A DNA stretch of 64,000 nucleotides, taken from NCBI GenBank assembly GCA_963736115.1, contig CAVTNR010000027.1, positions 128,098-192,097 on the forward strand, written 5' to 3'. The position numbers and the translations under genes are program-made. This document shows, piece after piece, positions 1-64,000 of the stretch. The notes under the pieces were generated by a model. The model ran no database searches. It worked only from the letters and a program-made list of their open reading frames with translations, and had not been told where the DNA came from. Positions within the stretch are counted from its first letter, which is position 1; the number at the start of each line of letters is the position of its first letter. The DNA comes from an uncultured bacterium (GTDB lineage: Bacteria; Zhuqueibacterota; QNDG01; DTFT01).

Positions 1-166
1 GCCCTGTAACCGGCGGGGCTTTTTCATTTGCTTGACTTGAAAAAATACCCTACCTTATGAGGTGCGAACCGGAACCGGTGGGCGTTCCTCTTCCGGATGG
101 CAGGAGCAAGAATCCTTCCAACGGAGATTCGGCCGAAAACCGCGCATCCGAGAACGGAGGAAGCGA

Positions 167-1105
167 GTGACCCAGATGTACCCTTTCTACCCCGTCAAGC
201 GTTTCGTGACACCGGCCCCGATTCCCTTTATCGCCGCCGCAGAAGCGCTCCCGGACAATCAGCGCATTCTTGTTTTTCTGCCGCACTCGGACGACGGCCG
301 GTATTTCGGCGGATCGCTTCATCTGCTCAACCGTCGGAACGCAGTCCGCATCGTGGTCATGTCGCCCGGGTTTCTCGGCGTGGACCAGGATCTGCCGATC
401 GAGAAAAAAACCCGGCTGCGATGGGAAGAAGCCGTTTCCTGGGCGCGGGTGCTGGGATTCAAGCCCGAACAGCTGGTTGATTTCAGGGCTGATCAGACCT
501 ATACCTCCCAGTCCGTCGATGCGGGTGAGATGGAACGCCTGCGGTCCTTCATCGCGGAACAATCGCCCACCATGGCATTCATTCCGAATCTCAGCGATAC
601 CGCCCAGGCCGTCAATTACAACACGCGCGCCATGGTCATCGCTTCCCTACTCTCCTTTATCGAGGAGCGGCACCGTCGCGAGCCCTCCGCTTTATCGCCA
701 TTCCTGCTGGTCGAATACCCTACCAACCATGTGCCCATTCTGCCCCCTTCGGACCGGAACTTCGTCATTTTTTTCAACGATCCGGTTCTCTCCCGGCTGA
801 GACGCGAAGCGAACCTGGAGCACCGCAGTCAAAGCACCTCCTGCTTCGACATCACGGAGTCGCTGGTCGAGGCGGTTCACGCCATCTCCGAGGCCGATAC
901 CATCCATTACCTGCAGAAACGGCAGACCTGCGCGGAGGGTCTGAGGAGCATCACGGTCGATCCGCGAACGTCGCGGGGCGAGCATTTCGGCGTGACCAAG
1001 CTCGACGTGAAAGGCGATCCGCCTGCCATTGTCGAGCTCCGTCTGGAATTTCCGCTTTCCGAAACGGACCGGCAGGTCTGGAACCGGGAGGTGGCGGGGG
1101 TTTGA
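167..1105 (+). CDS. PIG-L/LmbE family deacetylase-like protein
   Basis: ORF 62..1105 with ILVFLPHSDD (PHxDD motif) and LRWEEA..ARVLG. GTG at 167 follows a GGAGG SD at 156-160. The second HxDH motif appears absent. Confidence 0.7.
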   Translation: MTQMYPFYPVKRFVTPAPIPFIAAAEALPDNQRILVFLPHSDDGRYFGGSLHLLNRRNAVRIVVMSPGFLGVDQDLPIEKKTRLRWEEAVSWARVLGFKPEQLVDFRADQTYTSQSVDAGEMERLRSFIAEQSPTMAFIPNLSDTAQAVNYNTRAMVIASLLSFIEERHRREPSALSPFLLVEYPTNHVPILPPSDRNFVIFFNDPVLSRLRREANLEHRSQSTSCFDITESLVEAVHAISEADTIHYLQKRQTCAEGLRSITVDPRTSRGEHFGVTKLDVKGDPPAIVELRLEFPLSETDRQVWNREVAGV

Positions 1106-1108
1106 AGA

Positions 1109-1319
1109 AGTTCATAGTTCATAGTTCATGGTAAATAGTTTTGGCCCCCCATAACAAAAGACCTGAAAGGTCTACCGGACCTTTCAGGTCTTTTTGATAA
1201 CCCATCACGGGATTGTCCACCCCACCCTGGATCCCCGATAGAACAGCTCGGGGATGACCCCCAGCCCTTATCCCGAAACACTCATTTTTCTATGAACCAT
1301 GAACTATCAACTATGAACT
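1109..1319. repeat. Inverted heptamer arrays (AGTTCAT)n...(ATGAACT)n enclosing two palindromes
   Basis: AGTTCAT x3 at 1109-1129; complementary array at 1290-1319. Internal hairpins AAAAGACCTGAAAGGTC..GACCTTTCAGGTCTTTT (~1156-1195) and ATCCCCGA..TCGGGGAT (~1231-1255). Confidence 0.85.
1156..1195. terminator. Bidirectional terminator-like / REP-like hairpin between convergent genes
   Basis: Long inverted repeat with A- and T-tracts between the stops at 1105 and 1321. Confidence 0.6.
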
Positions 1320-1320
1320 T

Positions 1321-2343
1321 TTAAAAAGTCATCCCGATCGAGAACTTCTGGATCTCCTTCAGCACCCCGAAATCCGCCCACGCGTAGTCCAGCATCAGGG
1401 ACGATGTTCCGAACATCCTGTATTGCACGCCCCCGCCGAACGTCAGACCCTCCTCGCTGTCCTTCGCGAACAGGCTCTTGTATCCCGCGCGCAGAGCCAC
1501 CATCCGGTGAAACACGTACTCCGCGCCCACGTTCACGCTCTCCACGTCGTCGTTCGGATGAAGCGCGTCCACCGCCAGCGTCAGATTGCTGTCGTACAGA
1601 CCCTTCAGAACGTCCACGCTCATCCCCACACGGAACAAAAGCGGCATGTCCCACTTGTCCGTCTGAAGATTCGCGTTGATGTTCGGGTTGTTCCCAGACA
1701 CCGTCGCGTCGATGTCCTTCTGTACCAGCGCGTCCTGGCCGCCCATCTGCATCTTCGTCCCGTAATTCGATATGCTCATCCCCAGACGAAGACCCTCCAG
1801 CTGGGTGTCGAACAGCGTCCCCACGTCGAACGCCATGCCGCGCGCGTTCATGTGGAAGATCTTCTCCTGAACGTATTTCGCGTTGAACCCGATCGAAAAC
1901 CGGTCCGTCAGATTACGGGCGTAACTCAGCGCGAACGCGTAGCTCCCCGCCGAAAACGTCTCGCCCGTCCCCTCCGGCTCCATCGTCGTCGTCCGGTCCA
2001 TGTCCCCCATCGTCAGGAACTGAGCGCTCACGCCCAGAACCCCCACGCCACCCACCGGAACCGCAACCGCCGCGTGGTTGTACGCGATGTCCGCGATCCA
2101 CTGCGTGTTGCTGAACGACGCCTGGCCGCCCTTCATCCGGGCGATCCCAGCCGGATTCCAGTACACCCCGCTGATGTCGTCCACCACCGACACGAACGCG
2201 CTGCCCATGCCCACGCCCCGCGCGCCCTGGTCGATGTTCAAAAACGCCGCGGACGTCGTCCCCGCCTTCGTCACCTCCCGGCCGTATGCCGGGAAGGACA
2301 CCAGAAGCGCCAATCCCACAAGTATCAGCTTTTTCATCTTCAT
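1321..2343 (-). CDS. PorV/PorQ family (UPF0164-like) outer-membrane beta-barrel, cassette A
   Basis: Signal peptide, then FLNIDQGARGVGMGSAFV..DD.SGVYWNPAG (PorV/FadL-like N-terminal signature); C-terminal aromatic F. Confidence 0.88.
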   Translation of the reverse strand: MKMKKLILVGLALLVSFPAYGREVTKAGTTSAAFLNIDQGARGVGMGSAFVSVVDDISGVYWNPAGIARMKGGQASFSNTQWIADIAYNHAAVAVPVGGVGVLGVSAQFLTMGDMDRTTTMEPEGTGETFSAGSYAFALSYARNLTDRFSIGFNAKYVQEKIFHMNARGMAFDVGTLFDTQLEGLRLGMSISNYGTKMQMGGQDALVQKDIDATVSGNNPNINANLQTDKWDMPLLFRVGMSVDVLKGLYDSNLTLAVDALHPNDDVESVNVGAEYVFHRMVALRAGYKSLFAKDSEEGLTFGGGVQYRMFGTSSLMLDYAWADFGVLKEIQKFSIGMTF

Positions 2344-2383
2344 GTCTCCTTGATATCGTCTATCGGAGCCCGATTCCCTGGTC

Positions 2384-2498
2384 AGTTCATGGTTCAGAGT
2401 TCATAGCTCATAGTTAAAAAAGATTTCTTGTCGCTTCATCTTTTCCGTTGTTCACGATTCTCTTTCAACCATGAACTATGAACCATGAACTATGAACT
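2384..2498. repeat. Heptamer-array hairpin between cargo gene and PorV gene (copy A)
   Basis: AGTTCAT-type units x4 at 2384-2415 and ATGAACT-type units x4 at 2467-2498. Confidence 0.85.
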
Positions 2499-2499
2499 C

Positions 2500-5400
2500 T
2501 TATTTGACGATCGCGAACTTCCCGACCTTTTGCCCGATGTCCCCGGCGTCGACGTGATAGATGTACACGCCGTAGGCGACATCCAGGTTGTCCTTGGACC
2601 GCACATCCCAGATTTCGGTGCCGTTGGAGGCGGCCGGAGTGTTGTGCTCGAGCGTCTGAATGAGCTGGCCGCGCACGTTGAAGATCTTGATCGTGCACAC
2701 GGCCGGAAGGTGGGTGAAGTGAATCTCACGAGGCCCGCGTCCGTCGGCGTAAGGATTCAGGGCTTCAAAGGAATTGGCCACGATGTACGGATTGGGCACG
2801 ACTTTGATGAGGTCCAGCTGGGTCTCCGCTATCAGGTTGCTGACATCTTCTCCCTGAACGGTGAACTCGAACACGTCCTGGCTGCGGAACGGCTTGAGCA
2901 GGCGGACGCGCATGGTGTCCCCCGCCGCCGGATTGGCGAGCGAGTCGTTCACCATTCGCACGAGCCAGCTCGACAGCAGCACCGAACCCGTGTCCGGCGC
3001 GACGATGGTGATTTCGTCGGCCTGCGCCCGCACCGTAAACGCGGAGAAGACGCCGTCGTTGCCGTCATTTTCGATGAATCCGAACGGCATCCGCTCCCGG
3101 GTGACGGGGTCCTGAACCGTGAAATTGACCGGGACTGCGGGCATGAGACGGCCCCTGCGCATGAACGCGTCTGAGGTGTCGACTCCTGCGGGTCCGATGA
3201 CGATGTCAAAATCCCGCGACAGCGGAATTTCCTTCTCCTCCCGGTACGCGTACGGCAGGCAGGTGAAGCTGTTGAGGCCGACTCGGCTCCAGCCGCTGGT
3301 CAGCGTGTCCATCTCCAGATACCGCTCGTTCTGGAGCGTGAGTTCGAAACCGTCGTACGGGGGGAACTTGATCGTCTGCTCGGTCCAGGGAATCTTATCG
3401 ACGATCACACGCCCCTCGGTCTGGTCGACAAGACTGACGTTCTTGGTGAAGATCGTGTCCGCGAAGCTCCGGACCACCTTGAGCGTCTCTTCAAAGGCGA
3501 TGCGGTACACGTGATTCGGCTTCACCACGGCCGGATCGAGTATCGAGAGGTTCACCCGGCCGCTGGTCGTACCTCCCGGCAGAAGCGCAACTCCCGGTGA
3601 AGAAGCCGGCAGGTATCCGGCGGACGGCGCTTCGGGCCGGACCACAACCACGTTTTTGCCTTTCTCGTCCACGGTCCCGTCCGCGGCCATGGAGATGAAT
3701 TTCGAACACTCAGAAGGCGGAATGGACATGCCCTCGCCGCGGTCATAGGATGTGACCGCATAGTAGTACGTGTAGCCGTTCTTGGCTGTGTTGTCGACGA
3801 AGGAATGCTCGATGCCCGTGTCGTCGCCGAGATAGAACTGCACGCCCCGGAGTCCGACCGGCGAGTAGCCGGTGATGCCGTTGGCCAGATCGAACTGGAC
3901 CAGCGGCTTGCGGTAGGTGACGGATCCCGAACCGTCGGTGATGGGCGTCATGTCGTTCCAGCCCGGATCCGTGGAACGGTAAATCCGATACCCCTCGAAG
4001 TCGAATCCGCTGATCGGATCGTAGCTCTTCTCCGCAATGTCGTTCCAGTACAGCGTGACCTGTCCGTTCCCAGGAACCGCGTTCAGAGTGGGGATGATCG
4101 GCGCCTTGGCGAAATTGTAGTTTTCGTCATAGGCCCGCGCCATGTAACGCTTGTTGGTGACCAGTTCGTCCAGTCCGAAGCCCAGCACAAGCCCCATGGA
4201 GAACCGCTGAATGAACCCGGGCTGCATCGGGAAATATCCGGCGCCCCAGAACAGTTCGGTATTAGCCCGCGTCATGGTCTCCGTGAGTTGGCCCGGCCGG
4301 ACCTTGGCCCAGACGGCTTCGTCGTCAGACTGGGCGAAACTCGTCCAGGCGTACATGTTGAAGCTCGTCAGGCCGATCATGTCGGTTTCGGAGATGTCCG
4401 TCTTGTCGAAATGGGGCTCGCCGAGCGTCGGCTGTCCGTCCCGTTCTCCAGGATCTCCGGTGTCAGCAGCGCCGTCGCGCTCCGGTGTCGTCGAGCAGGG
4501 CGTTCCAGTCCCCGTCATTGTCCAGGCTGTCGTCGCGGCGTTCGTCGATGAGCTTGTTGTCCAAACCCGCGCCGGTGAGGTAATTGATGTACTTGAGCCC
4601 CGTGTTGATATACCGGGAAACCGATCCCACGGTCGTCCCGTTGTTCTCGTCGATGATGCCGTTGAGGTTGTCATCAACCAGATTATTCGGCACTTCCACG
4701 AGCGAACTGCCGGCCGCGAAATTAAAAGTCTGGTCGATGTAACGGACCGTGACGCCTTCCGCCGGCATGGTGGTCATAGTACGCGCGTATGTGGTGTAAT
4801 CGATCAGTACGATCGGATCGCCTGCATTGACGGTCTGGGGATTGAACGTCGCCTCGGTGATGACGGGGCCAGGACCGTTTATGCCGTCTCCGTCATTGTC
4901 GATGCCGTCCACCGCATTGCCCGGACTTTCCAGGAACGCGCCGCCGATCCACCCAACCGGCGTCCATCCGCCGGCGCCGATATTGTCGTCATCCCACAGG
5001 TAGGCCATGTCCTCTTCGAGACTGTAGGCGCCGTCGTCATCGTCGCCTTCGCCGCCGTACACGGTGTTGGTCTCGCCGACGTTGTTTCCGATCTTGTAGC
5101 CGAATGCCATTTTATTGTGATACGTGGTGCCGATGTTTTCGATATCGTACAGGATGTAGATGCAGTCCTCGACCAGGGCGTTCGACCACTGAAAGCTCCG
5201 CACCCACATGCGCATGCCGAGACCCTTGCGACTGAAGTCGGTGGTGTCCGGAAAGAAGTTGAATTCCTTGTTCTGGTAGTCGTCCGACACGAAGTAGGCC
5301 TCTTCATCCGCGTTGAACTGGTCCTTCCCGAAATATCCGTTCCAGGATCCCGCCCACCCCGGATCTATGGCGTCGTCGGACTTGTCCGGCCACGCGGCCG

Positions 5401-5887
5401 GCCACGAATACGGCCACTTACTCATGGCGATCGAATTGGTCTCATCATTGGAATTGAAAAATCCTGGGAGCGGCATGAACGTCCACCACGTTCCTGTGGC
5501 GAGGTCCGCGTCGCCGGCGGAATAATTGCCGGACGATGCGGGATTGTTCGGATTGCCCGCGCTGGTCACCGTGCTGCTGATGTGACGCAGTATCCCGTCG
5601 CCGTCGACGACTTCAGAGCACACGAAAACGTTCGCGTCGAGCAGATACGGATGACCGGAATTGATGGGCCATTCGCCGCCGATGCCGCCCTGTCCCTTCG
5701 GGTTGGCGGCGTTGCACCCGTAGGTGCCGTCATTGAAGAAGGTGAGGCGGATCTGGTTACCCGCATGGAGTCCCTTCTTCATGTTGGCGAAATCGCCGTG
5801 CATCGATTTCATCTGGGACTGGGCCAGAAGCGCCGGAGCCAGCCCCAGAAGGGTGAAACACACCAGACCTTTGATTATCCGTTTCAT
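2500..5887 (-). CDS. Large secreted acidic protein with FN3-like domain and T9SS-like C-terminal sorting domain, cassette A (one +1 frameshift at ~4480)
   Basis: ORFs 4463..5887 and 2500..4677 join at DDTG|RDGAA and are colinear with paralog B. Signal peptide; DGIDNDGDG motifs; VTLYWN..FEGYRIYRS..YYYAVTSYD; C-terminus PNPY..GVY..KFAIVK. Confidence 0.8.
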
Positions 5888-5906
5888 ATATTGGCTCCTT
5901 GACGCG

Positions 5907-8879
5907 TTAAAAACCCACCGACAGGCCGATTTGAATCTGGCGAGGAGACGTGTACCAGCTCGGCTGTTTGGCCCATTCCTGCACGGTCCCGATCCGATTG
6001 GCGTCGTATCCGGCCATTTCCGGATCGCGGGTCGAGGTCTCGTCGGCTTTCTGCGTGTCCGAGTAGACGTTGGTCACGTCATGGATGTCGAACACGTTGT
6101 AGACATTCATGAAAAGATTGAAATTCAGTCCGGCCATCCGGATGCCGCGGTCAATGGTGAGGTCCACGTTCCGCTGGATCGGCTTACGCTGACTGTTCTG
6201 CTGGAGTCCGCTGTAGGAGCCGGAGCCCATGGCCTCGCCCGAACGGAAGGTCGGGGTGTACGGCGTGCCGCTCCAGATGTTCCCGATCATCGAGAACATC
6301 CAGCTTGACAGCCTGTAGCGGACAACGGCGTTCAGCGTGTGGGGCTGATCGAAGCCCATGGGGATCAGGGCCAGACGCTGTTCCTGATTGTTGTTGTAGG
6401 CGGTGTACGCGTCCGCGGGGCTGGTGTAGGTGCCCTCGGCCTTCTGGTAGGTGTAGTCGACGCGGGCCGCAAAATTGCGGGTCATGCGCTTCTCGAACTT
6501 GACGGTGAAGCCGCGGACGTTCTCGTAGTCCTTGTTCGTGTACTGCATGTACTTCACCGCTGGATTGTAGGTGTCGATCATGGCCGTGGTGCCCACCCAG
6601 TCCCGGACGTCCCGGTAGAACACGGACACGTCGAGACCGATGTCCTCCGTCACCTGCTGCTGCAGGCCGATTTCATACTGGGTGGTGCGCTGCGGTTTGA
6701 GATTGGCGTTGCCCAGCACATAGGTGCCGCCGCTCTGGCTCATCTTGAAATCCGGACGGTCGAACAGGTACTGGAAGTCCGGCGTCTGGAAGAAATGGCC
6801 GTATGAGAAATGGATGGCGCCCCGGTCCGTGATCGGGAACGACAGGCCGAAACGCGGGCTGAGGGCCCAGGTGGCGGACGACTTTTTCTGCATGAACGAA
6901 CGCCTCTGTTCCACGGTCCACTCCACGCGCTCCGCCGCGGGGGCGTCGGGATTCACGTAGATGTTGGACGGCTTGAGCGGCGTATACACACTCGGATCGG
7001 ACGGATCGGCCACGACCACGCTGTTGGCGTCGAAATAATCCATGCGGAGGCCGACGTTCACGATCAGGTCCTTCAGCTCGATTTTATCCTGGAGATAGCT
7101 GGAGAACTCACGCGGCTTTCGGTTGTAGATGGACCGCTGGATACTGGAAACGTCCGGCACGACCGGCTGAAACGGAACCAGGGCGGTGGTGCCGCCCGCG
7201 TCCGTTTTCGCCATCAGCGTGTAGGAGTCCAGTGTCAGTTCATGGGTCCGCGCCTCGAATCCGAACTTCATCTGGTGGATTTGGTTGAGCTGGCTGGTCA
7301 GATCCAACTTGGCGACCCAGTAGCCCGTACTGCGGTTGTAACGGTTGAGCTCGTTTCCGCCGTTATTGAAGCTGTAGCTGGCGGGCGCGGAATTCGAGTC
7401 GGAAGACACATACCCTTCAGGACCGTCCACGATGGGGAGATAATAATAGGTGCGACGGTCGGTGATGACCTGGGTCAGCTGATTCTGGCCTTCGGCCGTG
7501 GTGGGGTCGATTTCGAATCCGGGCAGTCCGTTTGCGGCGTCCTCCATCACGCGGACGATATATTGAGGCGCGGCCAGGGGATTTGTGTAAAGGTGCTGCT
7601 CGTATTCATTGTAGAACCGGTTGATCCGGAATTCATAAAACGTCTTCTGGGACAGCACGTGGTTCATTTCGAAGATCTGGGTGAGGCCGTTTCCGCCCTG
7701 CCCGGGAATGCCGTCCGGCGCGTAGGTGTAGGCCTGGTTGTAGTTGCGGTCCTGGTTCCAGTTGTTCCAGAACGCGTTGTATTTCAGCGTGATGTGACTG
7801 CTCAGCCTGTACGCCAGCTTGCCCTGCAGGGTCTGACGCTCGTAGGGGCTGAGCGGAACGAACGCGCTGTCGCCGGGCGTGCCATAGGGCGTGAACCAGC
7901 GCCGGCCGTAGAGGTAACCCTCGTTCGAGACGAAACGGCCGTTGGCGAAGAAGGTCAACCGACTGCCAAGGAAGGGCACCGGACCGCCGAGGTTGAACTC
8001 GAGATTGTAGTCGGGATTGAATTCCTTCAGCGGGTTTTCCAGTTCGCCGGTGTGCATCTGCACCCCGGTGACCGGATGGGTCCCCACACCCGTGCGCTTG
8101 AGCAGGCTGAACTTCTGGCTCGAAGTGACGTAGTCGCCGACATACCCGTTGATGCTCCCGGACATCCGGTTCCCACCGTCCTTGGTGATGATTTTCACGA
8201 TGCCCGACATGGCCTGGCCATACTCGGCGTTGAACGTGCCGCTGAGTACCTGTAGCTCCTGGATCGAGTTGTTTTCGACCGTCACGCCGCTGGAGCCGTT
8301 GAACACATCGGTCGTGGCCACGCCGTCCACCCAGTAGGCGATTTCGCTGGAGCGTCCGCCGCGGATGTGCAGGCTGTTGCCCTGACGGGTCACGCCGGCC
8401 TGAAGCTGCAGCACATCCTCCACGCTCGACACAGGCAGGTCGGCGATTTCATCCGCGCCCACCGAAGAGAGCGAAGAGGTCATGTCCTTCCGAAAAAGGG
8501 GCCTTTCCGCCACGATGGTGACGCCTTCGTCCGATTCGAGAACCATCGGCTGGAGGTTGGTGTTGAGATCCGTGGTGAAATCGATGGAGACCCGGATCTT
8601 CTCAATCACGGTTCTTTTATACCCCATCATGGTCATCCGTACGGAGTAAATGCCCGGCGGAAGGGCAATGATGGCGTACTCGCCGTTCTCGTCCGTGATC
8701 GCGCCGAAACTGGTGCCTTCTACCAGGACGTTGACGCCCATGAGCGCCGCGCGGGTTTGGGAATCCTTCACCGCTCCCGCGATCTTGCCGGTGGTTCCGG
8801 CGATCAGCGGCAGGGCGAGGATCACGGGGAGAACGAATACCCCGAACAGACGCGCGAGAAAACGATCGGCTTTTTTCAT
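5907..8879 (-). CDS. TonB-dependent receptor with N-terminal carboxypeptidase-regulatory-like domain, cassette A
   Basis: GTTGKIAG.VKD N-domain; plug IRGGRSSEIAYWVDG..GTFNAEYG; SPRFG, LKPQRTTQYEIG; terminal PRQIQIGLSVGF. Confidence 0.92.
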   Translation of the reverse strand: MKKADRFLARLFGVFVLPVILALPLIAGTTGKIAGAVKDSQTRAALMGVNVLVEGTSFGAITDENGEYAIIALPPGIYSVRMTMMGYKRTVIEKIRVSIDFTTDLNTNLQPMVLESDEGVTIVAERPLFRKDMTSSLSSVGADEIADLPVSSVEDVLQLQAGVTRQGNSLHIRGGRSSEIAYWVDGVATTDVFNGSSGVTVENNSIQELQVLSGTFNAEYGQAMSGIVKIITKDGGNRMSGSINGYVGDYVTSSQKFSLLKRTGVGTHPVTGVQMHTGELENPLKEFNPDYNLEFNLGGPVPFLGSRLTFFANGRFVSNEGYLYGRRWFTPYGTPGDSAFVPLSPYERQTLQGKLAYRLSSHITLKYNAFWNNWNQDRNYNQAYTYAPDGIPGQGGNGLTQIFEMNHVLSQKTFYEFRINRFYNEYEQHLYTNPLAAPQYIVRVMEDAANGLPGFEIDPTTAEGQNQLTQVITDRRTYYYLPIVDGPEGYVSSDSNSAPASYSFNNGGNELNRYNRSTGYWVAKLDLTSQLNQIHQMKFGFEARTHELTLDSYTLMAKTDAGGTTALVPFQPVVPDVSSIQRSIYNRKPREFSSYLQDKIELKDLIVNVGLRMDYFDANSVVVADPSDPSVYTPLKPSNIYVNPDAPAAERVEWTVEQRRSFMQKKSSATWALSPRFGLSFPITDRGAIHFSYGHFFQTPDFQYLFDRPDFKMSQSGGTYVLGNANLKPQRTTQYEIGLQQQVTEDIGLDVSVFYRDVRDWVGTTAMIDTYNPAVKYMQYTNKDYENVRGFTVKFEKRMTRNFAARVDYTYQKAEGTYTSPADAYTAYNNNQEQRLALIPMGFDQPHTLNAVVRYRLSSWMFSMIGNIWSGTPYTPTFRSGEAMGSGSYSGLQQNSQRKPIQRNVDLTIDRGIRMAGLNFNLFMNVYNVFDIHDVTNVYSDTQKADETSTRDPEMAGYDANRIGTVQEWAKQPSWYTSPRQIQIGLSVGF

Positions 8880-9141
8880 GTCGGTTCGCTCCGGTTGATG
8901 ATGAATGTTTGGAATAATGTCGAGCGGGAGATGGAATAGACGGTGTGGGATAGCCGAAGGGGACGAATATCAGCGGCTCCTGTACTGGCGGGAGCCTGAT
9001 GGACGGTATTTGGACATTGTATTTGAGACATACCGGAACCCGAGTCTTGAGAATGGATCAGGGGAATCCGGAAAAGTGTCGTCCCTTCCTATCGACAGGC
9101 TCAAAACCGGTCTCTGAGCCGTTTTTCTCGGATGTCTGATA

Positions 9142-9170
9142 ATTATACAAAACCTCACTTAAAAAGTCAA
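9142..9170 (-). promoter_or_regulatory. Sigma70-type promoter of cassette A
   Basis: Minus strand TTGACT (9170-9165), 17-nt spacer, TATAAT (9147-9142). Confidence 0.7.
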
Positions 9171-9392
9171 GTAAATTACTGTCATTTCGGGATTACTACG
9201 TTTTCCCAGCCTTCATAATTCTCAGGAGAAAACGGTCAAAGTCAATCAAAAATTGACATATATTCAAATATTAAGTGGAATATTACCTTTCATCATTCAT
9301 TGTAGTTGCCTGATCCACAATAACCATTGTATAAAATCATCGGATGTTTCGTAACAAGGTTTCGCTGGTTTCCGTCTTATAGTGCGGTTTTT

Positions 9393-9552
9393 AATCGGGC
9401 GGCCAGAAGCCTGGTCATTCCGGTTTCAGTTTTTCTGGATGATTGAAAATGGAGCTCCTGGCCGCTCCGACGGGTCGAATTCCCCGATGCTTGCGGCGTC
9501 CATCATCCAAGTTTCCTGTGATACCCCGCTGCTTTCGGCGGGGTCCTTCATT
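9393..9552 (+). mobile_element. 160-bp palindromic mini-element (IS200/IS605-end-like MITE/PATE), copy 1
   Basis: Aligns over its full length with the reverse complement of 17787-17946; carries a GCGGCCAGAAGC..GCTCCTGGCCGC hairpin plus CCCCGC..GCGGGG hairpins. Confidence 0.65.
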
Positions 9553-9617
9553 TGGTGAGGTCCTTCAGGAGCCAGGCATGTTGGCTTGCCTCAGGACGAC
9601 TCCTTTAAAATTTACTA

Positions 9618-9656
9618 AACGATAAAGCGCCGGCATACACCGGCGCTTTATCGTTT
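9618..9656 (-). terminator. Hairpin terminator downstream of cassette B PorV gene
   Basis: AAACGATAAAGCGCCGG-loop-CCGGCGCTTTATCGTTT perfect inverted repeat. Confidence 0.7.
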
Positions 9657-9761
9657 CCTATCGTTCTGCTCAGCGGGATTCCGTTTCCCAGTCCGCCTCA
9701 GCCATGATTATTCTGCATCTCAGCGGAACTCGATAACCCGGAACCCTGCACCCGGAACGTC

Positions 9762-10779
9762 TCAGAAGGTCATCCCGATCGAGAACTTCTGGATCTCCTT
9801 CAGCACCCCGAAATCCGCCCACGCGTAGTCCAGCATCAGGGACGATGTTCCGAACATCCTGTATTGCACGCCCCCGCCGAACGTCAGACCCTCCTCGCTG
9901 TCCTTCGCGAACAGGCTCTTGTATCCCGCGCGCAGAGCCACCATCCGGTGAAACACGTACTCCGCGCCCACGTTCACGCTCTCCACGTCGTCGTTCGGAT
10001 GAAGCGCGTCCACCGCCAGCGTCAGATTGCTGTCGTACAGACCCTTCAGAACGTCCACGCTCATCCCCACACGGAACAAAAGCGGCATGTCCCACTTGTC
10101 CGTCTGAAGATTCGCGTTGATGTTCGGGTTGTTCCCAGACACCGTCGCGTCGATGTCCTTCTGAACCAGCGCGTCCTGGCCGCCCATCTGCATCTTCGTT
10201 CCGTAATTCGATATGCTCATCCCCAGACGAAGTCCCTCCAGCTGGGTGTCGAACAGCGTCCCCACGTCGAACGCCATGCCCCGCGCGTTCATGTGAAAGA
10301 TCTTCTCCTGAACGTACTTCGCGTTGAACCCGATCGAAAACCGGTCCGTCAGATTCCGGGCGTAGCTCAGCGCGAACGCGTAGCTCCCGGCCGAAAACGT
10401 CTCCCCGGTCCCCTCCGGCTCCATCGTCGTCGTCCGGTCCATGTCCCCCATCGTCAGGAACTGAGCGCTCACGCCCAGAACCCCCACGCCACCCACCGGA
10501 ACCGCTACCGCCGCGTGGTTGTACGCGATGTCCGCGATCCACTGCGTGTTGCTGAACGACGCCTGGCCGCCCTTCATCCGGGCGATCCCAGCCGGATTCC
10601 AGTACACCCCGCTGATGTCGTCCACCACCGACACGAACGCGCTCCCCATCCCGACGCCCACGAGCGCCCTGGTCGATGTTCAGAAACGCCGCCGACGTCG
10701 TCCCCGCCTTCGTCACCTCCCGGCCGTATGCCGGGAAGGACAGGAGCAACGCCATCCCCATGATTGCTAGTTTCTTCAT
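9762..10779 (-). CDS. PorV/PorQ family barrel, cassette B (one +1 frameshift at ~10660)
   Basis: N-terminus of ORF 9670..10779 plus ORF 9762..10661; the mature sequence is identical to 1321..2343 after removing one base. Confidence 0.88.
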
Positions 10780-10822
10780 CAGAAGTCTCCTTTATCGATT
10801 GTCGAGCCCGATTCCTCAACAC

Positions 10823-10937
10823 AGTTCATTGTTCATGGTTCATAGTTCATAGTTAAAAAAGGTATTTTGTCGCTTCATGTTTTCCGTTGTTCCCGATCCT
10901 CTTTCAACCATGAACTATGAACCATGAACTATGAACT
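10823..10937. repeat. Heptamer-array hairpin between cargo gene and PorV gene (copy B)
   Basis: AGTTCAT-type x4 at 10823-10854; ATGAACT-type x4 at 10906-10937; homologous to 2384-2498. Confidence 0.85.
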
Positions 10938-10938
10938 T

Positions 10939-13900
10939 TTATTTGACGATCGCGAACTTCCCGACCTTCTGCCCGGCGTCGCCGGCATCGACGTGAAAGA
11001 CGTACACGCCGTAGGCGACGTCAAGGTTGTCCCTGGACCGCATGTCCCAGATCTCGGTGCCGTCCGCGATGGCCGGCGTGTTGTGGTCGATCGTCTGCAC
11101 CAGCTGGCCCCGCACGTTGAAGATCTTGATCGTGCACACCGCAGGCAGGTGGATGAAGTGCAGTTCCCGGGGTCCGCGGCCCGACGTGTAGGGGTTCGGC
11201 GGCTCCCACGCGTTGGAGATGATATACGGATTGGGCACGACCTTCACGTTCTTCAGCTGTTCCTTTGCGGCCGCGGCGTCGATCGTTTCCTTGCGGACCG
11301 TGAACTCCACGACGTCATGCGACAGGAACGGCTTGTCCAGGCGCAGGGTGATGTGGTCGCCCGGCGAGGGATTCGTCAGCGTGCTGTCATAAGTAGTGGC
11401 GTCGAGCTGGAACATGAAACCCACCGCGCCCGTGTCGTTCATCATGATGATCTGGTCCGTCCTCAGCCGCCTCGGATTGGTGAAGGCGCTGAACCGGCCG
11501 TCCGTCCCGTCCTGCTCGATGAACGCGAAATTGATCTCGGTCTTGATCTCGCCCGTGTCCGAGGGGATGATCTTGTAGGCCCTGAAGTTCACGGGCACGG
11601 AGGCGAATGTCGTCGTGCCCCGGATGAATGGGGTCGATTGGCCGACGCTGTCCGCACCGAACTCGATGCGGTAATCCGCGGGCACCGGAACCGTCGTGAT
11701 CCGCGTCCAGCGGTACGGCGCGAACGTGTAGGTGTACAGGCCGGGACGGCTCCAGGCGGAACGCTCCGCATCCAGAATCAGTTCCGCCTCATTGGTGAAC
11801 GCGAACTTGAACCCGTCGATCGTCGGAGACTCGTCCAGATCCGACAAACTCCGGCTCCGATCCACCAGAAGCCGCGGCGCGGACGGATCGGTGACGTCCG
11901 TCAGCGTGAAGCTCTCGGTGATGGGCGCCAGATTCGTGATCGTCCGCATCGTGTCCTCGAACGTGAACCGGTAGGTGTGGCCGTCGAGGATGCTGGTGGG
12001 CTCCACGATGTTGAAACTCACATAACCGGTAGCCGTGCTGCCGGGCATATTCCGCAGGGTCGCGATCTGCGAGGGCAGATACCCGGCCGAGGGCGCCTCG
12101 GGCGTGACGATGACCACGTTGGTGCCCTTCGAAACCTCGCCACCCGTGCTGATGGCGATGAACTTCGGGCACTCCGAGGGCGCGATTCCGCTCTCCGGAT
12201 CGCCGTGGTCGTACGCGGTCACGGCGTAATAGTACTTCTGGCCGTTCTTCACCGTGGTGTCGGTCCAGGTGTGACGGAGTCCGGTGTTCTCGCCGAGGTC
12301 GAAGCAGACGCCCTTCAGGGGCACCGGCGACAGTCCGGAGAACTCGTTGTCAATATCGAACTGCTTGACCGGCCTCCGGTAGGTGGTCGAACCGTAGCTG
12401 TCCGTGATCGGCGTGCAGTCGTTCCACCCCGGATCCGTGGAGCGGTAGATCCGGTATCCCTCGAAATCCTCGCCCAGAATGGGATCGACCGTGTGTTCGG
12501 CCAGGTTGTCCCAATTGAGCGTCACTTTCCGGTTCCCGGCCGTGGCCCAGACCGTCGGAATGGCCGGGAGACTTGGAGAAGTTGTAGTTCTCCTCATAGG
12601 CCTTTGTCACCCAGCCGGTATTGTACACCATTTCGGCCCGGCCTTCGTCCAGGGTGGGACCGTCGGCCAGAACCACGCCCATGGAGAACCGCTGGAAAGT
12701 ACCCGGCTCCATCGGGAAATATCCGGAGCCCCACATGATTTCCGTGTTCTGGCGCTGGAGCCGGTCGTCGAGCATGCCGGGTCTGAGCATGCCCCAGACG
12801 CCTTCGTCGTCGTACTGCGGAATCGAGCTCCATTCATACAGATTGAAGCTGGTGAGCCCGATCATGTCGGTCTCGTGGATGTCGAGCTTGTCGAAACGCG
12901 GCTCTCCGTTCGTGGGCCTGCCGTCCTTTTCGCCGGGATCGTTCGTGGAAGGCGCGCCGTCCTGGCCCGTGTCATCGTCCTTCGCGAGCCAGTCACCGTC
13001 GTTGTCCACCCCGTCATCACGGCGCTCGTCGATCATCCGGTTGTCGCTGCCCTCGCCCGTGATGTAGTTGACATACTTCACGCCCGGATTGGCGTACAGG
13101 TAGCGCACGATCTGGTTGGGTTCCGTGCCGAACACGGACCCGTCGTTCTCGTCGATGATGCCGTTGAGGTTGTCGTCGATGAGGTTCTGCGGGTATTCCG
13201 CCACAACCTTGCCCGGCCAGAACTTGTATTCGATGTTCTGGTAGGCGATCCGGACCGTATCATCCGGCATGGGCATGACGGTCCGCTCGAAAGTCAGGTA
13301 ATCGATCTTCACGATCGTCTCGCCCGCACGGAGCGTGCGTTCGGCGAACATGGCCTCGTCGATCAGGCCGCCCGATCCGTTGATGCCGTCCCCGTCATTG
13401 TCGATGCCGTCATCGGGATTACCCGGGCTTTCGAGGAAAGCGCCGCCGATCAGGGCGACCGGCGTGTAGCCGCCGCCGCCGAGGTTGTCATAATCGTACA
13501 TATAGGCGATGTCCGTGTCGAGCTCGTACGCGCCGCAGTCGTCGGCGCCGTCGCTCTGTCCGGACATGGTGTCGCCCAGGTTGTTCCCGACCTTGAATCC
13601 GAACACCATCTTGTCGTGGTGATGCGAACTGTAGTTTTCGAAGTCGAACAGGATGAACAGCGCGTTCTCGACCAGCGCGTTCGACCACTGCAGGCCGCGG
13701 ACGTACATGCGCAGGCCCAGCCCCTGCCGGCTGCGGTCCGCGGGATCCGGGTAGAACTTCCATTCCTTGTTCTGTGAATCGTCGCCCACATAGTAGCTTT
13801 CCTCGTCGGCGTTGAACTGGTCCTTGCCGAAATACCCGTTCCAGGCCGCGCGGCCCGGAATGCCGTCCACCGCGTCGTTCGCCCATCCCGCGTCGACCGG

Positions 13901-14417
13901 GTCGTCCGACTTGTCCGGCCAGAACGAGGGCCACGACCACTTCCACTTGCTCATGGCGATGCGGGGCGTCCGGCTCATCTCCGCCGGCGGAGCCTCGTTG
14001 TAGAACCCCCGCAGCGGCAGGAACGTCCACCAGTACTGGCCGTCCGGACTGCCGTCGCCCGAAGAGTTCTCGCTCTCCGGCGCGGACGCCGCGCTGCGGA
14101 CCGTGGACGTGATGTGCCGGAGCTGGCCATCCTCGTCGATCACCTCGGAGCCCACGAAGGGGTTGCCGTCGAGCATGTAAATGTGGCCGGAGCCGATCGG
14201 CCATTCGCCGCCGATGTCGCTGGTGCTGTTCCGGTTGTTGCCCCACGTGCCCGTCGTTGTAGAACGTGGTGCGGAACTGGTTGCCGGCGTGCTCCCCGCT
14301 CACGATGATGTTCTGGTCGCCGTAGAGCGTCCCCAACTGGGATTGGCCGGAGAGCCGGCCCGCCGCCAATCCGACCAGGACCGCCGCCCAGACGCCGTAA
14401 ATTCGAATGGATTTCAT
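10939..14417 (-). CDS. Large secreted acidic protein with T9SS-like C-terminal sorting domain, cassette B (+1 frameshifts at ~14250 and ~12567)
   Basis: Three ORF pieces (MKSIRIY.., 12350..14176, 10939..12597) colinear with paralog A; same motifs and KFAIVK end; GAAGGAG SD. Confidence 0.8.
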
Positions 14418-14440
14418 TGCGTTCTCCTTCACGTTTCCGG

Positions 14441-17400
14441 TTAGAATCCGACGGACAGGCCCATCTGAACCTGGCGCGGGGCCGTGTACCAGCCGGGCTG
14501 ACGCACGAATTCGGAGACGGTTCCGACCCGGCCCGCGTCATAGGGCTGGGTGGCGACGGAAACCGTGGTGGTGTAGTCCGCGCTGCCCGTGTCGCTGTAC
14601 ACGGTCAGTTCGTCGCGGATGTCGAACAGGTTATAGACATTGAGGAACCATCCGAGACGAAGACCCGCCGCGCGGAACTGCCGGTTGACGTACAAATCCA
14701 CGTTCTTCTGCGCCGGCTTGTACATGCTGTTCTCGCGGAGCGCGCTGGTCGCCGTGCCGCCGGTCTGCTCCCCGGTCCGGAACGAAGGCGTATAGGGCGT
14801 GCCGGTGTAGTAGCGACCGATCAGGGAGGCCGTCCAGGATCCCGCGCGGAATTCCACGCGGCCGTTGGCCGTGTGACGCTGGTCCCAGGCCATGGGAATC
14901 AGGGAAATGCGGGGTTCGTTCTGGTTGAGCGCCGCGACAAAGGCCTCGTTCGGGCTGGAGAACGTGCCCTCGGCGACCTCGTACATGTAGTCCACAAAGG
15001 CCGCGAAATGGTTCGAGTAGCGCTTGGACAGCTTGAAGGTCAATCCGCGGATGTTGGCGTAGTCCTTGTTCTCCCACTTCGCGTAGAACACCGAGGCCTG
15101 GGAGGTGCTGATCAGGTTGCTCGTCGACACCCAGTCGCGCACGTCCCGGTAGAACACGGTGACGTCGATGCCCACGTCCTGCAGAATCTGCTGCTGCAGC
15201 CCGATCTCGTACTGCGTGGTCCGCTGGGGCTTCAGCGCCGCGTTCCCGAAAATGAGGTCCTGGTTGTTGACGCCCAGGCCGCCGGCCGGCATCTTGAAAT
15301 CCGGGTTGGTGTACAGGTACTGGAATTCCGGAATCTGGAAAAAATGCCCGTACGAAAAGTGGATCACGCCCCGGTCCGTGATCGGGTACGAAACGCCCAG
15401 CCTCGGAGACACGGCCATCCGGGCATCCACCTTCTTCTGCATGAACGCCCGCCGCTCCTCAGGCGTGTACGTCTCAAACTGCGCCTGATAGGCCGTCAGG
15501 TCCGGTCCCGACAGCGGCGTGGAAGGCGGAACGTAGCCCTTGTAGATGTGCTCGGGCTTGAAGGGATAATACACGCTCGGATCCGAGGGATCGGCCGGAA
15601 CCACGCTGTTGGCGTCGAAATAATCGAAGCGGAGCCCCAGGTTCACGATCAGGTCCTTGAGCTCGATCTTGTCCTGACCGTACACCGCGAGCTCCCGCGG
15701 CGAACGGTCGTATTTCTGGCGGTAGATGCTCGACAGGTCCGGAATCGACGGCTCGAACGGAACGATGGTCGTGGTGCCCGAAACCGCCGGCCGGATGGTG
15801 AACTGGTCCAGCAGAAGATTATGATGGCGGTACTCGAATCCCGTCTTGATCTGGTGGACGGATCCCGCCTGGTGCGTCAGATCCATCTTGGCCACCCAGT
15901 ACGATGTCGTCCGGTCCATATTGAACAGCGAATTGCCCGCCCGGTAAAGACTGTACGCGGCCGGCTGCTGGCTCGAATCCGGATGCACGTAGCCGGCCGG
16001 GCCTGCCGGATCCGTATAATAATGAAAACTCCGACGGTCGTTCTGAATCTCGGTCAGCCGGGACTGTCCTTCGGCTGTCGAAGGATCGAACGTTTCGGCC
16101 GGCAGTCCCCGGTTCACATCCTCGTCCACGGCCACCCGGTACTTGCTCTTCGCCAGCGGGTCGTCGTAGACGTGCTGCTCGTAGCGGGTCTTGAAATGGC
16201 TGAGCCTGAGCTCATAGAAAGTCTGCGACGAGAGAATATGGTTCAGGGAAAGAATGTGGGTGCGGGCCTTGCTCGACTGCTGTGGCGTGCCGCCCGGAAC
16301 ATAGGTGTAGAGCTGGTTGTAGAGCCGCTCGTTCTCCGACTGGCTGACGAACAGGTTGTAGCTCAAATTGATGTGCGGCCTGATCTTGTAGGCCACCTTG
16401 CCCTGGAACGAACTCCGCGTGTGGGGATTCAGCGCCACGACCGAACTGTCGCCCGTGTGACCCTGAGGCGTGTAGAACTCGCGGCCGTACAGGTATCCCT
16501 CGTCGGACAGAAAGCGGGCGTTCGTGAAGAACGTCATCCGCTTGTTCGTCAGGGGAACCGGCCCGCTCAGCGTGAACTCTCCGTTGGCCACGGGATTGAA
16601 CTTCCGGAGCGGGTTCTCGTACTTCCCGGCGCCCGTGGTGGCCCCCGAGATCGCGTTCACGGCCGGCGCCCAGCTCTTCAGGATCTTATACGCCGGGTCC
16701 GTGCTGACGTAATCGCCGACATAACCGGAGATCTCGCCCGTGTAGCGGTCGCTGCCCTCCTTGGTGATGTATTTCACGATGCCCGACATGGCCTGACCGT
16801 ATTCGGCGTTGAATGTGCCGCTGACCACCTGCATCTCCTGAATCGAGTTCGTCTCCACCGAAACGCCGTTGTATCCGTTGTACACGTCCGTCGTGGATAC
16901 GCCGTCCACCCAGTACGCCACCTCGCCCCGACGCCCGCCGCGGATGTGGATGTCACCCCCCTGACGGATCACGCCGGCCTGCAGCTGGAGAATGTCCTCA
17001 ACGTTCCGAACCGGAAGGTTCGCGATTTCATCCGCGCCTACCGTCGACAGCGAACCCGTCATGTCCTTCCGGACCAGCGGTTTCTCCGCCACAATGGTCA
17101 CGGTCTCGTCCGATTCGATCACGGTCGAGGCCAGGTCCACGTCCAGAGCGGTCGTGAAATCAACGGACACGCGGATGTTCTCGACCACGGTCCGGCGGTA
17201 ACCCATGAGGGTCAACCGGAGCGCGTAGGAACCCGGTGGAAGGCCGAGAATCTGGTACTCGCCCTTCTCGTCCGTGATGGCGCCGAACGATGTGCCCTGC
17301 ACCAGAACGTTCACGCCGATCAGCGGAGACTTGTTGCCGGCGTCCTTCACCGTGCCGGCGATTTTTCCCGTGTTTCCGGCGAACACTCCCGCCCAGCTGA

Positions 17401-17458
17401 ACAGGGCGAGAAGGAGAAACCAGGCCGGAAGCGCTCTGAAGACGGAGGTTTTTCTCAT
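14441..17458 (-). CDS. TonB-dependent receptor, cassette B
   Basis: Start MRKTSV at 17458 with GGAG SD; GNTGKIAG, IRGGRRGEVAYWVDG, terminal PRQVQMGLSVGF; paralog of 5907..8879. Confidence 0.92.
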   Translation of the reverse strand: MRKTSVFRALPAWFLLLALFSWAGVFAGNTGKIAGTVKDAGNKSPLIGVNVLVQGTSFGAITDEKGEYQILGLPPGSYALRLTLMGYRRTVVENIRVSVDFTTALDVDLASTVIESDETVTIVAEKPLVRKDMTGSLSTVGADEIANLPVRNVEDILQLQAGVIRQGGDIHIRGGRRGEVAYWVDGVSTTDVYNGYNGVSVETNSIQEMQVVSGTFNAEYGQAMSGIVKYITKEGSDRYTGEISGYVGDYVSTDPAYKILKSWAPAVNAISGATTGAGKYENPLRKFNPVANGEFTLSGPVPLTNKRMTFFTNARFLSDEGYLYGREFYTPQGHTGDSSVVALNPHTRSSFQGKVAYKIRPHINLSYNLFVSQSENERLYNQLYTYVPGGTPQQSSKARTHILSLNHILSSQTFYELRLSHFKTRYEQHVYDDPLAKSKYRVAVDEDVNRGLPAETFDPSTAEGQSRLTEIQNDRRSFHYYTDPAGPAGYVHPDSSQQPAAYSLYRAGNSLFNMDRTTSYWVAKMDLTHQAGSVHQIKTGFEYRHHNLLLDQFTIRPAVSGTTTIVPFEPSIPDLSSIYRQKYDRSPRELAVYGQDKIELKDLIVNLGLRFDYFDANSVVPADPSDPSVYYPFKPEHIYKGYVPPSTPLSGPDLTAYQAQFETYTPEERRAFMQKKVDARMAVSPRLGVSYPITDRGVIHFSYGHFFQIPEFQYLYTNPDFKMPAGGLGVNNQDLIFGNAALKPQRTTQYEIGLQQQILQDVGIDVTVFYRDVRDWVSTSNLISTSQASVFYAKWENKDYANIRGLTFKLSKRYSNHFAAFVDYMYEVAEGTFSSPNEAFVAALNQNEPRISLIPMAWDQRHTANGRVEFRAGSWTASLIGRYYTGTPYTPSFRTGEQTGGTATSALRENSMYKPAQKNVDLYVNRQFRAAGLRLGWFLNVYNLFDIRDELTVYSDTGSADYTTTVSVATQPYDAGRVGTVSEFVRQPGWYTAPRQVQMGLSVGF

Positions 17459-17726
17459 AGCCGTCGACTCCAAGTTTGGGGTTTTAAACGTTCTGGAACG
17501 ATCCTGATGTAACTGCTGATTGATTCTCCCCGCCGTCCTGCCGCGCGGGACCCGGGAATGATATTGATGAATGATGGACATCAATCACTACGGATCTCCT
17601 TCCGAACCAGGATATACCCTGAAGCAATATGCGTTATCGTACACGCAAGTCCGTGAAACACTTTGCAGAATAAAACTCGAATGACGACTTAATGTGAACT
17701 TGGGTTAATCCTGGAAATGACCGGTT

Positions 17727-17755
17727 AAAGTAGGTAATTAACTATTTTAAGTCAA
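17727..17755 (-). promoter_or_regulatory. Putative sigma70 promoter of cassette B
   Basis: Minus strand TTGACT, 17-nt spacer, TACTTT in an AT-rich region. Confidence 0.45.
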
Positions 17756-17786
17756 GAGAAAATTATTGATGTTAAGTAAGCATATT

Positions 17787-17946
17787 AATGAATGACCCCG
17801 CCGCAAGCGGCGGGGTATCACAGGAAATCTAGATGATGGACGCCGCAAGCGGCGGGGAATCAGACCCGTCGGAGCGGCCAGAAGCCAAATCTCCGATCAT
17901 CCAGAAAAACTGGTACCAGAATCAAAAGGCTTCTGGCCGCCAGATT
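17787..17946 (-). mobile_element. 160-bp palindromic mini-element, copy 2 (inverted relative to copy 1)
   Basis: ACCCCGCCGCAAGCGGCGGGGT, CGCCGCAAGCGGCG and GCGGCCAGAAGCC..GGCTTCTGGCCGC hairpins; overlaps the pdxT 3' end. Confidence 0.7.
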
Positions 17947-18526
17947 GAGCAACGAAATTATTGAGGAAATAACCATGTATGCGTGTATCGTCCGTCAGCT
18001 CGGGATGAAAGGTCATGCCGAGAATACGGCGGTTCCGCACCATGACCGGATCGGTCCCATGAAATCCGACCGCCTCCGTTCCCTTCCCCAGCGTCCGGAT
18101 TCGGGGCGCCCGGATGAATACGCCATTCAGTTCAGGATCTGCGTTCATAAATGAAACGCGGACCGGAGCCGTGAAGGAATCGACCTGCCGGCCGTAGGCA
18201 TTGCGCTCGACCTCGATGTCGATGAGGCCCAGCGTCTCCATGGCTACGCCCGAAACCCGGGTCGCCAGGGTGATCAAGCCTGCGCATGTGCCCATCACCG
18301 GCCGGTCGGCCGCAAAGGACCGGATCGATTCGAAGAGCCCGGTTTCCTTCAGCAGTTTGACGAAAGTGGTTGACTCCCCGCCCGGAAGAATCAGTCCGTC
18401 GCACGCGTCCAGCTCCCCGGGCCGTCGGATGCGGGGCGCCTCGACGCCCAGCGCCTCCAGACTGCGGCGGTGCAGGCTGAAATCGCCCTGAACCGAGAGA
18501 ACACCGACAACCGTTTTTTTCACCAT
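17897..18526 (-). CDS. pdxT: Pyridoxal 5'-phosphate synthase glutaminase subunit
   Basis: [44 protein letters not shown]. Confidence 0.96.
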
Positions 18527-19413
18527 CCCCGTCCGGCCATGCGTTCGGATTCCGGAATGGACGCCATTTCCAGTCCGGGCATGGCGTCCGAAAGACCCTC
18601 GCTGGCTTTGGCCACCTGATCCGGATCGTCGTAATGCGTCGTGGCCGTGACAATGGCCTTGGCCCGGACAGCTGGATCCGATGATTTAAATATGCCCGAT
18701 CCCACAAAAATCGATTCCGCGCCGAGCTGCATCATCAGGGAGGCGTCCGCGGGCGTAGCCACGCCGCCGGCCGCAAAATTGGGAACCGGGAGTTTCTTCA
18801 GCCGTCGCACGGTTTCGAGCAGGTCGACCGGAACGCCCAATTCCTTGGCCCGTATCACTGTTTCCTCGTCCCCGAGGGATGCCGCCTCGCGGATGGCGGA
18901 CTGTACGGTGCGCATGTGCCGTACGGCCTCGACAATGTTGCCCGTGCCCGGCTCTCCCTTGGTGCGTATCATGGCGGCGCCTTCCGCAATTCTGCGGAGG
19001 GCCTCCCCGAGGTCCCTGCAGCCGCAGACAAAAGGCGCCTTGAACTTCCATTTGTCCACATGATAGCGTTCGTCCGCGGGGGTGAGAACCTCACTTTCAT
19101 CGATGAAATCGACGCCCAGGGACTGAAGCACCTGCGCCTCGGCCAGATGACCGATGCGGCATTTGGCCATGACGGGGATGGACACCGCGTCCATGATTTC
19201 ACGGATCACTCTGGGATTGGACATGCGCGCCACGCCGCCGTTTGCGCGGATATCCGCTGGAATGCGCTCCAGCGCCATCACCGACACGGCGCCCGCATCC
19301 TCGGCGATCTTGGCCTGGTCGGCATTGGTGACGTCCATGATGACGCCGCCCTTGAGCATTTCGGCCAGCCCGACCTTCAGGCGGTAGGCGTCGTCGGCTC
19401 GGAAAAAGTCCAT
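18520..19413 (-). CDS. pdxS: Pyridoxal 5'-phosphate synthase lyase subunit
   Basis: [46 protein letters not shown]. Confidence 0.97.
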
Positions 19414-19506
19414 ATTTATGTTCCTCCTGACTTAAGCCAATAATTTACGAAACTTTTCGGCTGAATTCAAGAATCCGCTTGCATTTCTCGAAAATATCGG
19501 TTAATT

Positions 19507-19725
19507 AATCGGGCGGCCAGAAGCCTGGTCATTTTGGTTCCGGTTATTCTGGATAATCGGAGATAGGGCTTCTGGCCGCTCCGACAGGTCGAGTACCCCG
19601 GGCCCGCGATGCCTTCAATAACCGGCATATGTTGCTTGGCCCCGCGAAGCCTTCATATAGCTGGCTTCTGTAGCTTGGTCCCGCGAAGCGGGACGGTACG
19701 GTACGGGGCGGCCGGGGTCCTTCAT
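19507..19725 (+). mobile_element. Mini-element copy 3 with expanded interior
   Basis: The first ~94 bp match copy 1 and the terminal GGGGTCCTTCAT (19714-19725) matches the copy 1 end; the interior has three CCCGCGA(A/T)GC motifs. Confidence 0.6.
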
Positions 19726-19747
19726 CCGTAAAACCGGAGGCAGGACA

Positions 19748-20398
19748 ATGTTGTGGACCGATCCGAGCGGACTGCGGTTTCTGTTCCCGTGGGTCCTGTG
19801 GAGGACATCGCCGGACGCGGTATCCCTGACTTTCGATGACGGTCCGGACCCGGAATGGACGCCCCGCGTACTCGACATTCTGGGCCAGGAGAATATCCAG
19901 GCCTCTTTTTTCCTGACCGGACGTAAAATCAGAGGGAATACCGGGATTCTGAGACGCATGGCCGCGGAAGGACATACGGCCGGAAACCACGGTTACACCC
20001 ATATTCCGCTGGCTTTCCGCAGGTCGGGCCGTATTCTGGCCGAAATCGGAAAAACGGATGCGGAAATCGAAAACGCGACCGGGAAAAAGCCCGCTCTGTT
20101 CCGTCCGCCGTACGGCCGTTTCGACCCGAGGTTCAGGGCCTGGATGCGCCGGAGCAGGCACACGCTCGTCATGTGGAGCCTGATGCCCGGCGACTTTCTG
20201 CCCGTCACGCCGGAAGCGCTCATTGCCGCGGTTCGGAAACGTCTGACCGGGGGCGCGGTGATCGTCCTGCACGACGGCCATGAACGCTCGGCCGGCATGG
20301 TCAAGGCGCTTCCCGGCATGCTGTCCGCAATCCGCGAAGCCGGCCTGGCCGTAAAACCGCCGGTTGCGGCGCCCCTGACCGCGCTCCGTCAGTCCTGA
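19748..20398 (+). CDS. Polysaccharide deacetylase (NodB/CE4)
   Basis: LTFDDGP, GNHGYTH, FRPPYG, IVLHDG. Confidence 0.92.
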   Translation: MLWTDPSGLRFLFPWVLWRTSPDAVSLTFDDGPDPEWTPRVLDILGQENIQASFFLTGRKIRGNTGILRRMAAEGHTAGNHGYTHIPLAFRRSGRILAEIGKTDAEIENATGKKPALFRPPYGRFDPRFRAWMRRSRHTLVMWSLMPGDFLPVTPEALIAAVRKRLTGGAVIVLHDGHERSAGMVKALPGMLSAIREAGLAVKPPVAAPLTALRQS

Positions 20399-20420
20399 GA
20401 ATCCCGCAAATGGACATCCG

Positions 20421-22058
20421 ATGAGGCCCGAATTCATGGATTGGCTCCCGCCCCTTCTCCCCTTCATTCCTGTGTTGTATGCGGAAACGCACTACACTTT
20501 GGCGGGCTTCAGCCTGATCTACAGGCGCTGGCCTGAAATCGTCGCGGATGCGCCGTATCGCATCGAACCCGGCCGTGCCATCCCGGTTCTCCTGCTCCTC
20601 CGCCATGCGGACCGTTTCCCCGTGACCGTGGAGTCCGCGGCCGCCCTTCTCCGCGCTCCGGACGGCTCTGAAACCGTATATCCGCTGATTGAAAATCCGG
20701 TCGCGATCGCTTCCCGGTCCTGGCACCGCGTCTTTCATGTCCGGCCCTCTGAAGGGATGGCCGGCGACATTTCGATAAACATCCGGCTGGACGTCCGCCG
20801 GCCCGGGGATTCCCGGAGCCGGACCGTCATCAACCGGAATCTGCCCGGAATCAAGCCCATTCCCCTGGCGGTGCGGCTCGCGGAACATCCCCTGCCCGTT
20901 TCTGAAGACTGCCGCTTCGCGGACCTCCACTGCCATTCGGAATACACCGACGACCAGGTGGAATACGGCGCGCCCCTGGACGCTTTGGCGGAAACGGCGC
21001 CGGCCATGGGCCTCTCAGCGGCCGCTGTCACGGATCATTCCTATGACTTGGACGATGTCGAAGGGGAATTCCGCGTCAAGGACCCGGGTCTGACGCGTTG
21101 GAACGCGATGCGTGAGCGGTGCGCCGAAATCAGCCGCCGAACGGGATTTGCCCTTCTGCCGGGCGAGGAGTTGAGCGCCTCGAACGCGAGGGGCCGGAAT
21201 GTGCACCTTCTCCTATTCAACAACCGGACCTTTGTCCCAGGCATGGGCGACAGCGCGGAGCACTGGTTCCGCACGAAATCCGAGCGCTCGGTGCGGGAGG
21301 TGCTCGACGGAAAGGATCCGGACACGCTCGCTTTCGCGGCCCATCCGGAACACCGGTTCCATTTTCTCCAGCGCTTTTTCCTTTCCCGGGACAGCTGGAC
21401 CGGGGAGGATTACCGCCACCCGAACCTGACAGGCATGGAAATTCTCAACGGCGTGCCGGACCAGGGTTACCTGGCCGGACTGCGCGCCTGGATCCGGCTC
21501 CTGCTCGAGGGCCGCAGACTTTTCATCGCGGCTGGAAACGACGGCCATGGCGCATTCAACCGCACGTTCCAGATCGGACTGCCCTGGATTTCGATCGCGC
21601 ATTCGATGCTGTACCTCTTCGGCCGTTGCCGCACCGGCATCCTCGCAGGAGACAATCCCTCGTCCGAAGATTTTCTCAAGGCAATGGCTGCGGGCCGATG
21701 TTTCATCACCACCGGGCCGGCCATGACCCTCTCCGTGATGAACGAAAAAGGGGAAACCGCCCGACTCGGTCAGAGCCTGTCCGGTTTTCGCTTCGACGCC
21801 ACGGTCGAGGCGGTGTCATCCCCTGAATTCGGTCCTCTGGAGTACGTGAGGCTGTGGCTTGGCGATCTGTCCGGAAGGCGCGAGGTGCCATGGATCGAAT
21901 TGAAGCCGGAACCGGCTGACATGAAGATCCGGAAAACATTCGGAATGGAGAATCTGAAATCGGATGTGTATGTGAGGGGGCTGGCGGTCTGCCGCAATTC
22001 TTCCGGCCGGACTTCTTTTGCGCTGACGAATCCAATTTGGCTGAACCGGGAGGGTTAA
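20421..22058 (+). CDS. PHP-domain metallohydrolase (CehA/McbA-like) with N-terminal extension
   Basis: DLHCHSEY, VTDH, PGEE, AHP, GNDGHG, TNPIW. Confidence 0.75.
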   Translation: MRPEFMDWLPPLLPFIPVLYAETHYTLAGFSLIYRRWPEIVADAPYRIEPGRAIPVLLLLRHADRFPVTVESAAALLRAPDGSETVYPLIENPVAIASRSWHRVFHVRPSEGMAGDISINIRLDVRRPGDSRSRTVINRNLPGIKPIPLAVRLAEHPLPVSEDCRFADLHCHSEYTDDQVEYGAPLDALAETAPAMGLSAAAVTDHSYDLDDVEGEFRVKDPGLTRWNAMRERCAEISRRTGFALLPGEELSASNARGRNVHLLLFNNRTFVPGMGDSAEHWFRTKSERSVREVLDGKDPDTLAFAAHPEHRFHFLQRFFLSRDSWTGEDYRHPNLTGMEILNGVPDQGYLAGLRAWIRLLLEGRRLFIAAGNDGHGAFNRTFQIGLPWISIAHSMLYLFGRCRTGILAGDNPSSEDFLKAMAAGRCFITTGPAMTLSVMNEKGETARLGQSLSGFRFDATVEAVSSPEFGPLEYVRLWLGDLSGRREVPWIELKPEPADMKIRKTFGMENLKSDVYVRGLAVCRNSSGRTSFALTNPIWLNREG

Positions 22059-22060
22059 TA

Positions 22061-22143
22061 GGTTCCGGGTTCAGAGTTCCGAGTTCCGAGTTGGAGGCCG
22101 ATGTTTTTTCTCAACTCGGAACCCGAAACCCGGAACTCGGAAC
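22061..22143. repeat. Heptamer-array hairpin (AGTTCCG)n...(CGGAACT)n
   Basis: Left arm 22061-22092, right arm 22113-22143. Confidence 0.8.
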
Positions 22144-22153
22144 AACAAACGAT

Positions 22154-22360
22154 TCAACCTTTCCTGTGCAGTTTCCCCTGTACGATGAATGCCGTCAGGG
22201 ATGCTCCCGCCATCATCCCTCCTGTCAAAATCGTCAACATTCCGGCCGTCGTCAGAGGTGAGCCGATCATCCCGATACCGCCGAACAGTCCGGCGATCAT
22301 TCCAGCCACAATGCCGATGGCTGTCAGTCTGCGGTTTCGGATTTCCGCTTTGCTCATCAT
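22154..22360 (-). CDS. Small Gly-rich membrane protein (68 aa)
   Basis: ATG at 22360 with GAGGAG SD; two hydrophobic Gly-rich segments; the ORF extension to 22426 largely runs through heptamer repeat. Confidence 0.55.
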   Translation of the reverse strand: MMSKAEIRNRRLTAIGIVAGMIAGLFGGIGMIGSPLTTAGMLTILTGGMMAGASLTAFIVQGKLHRKG

Positions 22361-22389
22361 TTTTTCGAACTCCTCAATGATCGAAAGAA

Positions 22390-22511
22390 GGTTCTGAGTT
22401 TCGGGTTTCAATTTCCGAGTTAACATAACATATCGGCTTCTAACTCGGAACCCGGAACTCTGAACCCAGAACTGCTATTCCCCCGGAACCCGAAACCCGG
22501 AACTCGGAACT
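22390..22511. repeat. Heptamer arrays (left arm 22390-22421; right arms 22442-22473 and 22484-22511)
   Basis: GGTTCTG AGTTTCG GGTTTCA ATTTCCG AGTT versus AACT CGGAACC CGGAACT CTGAACC CAGAACT. Confidence 0.7.
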
Positions 22512-23062
22512 ATCAGCGACTCAGCCAGCATCACACAAAGAATCGTCTTCGAATCCACGATCTCCCCTTTTCGGACCATTTCCCGCAATTCCTTAAAAGG
22601 AATCCAGACCGGCTCCAGGAATTCCGTGTCATCCAACCTGGGCGGTCCTGTTTCCGCGAGCCCGGTCCCGAGAAACAGGGTGATGAATCCAGTCGAATAC
22701 CCTTCCGCATGGGCGTATGTGATCAGGTTGCGGACTTCTCCAGGACGAAAGCCGGTTTCCTCCTCGCATTCCCGTATCGCCGCTTCAGCCGGATCCTCGC
22801 CCATGTGGATCAGGCCGGCCGGAGCTTCGAGCAGGGTTCGGCCTATTGCCGGACGGTGCTGGCGTACCAGCCTGACCTTGCGATCCGCATCCACGGGCAG
22901 AACCGCCACAGCGTCCTGAACCGCCACCACTTCGCGCTCCGCGGACCTGCCGTCCGGAAGCCGTACGGTCAAACGGTCCAGGCTGAGGTATGAGCCGCTG
23001 AAAATGCGTTCCTTTTTCAGGACGGGTTCTTCAAGGGAATCTTTTTTAAGTTCATCGTTCAT
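22475..23062 (-). CDS. NUDIX hydrolase (ADP-ribose pyrophosphatase-like)
   Basis: Nudix box PAGLIHMGEDPAEAAIRECEEETG; IVDSKT. Confidence 0.9.
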   Translation of the reverse strand: MNDELKKDSLEEPVLKKERIFSGSYLSLDRLTVRLPDGRSAEREVVAVQDAVAVLPVDADRKVRLVRQHRPAIGRTLLEAPAGLIHMGEDPAEAAIRECEEETGFRPGEVRNLITYAHAEGYSTGFITLFLGTGLAETGPPRLDDTEFLEPVWIPFKELREMVRKGEIVDSKTILCVMLAESLIVPSSGFRVPGE

Positions 23063-23067
23063 AAAAC

Positions 23068-23430
23068 GAGTTTCGAGTTACGCGTTCCGAGTTCCGGGTT
23101 GGATGCCGCCGAAATCCGGCTCAACGAATTACCCTATTCCCCTTTGTTATCCGCGCTCATCCGCGCCGGAGGTCCGTTCAATCCGTGTTCCATTTTTGAC
23201 GTTCCGAGTTCCGTCTTTTTCCCCTCCCATCCCCTGGTTCCCCGTCCGCTGGCGCGGATGAAAAAGACACTTGCGCGGGGATGACATTCATTAAAATGAA
23301 TGCATTACCTCATTCCATCGCTCTCTCCGTGAAAATCCGTTCCATCCGCGCCGCAGGCGTCCGTGTTCCATTCTTCAGGTTCCGAGTTCCGAGTTACAGG
23401 TTCCGAGTTCCGAGTTACAGGTTCCGGGTT
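23068..23430. repeat. Repeat-rich intergenic region: AGTTCCG/AGTTACA heptamers plus ATCCG(C/T)G-type repeats
   Basis: Heptamer runs at 23068-23100 and 23378-23430; ATCCGCG..TCCGTGTTCC blocks at ~23150-23191 and ~23327-23369. Confidence 0.7.
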
Positions 23431-23497
23431 GAGGGTGCATCTGCTGTGCGCCATGCGCTATGCCGGATGCCGCCCGTACGGCCGGCCCGTATTCAGG

Positions 23498-24532
23498 TTA
23501 CGTCCCGCTATCCAGCATCTGATAGAAACCCTTCGGCTCCAGTTCGGGGAATGCCGCCCCGGTCCGGACCAGATGTCTCCGGATGTCCAGGCACAAGTGG
23601 CATTTGGCGATATATCCTTCCGGATCCTCCCGGAATCCGTGCTCGGAAGACGCGAAAACGGCCAGAGCGGCCGGCCCTCCCTCCATCAGCCTGGAGAGCA
23701 CATGCTTGTCCGGCAGGTCCGTTCCCGCGGAAATGCCGGCGAGGTCCAGACCGTTTCCCACGGAAAGACCCGCGCACAGGCCGGTGATGACATTTCCGTA
23801 CAGGTCGACATGTCCGTGATGGGGGCTGGTCAATTCAGCTTCGCAGTTCCGTTCCAAAAAATCCGAGGCTGGATGACGCGCATAAAGCACGCCGAGTTCC
23901 AGCGGCGCACGGCCGTTGGGAACGAGCCCGTACCGGTCCGCGAGGTCGAGCGAAGCCTGATCCGGACCGGCGGATTCGAGATAATCCTCAAAGGGAATCG
24001 GATGCTTCGGATCCGCACCCGCGAGCAGGCTCCGGAAATAATCCGTGTACACGCGCACCTCGGACGGGCCGAACACGCGGGACGCGACGCGGATCAGCCG
24101 CTCCGGCCTTTCCAGGGGCACGAATTCCTGGTGGAATGGAGACACACTGACGAGCAGGCCCGGCAGGCCGGCGTCCCTGAGACGCAGGAGCGTCTCTTCC
24201 GTGTCCGCCTCCCGGAGCGCCCAGAACGCGTTCGTCTCGACATACTCAAGCGGAAGACCCGCCGCGGACACGGCTTCGACCGCGCGGATCAACCGGTCCG
24301 GACGGATGAAGGGCTCACCTCCGCCGATGTGGACGGAATCGAGAAAACGGCTGTCGGCCGCGATGGACGCGGTCAGTCCTTCAAGAATTTCATCGGTAAT
24401 CCAGTCTTCCCAGGCCGGCGAACACGCATACAGGCAGTGTCTGCACTGATTGCTGCACTGGTACGACAGAATGATCCCCAGCGAGGAGAACGGAGGCACT
24501 TTGAGCACGCGTGATTCACTCACGGCTGTCAC
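23498..24532 (-). CDS. Radical SAM protein
   Basis: CSNQCRHC motif, GGGEP, ETNAFWA, extra C-terminal cysteines (KCHLC). Confidence 0.88.
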   Translation of the reverse strand: MTAVSESRVLKVPPFSSLGIILSYQCSNQCRHCLYACSPAWEDWITDEILEGLTASIAADSRFLDSVHIGGGEPFIRPDRLIRAVEAVSAAGLPLEYVETNAFWALREADTEETLLRLRDAGLPGLLVSVSPFHQEFVPLERPERLIRVASRVFGPSEVRVYTDYFRSLLAGADPKHPIPFEDYLESAGPDQASLDLADRYGLVPNGRAPLELGVLYARHPASDFLERNCEAELTSPHHGHVDLYGNVITGLCAGLSVGNGLDLAGISAGTDLPDKHVLSRLMEGGPAALAVFASSEHGFREDPEGYIAKCHLCLDIRRHLVRTGAAFPELEPKGFYQMLDSGT

Positions 24533-25230
24533 AGCCCCAGGAACCGGATGAGCAGGCCGGTCGCAAAGATGACCGCGCCTGCCACCGCATGGCTGTATTT
24601 TTCAAGGGTCCGGAGAGGCAGGAGATTCCATCCTGCCGACGCCAACGCGGTCATGGCCAGCATGGTCGACACGGTTGCCGCCGCGAAAACGGCAGTGACA
24701 GCCGCCACCCCGGCGGCGCTGGTTTTCGCGGCCGGATACATGAGCAGGGGAATGAGCGGTTCGCAGGGGCCGAGGATGAAAATAGTGAAAAGCACCCAGG
24801 GGGTCACGTGACCGTCGTGCACGTGTGTGTGGGCTTCCACGTGCCCGTGGCCGTGCGAATGCACATGGCCGTCTTCGTGGCTGTGCGAGTGGACGTGGCG
24901 GCGGTCCCGGAACACCGGTTTCATGCCCCATACGAAGTACGCCAGGCCGAAGGCGATCAGCGCCCATGAAGCGAGTCCGCCGCGGACCGATTCAATCCAT
25001 TCCAGCCGGTTGAGCGCGACCCCGAAGACGATACCGAGCAGTCCCAGCACAACTGAGCTTAGCACGTGGGCCAATCCGCACAGAAAGGCGACGCCCAGCG
25101 TCTTGCCCAGCGTCCACCGCCGGGCCTTCCCGATCATGACAAAAGGCAGGTAATGATCCGGTCCGATCACCGTGTGAAAAAAACCGATGAACAGGGCCGC
25201 GGCCGTCAGCGCTCCGAGGTCTTCGGTCAC
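24529..25230 (-). CDS. Nickel/cobalt transporter-like membrane protein (UreH/NiCoT/TauE superfamily)
   Basis: HTVIGPDHYLPF, His-rich loop HVHSHSHEDGHVHSHGHGH, GPCEPLIP; GTG start overlaps the upstream stop. Confidence 0.8.
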   Translation of the reverse strand: MTEDLGALTAAALFIGFFHTVIGPDHYLPFVMIGKARRWTLGKTLGVAFLCGLAHVLSSVVLGLLGIVFGVALNRLEWIESVRGGLASWALIAFGLAYFVWGMKPVFRDRRHVHSHSHEDGHVHSHGHGHVEAHTHVHDGHVTPWVLFTIFILGPCEPLIPLLMYPAAKTSAAGVAAVTAVFAAATVSTMLAMTALASAGWNLLPLRTLEKYSHAVAGAVIFATGLLIRFLGL

Positions 25231-28073
25231 GGCAACCCGGTCCCGTTTCCCATTCGGAAGTTCTCCGGGAGCAGGATAACGCGAATCCGGTTCCGGCCGT
25301 CGCACGCGCGGTTTGCCGTTTCCCGGACATCGCCCGCGGTCAGGCCGGATATCCACCCCGCCCTGAGCAGGATGTTCTCCGGATTCTCTCCCTGAAAAGC
25401 GCATGCGGAAAGCCGTTCCACCCAGAAGGCGTTCCGTTTCAGATCGGTTTCAAAATCCCGCCGCTGAAGTTCACGCACGCGGGCCAGCAGATCCGGATCC
25501 GGCCCTTTGTTCCTGAGATCGTCGATTTCCCTGAAGACGAGACGGCTCAGTTCCTCGGTTCGTCCGGCCGGGCACCCGAAGGAAATGTTCAGGGTATAGG
25601 AAGGAACCGGGAAGCGGACCGCGGAGGCAGCGACGGACACTCCGTAGGCGCCGCCGAGTTTTACGGCCAGAACCTCCCGGAGCCGGATGCGGAGAAAACC
25701 GGCCATGGTTTCGAAGCGGTACTCGTTCAGAGAACCGGGTTCCCAGGGTCCGGTGTACACGATGGCCACGCGGCCCTTGGGCTCGTTTCCCTTCCGGACG
25801 ATGCTCTCAACCGTCCCTTTCAGGGGCCGCACGCCCGGATCGCGCCAGGTTTCCGTACGGCCGGCCGACGGAAGACCGGCCAGCCACGTTTCGACGATCG
25901 GCCGCAGGGAATCGGGGTTGAAGTCGCCTGCGAAAATGAATGTGAAGTCGCCCGCGTCCGAGAACCGGTCCCGAACCACGGCGAGCGAGCTGTCGAGATT
26001 CATCCGCTCCAGTGTAGCCGCGGTCCAGGGCCGGGCCCGCGGATGACGGCCCGCGAGCAGGACCTGCAGGGTGTCCTCAAAAGCCGTTTCCGGCACAAGG
26101 GCCCTGCTGTCCAGCCGGCCTCGGAGTATCTCTTTCGCGGACGAGAACGCCGCCTCGTCACGGCGCGGATCCGCAAACGCCAGATGGATCAGCTGGAACA
26201 GCGTGACCGCGTCCCCCGAAGAGCAGGCGCCGGACAGTCCCTCGGTGAGCAAGCCGATGGAGGCGGTCACGGACGCTCCGGTCCCAGTCAGCCGCTTTGC
26301 CAGTTGGGCTTTGCTGAATCCGCCCGCGCCGCTTTCCTCCACGATGGAGGCCGCGGTCGCGGCCGCAACCGCATTCCGGTCCGGAACCAGGGAATTGCCG
26401 CCCGGACTGAAAGCGGAGAACCGAATCTCTCCGTCCCTGAAATCGGTCGGCTTCAGAATGACTGTGGCGCCATTGGTGAGTTTCCACTCGACCGTGCCGA
26501 GCCGGCTGTTCCGCTTCTCGGACAGGATGCGGCCCGGCACGGGCGAAACCGGGACCAGGGGCGCGGCCGACCCGCCGTCCGGGAAGGATTCGATTGACGC
26601 GTTCCCCACACGGTCGAACAGACCGAGAAGATCCGCTTCGCGGGGTTTCCGTATGCCTTTCTTTTCCGGGACCTCCGCCAGAACGACACGGTTGTCTTCC
26701 GGCGTCCAGTCCGCGGTCAGGCGGTTGATTTCCTCGAGTGTGACCGATTCCAGCAGTTCGCCGGTCTTCCGGAACTCCCACTCCGCGGACGGAGCCGCTT
26801 CTCCTTCAAGCCAGGACCGGACCAGACGGGATGCCAGATCCTCGGATCCGGTCCCGCTCTTCTCTTCCGCGCGCTTCTGAAGCTCGCGCATGCGGTCTCT
26901 GACGGCTTTGCGGAATTCTTCCGGAAGGAAACCGTGGCGCCGGACGCGTTCCACTGCCGTCAGAAGGGCCTCGAGGCCGGCTTCCACGCCGTTGTCCGGT
27001 ACGCCCGCGCCGATATAATACGCGCCCCGGTGCCGCACGAGCCTGCCCTTGCCCGCGATACCGTAACGGATGGGCGGGTCCGGACGTGCCGCCAGATCGG
27101 CCAGCCGGCGGTTCATCATGGCGTCATGCAGATTCTCCAGAAGAGAATGCCTCATATCGGACAGGGTGGCGGCCGTCCGCACCGGACACAACCAGTAGAC
27201 ACTGACCGAGGATCCGGATGCCTCAGGATCGGAAAAGACACGGACGGTGGTTCCGGAATGACCGGTAACCGGAGCCGGGACCGGCTGTCGCGCCGTCGTC
27301 CGGGCCGTCCATGAGCCGAACTGGGAGCGGATCAGTGACTCGATCCGGCGGCTGTCGAAATCGCCCACGGCCACGACCGCGGTCCGTTCGGGCCTGTACC
27401 AGTCGTGAACAAAACGCTTCAGAGTTTCGGAGCTGAAGGACTGCAGAATTTCTCTCCGGCCCGAGGGAAGCCTCTCCGCATACCGGGATCCGGCGAACAG
27501 AAAGGGGTATCGCCTGTCGAGGGCGCGACTTTCCGCGCCGCGGCCGGTCCGGAATTCCCGGAGCGTCTCCAGGCGTTCACTTTCGACCGCGCCCGGATCG
27601 AATGGGATTCCGTCGGCCCAGTCGCGCAGGAGCAGAAAAGCCCGGTCGAGCAATGCAGCCGAGTCGGCCGGCACGGCCAGCCGGTACACCGTCTCATCGA
27701 AGGATGCGGAAGCGCTGACGTCCCCGCCCGCGGATTCCAGAAAACGATCGAGCGCCGGTTTCGGGAAATGCGCCGTGCCGGAAAACGCCAGGGCTGCGAT
27801 GAAACGCGCCAGGCCCTGCTGGTCATCGTCCTCCTGAAGCGAGCCTGCGTTCACCGCCAGCCGGAGCTCGGCCTTCCCCGCGGGCCTGCGAATGGACCGG
27901 ATGAAATACTTCATTCCATTGGGAAGGGTTCCGGAGGATACGGCCGGATCGGACGGAATCGGCGCGGAAAGACCGGGGGTATCCGCCCCCCGTCCGGCCG
28001 CCGCGGTCAGGATCAGAATCACTGCTGTAAACCGGCCGGCGGATGCTCTCAATGACCACATCGGCTTCCTCAT
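25227..28073 (-). CDS. M16 (insulinase/PqqL-like) peptidase homolog lacking the zinc-binding motif
   Basis: LPNGM, AGSLQEDDDQQGLA, FVHDWYRP, VAVGDFD, L.NGATVILKPTDF; HxxEH replaced by RFIAA; signal peptide. Confidence 0.85.
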   Translation of the reverse strand: MRKPMWSLRASAGRFTAVILILTAAAGRGADTPGLSAPIPSDPAVSSGTLPNGMKYFIRSIRRPAGKAELRLAVNAGSLQEDDDQQGLARFIAALAFSGTAHFPKPALDRFLESAGGDVSASASFDETVYRLAVPADSAALLDRAFLLLRDWADGIPFDPGAVESERLETLREFRTGRGAESRALDRRYPFLFAGSRYAERLPSGRREILQSFSSETLKRFVHDWYRPERTAVVAVGDFDSRRIESLIRSQFGSWTARTTARQPVPAPVTGHSGTTVRVFSDPEASGSSVSVYWLCPVRTAATLSDMRHSLLENLHDAMMNRRLADLAARPDPPIRYGIAGKGRLVRHRGAYYIGAGVPDNGVEAGLEALLTAVERVRRHGFLPEEFRKAVRDRMRELQKRAEEKSGTGSEDLASRLVRSWLEGEAAPSAEWEFRKTGELLESVTLEEINRLTADWTPEDNRVVLAEVPEKKGIRKPREADLLGLFDRVGNASIESFPDGGSAAPLVPVSPVPGRILSEKRNSRLGTVEWKLTNGATVILKPTDFRDGEIRFSAFSPGGNSLVPDRNAVAAATAASIVEESGAGGFSKAQLAKRLTGTGASVTASIGLLTEGLSGACSSGDAVTLFQLIHLAFADPRRDEAAFSSAKEILRGRLDSRALVPETAFEDTLQVLLAGRHPRARPWTAATLERMNLDSSLAVVRDRFSDAGDFTFIFAGDFNPDSLRPIVETWLAGLPSAGRTETWRDPGVRPLKGTVESIVRKGNEPKGRVAIVYTGPWEPGSLNEYRFETMAGFLRIRLREVLAVKLGGAYGVSVAASAVRFPVPSYTLNISFGCPAGRTEELSRLVFREIDDLRNKGPDPDLLARVRELQRRDFETDLKRNAFWVERLSACAFQGENPENILLRAGWISGLTAGDVRETANRACDGRNRIRVILLPENFRMGNGTGLP

Positions 28074-28075
28074 TA

Positions 28076-29266
28076 TCAGGCGATCGGTTTTTCGTACAGG
28101 GTGTAAGTCTTGGACAAGTGCCCTCCGACCAGATCCCCGAGCCGAAGCACCATGACATTGTCCTCCAGCATCCATCCCAGGTCGCAGTACTGGTATCCCT
28201 TTTTCTGCGTGTATTGCTTCTGAACCCAGATCATGACACCATCAAGCCCCAGCCTGCGGAACTTCTTCTTCACGCCGAGATACCCCAGCCGGAATCCTTC
28301 GGTCTTCTTCGCGCCGAGTATCATCCGGAGGGCCCGGACCAGTTCCCAGCGCCGGGCGAATCCCCCGGCCGGCTTCATGTGTTCCACGACGTTGGGCACG
28401 CCTCCGAAGAAGGCGGCCAGCTCGCCTTTAACATAGAGAAAGAGGAACAGCTTCTTGTCCATGATGAGCTGCATGTCGTCCACGATGCGGTAGAATTCGT
28501 CGGGCTCGAATGGGACGAAGCCGAAATTGTCGCCCCAGGCGTCGTTGTACACCTCCAGCATCTCGGCCTTGCGCTGTTTCAGCGGCCGGGCGCTCCAGGG
28601 CTCCACGGTGATGCCGTACCGCTCGATGATCTTTTCAGACAGGCGGACGAGTTTGTCCTCCATGGGCCGCTGGACCGGCGCCTCCCACGAGACGACTTTT
28701 TTCACGGGCTGGAACCCGGCGGACGACAGGAGGCCGGCGTAATACGGTTTTCCCCAGTGGTAGTACATGACGGGACGGGAATCGAAACCGGCCGTGAGTA
28801 TGCCCGGCGTGGCTTCGTTGACCGGCAGGTTCTGGGGCCCGCGCATCGCGGTCATGCCCATGCCCTTGAGCCAGGCCCCGGCCGCGTTCATCAGCGCCAC
28901 ACTCACCGCGGGATCCTCGATGGATTCGAACTGCCCGAAAAATCCGGTCCGGTCGTTCCAGTGGCGGTTGTGGTTGCGGTTCACGAACGCGTTGCAGCGG
29001 CCGATGATCCGGCCCTCACGCTCCGCCAGGAAAAACCGCATCTCGGCGTGACGCAGAAACAGGTTTGATTCCTCGAAGAAACCGCGTATGCCCAGCAGCG
29101 GGAACCCCAGGTATTCGTAGTCCAGCAGGGGGACATACGACGGGTCGTTGCGGTAATGGTCCCAGTGAAAATCGACGAAGCGGCGCAGCAGCGCCTTGTC
29201 CTCGCGGGTCCGGTATCCGAAATCGTGCATGCGGATGGCGGGTCCGGAATGGTCGGATAAGGTCAT
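28076..29266 (-). CDS. GNAT-fold protein (YghO-like)
   Basis: YRNDPSYVP, GFFGQFESIED, MRGP, WGDNFGFVP, GWMLEDN. Confidence 0.75.
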   Translation of the reverse strand: MTLSDHSGPAIRMHDFGYRTREDKALLRRFVDFHWDHYRNDPSYVPLLDYEYLGFPLLGIRGFFEESNLFLRHAEMRFFLAEREGRIIGRCNAFVNRNHNRHWNDRTGFFGQFESIEDPAVSVALMNAAGAWLKGMGMTAMRGPQNLPVNEATPGILTAGFDSRPVMYYHWGKPYYAGLLSSAGFQPVKKVVSWEAPVQRPMEDKLVRLSEKIIERYGITVEPWSARPLKQRKAEMLEVYNDAWGDNFGFVPFEPDEFYRIVDDMQLIMDKKLFLFLYVKGELAAFFGGVPNVVEHMKPAGGFARRWELVRALRMILGAKKTEGFRLGYLGVKKKFRRLGLDGVMIWVQKQYTQKKGYQYCDLGWMLEDNVMVLRLGDLVGGHLSKTYTLYEKPIA

Positions 29267-30567
29267 GTTCTGGCTCCCTGCGGGTTTGCGCCCTCTCCCG
29301 GGCGCGGGGCCGGCAATGCCGGGTGAACGTCCTTGCCGCCAGCCGGGTTTCCCGGGGACGGGCGGCAGTCGCCGATGCGGCGCAGCACCACCAGCGAAGC
29401 GTCGTCCTCCCAGTTCTCCCGGAGTCCGAAGTCGAGAACCGCATCGTAGACGGCCGAGACGATTTCCTTCGGGCTCCTGGACCAGTTGTCCAGAACAACG
29501 GCTTTCAGCCGCTCAATGCCGAAAAGTTCATCCTTGTCGTTCTTCCGCTCAATCAGTCCGTCGCTGTAGAGCACGAGCAGGGAATCGGGCTCGAGCTGAA
29601 CATAGGCCTGCTGAAGCGTCAGGTCCTCGAAAAAGCCGAGCGCGATTCCCGTGGTTTCCAGGTCGGTCACGCGTCCGCCGCAAACGACAAAGGGCGGCGG
29701 ATGCCCGGCGTTGGCGTACACCAGATGGCCGTCCTCGGACAGCTCGCCGATGAAAATCGACACGAAGTTCGTCGAGTACATGGCGCCCTGTATGACACGG
29801 TTGAGTTTTTTCAGCGTGTGGATCAGCCGCATGTCCATGGATACGCCCATGCGCAGGCCGATCACCACGTCGCGCACGAGCAGCGCCGCCGGAAGGCCGT
29901 GTCCGCTCGCGTCGCCGATGGCCAGCATGAACGTGCCGTCTCCCGGCTGGATGTATTCGTAGAAGTCGCCGCCGACGATCACCGCGGCCTGCGACCGCTC
30001 GGCGATCTGATACCCCCGGACCCGGGGCGCGGTTCGCGGCAGGAGGCTCCGTTGAATCTGGGCGACGCGCTCCAGCTCCGTGTTGATCAGATCCGTATAG
30101 AGCCGGTGGTTGAGCGCCGTCCTCACCGCATTGAGGAAAAGCGTGATTTCCTCGCGTATCCATCCGTCCTTCAGCTCGAAGGCGACGATCCACTGGCCGT
30201 CCGGGCTGGACACGGAAATGGCGCAGAGTATGGCGTAATGGTTTTTCGGTTTTTCCCCGAATTCGCGGAACAGCACGGGGTCGTCGTAGATGAAGCTCCC
30301 GTGTTTCAGCAGTTCGCGCACGGCATCCGATTCAGCCGGAACCCGGTCCTTCACCGCGAATCCTCTGCCCGAACTGCCGGAGTAGAGCCGCACATAGGTG
30401 TCTCCCCTCAGTTCGAACCGGTGACTCCGTGCGATGCCCAGCGCGCCGCCGAACTTCTGCTCCAGTCCCTCGAGAATGACTTGGAAATACCGGTCGCCGG
30501 ATTCGGCCTTTCCGATCTGCGAGAGAACCGAGTCCAGTTCGCGGTAAAACAGTTTGGGTTCAATCAT
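29263..30567 (-). CDS. PP2C/SpoIIE (RsbU-like) protein phosphatase
   Basis: IQRSLLP, VGGDFYE, GDASGHGLPAAL, NAGHPPP, YSDGLIE, EDDAS. Confidence 0.9.
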   Translation of the reverse strand: MIEPKLFYRELDSVLSQIGKAESGDRYFQVILEGLEQKFGGALGIARSHRFELRGDTYVRLYSGSSGRGFAVKDRVPAESDAVRELLKHGSFIYDDPVLFREFGEKPKNHYAILCAISVSSPDGQWIVAFELKDGWIREEITLFLNAVRTALNHRLYTDLINTELERVAQIQRSLLPRTAPRVRGYQIAERSQAAVIVGGDFYEYIQPGDGTFMLAIGDASGHGLPAALLVRDVVIGLRMGVSMDMRLIHTLKKLNRVIQGAMYSTNFVSIFIGELSEDGHLVYANAGHPPPFVVCGGRVTDLETTGIALGFFEDLTLQQAYVQLEPDSLLVLYSDGLIERKNDKDELFGIERLKAVVLDNWSRSPKEIVSAVYDAVLDFGLRENWEDDASLVVLRRIGDCRPSPGNPAGGKDVHPALPAPRPGEGANPQGART

Positions 30568-30880
30568 GAATTTCCCGGTTTTTTAGTACAATGGAATATT
30601 TCCAAGGTAATTTGCGTGAAATTTGAATAAAAAGCAAAGCATTTCCTGAGGGATGAAGAATTTTCTTGACTTTTAAGGTTAAAATTTGCATATAAATGGC
30701 GTATGTGCAGCTCCGGCTTTCCGGCAGGCCGATTCAGAGGCAGGCCGGCGGTTTGAGAACCGTTCACCCGGCATCACCCTGAAAGGAGGCAAAGGGAAAA
30801 GGAGAGGAGCATGGCCGCCTGTTTCAGGGCGGAACCAAGCACTGCAGCCATTCATCACCCCATTTTTGAAGGAGAAAACC

Positions 30881-31537
30881 ATGCGTCATACAAGAACGAT
30901 TCTTCTGGCTGTTCTCGGCCTCGCGCTTGTCGCATCTTGCGCCTATGCGCAGAGAACCCCGGGCACCTACTCCATCGGCGCTTTCGGCGGCGTGGCCATG
31001 CCCCAGGGCCCCGAGGAATTCAAGGATTACTTCAAGTCCGGCTACGGATTCGGCGGAGAGGTCAAGTACAATGTCAACCCGAAAATGAGCCTGGCCGGCA
31101 GTTTCTCCATGATCACCTTCGGAATCAAGGAAGACGCTTTCGGTGATGATATCGGCATAGAAGACGCCAAGGTGACGATTGAAGGCGGCGGCATCAAAGT
31201 CAACGCCATCCAGGCCAATGTGCTGTATTATCTCATGCCTGCGGGATCCGCGACCGAGCTGTACGCCATCGGCGGCGCCGGTTATTATATGCAGAAAATG
31301 GAGAGCCCGGATAAAGTCGAGGTCGAGGTTGAAGGCGAAACCTACGACCTGACGGACATGTTCGACATGGGCGAGGAAGACGGCGAGAACGACATCGGTG
31401 TCCAGTTCGGCCTGGGCATGGACCTGCCCCTCGGATCCATGAATCTTTTCTTCGAGGGCAAGTACCACATCGTATTCACCGAAGACGAGAGCACCAAGCT
31501 TCTCACTGTCATGGCCGGTCTCCGTTTCCCGCTGTAA
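30881..31537 (+). CDS. Outer-membrane beta-barrel protein (OmpA-like transmembrane domain)
   Basis: ATG 30881 after AAGGAG; signal peptide; FFEGKYH..AGLRFPL. Confidence 0.8.
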   Translation: MRHTRTILLAVLGLALVASCAYAQRTPGTYSIGAFGGVAMPQGPEEFKDYFKSGYGFGGEVKYNVNPKMSLAGSFSMITFGIKEDAFGDDIGIEDAKVTIEGGGIKVNAIQANVLYYLMPAGSATELYAIGGAGYYMQKMESPDKVEVEVEGETYDLTDMFDMGEEDGENDIGVQFGLGMDLPLGSMNLFFEGKYHIVFTEDESTKLLTVMAGLRFPL

Positions 31538-31567
31538 ATTCCGGTCTCCGGACTATCATTTTAGTAA

Positions 31568-31601
31568 CAGGAAAAGCCCCGGTCCATCGGGGCTTTTCCT
31601 G
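31568..31601 (+). terminator. Rho-independent terminator
   Basis: CAGGAAAAGCCCCG..CGGGGCTTTTCCTG followed by a T-tract. Confidence 0.75.
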
Positions 31602-31627
31602 GTTTTTTTTAAGACCGAGGAATCGAC

Positions 31628-32302
31628 ATGAAACGCATCCGAATGACTGCCGTTCTGCTCTCCCTGGCGTTTTTACTCCACCCCGCATTGGCGGCCGGCC
31701 AGGCCTACTTTCTCGGCATATCGGCCGGTTCCGCCAAGCCGCTCGATCCGCCCTATGCCAGGACCTACCTGAAACCTTCCTTCGGGCCGGGCTTCCACCT
31801 GCTGATGCGCGTCAGCAGCCGCATTGGCTGCAACTTCGATTTCTGTTTTTACGATTTCGGCCTGGAGTCCAGGCGTTTCGTGGACGATAAAGGCGGAAAC
31901 GCCTCCTCCGCCAGCGGTTCCCTGAATCTCGACGTTGTGTCCATGTCGCTTGTCGGATTCGCGAATTCCATGGAAAATCCCGTGTCGGTTTATGCGACCG
32001 GGGGAATGGGATATTACCGGCTGAACCCCAAAGACACCTGGCTGATTTCCAGTTGGACGGATGACGAGGGCCGGGCGCAACGGGACACGTCCCTGATCGA
32101 TCTGGGCGGAATGCGCAACCGTTTCGCCTTGAACGCGGGTGTGGGCGCCAATTTCCGGCTGTTCGAGCGCTTCAGTTTTTTCGTGGAATACCGGTATCAT
32201 TGGATTTTTCTGAGATCACACAGGCATCCGATGACAGGCGAAACCGTTCGCGATGCCATGATCCTATCCGCTCCACTGGCTGGAATCCGAATGGCTTATT
32301 AA
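31628..32302 (+). CDS. Outer-membrane beta-barrel protein
   Basis: Signal peptide; YATGGMGYY, LNAGVG, FFVEYRYH; terminal Y. Confidence 0.7.
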   Translation: MKRIRMTAVLLSLAFLLHPALAAGQAYFLGISAGSAKPLDPPYARTYLKPSFGPGFHLLMRVSSRIGCNFDFCFYDFGLESRRFVDDKGGNASSASGSLNLDVVSMSLVGFANSMENPVSVYATGGMGYYRLNPKDTWLISSWTDDEGRAQRDTSLIDLGGMRNRFALNAGVGANFRLFERFSFFVEYRYHWIFLRSHRHPMTGETVRDAMILSAPLAGIRMAY

Positions 32303-32390
32303 TTGCCAGGCACCTTTGAGATCGCTGGCAATTAGATTGCTATTTACTTGTATCGTATAACGTGCCAGGCGCCTCATAGGTGTCTGGCAA
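32301..32390. repeat. Two REP-like palindromes TGCCAG..CTGGCA
   Basis: AATTGCCAGGCACC..CTGGCAATT and TGCCAGGCGCCT..AGGTGTCTGGCA. Confidence 0.5.
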
Positions 32391-32574
32391 ATTTTATTGG
32401 CACTTAAATTAACCGTTTACTGAAACCCTAATCCCCCATAAAAACCGCGATTTTTTCCATAAAAGATCTCAGAATTAACTTGCAAATAAAAACATAAACT
32501 CTTATTATTGGTGTAATGTGCCTGAACAGGTGGCATTGCATCAGGATTTCCCCCCATACACAATGGAGACCCGC

Positions 32575-34365
32575 ATGACCGAGCCAGTCCAGCGTCTCCG
32601 AGGATCCCTGCCCAGAATCGGCATACGGCCGGTCATTGACGGCCGCCGGAGGGGCATTCGCGAATCCCTGGAAGGCCAGACCATGGCCATGGCTCGATCA
32701 GCGGCTGATCTCCTGACCCGCAGTCTGCGGCACCCCTGCGGCCTCCCGGTGGAATGCGTGATTGCGAAAACATGCATCGGCGGCGCGGCCGAAGCCGCGG
32801 AAACGGCGGATCTGTTCCGGAGGCAGAACGTCGGCGTGTCCCTGACTGTCACACCCTGCTGGTGCTACGGCACCGAGGTCATGGACACGGATCCGCTCCT
32901 GCCCAAGGCGGTCTGGGGGTTCAACGGAACGGAGAGGCCGGGCGCCGTGTATCTCGCGGCCGCGCTCGCAGGCTACTCGCAGAAGGGATTACCCGCTTTC
33001 GGCCTTTACGGACGCCATGTTCAGGACAGGAACGATGTTTCCATACCGGACGACGTGAAGCAGGGTCTTCTACGTTTCGCCAAGGCCGGACTCGCGGTCG
33101 CGGAAATGCGGGGCAAGTCTTACCTGGCTCTCGGCGGCGTTTCCATGGGCATCGCCGGGTCGATCGTGGATGAAGATTTTTTCCAGGACTGGCTCGGCAT
33201 GCGGAACGTCAGCATCGACATGTCCGAACTCATCCGGAGAATGGACGAAGGCATATTTGACGAGGAGGAGTTCCGCCTCGCCATGCGGTGGGTCAAGACG
33301 AACTGCCGGGAGGGACGCGATCCGAATCCTCCCAAAGTCCAGCATCCCCGCGGCCGGAAAAACCGGGAATGGGAAATCGCGATCAAAATGACCCTGATCG
33401 CCCGGGACCTGATGATCGGCAATCCCCGTCTCGGCGATCAGGAGCACGGCGAGGAAGCCCTCGGCCACAACGCACTGCTGGCGGGTTTTCAGGGCCAACG
33501 CCAATGGACGGACCATTTTCCCAACGGCGATTTCATGGAAGCGGTGCTGAACTCGTCATTCGACTGGAACGGCCGGAGGGAGCCGTTTCTGATGGCCACT
33601 GAAAACGACAGTCTGAACGGCGCCGCGATGCTGTTCGGACACTTGCTCACGGACACGGCCCAGGTGTTCGCGGACGTGCGGACGCACTGGAGCCCGGAAT
33701 CCATACGCCGTGTGACCGGCAGAAAACCGTCCGGCCGGGCGGCGGGAGGTCTCATCCACCTCATTAATTCGGGCTCCGCGGCGCTCGACGGATCGGGCCG
33801 CCAGCGCCTGAAAAGCCGGCCCGCGATCAAGCCGTTCTGGGAGATCTCGGACGCCGAAGTCGATGCCTGCCTCCGCGCGGTGAAGTGGTGCCCGGCCAAT
33901 ACCGGCTATTTCCGCGGCGGCGGCTTCTCGTCCCAGTTCACGACCGCGGGAGACATGCCCGTCACCCTGTCGCGCATCAATCTCGTCAAGGGCCTCGGGC
34001 CCGCACTGCAGATCGCGGAGGGCATGACCGTCTCCCTGCCGCCGGACATGCACCGGAAGCTCGACGAGCGGACCGACCCCACGTGGCCGACCACATGGTT
34101 CGCGCCGATTTGCGCGGGTTCCGGCGCATTCCGCGACGCGTATTCGGTCATGTCGCACTGGGGCGCCAATCACGGGTCGCTCTGTTACGGGCACGTCGGC
34201 GACCGGCTTCTCGCGCTCGCCGCCATGCTCCGCATTCCGGTATCGCTCCACAACGTCTCCCCGGAACGGATCCAGCGTCCCTCCGCCTGGGCCGCTTTCG
34301 GCGCGGATGACCCGCAGGGCGCGGATTTCCGCGCCTGCCGTAATTTCGGACCCTTGTACGGATGA
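32575..34365 (+). CDS. fucI: L-fucose isomerase
   Basis: [64 protein letters not shown]. Confidence 0.95.
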
Positions 34366-34375
34366 GGAAAACAGG

Positions 34376-36172
34376 ATGAAAACGAACCGACTTCTGTTGT
34401 CCGCTCTGATCGTTCTCGCGTCCGTGGGCTCCGCCTCGGCCGCGGAGGCCCCCTCCCGACTGCTGACCCTTGACCCCGTGGACCTGGCCGTGATCATCCT
34501 GTATTTCGCGGCCGTGCTCGGCATCGGGTTCTACCTGAAGAAATTCACGGCTACGGGAGAGGATTTCTTCATGGCCGGCCGGAAGATGACGGCGTGGATC
34601 GCGGGTTTGAGCTTCATCTCCGCCAACCTGAGCTCGCTCGAAACCATGGGATGGTCCGCCATGGCCTACCAGTACGGCATGCTGGGGGCCCACGCCTATC
34701 TCATCGGCGCCATACCGGCCATCCTCTTTCTCGCTGTTTTCATGATGCCGTTCTATTACATCTGCAGAACGCACTCGGTGCCCGGCTATCTCAAACTGCG
34801 TTTCGGCGAGGCCAGCCGGTCCCTCGCGGGCATTTCCTTCACGGTGATGACCATCCTGGTGTGCGGCGTGAACATGTTCGCCATGGCCAAGGTGATGCAG
34901 CTGATCCTGGGCTGGAACATCCATTTCAGCATCTGGGTTTCTTCGATCACCGTGGCCGTGTACGTCTCGCTCGGGGGACTGCTGTCGGCCGTGTTCAACG
35001 AGGTGCTCCAGTTCTTCCTGATCTGGCTGGGAATCCTGCTGATCCCCATTCTGGGAATCATCGAAGCGGGGGGCTGGACCAACATGATCGCCGCGATCAA
35101 CGCGGCCAATCCCGGCCAGAACTTCACCAGCCTCTGGTCCAATCTCGGATCTCCGGCGGACAATCCCATCGGCCTGCACTGGACCGGAATGGTCTTCGGC
35201 CTGGGTCTCGCCATCTCCTTCGGATACTGGTGCACCGATTTTCTCCAGGTGCAGCGCGTCATGGCCGCGAAAAACCTACGGGCGGCGCAGAACGGGACCG
35301 TCATCGGCGCGGTGCTGAAAATGGCCGTACCGATCATTGTCACCATCCCGGGCCTGCTGGGACTCGCGGTTCTCACCCAGAAAGCGGGAATCACCCTGGT
35401 GCCCGAAAGCGTGGCTCAGGCCACCGGCGGCCACAGCTACAATGAGGTCCTGCCTCTGATGATGTCCCGCTACCTCGGTCCCGGCCTGCTGGGGCTGGGC
35501 ATCACCGCGATGATCGCAGGGTTCATGTCGGGCATGGCGGGCAATGTCAGCGCGTTCGCCACGGTGTGGACGTACGACGTCTACCAGCCCCTGATCCGAA
35601 AAAACGCCCCGGACCGCCATTACGTGAGCATGGGCCGCTGGTGTTCCGTCATCGGCGTGTTCATTGCCATCGGCACGGCCTACGCGGCCATGTGGTTCAG
35701 CAACATTCTCGTCTATCTGCAGGTGCTCGTGGGTTTTTTCATCGTTCCGTTGTTCGGCGTCGTCATTCTGGGCATGACGTGGAAACGGGCCACGCCCGCG
35801 GCCGGCTTCTGGGGTTTCCTCGCGGGCATTCTCGCGGCCGTCGGGCAGTGGATTTACATCCACCTGCATTCCGGCGGATTCGACCCGGTCCTTCTGAACC
35901 CCGCGCACGTGGAGCAAATCGCTTTCACGCCCCTGGCCATGGACTTCGCGGTAAATCTGTACAGTTCGTTGTGGTCGCTTCTGTTCTGCATGGCCGTCAC
36001 GGTCTTGGTAAGCATGTTTACCCGGCCCAAGCCCGTATCCGAGCTCAAGAACCTGGTGATGGGACTGACGCGCCTTCCGGACGAAGGGCCCTGCCCCTGG
36101 TACCGAAAGCCGGGCTTCTGGGCCGCGGTCGTGCTCGCCGTGCTGATCGGCGTGAACATCCTGTTCTGGTAA
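34376..36172 (+). CDS. Sodium:solute symporter
   Basis: DFFMAGR, SANL, GYWCTDFLQVQR, multiple TM helices. Confidence 0.92.
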   Translation: MKTNRLLLSALIVLASVGSASAAEAPSRLLTLDPVDLAVIILYFAAVLGIGFYLKKFTATGEDFFMAGRKMTAWIAGLSFISANLSSLETMGWSAMAYQYGMLGAHAYLIGAIPAILFLAVFMMPFYYICRTHSVPGYLKLRFGEASRSLAGISFTVMTILVCGVNMFAMAKVMQLILGWNIHFSIWVSSITVAVYVSLGGLLSAVFNEVLQFFLIWLGILLIPILGIIEAGGWTNMIAAINAANPGQNFTSLWSNLGSPADNPIGLHWTGMVFGLGLAISFGYWCTDFLQVQRVMAAKNLRAAQNGTVIGAVLKMAVPIIVTIPGLLGLAVLTQKAGITLVPESVAQATGGHSYNEVLPLMMSRYLGPGLLGLGITAMIAGFMSGMAGNVSAFATVWTYDVYQPLIRKNAPDRHYVSMGRWCSVIGVFIAIGTAYAAMWFSNILVYLQVLVGFFIVPLFGVVILGMTWKRATPAAGFWGFLAGILAAVGQWIYIHLHSGGFDPVLLNPAHVEQIAFTPLAMDFAVNLYSSLWSLLFCMAVTVLVSMFTRPKPVSELKNLVMGLTRLPDEGPCPWYRKPGFWAAVVLAVLIGVNILFW

Positions 36173-36187
36173 ATCAGGAGGGATCGT

Positions 36188-36427
36188 ATGTCCGGACCGA
36201 GTCAGGTTCCCATCTGGTTCTTCATCGGCGTCCTTCTGTCCGTGTACGGCGTGCTGATTTTCATTTCCGGCGTCTTCCGGTGGATCCATCCGCCTGCCGT
36301 GCTGACGGTCATGGAGCATCTGCATCCGGCTGTATGGTGGGGGCTTCTGCTGTCGGTCATCGGGGGGTTCTACACGCGCCGATACTGGCCTGGACGCAGC
36401 AGTTCGGGAACGAAAAGAAAACCGTAG
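36188..36427 (+). CDS. Small two-TM membrane protein downstream of the SSS transporter
   Basis: AGGAGG SD; IWFFIGVLLSVYGVLI and VWWGLLLSVIGG hydrophobic segments. Confidence 0.65.
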   Translation: MSGPSQVPIWFFIGVLLSVYGVLIFISGVFRWIHPPAVLTVMEHLHPAVWWGLLLSVIGGFYTRRYWPGRSSSGTKRKP

Positions 36428-36513
36428 CTCAGACCGCAGCCCCGTCGAGTCTGTAATTGGTGATAAAGAAGAGGCTCCGGGAGGTTTTAGACCTTCAGGA
36501 GCACCCTCGATCA

Positions 36514-36558
36514 CAAAAAAAAGACGGGAACCTTCTATCAGAAGGTACCCGTCTTTTT
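36514..36558. terminator. Bidirectional terminator
   Basis: AAAAAGACGGG.ACCTTCT..AGAAGGT.CCCGTCTTTTT between convergent genes. Confidence 0.7.
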
Positions 36559-36604
36559 CATCGTTGATCCCTGTGTGTCACGACTCCGGATCGTTCGACT
36601 CCGT

Positions 36605-37762
36605 CTAGCGTCCACCGAGCAGAATGCGGATCAACGCGGAATCCCGCTCGAGCGATTTCAGAGACGCGGAATCCCACCGGTATATACCGAAATCCCCCTT
36701 GTACTCCCAGTTGCACCAGGCCACACCGTTCTCCTCGAATGCCGCGACCTGGTCCTCGTAAAATTTCAGCCTCTGTTCCCTGTCCACTGTCGGCATACAT
36801 CCGAATTCGCCGCAATACAGCTGGAGCCCCTTCTCCCGGCTGAAAGCCAGGCCGTCGCGGAACACGCCGACCAGCCGGTTCCGATCCCAGGATTCCCGGG
36901 CGTCCGAAAGCGGATTCTTCACGTTCTCGTCCGACGGAGCGACAAATTTTTCCCAGTCGGCGTCTGAAATGATCACGCCGGGATACCGGACGTTTCCGGC
37001 ATAGCTCCTGAAGGAGGTCCAGTCGGCCCTGTAATGCGTGAATGCCAGCGGCGAGTACGTATGAAAGCTCAGAATAATGTTCCGGTCCCCTTCCGGCAGG
37101 CGGAGATGCCGCAGGTTGGGCGCGATCTGCCACATGTTCGGGCCGATGACCAGCACGCGGTCCGGCTCGCGGCTCCGTATCGCGTCGACGGCCTTGTTCA
37201 GGAGCTTGTTCCAATCCTCATGCTCAGGAGCCACGGCTTCGTTCAGGAGTTCGTAGGCGACCCGGTTGACGGGCCATAACCGCAGGGAGTCGGACAGCGC
37301 CGTCCAGAGACCGACGAAATGGTTCTGCGCGGTCGAATCGGACCACAGGACGTTACTGCCTCCTTCATTGGCCGCGTTGAAATGGTGGGACCGCAGGATG
37401 TGCAGGTCCACGATCGCGGAAAGACCGGCCGCTTCGCACCAGCCGAGGCAGTCGGAGAGGTTCCGGAAAGCTTCCGAAACCGGTTTCCCGCTCTCGTCCC
37501 ACATCTCCATCTCATCGATCGGGATGCGGACATGGTCATACCCGATGTCGCTTATGAAACGGATATCCGTCTCCCGGACCGATGCATATTTGGGTGTCCA
37601 TCCGAAATCCTGGGACAGCCAGTGGCTCAGGTTGACCCCGCGCCGAATGCTGAATCCCGAAGGATTGAGGGGTGACTCAGGCGCTTTCCCGCCGCAAACC
37701 GCGGGGATCAGTGCGATCAGGGCCGCCGCGGCCGTGCCTGTAACGCGTTTTGAAAAATTCAT
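36605..37762 (-). CDS. Glycoside hydrolase family 5
   Basis: RGVNLSHWLSQ, DHVRIP, DLH, ELLNEA (acid/base), FHTY, CGEFG (nucleophile). Confidence 0.92.
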   Translation of the reverse strand: MNFSKRVTGTAAAALIALIPAVCGGKAPESPLNPSGFSIRRGVNLSHWLSQDFGWTPKYASVRETDIRFISDIGYDHVRIPIDEMEMWDESGKPVSEAFRNLSDCLGWCEAAGLSAIVDLHILRSHHFNAANEGGSNVLWSDSTAQNHFVGLWTALSDSLRLWPVNRVAYELLNEAVAPEHEDWNKLLNKAVDAIRSREPDRVLVIGPNMWQIAPNLRHLRLPEGDRNIILSFHTYSPLAFTHYRADWTSFRSYAGNVRYPGVIISDADWEKFVAPSDENVKNPLSDARESWDRNRLVGVFRDGLAFSREKGLQLYCGEFGCMPTVDREQRLKFYEDQVAAFEENGVAWCNWEYKGDFGIYRWDSASLKSLERDSALIRILLGGR

Positions 37763-37795
37763 GAGGCGTGCTCCTTCCAGAATGATGATAGACTC

Positions 37796-39475
37796 TTATT
37801 CCCGACTCACAGCCGCGGCCGACGCTCCCCCGTCTGTCGTAATGACCGGGTCCGTTCCCTTGAAAACAACTTCCTTCAGACGGATGCCCTCCGACTTCCC
37901 GCCCGTGACCCGTAAAAAAACACCCCGGTCCGCCGGATAGGATCCGCCGCTCACCGTGACGTCCCGGCTCTGAATGACATGCAGAACCGGGCCGGTGTCC
38001 GGCTCGATCCGGCATGATTTCAGGAGCACGCCGTCTGCGTCCGCAATGGTCGCGCCCCGCCTGGACAGCACGGTCACGTTCTCCAATTGCATGTTCCGGA
38101 TCGGCATTTCCGGAAGCCCGTTGAGAACCAGGGCCCGGTCCGCTCCGTTGCAGAAGATGTCGCGCACGGAAAAATCCTGATACCGCGGCGTCAGACCGGT
38201 GAGGGGTTGGGCTTCCCGCACAGTCAGGTCCTTGGCCGCTTCCGCATCCGGCGCGCCGCCCGAATAGACCATATCGAACAGGATGGCGTCTGTCCGTATC
38301 CCGCGCATCCGGATATTCTCGAAATAAACCTTCTCCACCAGCCCGCCCCGTCCACGGGCGGACTTGAAACGAAGCCCCACGTCCGTTCCCATGAACACGC
38401 AGTTCCGAACCAGGACGTTGCGCACACCGCCGTAGCTCTCACTGCCGATGACGAAACCGCCGTGCGCCTTGTAGACCGTGCATCCGTCCACCACAATGTT
38501 GGCGCAGGCCGGACCCGGCGGCTGGGAATCGGACACGCCTGCCGGCTTGAGGCATATGCCGTCATCGCCCGTGTCCACGGTGCAGTCGAGTATGGCCACG
38601 TTCCTGCAGGACCGGGGATCAATGCCGTCGGTGTTCTGGCCGTACTCGGGAGAGAAGACCGTGACGTTCCAAATGACGACGTTTTCGCATTGGGAGGGGA
38701 CAAGGTGGAATTTCGGTGAATTCTGGAAGGTCGGGCCCTTGATCCAGACATTTTCACATTCCTCGAACTGGAGCAGATTCGGGCGGAGAAATTCCCGCGT
38801 TTTCGCGCACTCCTCCAGGGTCGGTTCCCTGCCGGAACGGCGTATGGCCTCGAGGGTTGCGGCGCCTTCCATGGCCTCGCGGGAAGGCCACCACTGCTCC
38901 CCATCCGGCGTCACGGCGCCGCCTGAAGAGACCAGTGCCTCCCACTGGTTGTCGGTCATGTCGATTTTTTTGGCGTACCGCCAGACCTCACCCGCGCCGT
39001 CGAAAATACCCTCCCCCGTGATCGCAATATTCCGCGCCCGAAAGGCATGCAGGGGCGGTGTGATGACGAAGCGCCTGGAACGGCCGTCCAGTCCGGCGAT
39101 GAAAGGAAAATCCGAAAGGTTCCGGCTGAATTGGACGACTGCGCCGCGCTCGAGTCGCAGATTCACCCCGCTCTCCAGCCGGATCGGGCCGGTGAGCCAG
39201 GTTCCGGGAGGTACAACAACCGTCCCTCCCCCGGCCCGGCCGCAGGCGGATACAGCCTCGGCGAAAGCCCTTGTGTTCAGGGTCATTCCGTCGCCTTTGG
39301 CCCCGAAATCGGGGATGCCAACCGTGAAATCCGGAAAAACCGGCTCTGTCAGAGCGGGCATGTCGAAAGGCAGGTTCTGAAGGCGGTCCTGAAGCGATGC
39401 CGGATCTCCGGCTTCAGACGCGAGGGCCGGGCAGAAGCAGATGAGGCATGCCAGAAGGAATCGTTTTGTTTTCAT
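37796..39475 (-). CDS. Glycoside hydrolase family 28 (polygalacturonase-like)
   Basis: FGAKGDG, NTDG, GDD, HGG, RFKS. Confidence 0.92.
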   Translation of the reverse strand: MKTKRFLLACLICFCPALASEAGDPASLQDRLQNLPFDMPALTEPVFPDFTVGIPDFGAKGDGMTLNTRAFAEAVSACGRAGGGTVVVPPGTWLTGPIRLESGVNLRLERGAVVQFSRNLSDFPFIAGLDGRSRRFVITPPLHAFRARNIAITGEGIFDGAGEVWRYAKKIDMTDNQWEALVSSGGAVTPDGEQWWPSREAMEGAATLEAIRRSGREPTLEECAKTREFLRPNLLQFEECENVWIKGPTFQNSPKFHLVPSQCENVVIWNVTVFSPEYGQNTDGIDPRSCRNVAILDCTVDTGDDGICLKPAGVSDSQPPGPACANIVVDGCTVYKAHGGFVIGSESYGGVRNVLVRNCVFMGTDVGLRFKSARGRGGLVEKVYFENIRMRGIRTDAILFDMVYSGGAPDAEAAKDLTVREAQPLTGLTPRYQDFSVRDIFCNGADRALVLNGLPEMPIRNMQLENVTVLSRRGATIADADGVLLKSCRIEPDTGPVLHVIQSRDVTVSGGSYPADRGVFLRVTGGKSEGIRLKEVVFKGTDPVITTDGGASAAAVSRE

Positions 39476-39604
39476 GAGCGTCGGCTCCGGTTTAGAGATC
39501 CTGTGCCGCTGATGCCGTCCGTACGGCAGTCATCAGGCAAGGATGCGGCCGGGTCCGTTGTCGCGGAAACCGAATCCGGGACAAAACTGCGGAAACGCCC
39601 AGGA

Positions 39605-39982
39605 TCATTCAATTCCGGCCAGCATGTCCAGAGCTTCCGGCACGGTGCCGCAGGTGTCCAGCGGTCTGCCAAGCCCGCGGCTCACGGCCAGGAGACCCAC
39701 TTCCTTGAGCCCCGTGATGCCCACGACCGCGGTTTTTTTGATATAAGGCGTGTTGACTTTCACGAATTCCTTGAGTGTCTGCAGAACGCCCGCGTCGAAC
39801 ACCGATCCGGTCGCGTCCACCACCGTCAGGACGGAACGGAAAGGCTCTGCCGCGATCATCATCCTCGCCTGCTCGACCAAGCGGTAAAATTCCGGTCCCG
39901 GAGTCAGAGCGGAATAATCCTGAATCAGAATCTTCCTGCCTCTGTGCTCGATGAACCGGACTCTGGTGTTTTCAACGGCCAT
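39605..39982 (-). CDS. STAS/SpoIIAA-like hypothetical protein
   Basis: FIEHRGRKIL..D, KTAVVGITGLK; GGAGG SD. Confidence 0.55.
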   Translation of the reverse strand: MAVENTRVRFIEHRGRKILIQDYSALTPGPEFYRLVEQARMMIAAEPFRSVLTVVDATGSVFDAGVLQTLKEFVKVNTPYIKKTAVVGITGLKEVGLLAVSRGLGRPLDTCGTVPEALDMLAGIE

Positions 39983-40176
39983 GGCATACCCTCCCTGGGT
40001 TGGTTATGCATTATATTACGAAAATCCGGAAACAAAAGCAAATGATTGTAATGCCACCCGCAGGCCCGGACCCTGTCGGTGACTTTCCCCGGACCGCTTT
40101 TTCCCTTGATATTCTCAATCCAAATGCACAAATTTATCATTCGGGATGCATTTTGATCAGAAATGGAGGTATCGTT

Positions 40177-41622
40177 ATGTCGGTTCGACGAATTTCACGC
40201 GTGCTAATCGCTTTTCTGCTGGGTTCCCTGATCTGGGCCGCCTGCGCCATCAATCCCGTGACGGGCAAACGGGAGCTGATGCTCATCTCCGAAGCGCAGG
40301 AAATCCAGTACGGGGTTGAGGGGGACAAGGAGATCTGCGCGGAATACGGCGTGGTGGACAATCCGGCGCTCACGGCCTATGTCGAGCGTATCGGCCTGAG
40401 CATGGGCCGTATCACACACCGTCCCGGTTTGGAATACCATTTCCGGGTGCTCGACACGCCCGTGGTCAATGCCTTTGCCGTGCCGGGCGGGTATATCTAC
40501 GTGACCCGCGGCATCCTGGCTCACATGAACGACGAAGCCGAACTCGCCGGCGTGATCGGCCATGAACTGGGTCACGTCACGGCGCGCCACACCGCGCGTT
40601 CGATCAGCCAGCAGCAGCTGGCGATGATCGGCCTCCAGCTCGGGTACGCGTTTTCAGAGAAGCTCCGGAACCTTTCCGGGCTTGCGGAATTCGGCGTCAA
40701 CATGCTCTTTCTCAAATTCAGCCGCGATGACGAGCGCCAGGCCGATAATCTCGGCGTGGAATACGCAAGCAAACAGGCCTATGACACGAAACGGATGGCC
40801 GCCTTCTTCGAGACGCTGGAGCGCATGTCCGGCGGCGAGGAATCGGGCCTCCCGGACTGGTTTTCAACCCATCCCAATCCCGAAAACCGGGTCACGGCCG
40901 TCCTGAAAAAGACCGCCCAGTGGCAGACCCAGCTCGCCCTGGCCCAGTACAATGTCAACCGCGATACCTACCTGAAGACGATCAGCGGCCTCATATTCGG
41001 CGACGATCCCCAGCAGGGCTATGTGTCGGGGAACGCCTTCTACCAGCCGTCGCTGAAGTTCTCCTTTCCCGTGCCCAGGGGATGGACGGTGAACAACATG
41101 GCATCCCAGGTCCAGATCGCCTCCTCGACCGGGAATGCCTCGATCGTGCTCATGCTCGATTCCGCATCGACTGCATCCTCGGCCGCGGATCAGTTCATTT
41201 CCGGGAACAGTGCCGTTGTCCAGACCCGGCAGTCACTGACGGTCAACGGCTACGCTTCCCAGAAGCTCGTCTCCCGGCTGGCGTCCGAGTCGGACACGCT
41301 CAAGGTCATGTCCTATTTCATTCCCAAGGACGGCACGGTGTACGCATTTCACGGCCTGTCCACGCCGGCGCTGTATTCGCAGTTCGCGGACACATTCGCG
41401 ACGACCATGGGGGGATTCAAGAAACTCACCGACGCGTCGAAGATCAACGTGAAAGCCGAACGGCTCACCGTCAAGAGCTTCCCCAAAGCGTCCCCGCTCC
41501 GCTCCATTCTGAAGCAGGCCGGCATTGCGGACAGCCGGCTCGAGGAACTGGCCATCATGAACGGCATGCAGCTCGACGAAATGGTTCCGGCCGGCACGCT
41601 GGTCAAGATCCCGGCCAAATAA
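40177..41622 (+). CDS. M48 family metalloprotease lipoprotein
   Basis: WAAC lipobox, CAINPVTG, NAFAVPGG, HELGH, SRDDERQAD, STHP. Confidence 0.9.
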   Translation: MSVRRISRVLIAFLLGSLIWAACAINPVTGKRELMLISEAQEIQYGVEGDKEICAEYGVVDNPALTAYVERIGLSMGRITHRPGLEYHFRVLDTPVVNAFAVPGGYIYVTRGILAHMNDEAELAGVIGHELGHVTARHTARSISQQQLAMIGLQLGYAFSEKLRNLSGLAEFGVNMLFLKFSRDDERQADNLGVEYASKQAYDTKRMAAFFETLERMSGGEESGLPDWFSTHPNPENRVTAVLKKTAQWQTQLALAQYNVNRDTYLKTISGLIFGDDPQQGYVSGNAFYQPSLKFSFPVPRGWTVNNMASQVQIASSTGNASIVLMLDSASTASSAADQFISGNSAVVQTRQSLTVNGYASQKLVSRLASESDTLKVMSYFIPKDGTVYAFHGLSTPALYSQFADTFATTMGGFKKLTDASKINVKAERLTVKSFPKASPLRSILKQAGIADSRLEELAIMNGMQLDEMVPAGTLVKIPAK

Positions 41623-41671
41623 GACCGGAGCGGCCGTTCGTCCGGTCGCCCTTTTCCGTGCTGCGGATCAT

Positions 41672-41709
41672 AAAAAGGCTCCCCGCTTCTGTCAGCGGGG
41701 AGCCTTTTT
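41672..41709. terminator. Bidirectional terminator
   Basis: AAAAAGGCTCCCCGCT..AGCGGGGAGCCTTTTT. Confidence 0.75.
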
Positions 41710-41748
41710 CATGTAACCGGCATCAGGAGAATCCGGCTCCGGATTCCA

Positions 41749-43056
41749 TCAATCCCCCAGAACGACCCAGTTTTCCAGGTTCCCCTCTATTAACATTCCG
41801 CCGGAACAGAGCGGGTCCGTATCCCGCGCCTCTTTCGGAATGATAAAATCGCTTCTCAGAACCGCGCCCCGACTCCTGAACCGATCGAAGACTGAATCCG
41901 TCATGACGTCGAACCAGGACACCAGTTTCATGCGGTTCCCCGGCGTCCGAGCCCAGACCGCTATGTCGGAGTAGGTCCGGTCATCAATGTGCGTTCCGAG
42001 AAAACGCCCCGAATCCAGGGCCTGACCCACGGCCAGCGAATCCGCGAGTCGGATGTGGAAGATGCGGAACTCAAAATCCGGATAGTCCCTTGACTGAATC
42101 CATACCTGGGTGCCCATCCATTCCTCGATGATTCCGGAAACCGTTCCATCGGCCGGGGAAAAAATCCGGACCCCGGACCAGTCCACGTCTCCCCTCGGCT
42201 GAAAGTAATGCTTCATGCTGCTGCACGTCTCGAAGTCATCCACGTAATTGTGCCCGATACCGGATCTGAATTTGGATACGCGCAGGATTTTATCGGACTG
42301 GATGTAATCCGAATCCGCGAAACGGGGAATGCCCCATGCGTCGACATCGTATTTGCAGTGGAGCGTGATCCAGTTTTCCGGCTCCCCGTTCCCCGCAAGT
42401 GAATCGTCTTCGCAAACAAGCGGATGGCTGTCCCGCTCCTCCCGGCTGATGATGAAGGACTGTGTGGCCGGCGCCTCGCAATCCCGGAGAGGCGCGTACA
42501 GGGAATCGGCAACGGCCTGAACGTCGAAAAAGGAAACGAACTTCATGCCGGACGTCGTTTGAACAGCCACTGCGACCGCCATGGACGCACCGCTCCCGCG
42601 GAACGTTCCGATGGCCTGGCCGGCCGTCACTGAAACTCCGGCCTGGACCGATTCGAACGGCAGAATGTCGAGAAGCCTGATCTCAAAGTCCGGGAAACCG
42701 TCCGGCCGGATAAAAACGTCCGAACCGGACATCCCGGACTGCAACCGGGTCAGGGTGCCGTTCACGGGTGAAAACACCGGAAGTGTCTCGGGTCCGAAAT
42801 CGGAACCGGGTTCGAAGCGGTGAAGCATACTGCGGCAATGTTCGAAATCGTCCGAGTAATCGGGCCCGACGCCGGACCTGAACCTGGAAATCCGGGTCAT
42901 TCTGGAAATGTCCACGATATTGACGGCCACAAATCTGGGAAGGCCGTTCCGATCGAGGTCCCAGCCGGAAGGTTCGGAGGATTTTGGATTGCCGCAGGAC
43001 AGAAATGCCAGATGGATGCAGATCGGCAGCAGTTTGGCGGGATGGAAGCGGATCAT
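41749..43056 (-). CDS. Lipoprotein made of two tandem ~200-aa homologous domains (M23/hybrid-fold-like)
   Basis: FLSC lipobox; two repeats of S(R/K)FRSG.G..Y.DDFE.C.SM.H, FSP..GT, ENW. Confidence 0.65.
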   Translation of the reverse strand: MIRFHPAKLLPICIHLAFLSCGNPKSSEPSGWDLDRNGLPRFVAVNIVDISRMTRISRFRSGVGPDYSDDFEHCRSMLHRFEPGSDFGPETLPVFSPVNGTLTRLQSGMSGSDVFIRPDGFPDFEIRLLDILPFESVQAGVSVTAGQAIGTFRGSGASMAVAVAVQTTSGMKFVSFFDVQAVADSLYAPLRDCEAPATQSFIISREERDSHPLVCEDDSLAGNGEPENWITLHCKYDVDAWGIPRFADSDYIQSDKILRVSKFRSGIGHNYVDDFETCSSMKHYFQPRGDVDWSGVRIFSPADGTVSGIIEEWMGTQVWIQSRDYPDFEFRIFHIRLADSLAVGQALDSGRFLGTHIDDRTYSDIAVWARTPGNRMKLVSWFDVMTDSVFDRFRSRGAVLRSDFIIPKEARDTDPLCSGGMLIEGNLENWVVLGD

Positions 43057-43125
43057 GTTACGGCCCTCCCTTGAATGACCGTAAAAATGATAAACATCGG
43101 CGAAAGCCGGCGTGCCGCCGTCGTG

Positions 43126-44256
43126 TCAGTTTCCGTATCCGTTTGAGCGGAACGCCAGACCCAGCGGGAGAATCCGGACTCCCCCGCCGGCAATGATTTC
43201 GTTTTCCTGACCCAGGCCGCAAAAAATCCAGGGCGATACGCCGCTGAACCGGACCACGCCCGGGAATAGATTCAGCTTGGCCTTGTATGCCCGGGATCCC
43301 GAGAACAGAAGTGAGGCCATCAGGGACCCGTTCCGGTCGTAAAAGAGTCCCGCATTCCAGATCAGGTCAACGGTCAGGATTCTTCCCTGGCCATTTTCCC
43401 GTACGACTTTCTGCTGACGCGACATCATGCCCGCGCCGACGGACCAGGACGAACCGTCCGGCCGTCCGAGCGACAGGCCCAGAAGGCCGTTGAGCCCGAA
43501 ATGATAGAACAGGCTCAAGCGTTCCGCGCGCGGAAACGTCCACTTGACCATGTAATTGTCGGCATTGTTTTCAAGCGTGCTTCCGAGGGGATCGAAGGCC
43601 GGGGGCGTGGACCAGTCGCGCATGTGAAGCGTTTCACCGAAGAACCGGCTGACCCGGTCGGAGGAGAACAGGAGAATGCCCAGGGGGTCGAAAATCCAGA
43701 GGTCCGCGATGGGATCGACGTTCACGCCTTCGTAAGCGTCGTTCTCCACGATCTCGTTGAGGAAATGATACGCATAGCAGGTGGCCGCGGACCAGAGCCG
43801 GCAACGGCTGAATCCGTTCGCCTCGTACCATTCGGAGAGTTGGCGGAAGGTCATGCCGCTTCCGATGAGGTGGCTCTGGTAATTCGGCACGTACTGGGCG
43901 CTTTTCGGGGCGAGGGTCATGGGGATCACTTCGGTGGTGAGAAATTTTCGCCAGCCGAATGCGCGGATGCGGCCGACCGGATCGGACACATTGCGGCGGA
44001 CGTTTTTCCACCCGGTGCGGTAGTCCACGCCGAAGGGATCTCGGTCCCGGTTTCCGGCCTGGAAAATGCTGTACCCGCCGTTCAGCACCACGAACACGGG
44101 GTTATAGAGCGACTCGGAACCGTATGGGAGGGAATGATAGAAAAAGGAGCCGTCCGTTCCGGACGACAGGCACAGGGCCGGCGGGCCGGCCAGAACGAAG
44201 ACGAGAAATCGGACGAAACGGCCCGCCCGTCGCCGGGCGCGGGCGGCTTCAGGCAA
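43126..44256 (-). CDS. Hypothetical exported/outer-membrane protein
   Basis: 376-aa ORF overlapping the upstream stop; N-terminal hydrophobic segment; aromatic beta-rich C-terminal half. Confidence 0.6.
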   Translation of the reverse strand: MPEAARARRRAGRFVRFLVFVLAGPPALCLSSGTDGSFFYHSLPYGSESLYNPVFVVLNGGYSIFQAGNRDRDPFGVDYRTGWKNVRRNVSDPVGRIRAFGWRKFLTTEVIPMTLAPKSAQYVPNYQSHLIGSGMTFRQLSEWYEANGFSRCRLWSAATCYAYHFLNEIVENDAYEGVNVDPIADLWIFDPLGILLFSSDRVSRFFGETLHMRDWSTPPAFDPLGSTLENNADNYMVKWTFPRAERLSLFYHFGLNGLLGLSLGRPDGSSWSVGAGMMSRQQKVVRENGQGRILTVDLIWNAGLFYDRNGSLMASLLFSGSRAYKAKLNLFPGVVRFSGVSPWIFCGLGQENEIIAGGGVRILPLGLAFRSNGYGN

Positions 44257-45259
44257 TGTGAAACTCCGATTTCTCGACGCGGCCGTTGGAACGGCCGATT
44301 TTGTGCCAGCCGCTCCGGTCGTTGAGCGTCACCCAGCGCCGTTCCTCGGCCCGGTAGAACCAGTCCTTGTCGAGCTGGTAATAGAGCTGGAGATTCCGGG
44401 TCTCGATGATGTTAAGGATTTCGTTCGTGTGCGAGTGACTTTCGTCGTAATCGGTCGTGGCCTTCTGCCCCATTTCGGAATAGACCTGGTTCAGCTCGAG
44501 CAGGAGGTCGAGCACTTCGTGATCGAGCGTTTGTATGGTCAGGCCCAGCCGGACGGCCTCCTCGGAGAGAATCGGATAGTCATGCGACGGATACCGCGTG
44601 TTGAGCACCTCGGCGATGCGCCGGACGGATTCCTCCTCCTTGATATGATAGGAAAGAATCGCTCGGCAAAGCATCACCGAAAGCGAATCGGCCCGGTCCA
44701 CGGCGCCGATGACCAGGGGATGAACGTACTCGAAAAGGGATTTGTAGGGGTTCGCCGCGGTCTGGTCCTTCTCCTTCTGCCAGAGCGCGATGACGCGCTT
44801 GAGCTCGTCGAGACTCACGCTGACGCGCTCGTTGTCGCGGTCAATGGGCGACAGGTCGTGCGTGAGCGACGTGTCGACCGCCGTCAGGTATGACATGGGC
44901 CCCATGTGGATCGCGTTCGCTCCGAGCGCGATCATGGTCGCGGCGGACGCGCATTCGAGTGGAATGAGGGCGTGTATGTTCGTGAAATAGTTCCGCAGAA
45001 GATTCACGATACGGAGCGACGCCTGTCCGTTCCCGCCTTCCGATTTAATGAACAGGTACAGCGTGTCCCGCTTGCCGATATTCTCGAGCATTTCATAGAT
45101 GGCGATCACATCGTTCTGGCAGACGGATCCCTGCGGGTTGTTCCAGTAAGAAATAAAGACGCCGTCCAGCCGTTCCGCGATGCGGGCGACGATCTTCTGG
45201 GTTTCGGTGAACTTGACAGGCGGCTGTTTGACGGGAATTCGCTTTTTACGTTCGGCCAT
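44249..45259 (-). CDS. SDH-family ClpP-fold serine protease (DUF114-like)
   Basis: SEGG, CASAATMIALGA, MGP..AVD, SHDYPI. Confidence 0.75.
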   Translation of the reverse strand: MAERKKRIPVKQPPVKFTETQKIVARIAERLDGVFISYWNNPQGSVCQNDVIAIYEMLENIGKRDTLYLFIKSEGGNGQASLRIVNLLRNYFTNIHALIPLECASAATMIALGANAIHMGPMSYLTAVDTSLTHDLSPIDRDNERVSVSLDELKRVIALWQKEKDQTAANPYKSLFEYVHPLVIGAVDRADSLSVMLCRAILSYHIKEEESVRRIAEVLNTRYPSHDYPILSEEAVRLGLTIQTLDHEVLDLLLELNQVYSEMGQKATTDYDESHSHTNEILNIIETRNLQLYYQLDKDWFYRAEERRWVTLNDRSGWHKIGRSNGRVEKSEFHIA

Positions 45260-45378
45260 GATGAATCCTCCGGAAGGTAAGTGTCAATTTACATGAAACC
45301 GGGGATAATAGCAAGAGCGAGTTCGGGAAGCGGCGAAAATGACTTGACCGCCGTCGTTCCGGTGTTTACATTAATGGC

Positions 45379-46257
45379 GTGAAACGGACCCGTGACATCG
45401 GCCGCTGCCTGGCGGGCGCATTCAACGAATGGCGCGAAGACCGCGCCGGCCACCTGTCAGCCGCCCTTTCCTTCTACACACTGTTCTCGCTCGCGCCGCT
45501 ACTGGTGTTTTTCGTGCTGGCCGCCGGGCTGGCCCTCGGACGCGAAGGCGCGCAGGTGTTCATCACGTCCCGCCTTCAGGAATTCCTGGGGCCGCAGGCC
45601 GCGGATGTGATCGGCTCCCTGATCGAAAACGCGCGTCACCGGGAACCCGTGTCCGGCCGCGTGGCCGGCGCGGTCGGAAGAGCGGCTGTTTTCTGGGGCG
45701 GATCCACGGTTTTCGGATGCCTGGCCGACTCGCTCAACGCGATCTGGAACGTGAAACGCAGGGGCGGCCGTTTCGGGATCCGCGGGTTTCTCGTGCACCG
45801 GCTGGCGGCCTTTGTCATGGTTTTCGGAACCGGCGCATTTCTGGTCGTTTCCTCCATGGCGACCCTGGGCCTGACCGCGCTGGGCACTTTTCTATCCGAA
45901 CGACTGCCTCTCCCGATTCAGGCTTTCAAAGCCGCCGATTTTCTGCTATCCGTCGCGGTTCTCACCGCGCTTTTTTCCGCGATTTTCAAATGGGTACCGC
46001 TTGTCCGTCAGACATGGGCCGATGTATGGCCCGCCGGCCTGCTCACCGCCTTTCTGTTCAGTGTCGGGAAATACGGAATCGGGCTGTATCTCGTGTCCTC
46101 GAGCGTCTCCTCCGCGTATGGCGCGGCCGGATCGCTGGTCGTGATGCTGATCGGCGTCTACCTGGCCGCGGAAATTTTCTATTACGGGGCGGAATTCAAC
46201 AAGGTCTGGATGCGGACGCGGGGTTCGGGGAAGGAAATAAAAGTTCATAGTTCATAG
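45379..46257 (+). CDS. YihY/virulence factor BrkB family membrane protein
   Basis: AALSFYTLFSLAP, LNAIW, YGAAGS, GAEF. Confidence 0.9.
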   Translation: MKRTRDIGRCLAGAFNEWREDRAGHLSAALSFYTLFSLAPLLVFFVLAAGLALGREGAQVFITSRLQEFLGPQAADVIGSLIENARHREPVSGRVAGAVGRAAVFWGGSTVFGCLADSLNAIWNVKRRGGRFGIRGFLVHRLAAFVMVFGTGAFLVVSSMATLGLTALGTFLSERLPLPIQAFKAADFLLSVAVLTALFSAIFKWVPLVRQTWADVWPAGLLTAFLFSVGKYGIGLYLVSSSVSSAYGAAGSLVVMLIGVYLAAEIFYYGAEFNKVWMRTRGSGKEIKVHSS

Positions 46258-46324
46258 TTCATGGTTCATAGCCAAAGAATAAACAAATCGTTTTCCTTCT
46301 CTTCGCAACTATGAACTATGAACT
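46242..46324. repeat. Heptamer-array hairpin (AGTTCAT)4..(ATGAACT)2
   Basis: Left arm 46242-46269 includes the YihY stop; right arm 46307-46324. Confidence 0.8.
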
Positions 46325-46403
46325 GCCTTGCTTTATCGTACAGCGCCGGTAAAATACGGATCCGCCACGGATTCCCGGAACGCCTGGAGGGCCTCATCCG
46401 AGG

Positions 46404-47276
46404 AGCGAGTCGGTGACGAGCTGAGGATTGTCGTGGTGGATGAGGTGGCCGCTATCGGTCTTCGTCACATGCTTCGCGCCGGGCACCAGCGCGGCCAGGG
46501 TCGCATGGGCCACCTTCTGCGCCCGGTCGGTGACGTAGCCGACGTCGGGCGGGGTATCGGGGGCGAGCATGCCGTCGGCGATGAAGCCTGGGACCAAGGG
46601 GCCCCACTGGACGTCGGCGCTCAGCACGACGAGCGGCATCGGCTGGAGCGGCGGGGCGGCGAGCATCTGGTCGAAACTTGGGTCGGCATCCGCCCGCTCG
46701 ATGAGCGGGTAGACCTTGAGGGCCTCCGTGAGGTCGCCGTCGAGGATCTTCTTCTGCCAGACCCACTCTTCCGGGGTCTCGGCCGACCGCAGGTACTCGG
46801 AGAGGGCATCGACCAGCACCATCCCGTCGACGTCGTCAGGGTAGGTCATCGCATAGAGCCGGACGACCAGCCCGCCATAGGAGTGGCCGACGATGACGAA
46901 CGGCGTGTCGATCCTGGCGGCGACGACGAGTGCGTGGAGATCGGCAACCGAGTTGGCGACGGTGATCGGCATCGGCACCAGGTCGCTCCGGCTGGGGCTT
47001 CCGTCAGGAAGCACGACGCCCGGGACGGTCGTAGGCGCAGACCCGCGTGAATTTGGCGACGTCGGCGAAGACCGGCGAGTCCTTCGTCCATTCGTCCGTC
47101 GAGGCCCTTCCGCCGGGGACGATGAATACGGTCGGCGATCCTGACCCGCGGCATTCGAGATACATCTTCCGTCCGTTGCCGATGTCGACCGTGCCGGCGA
47201 AATCGCCGTCCGCAGCAACTGCGGGGAAGGGGGCGACGAGAAGCAGCGTGAGAAACAGCGAACGCGCGCGCGGCAT
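46404..47276 (-). CDS. Secreted alpha/beta hydrolase (frameshift at ~47020; 3' end truncated at a junction)
   Basis: GRKMYLECRGSGSPTV, RVCAYDRPG, GHSYGG, SGHLIHHDNP. Confidence 0.8.
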
Positions 47277-47323
47277 GATGCGGGCCTCCTCGACGAGACG
47301 TTCCGGGACGGTGCGGCGGGATG

Positions 47324-48310
47324 CTACTCCATTCCGCCGAGCTGGCGGAGGAGGGCGAGGCCGTTGGCCTCCGACCAGCCTTCGATGATCCGGCCGCACT
47401 GGAAGCGGAAGGCGTTCATGCCGCCCCACTCGACCGGCTTGCCGCTGGTCGCGACGCCGAGGAAGGGGGTGCCGGTGTGGGTGCCCTTGCCGATCCAGCG
47501 GACGAGCACGCTGTTGCCGTCGGCGAGCACGTCGTCGACCGTGAACTGGATGTCCGGGAAGCCGGCGCTGAGCGGGGCCAGGCTGCCCTTCACCGCCTCG
47601 GCGCCGACCGCGTCCGGGAAGAGGCCGGCGTGGTGGACCATGTTCGGCCAGACGAACTCGTCCAGCACCTCGAGCTTCCGCTGGTTCAGGGCCTCGTCGT
47701 ACCAGCGGCGGGCGGCGGCGATGTTCTGCTCCGGCGTGGTGTCGACGCATTCGGCCATCTTCGGCGGATTCGACGGCGGGGTCTCGTCGTCGGGCGCAGT
47801 GGTGACGTTGAGGTCGAGCGCGCCCATCTGATGGAAGAGGCCGAGCGCATCGCCGGCGTTCCAGGTCTCGGCGATCTTGCCGCATTCGACGCGGTGAACG
47901 TGGAAGGCGCCGATCGCGACCTTGTTGCCGCTTGCCGGCACGCCGGCGAATTCGCCTTGCTGCGTGCCGCGAAAGGTGTTGCGGATCACGACCTTGTCGC
48001 CGTCGGCCAAGGTCCAGTCGATGGTATAGACGCCGTCGGGGAAGCCGCTCCGAACGGCCATCATCCGTTCGAGGTGTTTGGCGCGGTCCTGGCTCATGAT
48101 GGCGCCGAGATTCTGGACGTAGTCGTCGGCCAGCAGCTTGTCGAGCGCGTCCCTGCCACCCTGGTTGAACGCATCGAAGTAAGCTGTTGCGATCGCTTCG
48201 AGTTCGACCTTCGTCGGCGGCGCACAATCCGCCGCGAAGGCAGGAATCGCGCCGCAAAGGCCGAGGGCGATGCCAACGATGGGGAGGAGGTGGGGGCGGA
48301 GGGGCCGCAT
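47324..48310 (-). CDS. Secreted tandem SnoaL-like ester cyclase
   Basis: Signal peptide; two NTF2-like repeats (GFPD..ADG..V..R..GT..G..F.GV..SG..G.I.E.W). Confidence 0.85.
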   Translation of the reverse strand: MRPLRPHLLPIVGIALGLCGAIPAFAADCAPPTKVELEAIATAYFDAFNQGGRDALDKLLADDYVQNLGAIMSQDRAKHLERMMAVRSGFPDGVYTIDWTLADGDKVVIRNTFRGTQQGEFAGVPASGNKVAIGAFHVHRVECGKIAETWNAGDALGLFHQMGALDLNVTTAPDDETPPSNPPKMAECVDTTPEQNIAAARRWYDEALNQRKLEVLDEFVWPNMVHHAGLFPDAVGAEAVKGSLAPLSAGFPDIQFTVDDVLADGNSVLVRWIGKGTHTGTPFLGVATSGKPVEWGGMNAFRFQCGRIIEGWSEANGLALLRQLGGME

Positions 48311-48426
48311 CGTTCGGATACTCCTTGGTTTCCGGAGAAACGGTAAGGCGCGCCGCGATCGGCGCGCCTCAACCTAGGAGTATCACAAGCGCCGTCAACC
48401 GGAGGATGACGGGAGGTGGCCGCCCG

Positions 48427-48690
48427 TCAGGCGGCCCGGGCGTTCGGCAGGTCCATCGGGATCTCGATGTCGACCGAGAGCGTCGAGACGTTGGCGGCGC
48501 GCTCGGCGGTGACCTTGACCTTTTCGGGGTCGACCGGGACGTGCTTGCGGATCACGGCGAGAATCTCCTCGCGCAGCACCGCGATGAGATCCGGCTTGCC
48601 GAGGAAGGCGCGCTCGTGGGCGAGCAGCACCTTCAGCCGGTCGCGGGCGACCGGAGCCGTGTGGCGGGGCTTGAAGAAACTGAACATCAT
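48427..48690 (-). CDS. minE: Cell division topological specificity factor
   Basis: APVARDRLKVLLAHER..LREEILAVIRKHV. Confidence 0.92.
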   Translation of the reverse strand: MMFSFFKPRHTAPVARDRLKVLLAHERAFLGKPDLIAVLREEILAVIRKHVPVDPEKVKVTAERAANVSTLSVDIEIPMDLPNARAA

Positions 48691-49498
48691 GCGGCCCTCC
48701 CGAACAGGCTGCCGAAGAAGCCTTTCTTCTCCATGGGAATGGTCATCTGGATGCTGTCGCCGCGGAGGCGCCGCGCCGCATCCATGTAGGCCTTGGCCGA
48801 CGCGCTCTGCGGATCGGCGAGCGTGATCGGGGAACCGACATTGGAGGCCTTCAGCACCGCCTGGCTTTCCGGAACGATGCCGATCAGCGGCAGCGACAGG
48901 ATTTCGAGCACGTCCTCGATCGACAGCATCTCGCCACGGGCGGCGCGGGCCGGATCGTAGCGGGTGATGAGGACGTGCTTCTCGATCTGCTCGCCGCGTT
49001 CGGCGGCGAGCGTGCGGAAATCGAGGAGGCCGATGATGCGGTCCGAATCCCTGACCGAGGAGACCTCGGGATTGGTGACGACCACTGCGAGGTCGGCGTG
49101 CCGCATGGCGAGGATCGCACCGCGCTCGATGCCGGCCGGGCTGTCGCAGATCACCCAGTCGAACTCCTTGCGGAGCAAATCGATGACGAGGCGACGCCAT
49201 CCTCGGTGAGGGCGTCCTTGTCGCGGGTCTGCGAGGCCGGGAGGAGGAAGAGGTTCTCCAGCCGCTTGTCGCGGATCAGCGCCTGGGAGAGCTTGGCCTG
49301 GCCCTGGACGACGTTGATGAAATCGAACACCACCCGGCGCTCGGCGCCGAGCACCAGATCGAGATTGCGGAGGCCGACGTCGAAATCGACCACCGCGACG
49401 CGCTCGCCGCCCAGGGCCAGCGCCGCGCCGAGGGCAGCGGTCGAGGTGGTCTTGCCGACCCCGCCCTTGCCCGATGTCACCACCAGAACCGTCCCCAT
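48687..49498 (-). CDS. minD: Septum site-determining ATPase (frameshift at ~49190)
   Basis: TSGKGGVGKTT, DFDVGLRNLD, ASQTRDKDAL, DSPAGIERG, NPEVSSVRDSDR. Confidence 0.92.
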
Positions 49499-49521
49499 GT
49501 CCCTCTTGCTCCTCTCGGGCT

Positions 49522-50286
49522 TCATTCAAGCACCTGCGTGATCAGCGATCCGCCCTTGAGGCGGATATGAACCGGCTTGCCGACGAACTTCTGCGGGCTC
49601 TCTTCGGCGGCCATGTAATTGCCGTCGATGGCGACCAGCTCGGCGTGGTAGCGGCGGCAGACGATCCGGGCGTTGCCGTCGCCGGTCGCGCCGGCGACGG
49701 CGCGCCCCCGCAGCGCTCCGTAGACGTGAATGGAACCGCCGGCGATGACCTCGGCGCCGGAAGAGACCGATCCGAGGACGGTGATGTCGCCGTCGGGAAA
49801 AAAGATCGACTGGCCCGAGCGGACCGGCTTGTCGATCACCATCGAGGCCGGCGCGGCGAGGGCGGGCGGCGGCAGTGGCGCCGGCAATTCGCCCTTGGCG
49901 TGGGGCTCGGCGCCGGGGAACTCGATGATCTTCGCCGACGCCATGCCGCTCGCGAGCGGGGCGAGCGCCGGGCCAAGCAGATCAGGGTCGACGCCTTCGA
50001 CGGCGATCACCCGGATCGCCCGCGCTTTCAGGGCTGCGATGAGCGCCTCGGCCTCCGTCCGGTCGGGCTGAAGCCGGCTCAGATCAAGGACAACCGGGCG
50101 GTTGGCGAAGAAGGCGAAGGACTGCCGCGCGACCTCGTCGAGATCGGCGAGCCAGTCGGAAACCGGGGCCCAGGGCTCCAGCACGAAGGCGAGGAACGAC
50201 CGGCCCGAGAGCCGGAGCTTGGGACGGGACTGGGCGAGGGCGAGGGACAAGGGCTTGTTAACCGCGGTTAAGGATCGGTTAGCCAA
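49522..50286 (-). CDS. minC: Septum site-determining protein
   Basis: GRSFLA, FFANRPVVLDLS, PVRSGQ, GSIHVYGALRGRA; start uncertain. Confidence 0.9.
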   Translation of the reverse strand: MANRSLTAVNKPLSLALAQSRPKLRLSGRSFLAFVLEPWAPVSDWLADLDEVARQSFAFFANRPVVLDLSRLQPDRTEAEALIAALKARAIRVIAVEGVDPDLLGPALAPLASGMASAKIIEFPGAEPHAKGELPAPLPPPALAAPASMVIDKPVRSGQSIFFPDGDITVLGSVSSGAEVIAGGSIHVYGALRGRAVAGATGDGNARIVCRRYHAELVAIDGNYMAAEESPQKFVGKPVHIRLKGGSLITQVLE

Positions 50287-50301
50287 GGTCGCCGGAAGGA
50301 G

Positions 50302-50317
50302 GTTAACGGAGCGTTAA
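50302..50317 (-). promoter_or_regulatory. CtrA-binding box upstream of minCDE
   Basis: Minus strand TTAA-CGCTCCG-TTAAC matches the TTAA-N7-TTAAC consensus; further half-sites at 50258-50282. Confidence 0.7.
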
Positions 50318-50359
50318 GGATGAGCTTCGGAGGTGCGAATTTGCGGCGGCAGACGCGCC

Positions 50360-50734
50360 TCAGTCCTCGAGAAGCCGCTGACCGGCGGGAAGGCGCCGCG
50401 CACGGTTCCCGTCTTCGTCGAGTTCGACCAGGTGGAAGACGAGGCGCTCGCCGTCGATCATCATGGTGATCTGCTCCTCGCCGGTGGAAACGACCTCGGC
50501 CGGCCGCTGCCCGCGGCGCTCCAGGACGCGCATGCCCGCGGTCATCGCGAACATCAATTCCGGCGTCGGGACGGCGCGGCGGTCGGCCCAGGCGATGCGG
50601 TAGGGCTGGCCGTCGATGGCGATCGCGAGGTCGACCTCGACCGCGCCGAGGAGATGGTCACGGAGCATGCGGACGGCGTCGGCGAAGGACTCGTCGTCGG
50701 CAGCGGCGTCGGGCAGGGCGAGATTGCGGGCCAT
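50360..50734 (-). CDS. Hypothetical protein
   Basis: 124-aa ORF with ATG start and high-GC3 codon usage. Confidence 0.45.
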   Translation of the reverse strand: MARNLALPDAAADDESFADAVRMLRDHLLGAVEVDLAIAIDGQPYRIAWADRRAVPTPELMFAMTAGMRVLERRGQRPAEVVSTGEEQITMMIDGERLVFHLVELDEDGNRARRLPAGQRLLED

Positions 50735-50772
50735 GGGGTGAGTGTAGCCGGGAATCGGGTAGGGTGGCGTCC

Positions 50773-51674
50773 ATGAACACGATTCCGCTGACCCTGTCCG
50801 CCGACGACGTCGTCTATGCCATCGACAAGGCCGTGCCGCCGCGGCTCAGGCTGTCCGCGCCGGCGACGGTGACGATCGCCACGCTCGACGCGCGCGCCGG
50901 ACGGCTGACGCAGCCTGACCAGGTGGAGGCGACGGCGCCGGACTATCGCGACCGCTTCCCCAAGGCCAACCCCGCGACCGGCCCGATCTACATCGAGGGC
51001 GCGGAGCCGGGCGACGTGCTCACGGCGGAGATCCTCCGGATCGACCTCGGCGCGCGCGGCTACACGCTGGTCAAGCCGGACTTCGGCGTGATCCGCGGCG
51101 TGGTCGAGCGGCCGGTGGCGCGCTTCGCTGACGTGAAGGACGGGGCGATCGACTTCGCCGGGGTGCGGCTGCCGGTCCGGCCGATGGTGGGCGTGATCGC
51201 GACCGCGCCGGACGGTGAGCCGGTCGGCACGGCTTACGTCGGCCGGCACGGCGGCAACCTCGACTGCAACCTCATCGCTGAGGGCGCGACGGTGCACCTG
51301 CCGGTGCGTGTGCCGGGCGCGCTGTTCTACATCGGCGACGTCCACGCCGTAATGGGCGACGGCGAGGTGTCGGGCTCGGGCTTCGAGATCGCGGCGGAGA
51401 GATCACGGTGCGGCTCTCGCTAGCGAAGGGCGGGGCGACGGAGTGGCCGTGGCTGGAGACGGCCGACACGATCGCGACGCTGGCCTCGGCGCCGCTCTTC
51501 GACGACGCGGCGGAGGCGGCGGTGCGGGCCATGATCCCGCTTTTGATGGCGCGGCACGGGGCGAGCGAGACCGACGCCTACATGCTCGCCTCGATCCGCG
51601 GCGACCTCCGCGCCAACCAGGCCTGCCGCTCGCCGATCGACACCAGCGTCAGGTTCGAGTTTCCGAAGCTTTGA
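50773..51674 (+). CDS. Acetamidase/formamidase family protein (frameshift at ~51400)
   Basis: NPATGPIYIEGAEPGD, HGGNLD, GDVHAVMGDGE, DAYMLAS. Confidence 0.85.
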
Positions 51675-52677
51675 ACAGGTCCGGCCTGTGCCGGGCGGCG
51701 AGATCGAGTATGCGCTCTGAAGTGATGCTGCGATTGTCCGCATTGGCAAGGTACGACGCGTAATCCGGCGCGGTCGATACGAGCTTCGTGCCGAAGTCAC
51801 CGACGTCAATCTCCGCGGCCGAGGTAGGTGCGAAGAAGGCCAGGAACGGAACCGACTTGGCGACAGCCAGATGCAGCGCCAGGCTGTCGCTGGTGATCAG
51901 ATAGTCGAGAGTCCCGACAAGCGCGGCCAGGCGCATCATGTCATCGTCGGTGTTCGGCACCAGGATCGTATCGCCTGCAATCGAGCTTGCCAGGGTGAGA
52001 TTGCGGATTCGGTCGGTTCCCGCTCCCAGGAGGACGATCTTTGCGTTGCCGAGGTTCCGGGCGACCGCGACGAGCCGAACGAGAAGTTCCTGCAGAACCC
52101 CGCTCCTCAGCTCCTTCGACGGCCAGCGGGGACCGGCGTACGGATTGACCCCGATCAACGTCCTGGTGTCCCCTCGCCAGGCGAGCGCTTCGTTTTCCAA
52201 CTGAGGATCGCCATGAAACGAGAACTGAACGCCGGGAACACCGAACACTCCGGCGAAGATCTTCGCATGGCTGAGCGTGTTGTCCCGCTTCAGGCGATCG
52301 GCACTGTCCTTGCCGAGACGGGATAAGAGGCTCATGTCGAACCAAGGCGCCGCATCGGGCGTGTAGGTCATCCGGCCATCGGCGCCGGAAACGAGACCCG
52401 TGATCCGATGAGCCCTCAGCGCCGTGACAGCTGCGACAAGCGCAGCATCTTCCTCAAGAGAGAACACGTGATCGTAAACGAAGTCGCGTGACGCTTCGGT
52501 ATCGAACCACAGATCATCGATGTGCGGGTTCTTGGCGAGTATCGGACCCGCGCTCGGCGCCGTCACCCACGACAGACGAAGATCCGGAGCGAACCGGCGG
52601 CGCAGGGCGCCGGCGAAGTGGGAAGTTCTGACGACGTCGCCCAGCGCGGAGCATTTTATTATGAGGACATGTGCCAT
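51649..52677 (-). CDS. Glycosyltransferase family 9 (heptosyltransferase-like)
   Basis: IIKCSALGDVVRT, NPHID, RWPSK, ITSDSLALHLAVA. Confidence 0.85.
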   Translation of the reverse strand: MAHVLIIKCSALGDVVRTSHFAGALRRRFAPDLRLSWVTAPSAGPILAKNPHIDDLWFDTEASRDFVYDHVFSLEEDAALVAAVTALRAHRITGLVSGADGRMTYTPDAAPWFDMSLLSRLGKDSADRLKRDNTLSHAKIFAGVFGVPGVQFSFHGDPQLENEALAWRGDTRTLIGVNPYAGPRWPSKELRSGVLQELLVRLVAVARNLGNAKIVLLGAGTDRIRNLTLASSIAGDTILVPNTDDDMMRLAALVGTLDYLITSDSLALHLAVAKSVPFLAFFAPTSAAEIDVGDFGTKLVSTAPDYASYLANADNRSITSERILDLAARHRPDLFKASETRT

Positions 52678-52787
52678 AGACAGGACATAGCCCGAAAGGC
52701 GACGCGTGGCGAAGCATCGTGCGCTCCACATGGCGCGCGCACCTGATCCGATTGAATGTCGACGTGAGACAAAGGCGATAACCGAGG

Positions 52788-54074
52788 ATGACGACCGCTA
52801 GCATGCCCACGACCGAGGCGATCACCCCGCGCGCGCCGGTGACGAGAGTGCAAGTAATCCGCCGGCTGCTTCAGTCGGTGCGCCTGTCACGCCGCCGCGT
52901 GCTCGTGGTCGATCACGCTGTCCCGACGCCGGATCAGGACGCTGGCTCGCGCACCATGTTCCACGTGCTCTGCCTTTTCGCCGCGAAGCGATTTGAAGTG
53001 CACCTCTGGACGCCGGAGACGAAAGTAGACGATCGCTATCGAAGCCAACTCGTTGCGCGCGGTATCAGGATACACGCTCTCGATCCGGCCCCCTCGCCGC
53101 ATTTTGAGGGGTGGCTCAAGCAGAATGGTCAGAAGGTGGACGTGGTCTTCCTGTCGCGCCCGCGCATCGCCCGGCGTGTCATCGACCTCGTTCGAAGTTT
53201 CAGCGCGGCCAAGGTCCTGTTCTACGGCCACGACGTTCACCACCTCCGCGTCCGGATGATGGCCGCTCGTACTGGCGCGGAGCACCTCAAAGCCGGGGCT
53301 GACGCGCAGAAGGCTCTCGAAGGCGCCATCTGGCGAGAGGCCGACACTGTCTACTATCCCTCGCCGGAGGAATGCGACTACGTGAAGAGACGATGCCGGA
53401 CCGCCGGACAGGAAGTAGATGCGCGGGTCCTGCCCATCTTCGGCTTTGACGCGTTCGAGGACCCATCGACGCTGTCGCCGCGTGGACGAAGCGGAGTATT
53501 GTTCGTCGGCGGCTTTGCGCATTCGCCGAATGTTGACGGGATACGATGGTTCGCCCGCGACGTCTGGCCTGCTATCGCCTCCGCCTCGCCGGGCACGAGG
53601 CTCTCGATCGTCGGGTCGCAACCACCAAGCGAGGTTCTGGAGCTCGCGAGCGACACAATTGACGTCCGCGGATTCATCACGGACGACGCTCTCGAACTTG
53701 CCTATCGCTCCGCCCGCGTTGCCGTGGCGCCACTGAGGTTCGGCGCCGGGATGAAGGGCAAGGTGGCGGAGTCGATGCGATTTGGCTTGCCGATGGTCAC
53801 CACCAGCGTAGGTGCTCAGGGACTAGCCGAAGCCGGTGACGCCCTACTCGTCGCAGACGATGCCGACCGCCAGGCCGAGCTCGTCGTCCAATTGCTTCGC
53901 CAGGACGCTTTGTGGAAGCACACGGCGGTAGCCGCAAGCACGTTCGCGCGCCGACAATTCTCGCGGGACAGACTGTGGGCCGCAATTGCAGAAGCGCGTC
54001 TAACGATCCGGCGACCGCCTAAAATCGTCCGTGCCGGTCGCGCAGTGAAACCGGTGATCGATCGGTTCGATTGA
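52788..54074 (+). CDS. Glycosyltransferase family 4
   Basis: PTPDQDAGS, FVGGFAHSPNVDG, PLRFGAGMKGKV. Confidence 0.85.
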   Translation: MTTASMPTTEAITPRAPVTRVQVIRRLLQSVRLSRRRVLVVDHAVPTPDQDAGSRTMFHVLCLFAAKRFEVHLWTPETKVDDRYRSQLVARGIRIHALDPAPSPHFEGWLKQNGQKVDVVFLSRPRIARRVIDLVRSFSAAKVLFYGHDVHHLRVRMMAARTGAEHLKAGADAQKALEGAIWREADTVYYPSPEECDYVKRRCRTAGQEVDARVLPIFGFDAFEDPSTLSPRGRSGVLFVGGFAHSPNVDGIRWFARDVWPAIASASPGTRLSIVGSQPPSEVLELASDTIDVRGFITDDALELAYRSARVAVAPLRFGAGMKGKVAESMRFGLPMVTTSVGAQGLAEAGDALLVADDADRQAELVVQLLRQDALWKHTAVAASTFARRQFSRDRLWAAIAEARLTIRRPPKIVRAGRAVKPVIDRFD

Positions 54075-54186
54075 AGCGTCATCTTTGGCCGGGCTCTTGT
54101 CTGCATGCGACCGCGGAACCTCGCCCCATCGTTCGCGTTATCGCCGGTCGGCGGCCGAGGGCCGCCCTCGTCGGAGGCAACGCACC

Positions 54187-54468
54187 GTGGGCATTCTCTG
54201 GACCATCGTCATCGGCTTCATCGCCGGCGTGATCGCGAAGCTGATCATGCCGGGGCCGAACGAGCCGAGCGGCTTCATCCTCACCACGCATTCTCGGCAT
54301 CATCGGCGCGTTCGTCGCGACGTGGATCGGACAGGCGGTCGGCTGGTACAACGCCGACGAGGGCGCCGGCTTCATCGGCGCGACGGTCGGCGCGATCATC
54401 GTGCTCTTCATCTACGGCATGATCGCGGGACGACGGCGGGACCCGGACGTCGGCTTCCGGGACGCTAG
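54187..54468 (+). CDS. GlsB/YeaQ/YmgE family stress membrane protein (frameshifted; end approximate)
   Basis: ILWTIVIGFIAGVIAKLIMPG..GFILTT; the second frame continues ILGIIGAFVA. Confidence 0.75.
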   Translation: MGILWTIVIGFIAGVIAKLIMPGPNEPSGFILTTHSRHHRRVRRDVDRTGGRLVQRRRGRRLHRRDGRRDHRALHLRHDRGTTAGPGRRLPGR

Positions 54469-54705
54469 GGAAACGACGGGCGGCGCCGTCAGCGCCGTCC
54501 TCGAACACGGACACGTTCATGGGATCGCGGCCGGTGGCGCCGCGCCAGCGAGATAGGAGCCGGCGGCCAGCGCAATGGCGCTCAACGCCATGTTGGGCCG
54601 GGGACGCGCCGCGACGGCAGCCAGTCCGAGGCCGAAGACCACCGACAAGGCACGTTCGGTCAGGCCGAGCTGCTGGTCGGTGGTGATGACGATGCGGTCG
54701 GGCAT
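54465..54705 (-). CDS. Small membrane protein (YgaP/DUF2892-like; frameshifted)
   Basis: ERALSVVFGLGLAA..ALAAGSYL. Confidence 0.5.
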
Positions 54706-54790
54706 GGGTTTCCCCCCTGAGGTTTGTGGCAATCGGATAGGAACGCGGGAAGGGCGCGGCGGTTCCGGGGGCTGCGTTCTCCGCTCCCGG

Positions 54791-55174
54791 TTATCGCCCG
54801 AAGACCAGCGGCGCGACCAGGGCGAAGAGCGCGCCGATCACGCCCAGGGTGACGACGACGCCGAGGATCGCAAAGAGCCTGCTCCGTTCGAAGTGGCGCG
54901 ACTGGAAGGCGATCCGGACATTGGAGTGGGGCGTGACGAAGACCGCATAGTCGATGTGGCGAAGCGCTTGTTGAAGGCCTGTTCGTTGCGGAGGGGAGAA
55001 TGTCTCTGCCGGCGCCTTGGCGAACCAGTGCCACCGGACGACCTCGACGGTGCCGCCGACCGGTTCTCCGGCCATGAGCGGGGTTGCGGCGAACCGGACC
55101 TGCTGCGGGATGCTGTCCGAGAAGATGTGGAGGATCTTCGTCCGCTCACCGGCTCTGGCGACGATTTGCTTCAT
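54791..55174 (-). CDS. Hypothetical protein with C-terminal TM helix
   Basis: 127-aa ORF with a hydrophobic C-terminus. Confidence 0.55.
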   Translation of the reverse strand: MKQIVARAGERTKILHIFSDSIPQQVRFAATPLMAGEPVGGTVEVVRWHWFAKAPAETFSPPQRTGLQQALRHIDYAVFVTPHSNVRIAFQSRHFERSRLFAILGVVVTLGVIGALFALVAPLVFGR

Positions 55175-55297
55175 GCAGGGACTTCACGCCAGACGAGTTG
55201 GTGGCCCGGTCGGCCCGTCGGCCCGGCTTTCGCCCATGATAGCGGAGTCGGGCGTGGCGGTGTAACCGTCGCCGGAGGCCGGTGGCTCGCTTGCCGC

Positions 55298-55570
55298 TCA
55301 GCCCCGGGGCAGGGGCCACGACGGTCATACCGGCATCGCGCAGGAGATTGGCGTCGAGCTCGACCGGGTCGATGCGGTGGAATTCGATCAGGTCGCCCTT
55401 GCGCAACTGGATCGTGGTGGCGTGCGCCGGTAGGCGAGAAACGAGACATCCTCGATGAGTTCTTCGTCGGTGCCGACCTCGTACGCGCCGGGCGGCTGAA
55501 CGCCGTCGATGCTGTCGAAGTGGAAGGGCTGCGTGAAGGTGACGGTCTTGGTCGTGGTGCGGATTGTCAT
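55298..55570 (-). CDS. Conserved alphaproteobacterial hypothetical protein (frameshifted; end approximate)
   Basis: MTIRTTTKTVTF.QPF..PPGAYEV.TDEELIE.VSFLAYRR, continuing RIDPVELD in another frame. Confidence 0.5.
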
Positions 55571-55615
55571 GGTCGGGATCCGGGCGTGGGTTTTCCCGCG
55601 CTTGACAGAGGCAGA

Positions 55616-55880
55616 TCAGAAGTTGGCGGCGGCCAGGACGTAGAAGCTGCGCCGTTCGCCCGGCACGTAGACCGCGCGGCGACCTCGACGATCCGTTCCC
55701 GACCGGCGTCGAAGGCCGCGAGGATGCCGCTCTCGCCGGTGGCGGTTTCGGAAACAGCTTGAAGATCGCGGCCTCCTCAAGAAGGAACGGCACCTCAAGC
55801 GCGTTGTCGTGTCCCCAGAAGCGGATGCGACGCCACTTCTCGTCGTAGCTGCGGCTCTGGTTGGGGAAACTGAGCGTCAC
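55616..55880 (-). CDS. DUF1488 family protein (frameshifted)
   Basis: TLSFPNQSRSYD..IRFWGHD..EVPF. Confidence 0.65.
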
Positions 55881-56155
55881 GGTCTGCCTCGATCGGTCGG
55901 GGAGGAGCGGCAAAAGCGCCAAGACTTCCGACGCAATGATTTGCTGCGATCGGAAATGTAATGGCGAGGCTAGATATTACAAGACGACTGGCGGCCGGTG
56001 AGACGTGGACCAGGAGTAGTTTGCTGGCGGGCAGAAGAGTATTTCGTGCTCTGAGATATGATCTGCCTCTTTGATTTGGCGGTAAGCGTGTGGCGGAGCA
56101 AACCGGCAAGCCGGGCCGTGGGGCAGGTTCGTGTCCCCCCGACCGCTGAGAGGAT

Positions 56156-56500
56156 ATGGACGGACTGGGGTCGGACCGGCGACGATCCCTTCGACTTGCA
56201 GCGCCGTGCGTCGACGCGCCGGCGCCGGTCTATGAACAAGTCGTGCGCGAGCTGACGGCCGGACGGAAGGAGAGCCACTGGATGTGGTTCGTCTTTCCGC
56301 AAGCCGCGGGGCTGGGGCGAAGCGCGATGTCGGAACGCTACGCGATCCGCTCGGCCGACGAGGCGCGGGCTTACCGTGCGCACCCGATCCTTGGGGCCCG
56401 CTTGCGGGAATGCATGGCGCTGGTCGAGGGCTGGCTGACGCGCGGTCGGACGCCGGAGGAGATTTTCGGGACGGTGGATGCGATGAAGTGGCGGAGTTCG
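56156..56500 (+). pseudogene. DUF1810 family protein, truncated
   Basis: RELTAGRKESHWMWFVFPQ..GLGRS..EARAY..HPILGARLREC; homology ends at DAMKWRSS. Confidence 0.7.
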
Positions 56501-56540
56501 CGAAGCGCGTGGTCGTTCCGGAACCTCAAGATGTCCGCTT

Positions 56541-57017
56541 GGGGGAGGTCGAAATTCGCATTAGCGAATTTCGGGAGGGGGTCCCGGCCGCAAGCCGCCA
56601 GGATGGTCCGGCAGACTGCCATCGACGGGGCCGGTCAGAACTTCGTGGTTCCAGAAGCGAAGAATGCGATAATCGTTAGATGCGAGCCATTGATCCCGCT
56701 CGCCGTCGCGTTCTCGGCCGTCGTCGAACCCGTGCTGGTCGCCGTCCACCTCGATGATCAGGCGCTGCGCCGGGCAGAAGAAGTCGACGATGTACGGCCC
56801 GACTGGAGCCTGCCGCCGAAACCGCACGCCTTCAATGCCGGGTTTGCGGAGAGCGCGCCACAAGCGAAGCTCGGCCGGTGTCATCGCCGAGCGCATCGCC
56901 GAGCGCATCGCCGTCGCTAAGCGCCGATAGGCCGGCGGCACGGATCGGTGCGGCATGCCCCCTCCCGAAGTTCGGCGAAGATATCGCCGAACTCGACCTC
57001 CCCTCGGAGGGAGGTGG
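56541..57017. repeat. Inverted REP-like palindromes flanking the DUF559 gene
   Basis: GGGGGAGGTCGAAATTCGC..GCGAATTTCGGGAGGGGG (56541-56581) versus CCCCCTCCCGAAGTTCGGCG..CGCCGAACTCGACCTCCCC (56958-57003). Confidence 0.65.
56561..56956 (-). CDS. DUF559 (Vsr-like PD-(D/E)XK) endonuclease-domain protein
   Basis: MTPAELRLWRALR..FRRQAPVGPYIVDFFC..LIIEVDGDQH..RD..ILRFWN. Confidence 0.9.
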   Translation of the reverse strand: MPHRSVPPAYRRLATAMRSAMRSAMTPAELRLWRALRKPGIEGVRFRRQAPVGPYIVDFFCPAQRLIIEVDGDQHGFDDGRERDGERDQWLASNDYRILRFWNHEVLTGPVDGSLPDHPGGLRPGPPPEIR

Positions 57018-57168
57018 AGGAGGGTAGCCGGCCAAGGCTTGGTTGCGTAACTAACTGTTATTGCGGACTAAAAAATCCCCGCAGGGAGCAACGTACGTTT
57101 CGGCTTGTATCTTCCCCCGAAATCCCTAGATTTCCCTAGGCGTTATCCCCTGATTCCCATGGGTCCTT

Positions 57169-59954
<2,786 letters not shown>

Positions 59955-60091
59955 GGGCGCGGGCCCGCAACCGCTTTGGCTTCGTCGAGCGATCCGTGCG
60001 TATTCGGTAAAACTTGCTCGTCGCCCTTAACGTTGCCTTGGTGACAGCACATTCATAGTCCGGCCATTGCACCGCAGCATTTCCGGCACCG

Positions 60092-60868
60092 ATGCCCCTC
60101 CCGCTCCTCCAGCAGCCTGCGGTGACGACGTTGGCCGTGACCACCGCGGCCGTGATGCTGTCGGTCGCCGTGATGCAGGCCACCATGTGGTGGGTCGGCT
60201 ATGACGCGGGTTATCTGCCGGCATTGCTCGCGGGCGCCATTCCGGCGGTGATGGTGCCGTTCACCATCTATCCGCTTGCCAAAACCAATCGCCGCCTCCG
60301 CCGGGTGCAGGGCGAACTGGAGCGAATTGCGCTCACCGACGTACTCACCGATCTCCCGAACCGCCGCGCTTTCTTCGAAAGCGCCGAACGGATGCTGGCT
60401 GCACCCCCCACCGCGGATCATCCGGTGGCGGCGCTGATGATCGACGTGGATCACTTCAAGGCAATCAACGACACAGGCGACGGACGCGGCGACGAGGTGC
60501 TCCGCGCCCTTGCCACCGCGATCCGCGATACTGTCGCCGAGGCGAGGCCCACGGACTGGACGGTGGCCAGGCTCGGCGGCGAGGAATTCGCCGTAGTGAT
60601 GGTCGGGCTGGCGCCGACCGAGGTGGCGCGGCTCGGCGAGCGCATCTGCCATGTGGCCCGACAACTCCGCCGTGACCTGCCTTCGCCGGCGACAACAACG
60701 ACCGTAAGCGTCGGGGTGGCCTTGCGCCGTGGAGACGAGGACATCGACGAACTGCTGCGGGCCGCAGACGATGCCGTCTATCAGGCGAAGCAAGCAGGAC
60801 GCGATCGGTGTGTCTTCGCCACGCCGGCGAAGTCTTCGCCGAGGCAGGCACCACTCGCTTCAACGTGA
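60092..60868 (+). CDS. Membrane-bound diguanylate cyclase (GGDEF)
   Basis: TDVLTDLPNRR, DVDHFKAIND, RLGGEEF, AD.AVYQAKQAGR. Confidence 0.9.
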   Translation: MPLPLLQQPAVTTLAVTTAAVMLSVAVMQATMWWVGYDAGYLPALLAGAIPAVMVPFTIYPLAKTNRRLRRVQGELERIALTDVLTDLPNRRAFFESAERMLAAPPTADHPVAALMIDVDHFKAINDTGDGRGDEVLRALATAIRDTVAEARPTDWTVARLGGEEFAVVMVGLAPTEVARLGERICHVARQLRRDLPSPATTTTVSVGVALRRGDEDIDELLRAADDAVYQAKQAGRDRCVFATPAKSSPRQAPLAST

Positions 60869-60929
60869 AGCGCACTGCACGCAAGGAATTTTCCGAACCA
60901 CTCCCTGGGTTCGACGTGTCATTCGACCG

Positions 60930-61902
60930 GACAGGCTCGCCAAAACCGTAGTTACCATTCGCGTCGGTCAGACGCGCCGGTGGTTCCAGAGATCAAAGCT
61001 ATCGTTGTTGTTGAGGTCGATGTAAACAGGCTGTTCGACCAGGGGAGATTCGGTGTCACCATGGACGCCATCGCCGTTTTCATCGTTCCAGACCGTGCCC
61101 TGGATGTTGCCGATGGGCGGAATCGCATTGGGAAGTCGGCGCCGACATTCCCCCGACTTCGACATTCACGTGCTGGATCGTCGATACGTTCTCCAAGGGA
61201 AAGAGTCCCGACGAGATTGGCTGGTATCCGATCCTGTGGGATTTCGTAGATGTCGACCGGGCCGCCTGGCACGTTCGTGATTTGATAGGCCCCGCCACGA
61301 TCCGTTAGCGCGACGGCTCCCCCGTGTTCAGGACCTGATCACCATTGGTATCAGCGAAGACGGTCCAGCCGACGAGACCATTTTCGTCGGGCCCAGGGCT
61401 CCGTCCCCATCAACGTCATCAAAGACGGTTCCCGACACGGGACCGGTGGTGGCTATCGACGCCACATTGGGGAAGCTGACACGAGTTTCTTTATTGTTGC
61501 GAACGCGAAGGAACTGGTGGTCCGTGAAACCGGGCGTCGGTTCATAGCCGGACGGAGCAATTTCGTAGAACCCGACTCCGCGGCTGCAGTCACGCCGGAG
61601 ATCGCGAATCGGCCGCGTGTGTCGGTCACCGCCATCGGCTCACCGGCGTTGAACTGTCCGTTACCGTCGCTGTCGACGAAGACGGTCCAACCTGCTAGGC
61701 CGTCTTCGCCTGGATCGTCGATTCCGTTGACGTTAGTGTCCAGAAACACGTTGCCCGAGACGTCTCCGGCCATGACTTGTCGAGCTTCTGACGTCTCAAC
61801 CGACATCGGCGAAACCGATCGGCTACGTCCGACCCGCCGCTTCGTCGCCCGCGTCTCGATCCTAGCGAATTGAAGCAGCGACTGAAAACGAGATAAATTC
61901 AT
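60930..61902 (-). CDS. Planctomycete-type surface protein with SdrD B-like repeats (fragmented; truncated at junction)
   Basis: RR..E..E.RQVMA leader; three SG.VF.D..G.G..E.GL.GWTVF.D.DGNG-type repeats in different frames. Confidence 0.65.
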
Positions 61903-62202
61903 CAACGTGAACCTCCCCATTGGCTGGCCATCGAGTCCCCGCCGCCCTACGGCGACATTTCGGACATCAGTGGAGAGTTGGAACCGCCGCAGGCGTCCGC
62001 CAAGAAATTTCCCGATTATCCGGGCGAGCACCGGGGATGTCGTGTTGGGGCTTGACGGGCGAACACTAAGACTAGAACTAACGAATCGCCCGTTCGCCTG
62101 GAGGCGTATCGACTTGCGTCGCGCCCCCTGTTGGCCTTCAAGTCGGCTTAGGGTGATTCGCATACAGGGATGCTCGTTGTTGTCTTCGGGTCGTCGCCAT
62201 TC

Positions 62203-63429
62203 ATGATGCTGCTGATACTGTCGGTTTTCATCGTTCTGGGTATTTCCGCCTTCTGTTCTCTCAGCGAAGCCGCTTTTTACGCGGTGCGTGTGCCCTATAT
62301 ACGCGGCTTAGAGCAATCCGGGAGTACTGCCGGGCGAGCGTCGGCCAAGTTCAAACAGAACATGGAGCAGCCGATCACCGCCATCTTGATTTGAACACGT
62401 GCTAGCCAATACGACGGGAGCTGCGATCGCAGGTGCCCAGGCAGCAGCGTTTTTCCAGGGCACTTCGTTGGTGCTGTTCTCGATCGGCTTTACCCTGTCG
62501 GTGCTGATTTTTTCGGAAATCATCCCGAAGGTCCTGGGGGTTGCCTACAACCAACCGCTCGCCCGTGCGGCTCGCACTGCCGTGGCACTTTGTGGTCACT
62601 GGGATGACGCCCGTGATCTGGTGCGTCGAACGCATCACGCGAATTCTCAAGCCCAACGAACCCTTCATGGCGGCGCCCGAGGAGGAAGTCGAACAAATGG
62701 CTCGGATGACGCCGAGGAAGGCAGCATTTGGAATTACGAGGCGGATCTGGTTCGCAATGTGCTCCAACTGGACGACATTCGGGCACGTCAGATCATGACG
62801 CCGCGGCCCGTTGTGCTTAAGCTGCCGACGAAATGACACTCAAAGAGGCCTTCGATCGCATCAAGGATTGGGTCTACTCCCGCATCCCCGTTTATTCCAG
62901 CGAAGATCCGGAGACGTGGGTGGGTTTCGTCATGAGCCGCGACATTCTGGCCGGCGTGGCACATGATCAATTCGACATGACACTCGCCGAAATCACCAAG
63001 CCGCTCTATTTTGTTTCCGAGAATCTGCCGGGCCATGTGCTGCTCAAGTCATTCCGCGCGCGCACGCACCTGTTCGGCGTGATGGATGACTTTGGCGACT
63101 TGACCGGTATCATCACCTTGGAAGATGTGCTGGAAGCCTTGATTGGCGAAGAGATCGTCGACGAAGTTGACACCGTCGCGGATATGCAGGAGGTCGCGCG
63201 TCGGCGGAAACGCGAGCAGTTCGCCGAACAAGAAGTGCCGCAGATCGGCACATCAAAGCCAAAGTCAAACGCATGGGTACGCCCGAAAACCGCCCGTCGT
63301 TGCCGAAGGCAAACCGTCCGGAGGATGGCCCGCCTCATTGAACTTTTGAAGTTGCGACAATTCATTCCCCGAGTTTTATGTAGCCCGACGCGTCAGCAAG
63401 GGACATACCCAGCCAGAAACCGTGGCTGA
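62203..63429 (+). CDS. CNNM/DUF21-CBS hemolysin-family protein (frameshifted; end uncertain)
   Basis: SAFCSLSEAA, FSEIIPK, IMTPR, YSRIPVY, GIITLEDVLEALIGEEIVDE. Confidence 0.8.
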
Positions 63430-63639
63430 CGCCAAAACGGCGAACTGGATGTGACGCTGCCCAACGCGGTCGTGAGTTTCGAGCGGCGTCTGGCGTTGGC
63501 AAATATCGAGTGTCTGCTTCTTCTTCGTGTACTTCGTGGTGATCTCTCTTGGTCATGGCGAACTAGCACGCAGCAGTCTTCGTGTACTTCGTGGTTGTTT
63601 TCTTTTGACCGCAGGACAGAGCAGGGAAACACGCAGGCG

Positions 63640-64000
63640 TTAGACCAGCGTGGCGCGAGACCGAAAGTTGACAATGGCCTCCGGCTTTAGGAGGCCGTGC
63701 CAGCCGGCTTGGCCAGCGCCCTGGTAGTCGGCCTGCAGATCGTTACCGACCAGGGAGTAGCTCGGTGTGGATCCAACTGCAGTGCGCGTTCGATGGCGCG
63801 GAAGAACTGAATCGACGGTTCGCGAAAACCAAGCTGTGCGGAGTGGAAAATCGCGTCGGCTTGATTGAGTTGGCCGCAGTGTCGCGGCAGACGGACATCA
63901 AGCGCTCGTCAAAGTTCGACGCGATGCCGACGAGGCGGCCCGGGCGTTGGAGCGACTCAGATCGGCAGCAGATCAGGATCGAGCCGCCAACTGGTCGGCA
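63640..64000 (-). CDS. HAD-family hydrolase, 3' fragment
   Basis: Minus strand reads VGIASNFDER, SAQLG, VGNDLQADYQGA.QAGW. Confidence 0.6.

Follow-up and report, generated by a model that had tools for sequence, protein, structure and literature searches.

In the attachment complex of Porphyromonas gingivalis, PorU and PorZ are anchored via PorV and PorQ, respectively (PMC12365241, in excerpt). In each pair a barrel of the PorV/PorQ family holds a protein exported through type IX secretion (T9SS) by means of its retained CTD (excerpts of PMC12365241 and PMC10202324). A different carrier is found in the PorP/SprF family, for example SprF for SprB in Flavobacterium johnsoniae, where a genetically linked, dedicated barrel is needed for the export and anchoring of one cargo, and type B cargo remains on its cognate carriers (excerpts of PMC10994853 and PMC12618676). 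The general PorV, known from the SprA-PorV-substrate structures of F. johnsoniae (8gl6 and others), is the carrier for every type A cargo, which it delivers to the sortase PorU. A review puts forward the hypothesis that cognate PorV-like barrels shield the CTD from cleavage (PMC10202324, in excerpt).

The other systems to be compared are the SusC/SusD (RagA/RagB) utilisomes of Bacteroidota PULs, whose TonB-dependent receptor (TBDR) carries an N-terminal carboxypeptidase-regulatory-like domain and has a gene that adjoins the one for a surface protein of carbohydrate-related fold, often near GH/CBM genes. In these PULs, lipoproteins (SusD and the SGBPs) bind glycan and pass it to the transporter.

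Layout of the two cassettes

The window analysed here is a stretch of 64,000 nucleotides from a 3.3-Mb MAG. It contains two tandem, co-oriented cassettes with the gene order TBDR, secreted protein, barrel, as the initial annotation had described, and all six genes are on the minus strand. The features are as follows.

14441..17458, minus: TBDR_A, TonB-dependent receptor, 1005 aa, single open frame
10939..14432, minus: middle gene A, secreted protein of ~1160 aa, three frames as assembled
about 12567-14354, minus: predicted N-terminal supersandwich domain of middle gene A
10939..11241, minus: CTD_A, T9SS CTD of a variant type A kind, closing middle protein A (its last 100 aa and the stop)
9762..10779, minus: barrel A, PorV/PorQ family, frame break at 10660
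9617..9656, minus: terminator-like hairpin after barrel A, 18-bp stem
9142..9170, minus: sigma-70-like promoter match (11/12) upstream of TBDR_B, a consensus match only
5907..8879, minus: TBDR_B, TonB-dependent receptor, 990 aa, single open frame
2500..5887, minus: middle gene B, secreted protein of ~1128 aa, two frames as assembled
about 4107-5809, minus: N-terminal domain of middle gene B
2500..2802, minus: CTD_B, T9SS CTD of the same variant type A kind, closing middle protein B, with weak NCBIfam matches and predicted docking on barrel B
1321..2343, minus: barrel B, PorV/PorQ family, 340 aa, intact

The gap between the TBDR and the middle gene, given earlier as ~20 nt, is 19 nt in cassette B and 8 nt in cassette A (23 nt if an ATG is used). 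The other parts of the initial description held to different degrees. The gene set stood, but the intact frames did not: the lengths of ~1130-1160 aa proposed for the middle proteins are obtained when the genes are read through (~1160 in A, ~1128 in B), while neither is a single frame as assembled, four frame breaks having been missed. Of the promoter and terminator ascribed to each cassette, only the hairpin after barrel A and the promoter-like site before TBDR_B were found; upstream of TBDR_A there is no promoter match, and after barrel B only a weak hairpin. Neither count in the region is above that of shuffled sequences (for promoters 4, where shuffles average 5.7; for terminators 14, where they give 16.2). 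The two cassettes adjoin no GH or CBM gene; next to them lie genes for a PIG-L-type deacetylase, for PdxS/PdxT and for a polysaccharide deacetylase.

Barrel, C-terminal tail and their predicted interface

Barrel B matches the PorV/PorQ family model NF033709 with 208.4 bits (cutoff 90), and the 299-aa downstream frame of barrel A does so with 189.8 bits. The equivalog cutoffs are not reached by barrel B (PorQ 106.6 against 220 bits, PorV 84 against 250 bits). The family model is matched by all 44 of 44 barrels, with PorQ as the next-best model. The barrel family is homologous to the general carrier, its profile aligning with F. johnsoniae PorV (6h3i_F) at E 3.8e-25. No gene in the genome matches the PorP/SprF model TIGR03519 above its cutoff.

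Other T9SS parts are also encoded in the MAG, in which SprA (151 bits), PorU (840 bits) and about 48 further type A tails were found. A separate PorV-family gene on contig C17 scores 298 bits, above the barrels of the triads. The proposed search for sprA and the motor genes was successful for SprA only. GldM (TIGR03517, PF12080) and GldL (TIGR03513) gave no match in this 87% complete MAG, nor did they in the control genomes; GldK, whose cutoff is 350 bits, remained at 75, and three control genomes matched it as well, all below the cutoff. The rpoB and rpoC genes are likewise missing from the MAG.

The T9SS-like tail motifs noticed initially are present, and both middle genes finish in VVPNPY..IFNVRGQL..WD..GVY..GKFAIVK. 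When the tail was compared by hhalign with 38 type A CTDs of its own genome, a probability of 96.4% was obtained (E 1.4e-9, 77 columns), against 6.9% for the reversed control and 0.3% for FN3. By this profile-profile comparison the C-terminus belongs to the type A T9SS CTDs, as a divergent member. The curated threshold of no T9SS CTD family is reached. The window tails have no Pfam match, and their sole NCBIfam matches are the C-termini of PorZ and PorU (E about 1e-3). Among 18 members, weak NCBIfam matches were found to the PorU C-terminus (11/18), TIGR04183 (8/18) and PorZ (7/18), and weak Pfam matches (E up to 1) to Por_Secre_tail (2/18) and to the type B family CHU_C (8/18). TIGR04183, which the initial annotation had named for the CTD, detects part of the family, but below its curated threshold, as is also the case for PF18962.

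Docking of the C-terminus on the barrel had been named beforehand as a test, and it is predicted. Barrel B (residues 22-340), modelled together with CTD B (110 aa), gave an ipSAE of 0.90 in three of three runs, while the best of three controls reached 0.03; between runs at least 83% of the contacts coincide, and the partner pLDDT is at least 79. Of 157 solved complexes, 116 attain the mark used, as do 2 of 215 mismatched pairs, a calibration that is only rough since the alignments were our own. The interface would be formed by alternating loop-like barrel segments and by the C-terminal strands of the CTD with its final Lys-containing motif, which recalls the solved PorV-substrate binding mode (PMC10994853, in excerpt). 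The high score may reflect resemblance to known structures instead of specific binding, because PorV-CTD complexes have already been solved (8gl6 and others; PMC10994853, in excerpt).

The PorZ and PorU matches of the tails and the PorQ matches of the barrels resemble the P. gingivalis attachment complex. However, the cargo here is not a T9SS component but a ~1130-aa supersandwich/FN3/Ig protein, its gene lies between those of the TBDR and the barrel, and this genome encodes the pair 12 times. In contrast to SprF-SprB, the barrel is a member of the PorV/PorQ family and the tail resembles type A, and the link is with a TBDR and not with gliding. Unlike the general PorV, there is one barrel gene per cargo, besides the separate PorV-family gene and PorU.

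N-terminal domain, receptor and proposed assembly

The AF2 model of the N-terminal ~570 aa has a pLDDT of 93.4 and a pTM of 0.92. Its closest matches in VIA-align are dextran dextrinase 9ju0 (Z 20.2, rmsd 3.4, 257 aligned), 8rf9 (Z 20.1) and the N-domain of glucoamylase 1lf6 (Z 19.5), followed by N-domains of GH94, GH65, GH116 and GH149; galactose mutarotases have Z about 13. The model places the domain confidently in the beta-supersandwich fold known from glycoside hydrolases and phosphorylases. This shared fold would not prove a function, since some of the relatives are catalytic (mutarotases, GH174, PL26). Eight acidic residues are invariant in 106 sequences: E290, D300, D302, D304, E464, D471, E474 and D476. 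Most of these are located in motifs of the DGIDNDGDG / DNDGDW type, which we take to resemble calcium-binding loops.

TBDR_A and TBDR_B (56% amino acid identity) both consist of CarboxypepD_reg, Plug and TonB barrel domains in Pfam; in TBDR_A these are CarbopepD_reg_2 (33-120), Plug (131-226) and TonB_dep_Rec_b-barrel (484-944). The receptors have the N-terminal carboxypeptidase-regulatory-like domain and the adjacent surface-protein gene in common with SusC/SusD loci. However, they fall short of the SusC/RagA model TIGR04056, at 52-62 bits (61.9 for TBDR_A) against a cutoff of 368. The absence of SusD was confirmed in the region and, with PF07980 and PF14322, in the whole 87% complete MAG. 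The middle protein differs from SusD in being neither a lipoprotein nor TPR-like helical, and its anchoring would need a third protein.

These features allow us to propose, with a probability of roughly 0.6, that the surface protein sits next to the transporter, anchored on the barrel like PorZ on PorQ, and that the frame breaks are assembly errors. The first gene encodes the TonB-dependent transporter with its carboxypeptidase-regulatory-like domain at the N-terminus. The second encodes a Sec-exported, non-lipoprotein surface protein of four parts: the ~570-aa beta-supersandwich, of the kind used by glycoside hydrolases and phosphorylases as a carbohydrate-binding or support domain and with acidic DxDxDG-type loops, then FN3, Ig-like domains and the divergent type A CTD. 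The third gene product is a private PorV/PorQ-family barrel. The surface protein probably crosses the outer membrane via the T9SS translocon, SprA being present, and would be taken up by its own barrel and not by the general PorV carrier. Its CTD would be retained and would anchor it non-covalently on the barrel, as in PorZ/PorQ, PorU/PorV and type B cargo/PorP-SprF. The anchored protein could then bind glycan and hand it to the adjacent transporter, as the substrate-capturing lid that the initial annotation suggested. If this is true, it fills the role that the lipoproteins SusD and SGBPs have in Bacteroidota PULs.

Conservation, copies and alternative explanations

The three-gene module is real and widespread in Bacteroidota-related bacteria. 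Conservation of the triad in other genomes had been named beforehand as a test; among 51 loci from genomes of other species with enough flank on both sides, 48 have the TBDR upstream and the barrel downstream on the same strand, and the remaining three keep all three genes in permuted or spaced order. The loci are labelled Calditrichota, KSB1, Ignavibacteria, Marinimicrobia, Rhodothermales, Balneolaceae, Krumholzibacteriia, Eisenbacteria and Stahlbacteria, and also Bacteroidota. Because Rhodothermales, Balneolaceae and Bacteroidota-labelled loci carry it, the module is not limited to non-Bacteroidota lineages, which corrects the earlier view. The earlier interpretation is thus supported in conservation and predicted docking, but not in this limit nor in the intact state of the copies. 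Within the same phylum, the variant-CTD profile matches 97 of 101 sampled genomes (96 of 100 without the unpublished G087), with 1-30 matches per genome. In 22 of 47 other loci, the first gene 3' of the barrel encodes a GH or CBM domain (GH10, GH66, two GH94, six Glycoamylase and twelve CBM20/48/X25-type), and in 32 of 47 it encodes a canonical T9SS CTD. Our literature searches found no description of a TBDR/surface protein/barrel module, and we regard it as undescribed so far.

The MAG has 12 triads, eight intact and four with frame breaks. The identity ranking among the copies is alike for TBDR, middle protein and barrel, and therefore the module duplicates as a unit. Between cassettes A and B the nucleotide identity is 97.8% in the mature barrel, 88% in the spacer, 81.5% in the CTD and 63% just upstream; over 298 aa the barrel proteins do not differ at all, and 79 of 100 CTD residues are identical. 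Cassette G, on another contig, shares the same barrel-CTD block (91% over about 1.5 kb; remainder 70-77%), and a similar block is common to the twin cassettes on C12. Judged from these identities, the barrel and CTD block is co-homogenised between paralogues. The 81.5% of the CTD may partly represent family-wide conservation of the tail and not gene conversion, the mean column identity of the tail across phyla being 51%.

The frame breaks are four: two in middle gene A (near 14243 and 12566), one in middle gene B (near 4480) and one in barrel A (10660). Three of the six genes are broken as assembled, and both TBDR genes are unbroken. It might be supposed that the cassettes are pseudogenes in decay, redundant members of a family expanded 12-fold and in the course of being lost, since the breaks fall within 16 kb and affect only the middle and barrel genes, and since two others of the 12, cassettes E and G, are likewise broken. 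We consider decay quite unlikely. Each break is a single surplus base relative to the paralogue or same-genus orthologue, and the contig of a relative (run X2) omits precisely base 10660. The orthologues in G030 and G067 are unbroken; the same-genus orthologue of middle gene A (L092, 91% DNA identity) is a single open frame, as is that of middle gene B (L095, 83%, 1194 codons). The dN/dS values are 0.09-0.18 for middle gene A against its same-genus orthologue, 0.12-0.15 for B and 0.07-0.18 overall, also 3' of the breaks; in the segments that would go untranslated they are 0.09-0.18. The identity of the two barrel proteins also argues against decay. In the same window gyrA (57154-60010) is in at least five frame pieces, and a PorU paralogue on C28 is fragmented similarly; C3 carries a second GyrA/ParC-like gene that is intact, and therefore the broken gyrA alone is no proof of error. 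From the intact orthologues, the dN/dS values and the shattered gyrA taken together, the breaks are most likely assembly errors.

The middle protein might instead act on glycans itself, as a cleaving enzyme or an epimerase that is secreted or stays at the surface, the barrel being its export carrier only and the TBDR importing the products. The supersandwich is catalytic in galactose mutarotases, in the GH174 endo-fucanase (9k1g, Z 14.5) and in the PL26 lyase (5xq3, Z 13.5), the neighbouring genes are commonly glycan-degrading, and the eight acidic residues are invariant. Such an activity is doubtful, however. At Z 17-20, the structures that match best are N-terminal domains without catalytic function, from enzymes of GH15, GH94, GH65 and GH116. 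Nothing in the middle protein corresponds to the (alpha/alpha)6 catalytic domain of these enzymes; no GH, PL or CE family was matched in Pfam or NCBIfam, and the location of the acidic residues would presumably fit calcium loops. The barrel could also lack any particular relation to the protein encoded beside it, being a channel of the FadL/PorV-like kind or else a T9SS carrier of general use, its adjacency resulting only from co-regulation of outer-membrane genes. Weak Pfam matches to Toluene_X (FadL family) do occur beside PorV, and type A CTDs studied so far all use a single general PorV (PMC12618676, in excerpt). This explanation appears very improbable in view of the homogenised barrel-CTD block and the predicted docking. 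The barrel stays with the CTD protein in 51 of 51 well-flanked loci of many phyla, and 12 of the 15 PorV-family genes above the cutoff in the MAG are inside triads.

Gene layout and reading frames

The two tandem cassettes A and B are located at 1321-17458 of the window, which is the final 64 kb of contig C27 of the source MAG (3.34 Mb, 31 contigs, 87% complete). Every gene in this region is on the minus strand. The order of a TonB-dependent receptor (TBDR), a middle gene and a PorV/PorQ-family barrel, claimed for both cassettes in the initial annotation, is found at the following coordinates.

17458..14441, minus strand, TBDR_A, 1005 aa
14432..10939, minus strand, middle gene A, three frames as assembled
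10779..9762, minus strand, barrel A, two frames as assembled
8879..5907, minus strand, TBDR_B, 990 aa
5887..2500, minus strand, middle gene B, two frames as assembled
2343..1321, minus strand, barrel B, 340 aa

TBDR_A and TBDR_B each consist of CarboxypepD_reg-like, Plug and TonB-barrel domains. They are TonB-dependent receptors, with scores above gathering for both Plug (PF07715; 43.9 bits in A and 44.2 in B, cutoff 23.9) and barrel (PF00593; 109.7 and 105.4 bits, respectively, cutoff 27). The cutoff of 368 for SusC/RagA (TIGR04056) was not reached: the scores were 61.9 and 52.1 bits and covered model positions 2-213 alone, the N-terminal extension and plug. The absence of SusD, also claimed earlier, holds for the region and for the MAG. 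No SusD/RagB lipoprotein gene is present among the cassette-region ORFs, so that the transporters there have no adjoining SusD/RagB gene as in a SusC/SusD-type PUL, and PF07980 and PF14322 gave 0 matches across the whole MAG (87% complete), with the control B. thetaiotaomicron positive. Scans for tRNA and Rfam families over window positions 1-20000 found none.

A dispersed repeat of about 160 nt occurs at 9390-9552 and 17787-17946, upstream of both TBDR genes. It gave 43 BLAST matches on 14 MAG contigs (24 of at least 140 nt, in both orientations), is also found in same-genus genomes, and folds into long hairpins of -62 to -68 kcal/mol. It looks like a MITE/REP-like element. A role as a cassette-specific regulatory element was rejected, since only 3 of the 43 matches are no more than 1 kb away from the start of a cassette. 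A second short repeat, at 10823-10944 in the spacer that separates middle gene A from barrel A, has copies on contigs C22 and C30 and in the same-genus genome G030.

No frame breaks had been reported for these genes. TBDR_A, TBDR_B and barrel B are indeed intact, and both middle genes and barrel A are broken as assembled. Alignment of the intact middle protein of another cassette (paralogue D) placed the middle-gene breaks near 14243 and 12566 (A) and near 4480 (B), and comparison with barrel B shows one surplus base, at 10660, in barrel A. We read these four breaks as assembly errors, because each is a single extra base against the same-genus orthologue, the orthologues are intact, dN/dS is low, a relative omits base 10660, and other genes of the MAG are split in a similar way. 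The orthologues in G030 (91% DNA identity for cassette A, 83% for cassette B) and in a second same-genus genome, G067, each form one uninterrupted frame, of 1173+, 1194 and 1226 codons. Against these orthologues the middle-gene segments have a dN/dS of 0.09-0.18, also where they lie downstream of a break; for the receptors, compared with same-genus orthologues, it is 0.07-0.12. A metagenomic contig of a relative (Logan) leaves out exactly base 10660. The Logan contigs come from relatives of the source (best share of words 0.20), and 10660 is the only site read directly: records spanning 14243 and 12566 contain gaps, and the break near 4480 is uncovered by contigs among the matches listed.

The split genes elsewhere are gyrA and a PorU paralogue. 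The gyrA gene (57154-60010, plus strand) is in at least five frame pieces, with separate ORFs for DNA_topoisoIV positions 1-25, 25-51, 104-211 and 274-363 and for the C-terminal propeller, and is taken as a sign of assembly indel errors. The PorU-like gene on contig C28 (37680-42417) is in three frames, covering model positions 8-459, 587-738 and 874-1078, and a PorV-family fragment is located just downstream; this pair is either a divergent PorU-PorV with the same indel problem or a pseudogene. Recent pseudogenisation of the window cassettes could find some support in a second, intact GyrA/ParC-like gene on contig C3 (52376-54337). It is nevertheless improbable in view of the single extra bases, the intact orthologues, the constraint retained even beyond the breaks, the relative's contig without base 10660, and the like splitting of gyrA and the C28 PorU paralogue. 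The stretch 46000-60000 is richer in G+C (0.65-0.69) than the rest of the window (about 0.59) and contains many ORFs that are short or partial, for example a 219-aa FmdA_AmdA fragment and the split gyrA; this part of the contig may be of lower quality or of foreign origin.

The middle protein and its C-terminal domain

The middle proteins matched no Pfam family, and their family profile gave only chance-level matches to PDB sequences (E 0.3). All of the closest ESM Atlas clusters are without a name other than 'hypothetical protein', and clusters with Por_Secre_tail appear only at 0.80-0.90. The full-length AF2 model of paralogue D, from an 18-row alignment, was poor (pLDDT 59.3), and Foldseek returned for it only generic FN3/Ig strings (TM < 0.1); therefore the N-terminal domain (residues 27-600) was refolded alone with 106 aligned sequences, giving a model with pLDDT 93.4 and pTM 0.92. 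The closest structures by VIA-align among 48,161 chains were dextran dextrinase (9ju0, Z 20.2, rmsd 3.4 Å, 257 residues aligned), cyclic glucan synthase (8rf9, Z 20.1) and the N-domain of glucoamylase (1lf6, Z 19.5). They were followed by the N-domains of GH94, GH116, GH149, GH65 and GH161 (Z 15-19) and by galactose mutarotases (about 13). The top matches, with Z 20.2-17, align 240-280 residues at rmsd 3.4-4.4, and the same families occupy the top ranks of Foldseek. The predicted fold is therefore the galactose-mutarotase-like beta-supersandwich of the GH15/GH65/GH94/GH116 N-domains.

The structural match spans about 260 of the 574 residues of this domain. The remaining 300 or so are unmatched insertions with many invariant Asp/Gly motifs (DGIDNDGDG, DNDGDW), which we take to resemble calcium-binding loops. 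In the weaker full-length model the domain is followed by FN3 and Ig-like sandwiches and a seven-strand tail, and no (alpha/alpha)6 catalytic domain is found. In view of the likeness to these N-domains and the missing catalytic domain, an enzyme role for the middle protein is considered unlikely. The signal peptides have no canonically placed lipobox cysteine, as judged by eye.

The initial annotation had described the C-terminus of the middle protein as a T9SS-like CTD. The only NCBIfam matches of the two middle proteins are weak (E about 1e-3) and place the last ~70 residues on the C-termini of PorZ and PorU; TIGR04183 and PF18962 do not match the window tails at E ≤ 0.01. Among 18 family members, PorU C-terminus is matched by 11, TIGR04183 by 8 (best 9.4e-4) and PorZ by 7 at E ≤ 0.1, while at E ≤ 1 CHU_C (PF13585) is matched by 8 (best 0.0036) and Por_Secre_tail (PF18962) by 2. 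The tails thus do not reach the curated thresholds for CTDs of type A (TIGR04183, PF18962) or type B (PF13585). The pairing of a type B CTD with a PorP/SprF carrier was not found, as CHU_C is matched at E ≤ 1 only and TIGR03519 (PorP/SprF) has no match above cutoff in the genome.

A profile of 119 family tails was aligned by hhalign with 38 type A tails of this genome, a subset of its 48 C-terminal PorU-tail matches (down to E 1.1e-5), and gave 96.4% probability (E 1.4e-9, 77 columns); the reversed target gave 6.9% and the family's FN3 region 0.3%. Because of this profile-profile result and its controls, the tail is regarded as settled, on sequence grounds, to be a divergent type A T9SS CTD. 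Seven strands are predicted for residues 1036-1134 of paralogue D, with pLDDT of about 73-86 outside loops. The earlier description is therefore upheld by profile homology and predicted structure, and not at the curated thresholds of TIGR04183 and PF18962.

The end motif GKFAxIK is conserved in the tails, with a nearly invariant terminal K, and a family-specific insertion GRGxRxxxF follows the VVPNPY motif. In two loci from other species (L016 and L059) the tails end in RLLIIK in place of KFAxIK, and the tail of a third (L019) is cut off. The gene directly 3' of the barrel carries a canonical CTD at Pfam thresholds in 32 of 47 other loci, so that a single locus can contain two classes of tail.

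The barrel and its pairing with the tail

The assignment of the third gene to the PorV/PorQ family was confirmed. Against a cutoff of 90 bits for NF033709, barrel B scores 208.4 and the downstream frame of barrel A 189.8, and all 44 triad barrels match this model. Barrel B remains under the equivalog cutoffs for PorQ (NF033711, 106.6 vs 220) and PorV (NF033710, 84 vs 250). The MAG contains 15 PorV-family genes above cutoff, 12 of them inside triads; one on contig C17 outscores the triad barrels in the MAG profile search.

The secretion machinery is represented in the MAG by SprA, which had been proposed as a search target, by PorU and the PorV family, and by about 48 further type A tails. GldK is weak and GldL/GldM are unmatched in this 87% complete MAG, with no control genome positive for GldL/GldM. 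The absence of genes such as gldL and gldM carries little weight, because searches of the MAG for rpoB (TIGR02013) and rpoC (TIGR02386) gave no match either.

Barrel and tail appear to change together. Between cassettes A and B the mature barrel is 97.8% identical in nucleotides, with proteins identical over 298 aa, the spacer of 156-159 nt is 88% identical, and the 3'-terminal 303 nt of the middle gene are 81.5% identical (79 of 100 residues). The identity is 63% in the 600 nt preceding the tail and 71-75% in the remainder of the cassette. The barrel and tail block (about 1.5 kb) is 91% identical to that of cassette G on contig C19, the rest of which is 70-77% identical. The twin cassettes of contig C12 share a 94.5% block over the barrel and the 3' end of the middle gene, vs about 72% elsewhere. 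These blocks have the pattern of gene conversion, as judged from the sequences, and part of the tail similarity may reflect plain conservation instead.

Modelling of the CTD with the barrel, suggested earlier, predicted docking. Barrel B (residues 22-340) and tail B (110 aa), each with a 44-row custom alignment, gave ipSAE 0.90 in 3 of 3 runs, with controls of 0.00, 0.00 and 0.03, at least 83% of contacts common to the runs and partner pLDDT of at least 79. Among solved complexes 116 of 157 reach the docking mark, as do 2 of 215 mismatched pairs; these counts are a rough guide only, since custom alignments were used. The pass may reflect likeness and not specific binding, because SprA-PorV-substrate structures have been solved (8gl6 and others, in the account of PMC10994853).

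Distribution and proposed role

By tblastn, the MAG contains 12 TBDR-middle-barrel triads on eight contigs, of which eight are intact and four (A, B, E and G) frame-broken. For the middle protein, more than 1177 homologues of comparable length were found. Among the matches listed, these are unnamed or 'hypothetical' except one, named by NCBI as 'T9SS type A sorting domain-containing protein', and the nearest named homologues of the middle proteins of the window are from MAGs of candidate division KSB1 and Calditrichaeota. The N-domain is found in 709 representatives of a library of 1.84 billion proteins at E ≤ 1e-3 and in 224 at E ≤ 1e-30, nearly always at residues of about 25-600 in proteins of 1000-1300 aa. 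The tail profile has 1-30 matches per genome in 97 of 101 sampled genomes of the phylum of the window, the unpublished G087 included.

The neighbourhood survey advised earlier was made with one genome per species. A relative is encoded in 241 candidates, 80 of which were listed as loci; 51 of these 80 had at least 3.2 kb upstream and at least 1.2 kb downstream. The triad is conserved: in 48 of 51 loci the same strand carries a TBDR that ends within 700 nt upstream of the middle gene and, starting within 900 nt downstream, a PorV-family gene. In the remaining 3 all three genes are present, in the order TBDR-barrel-middle in L016 and L059 and with an intervening gene in L021. Labels among the 80 loci include Calditrichota, KSB1, Ignavibacteria, Marinimicrobia, Rhodothermales, Balneolaceae, Krumholzibacteriia, Eisenbacteria and Stahlbacteria. 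Cultivable carriers of homologues are represented by the labels Ignavibacterium album, Melioribacter roseus and Caldithrix. Because Rhodothermales and Balneolaceae are among the labels, the triad extends beyond non-Bacteroidota FCB lineages.

The TBDR-barrel-middle subgroup comprises L016, L059 and L019, the last labelled Melioribacter roseus. A 'SusCDE' operon with a GH13 is described for this organism (PMC3534657). No link with the triad was found, as the gene upstream in L019 encodes CBM9 and a CTD and not GH13. A literature search, with most subscription journals outside its coverage, found no description of the triad.

In 22 of 47 other loci the gene directly 3' of the barrel encodes a GH or CBM domain (GH10, GH66, GH94 twice, Glycoamylase six times, CBM20/CBM48/X25-type twelve times), and in 2 further loci it encodes a sugar-type ABC binding protein. 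The CBM20/48, GH94 and Glycoamylase neighbours point to alpha- and beta-glucans as candidate glycans. No adjoining GH/CBM gene is present at the window cassettes, which are flanked by a PIG-L-type deacetylase, PdxS/PdxT and a polysaccharide deacetylase.

Of the readings considered, the best supported has the barrel as a private carrier and anchor for the tail of the neighbouring middle protein, which, once anchored, would be the glycan-binding partner of the co-encoded transporter. A putative 'lid' role for the middle protein on the transporter is compatible with anchoring by the barrel. The nearest parallels, as outlined in the cited accounts, are PorZ anchored on PorQ and PorU on PorV (PMC12365241, PMC10202324), and likewise the PorP/SprF carriers with their type B cargo (PMC12618676, PMC10994853). 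If the anchoring is true, PorV/PorQ barrels would extend from T9SS housekeeping to general surface display free of lipid anchors, type A-like tails would be sortable to private carriers, and there would be a testable candidate for the missing SusD function.

A larger proposal is possible but rather doubtful. The TBDR, the supersandwich protein and the barrel would form a stable three-subunit outer-membrane machine, in which the T9SS-delivered, anchored protein caps or feeds the transporter. As a counterpart of the SusCD 'pedal-bin' without lipoproteins, this machine would have arisen in the FCB superphylum and would be the main glycan-uptake device outside the classical Bacteroidota. In that case the concerted evolution of barrel and CTD would be a lock-and-key code by which each cargo is sorted to its own barrel.

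To our knowledge, glycan uptake of the SusCD type is understood almost only in Bacteroidota. Sediments and oceans are rich in members of the sister phyla, among them KSB1, Calditrichota, Ignavibacteriota and Marinimicrobia. Most of the genomes sampled from the phylum of the window carry the triad, often with more than 10 copies, and its middle protein is without a family name. Its genes merit names in annotation, in place of a 'hypothetical protein' flanked by a TBDR and a 'PorV/PorQ family protein'. Elsewhere in the window, at 32518-39475, there is a sugar-use cluster unrelated to the cassettes, with L-fucose isomerase, a sodium:solute symporter, GH5 and GH28.
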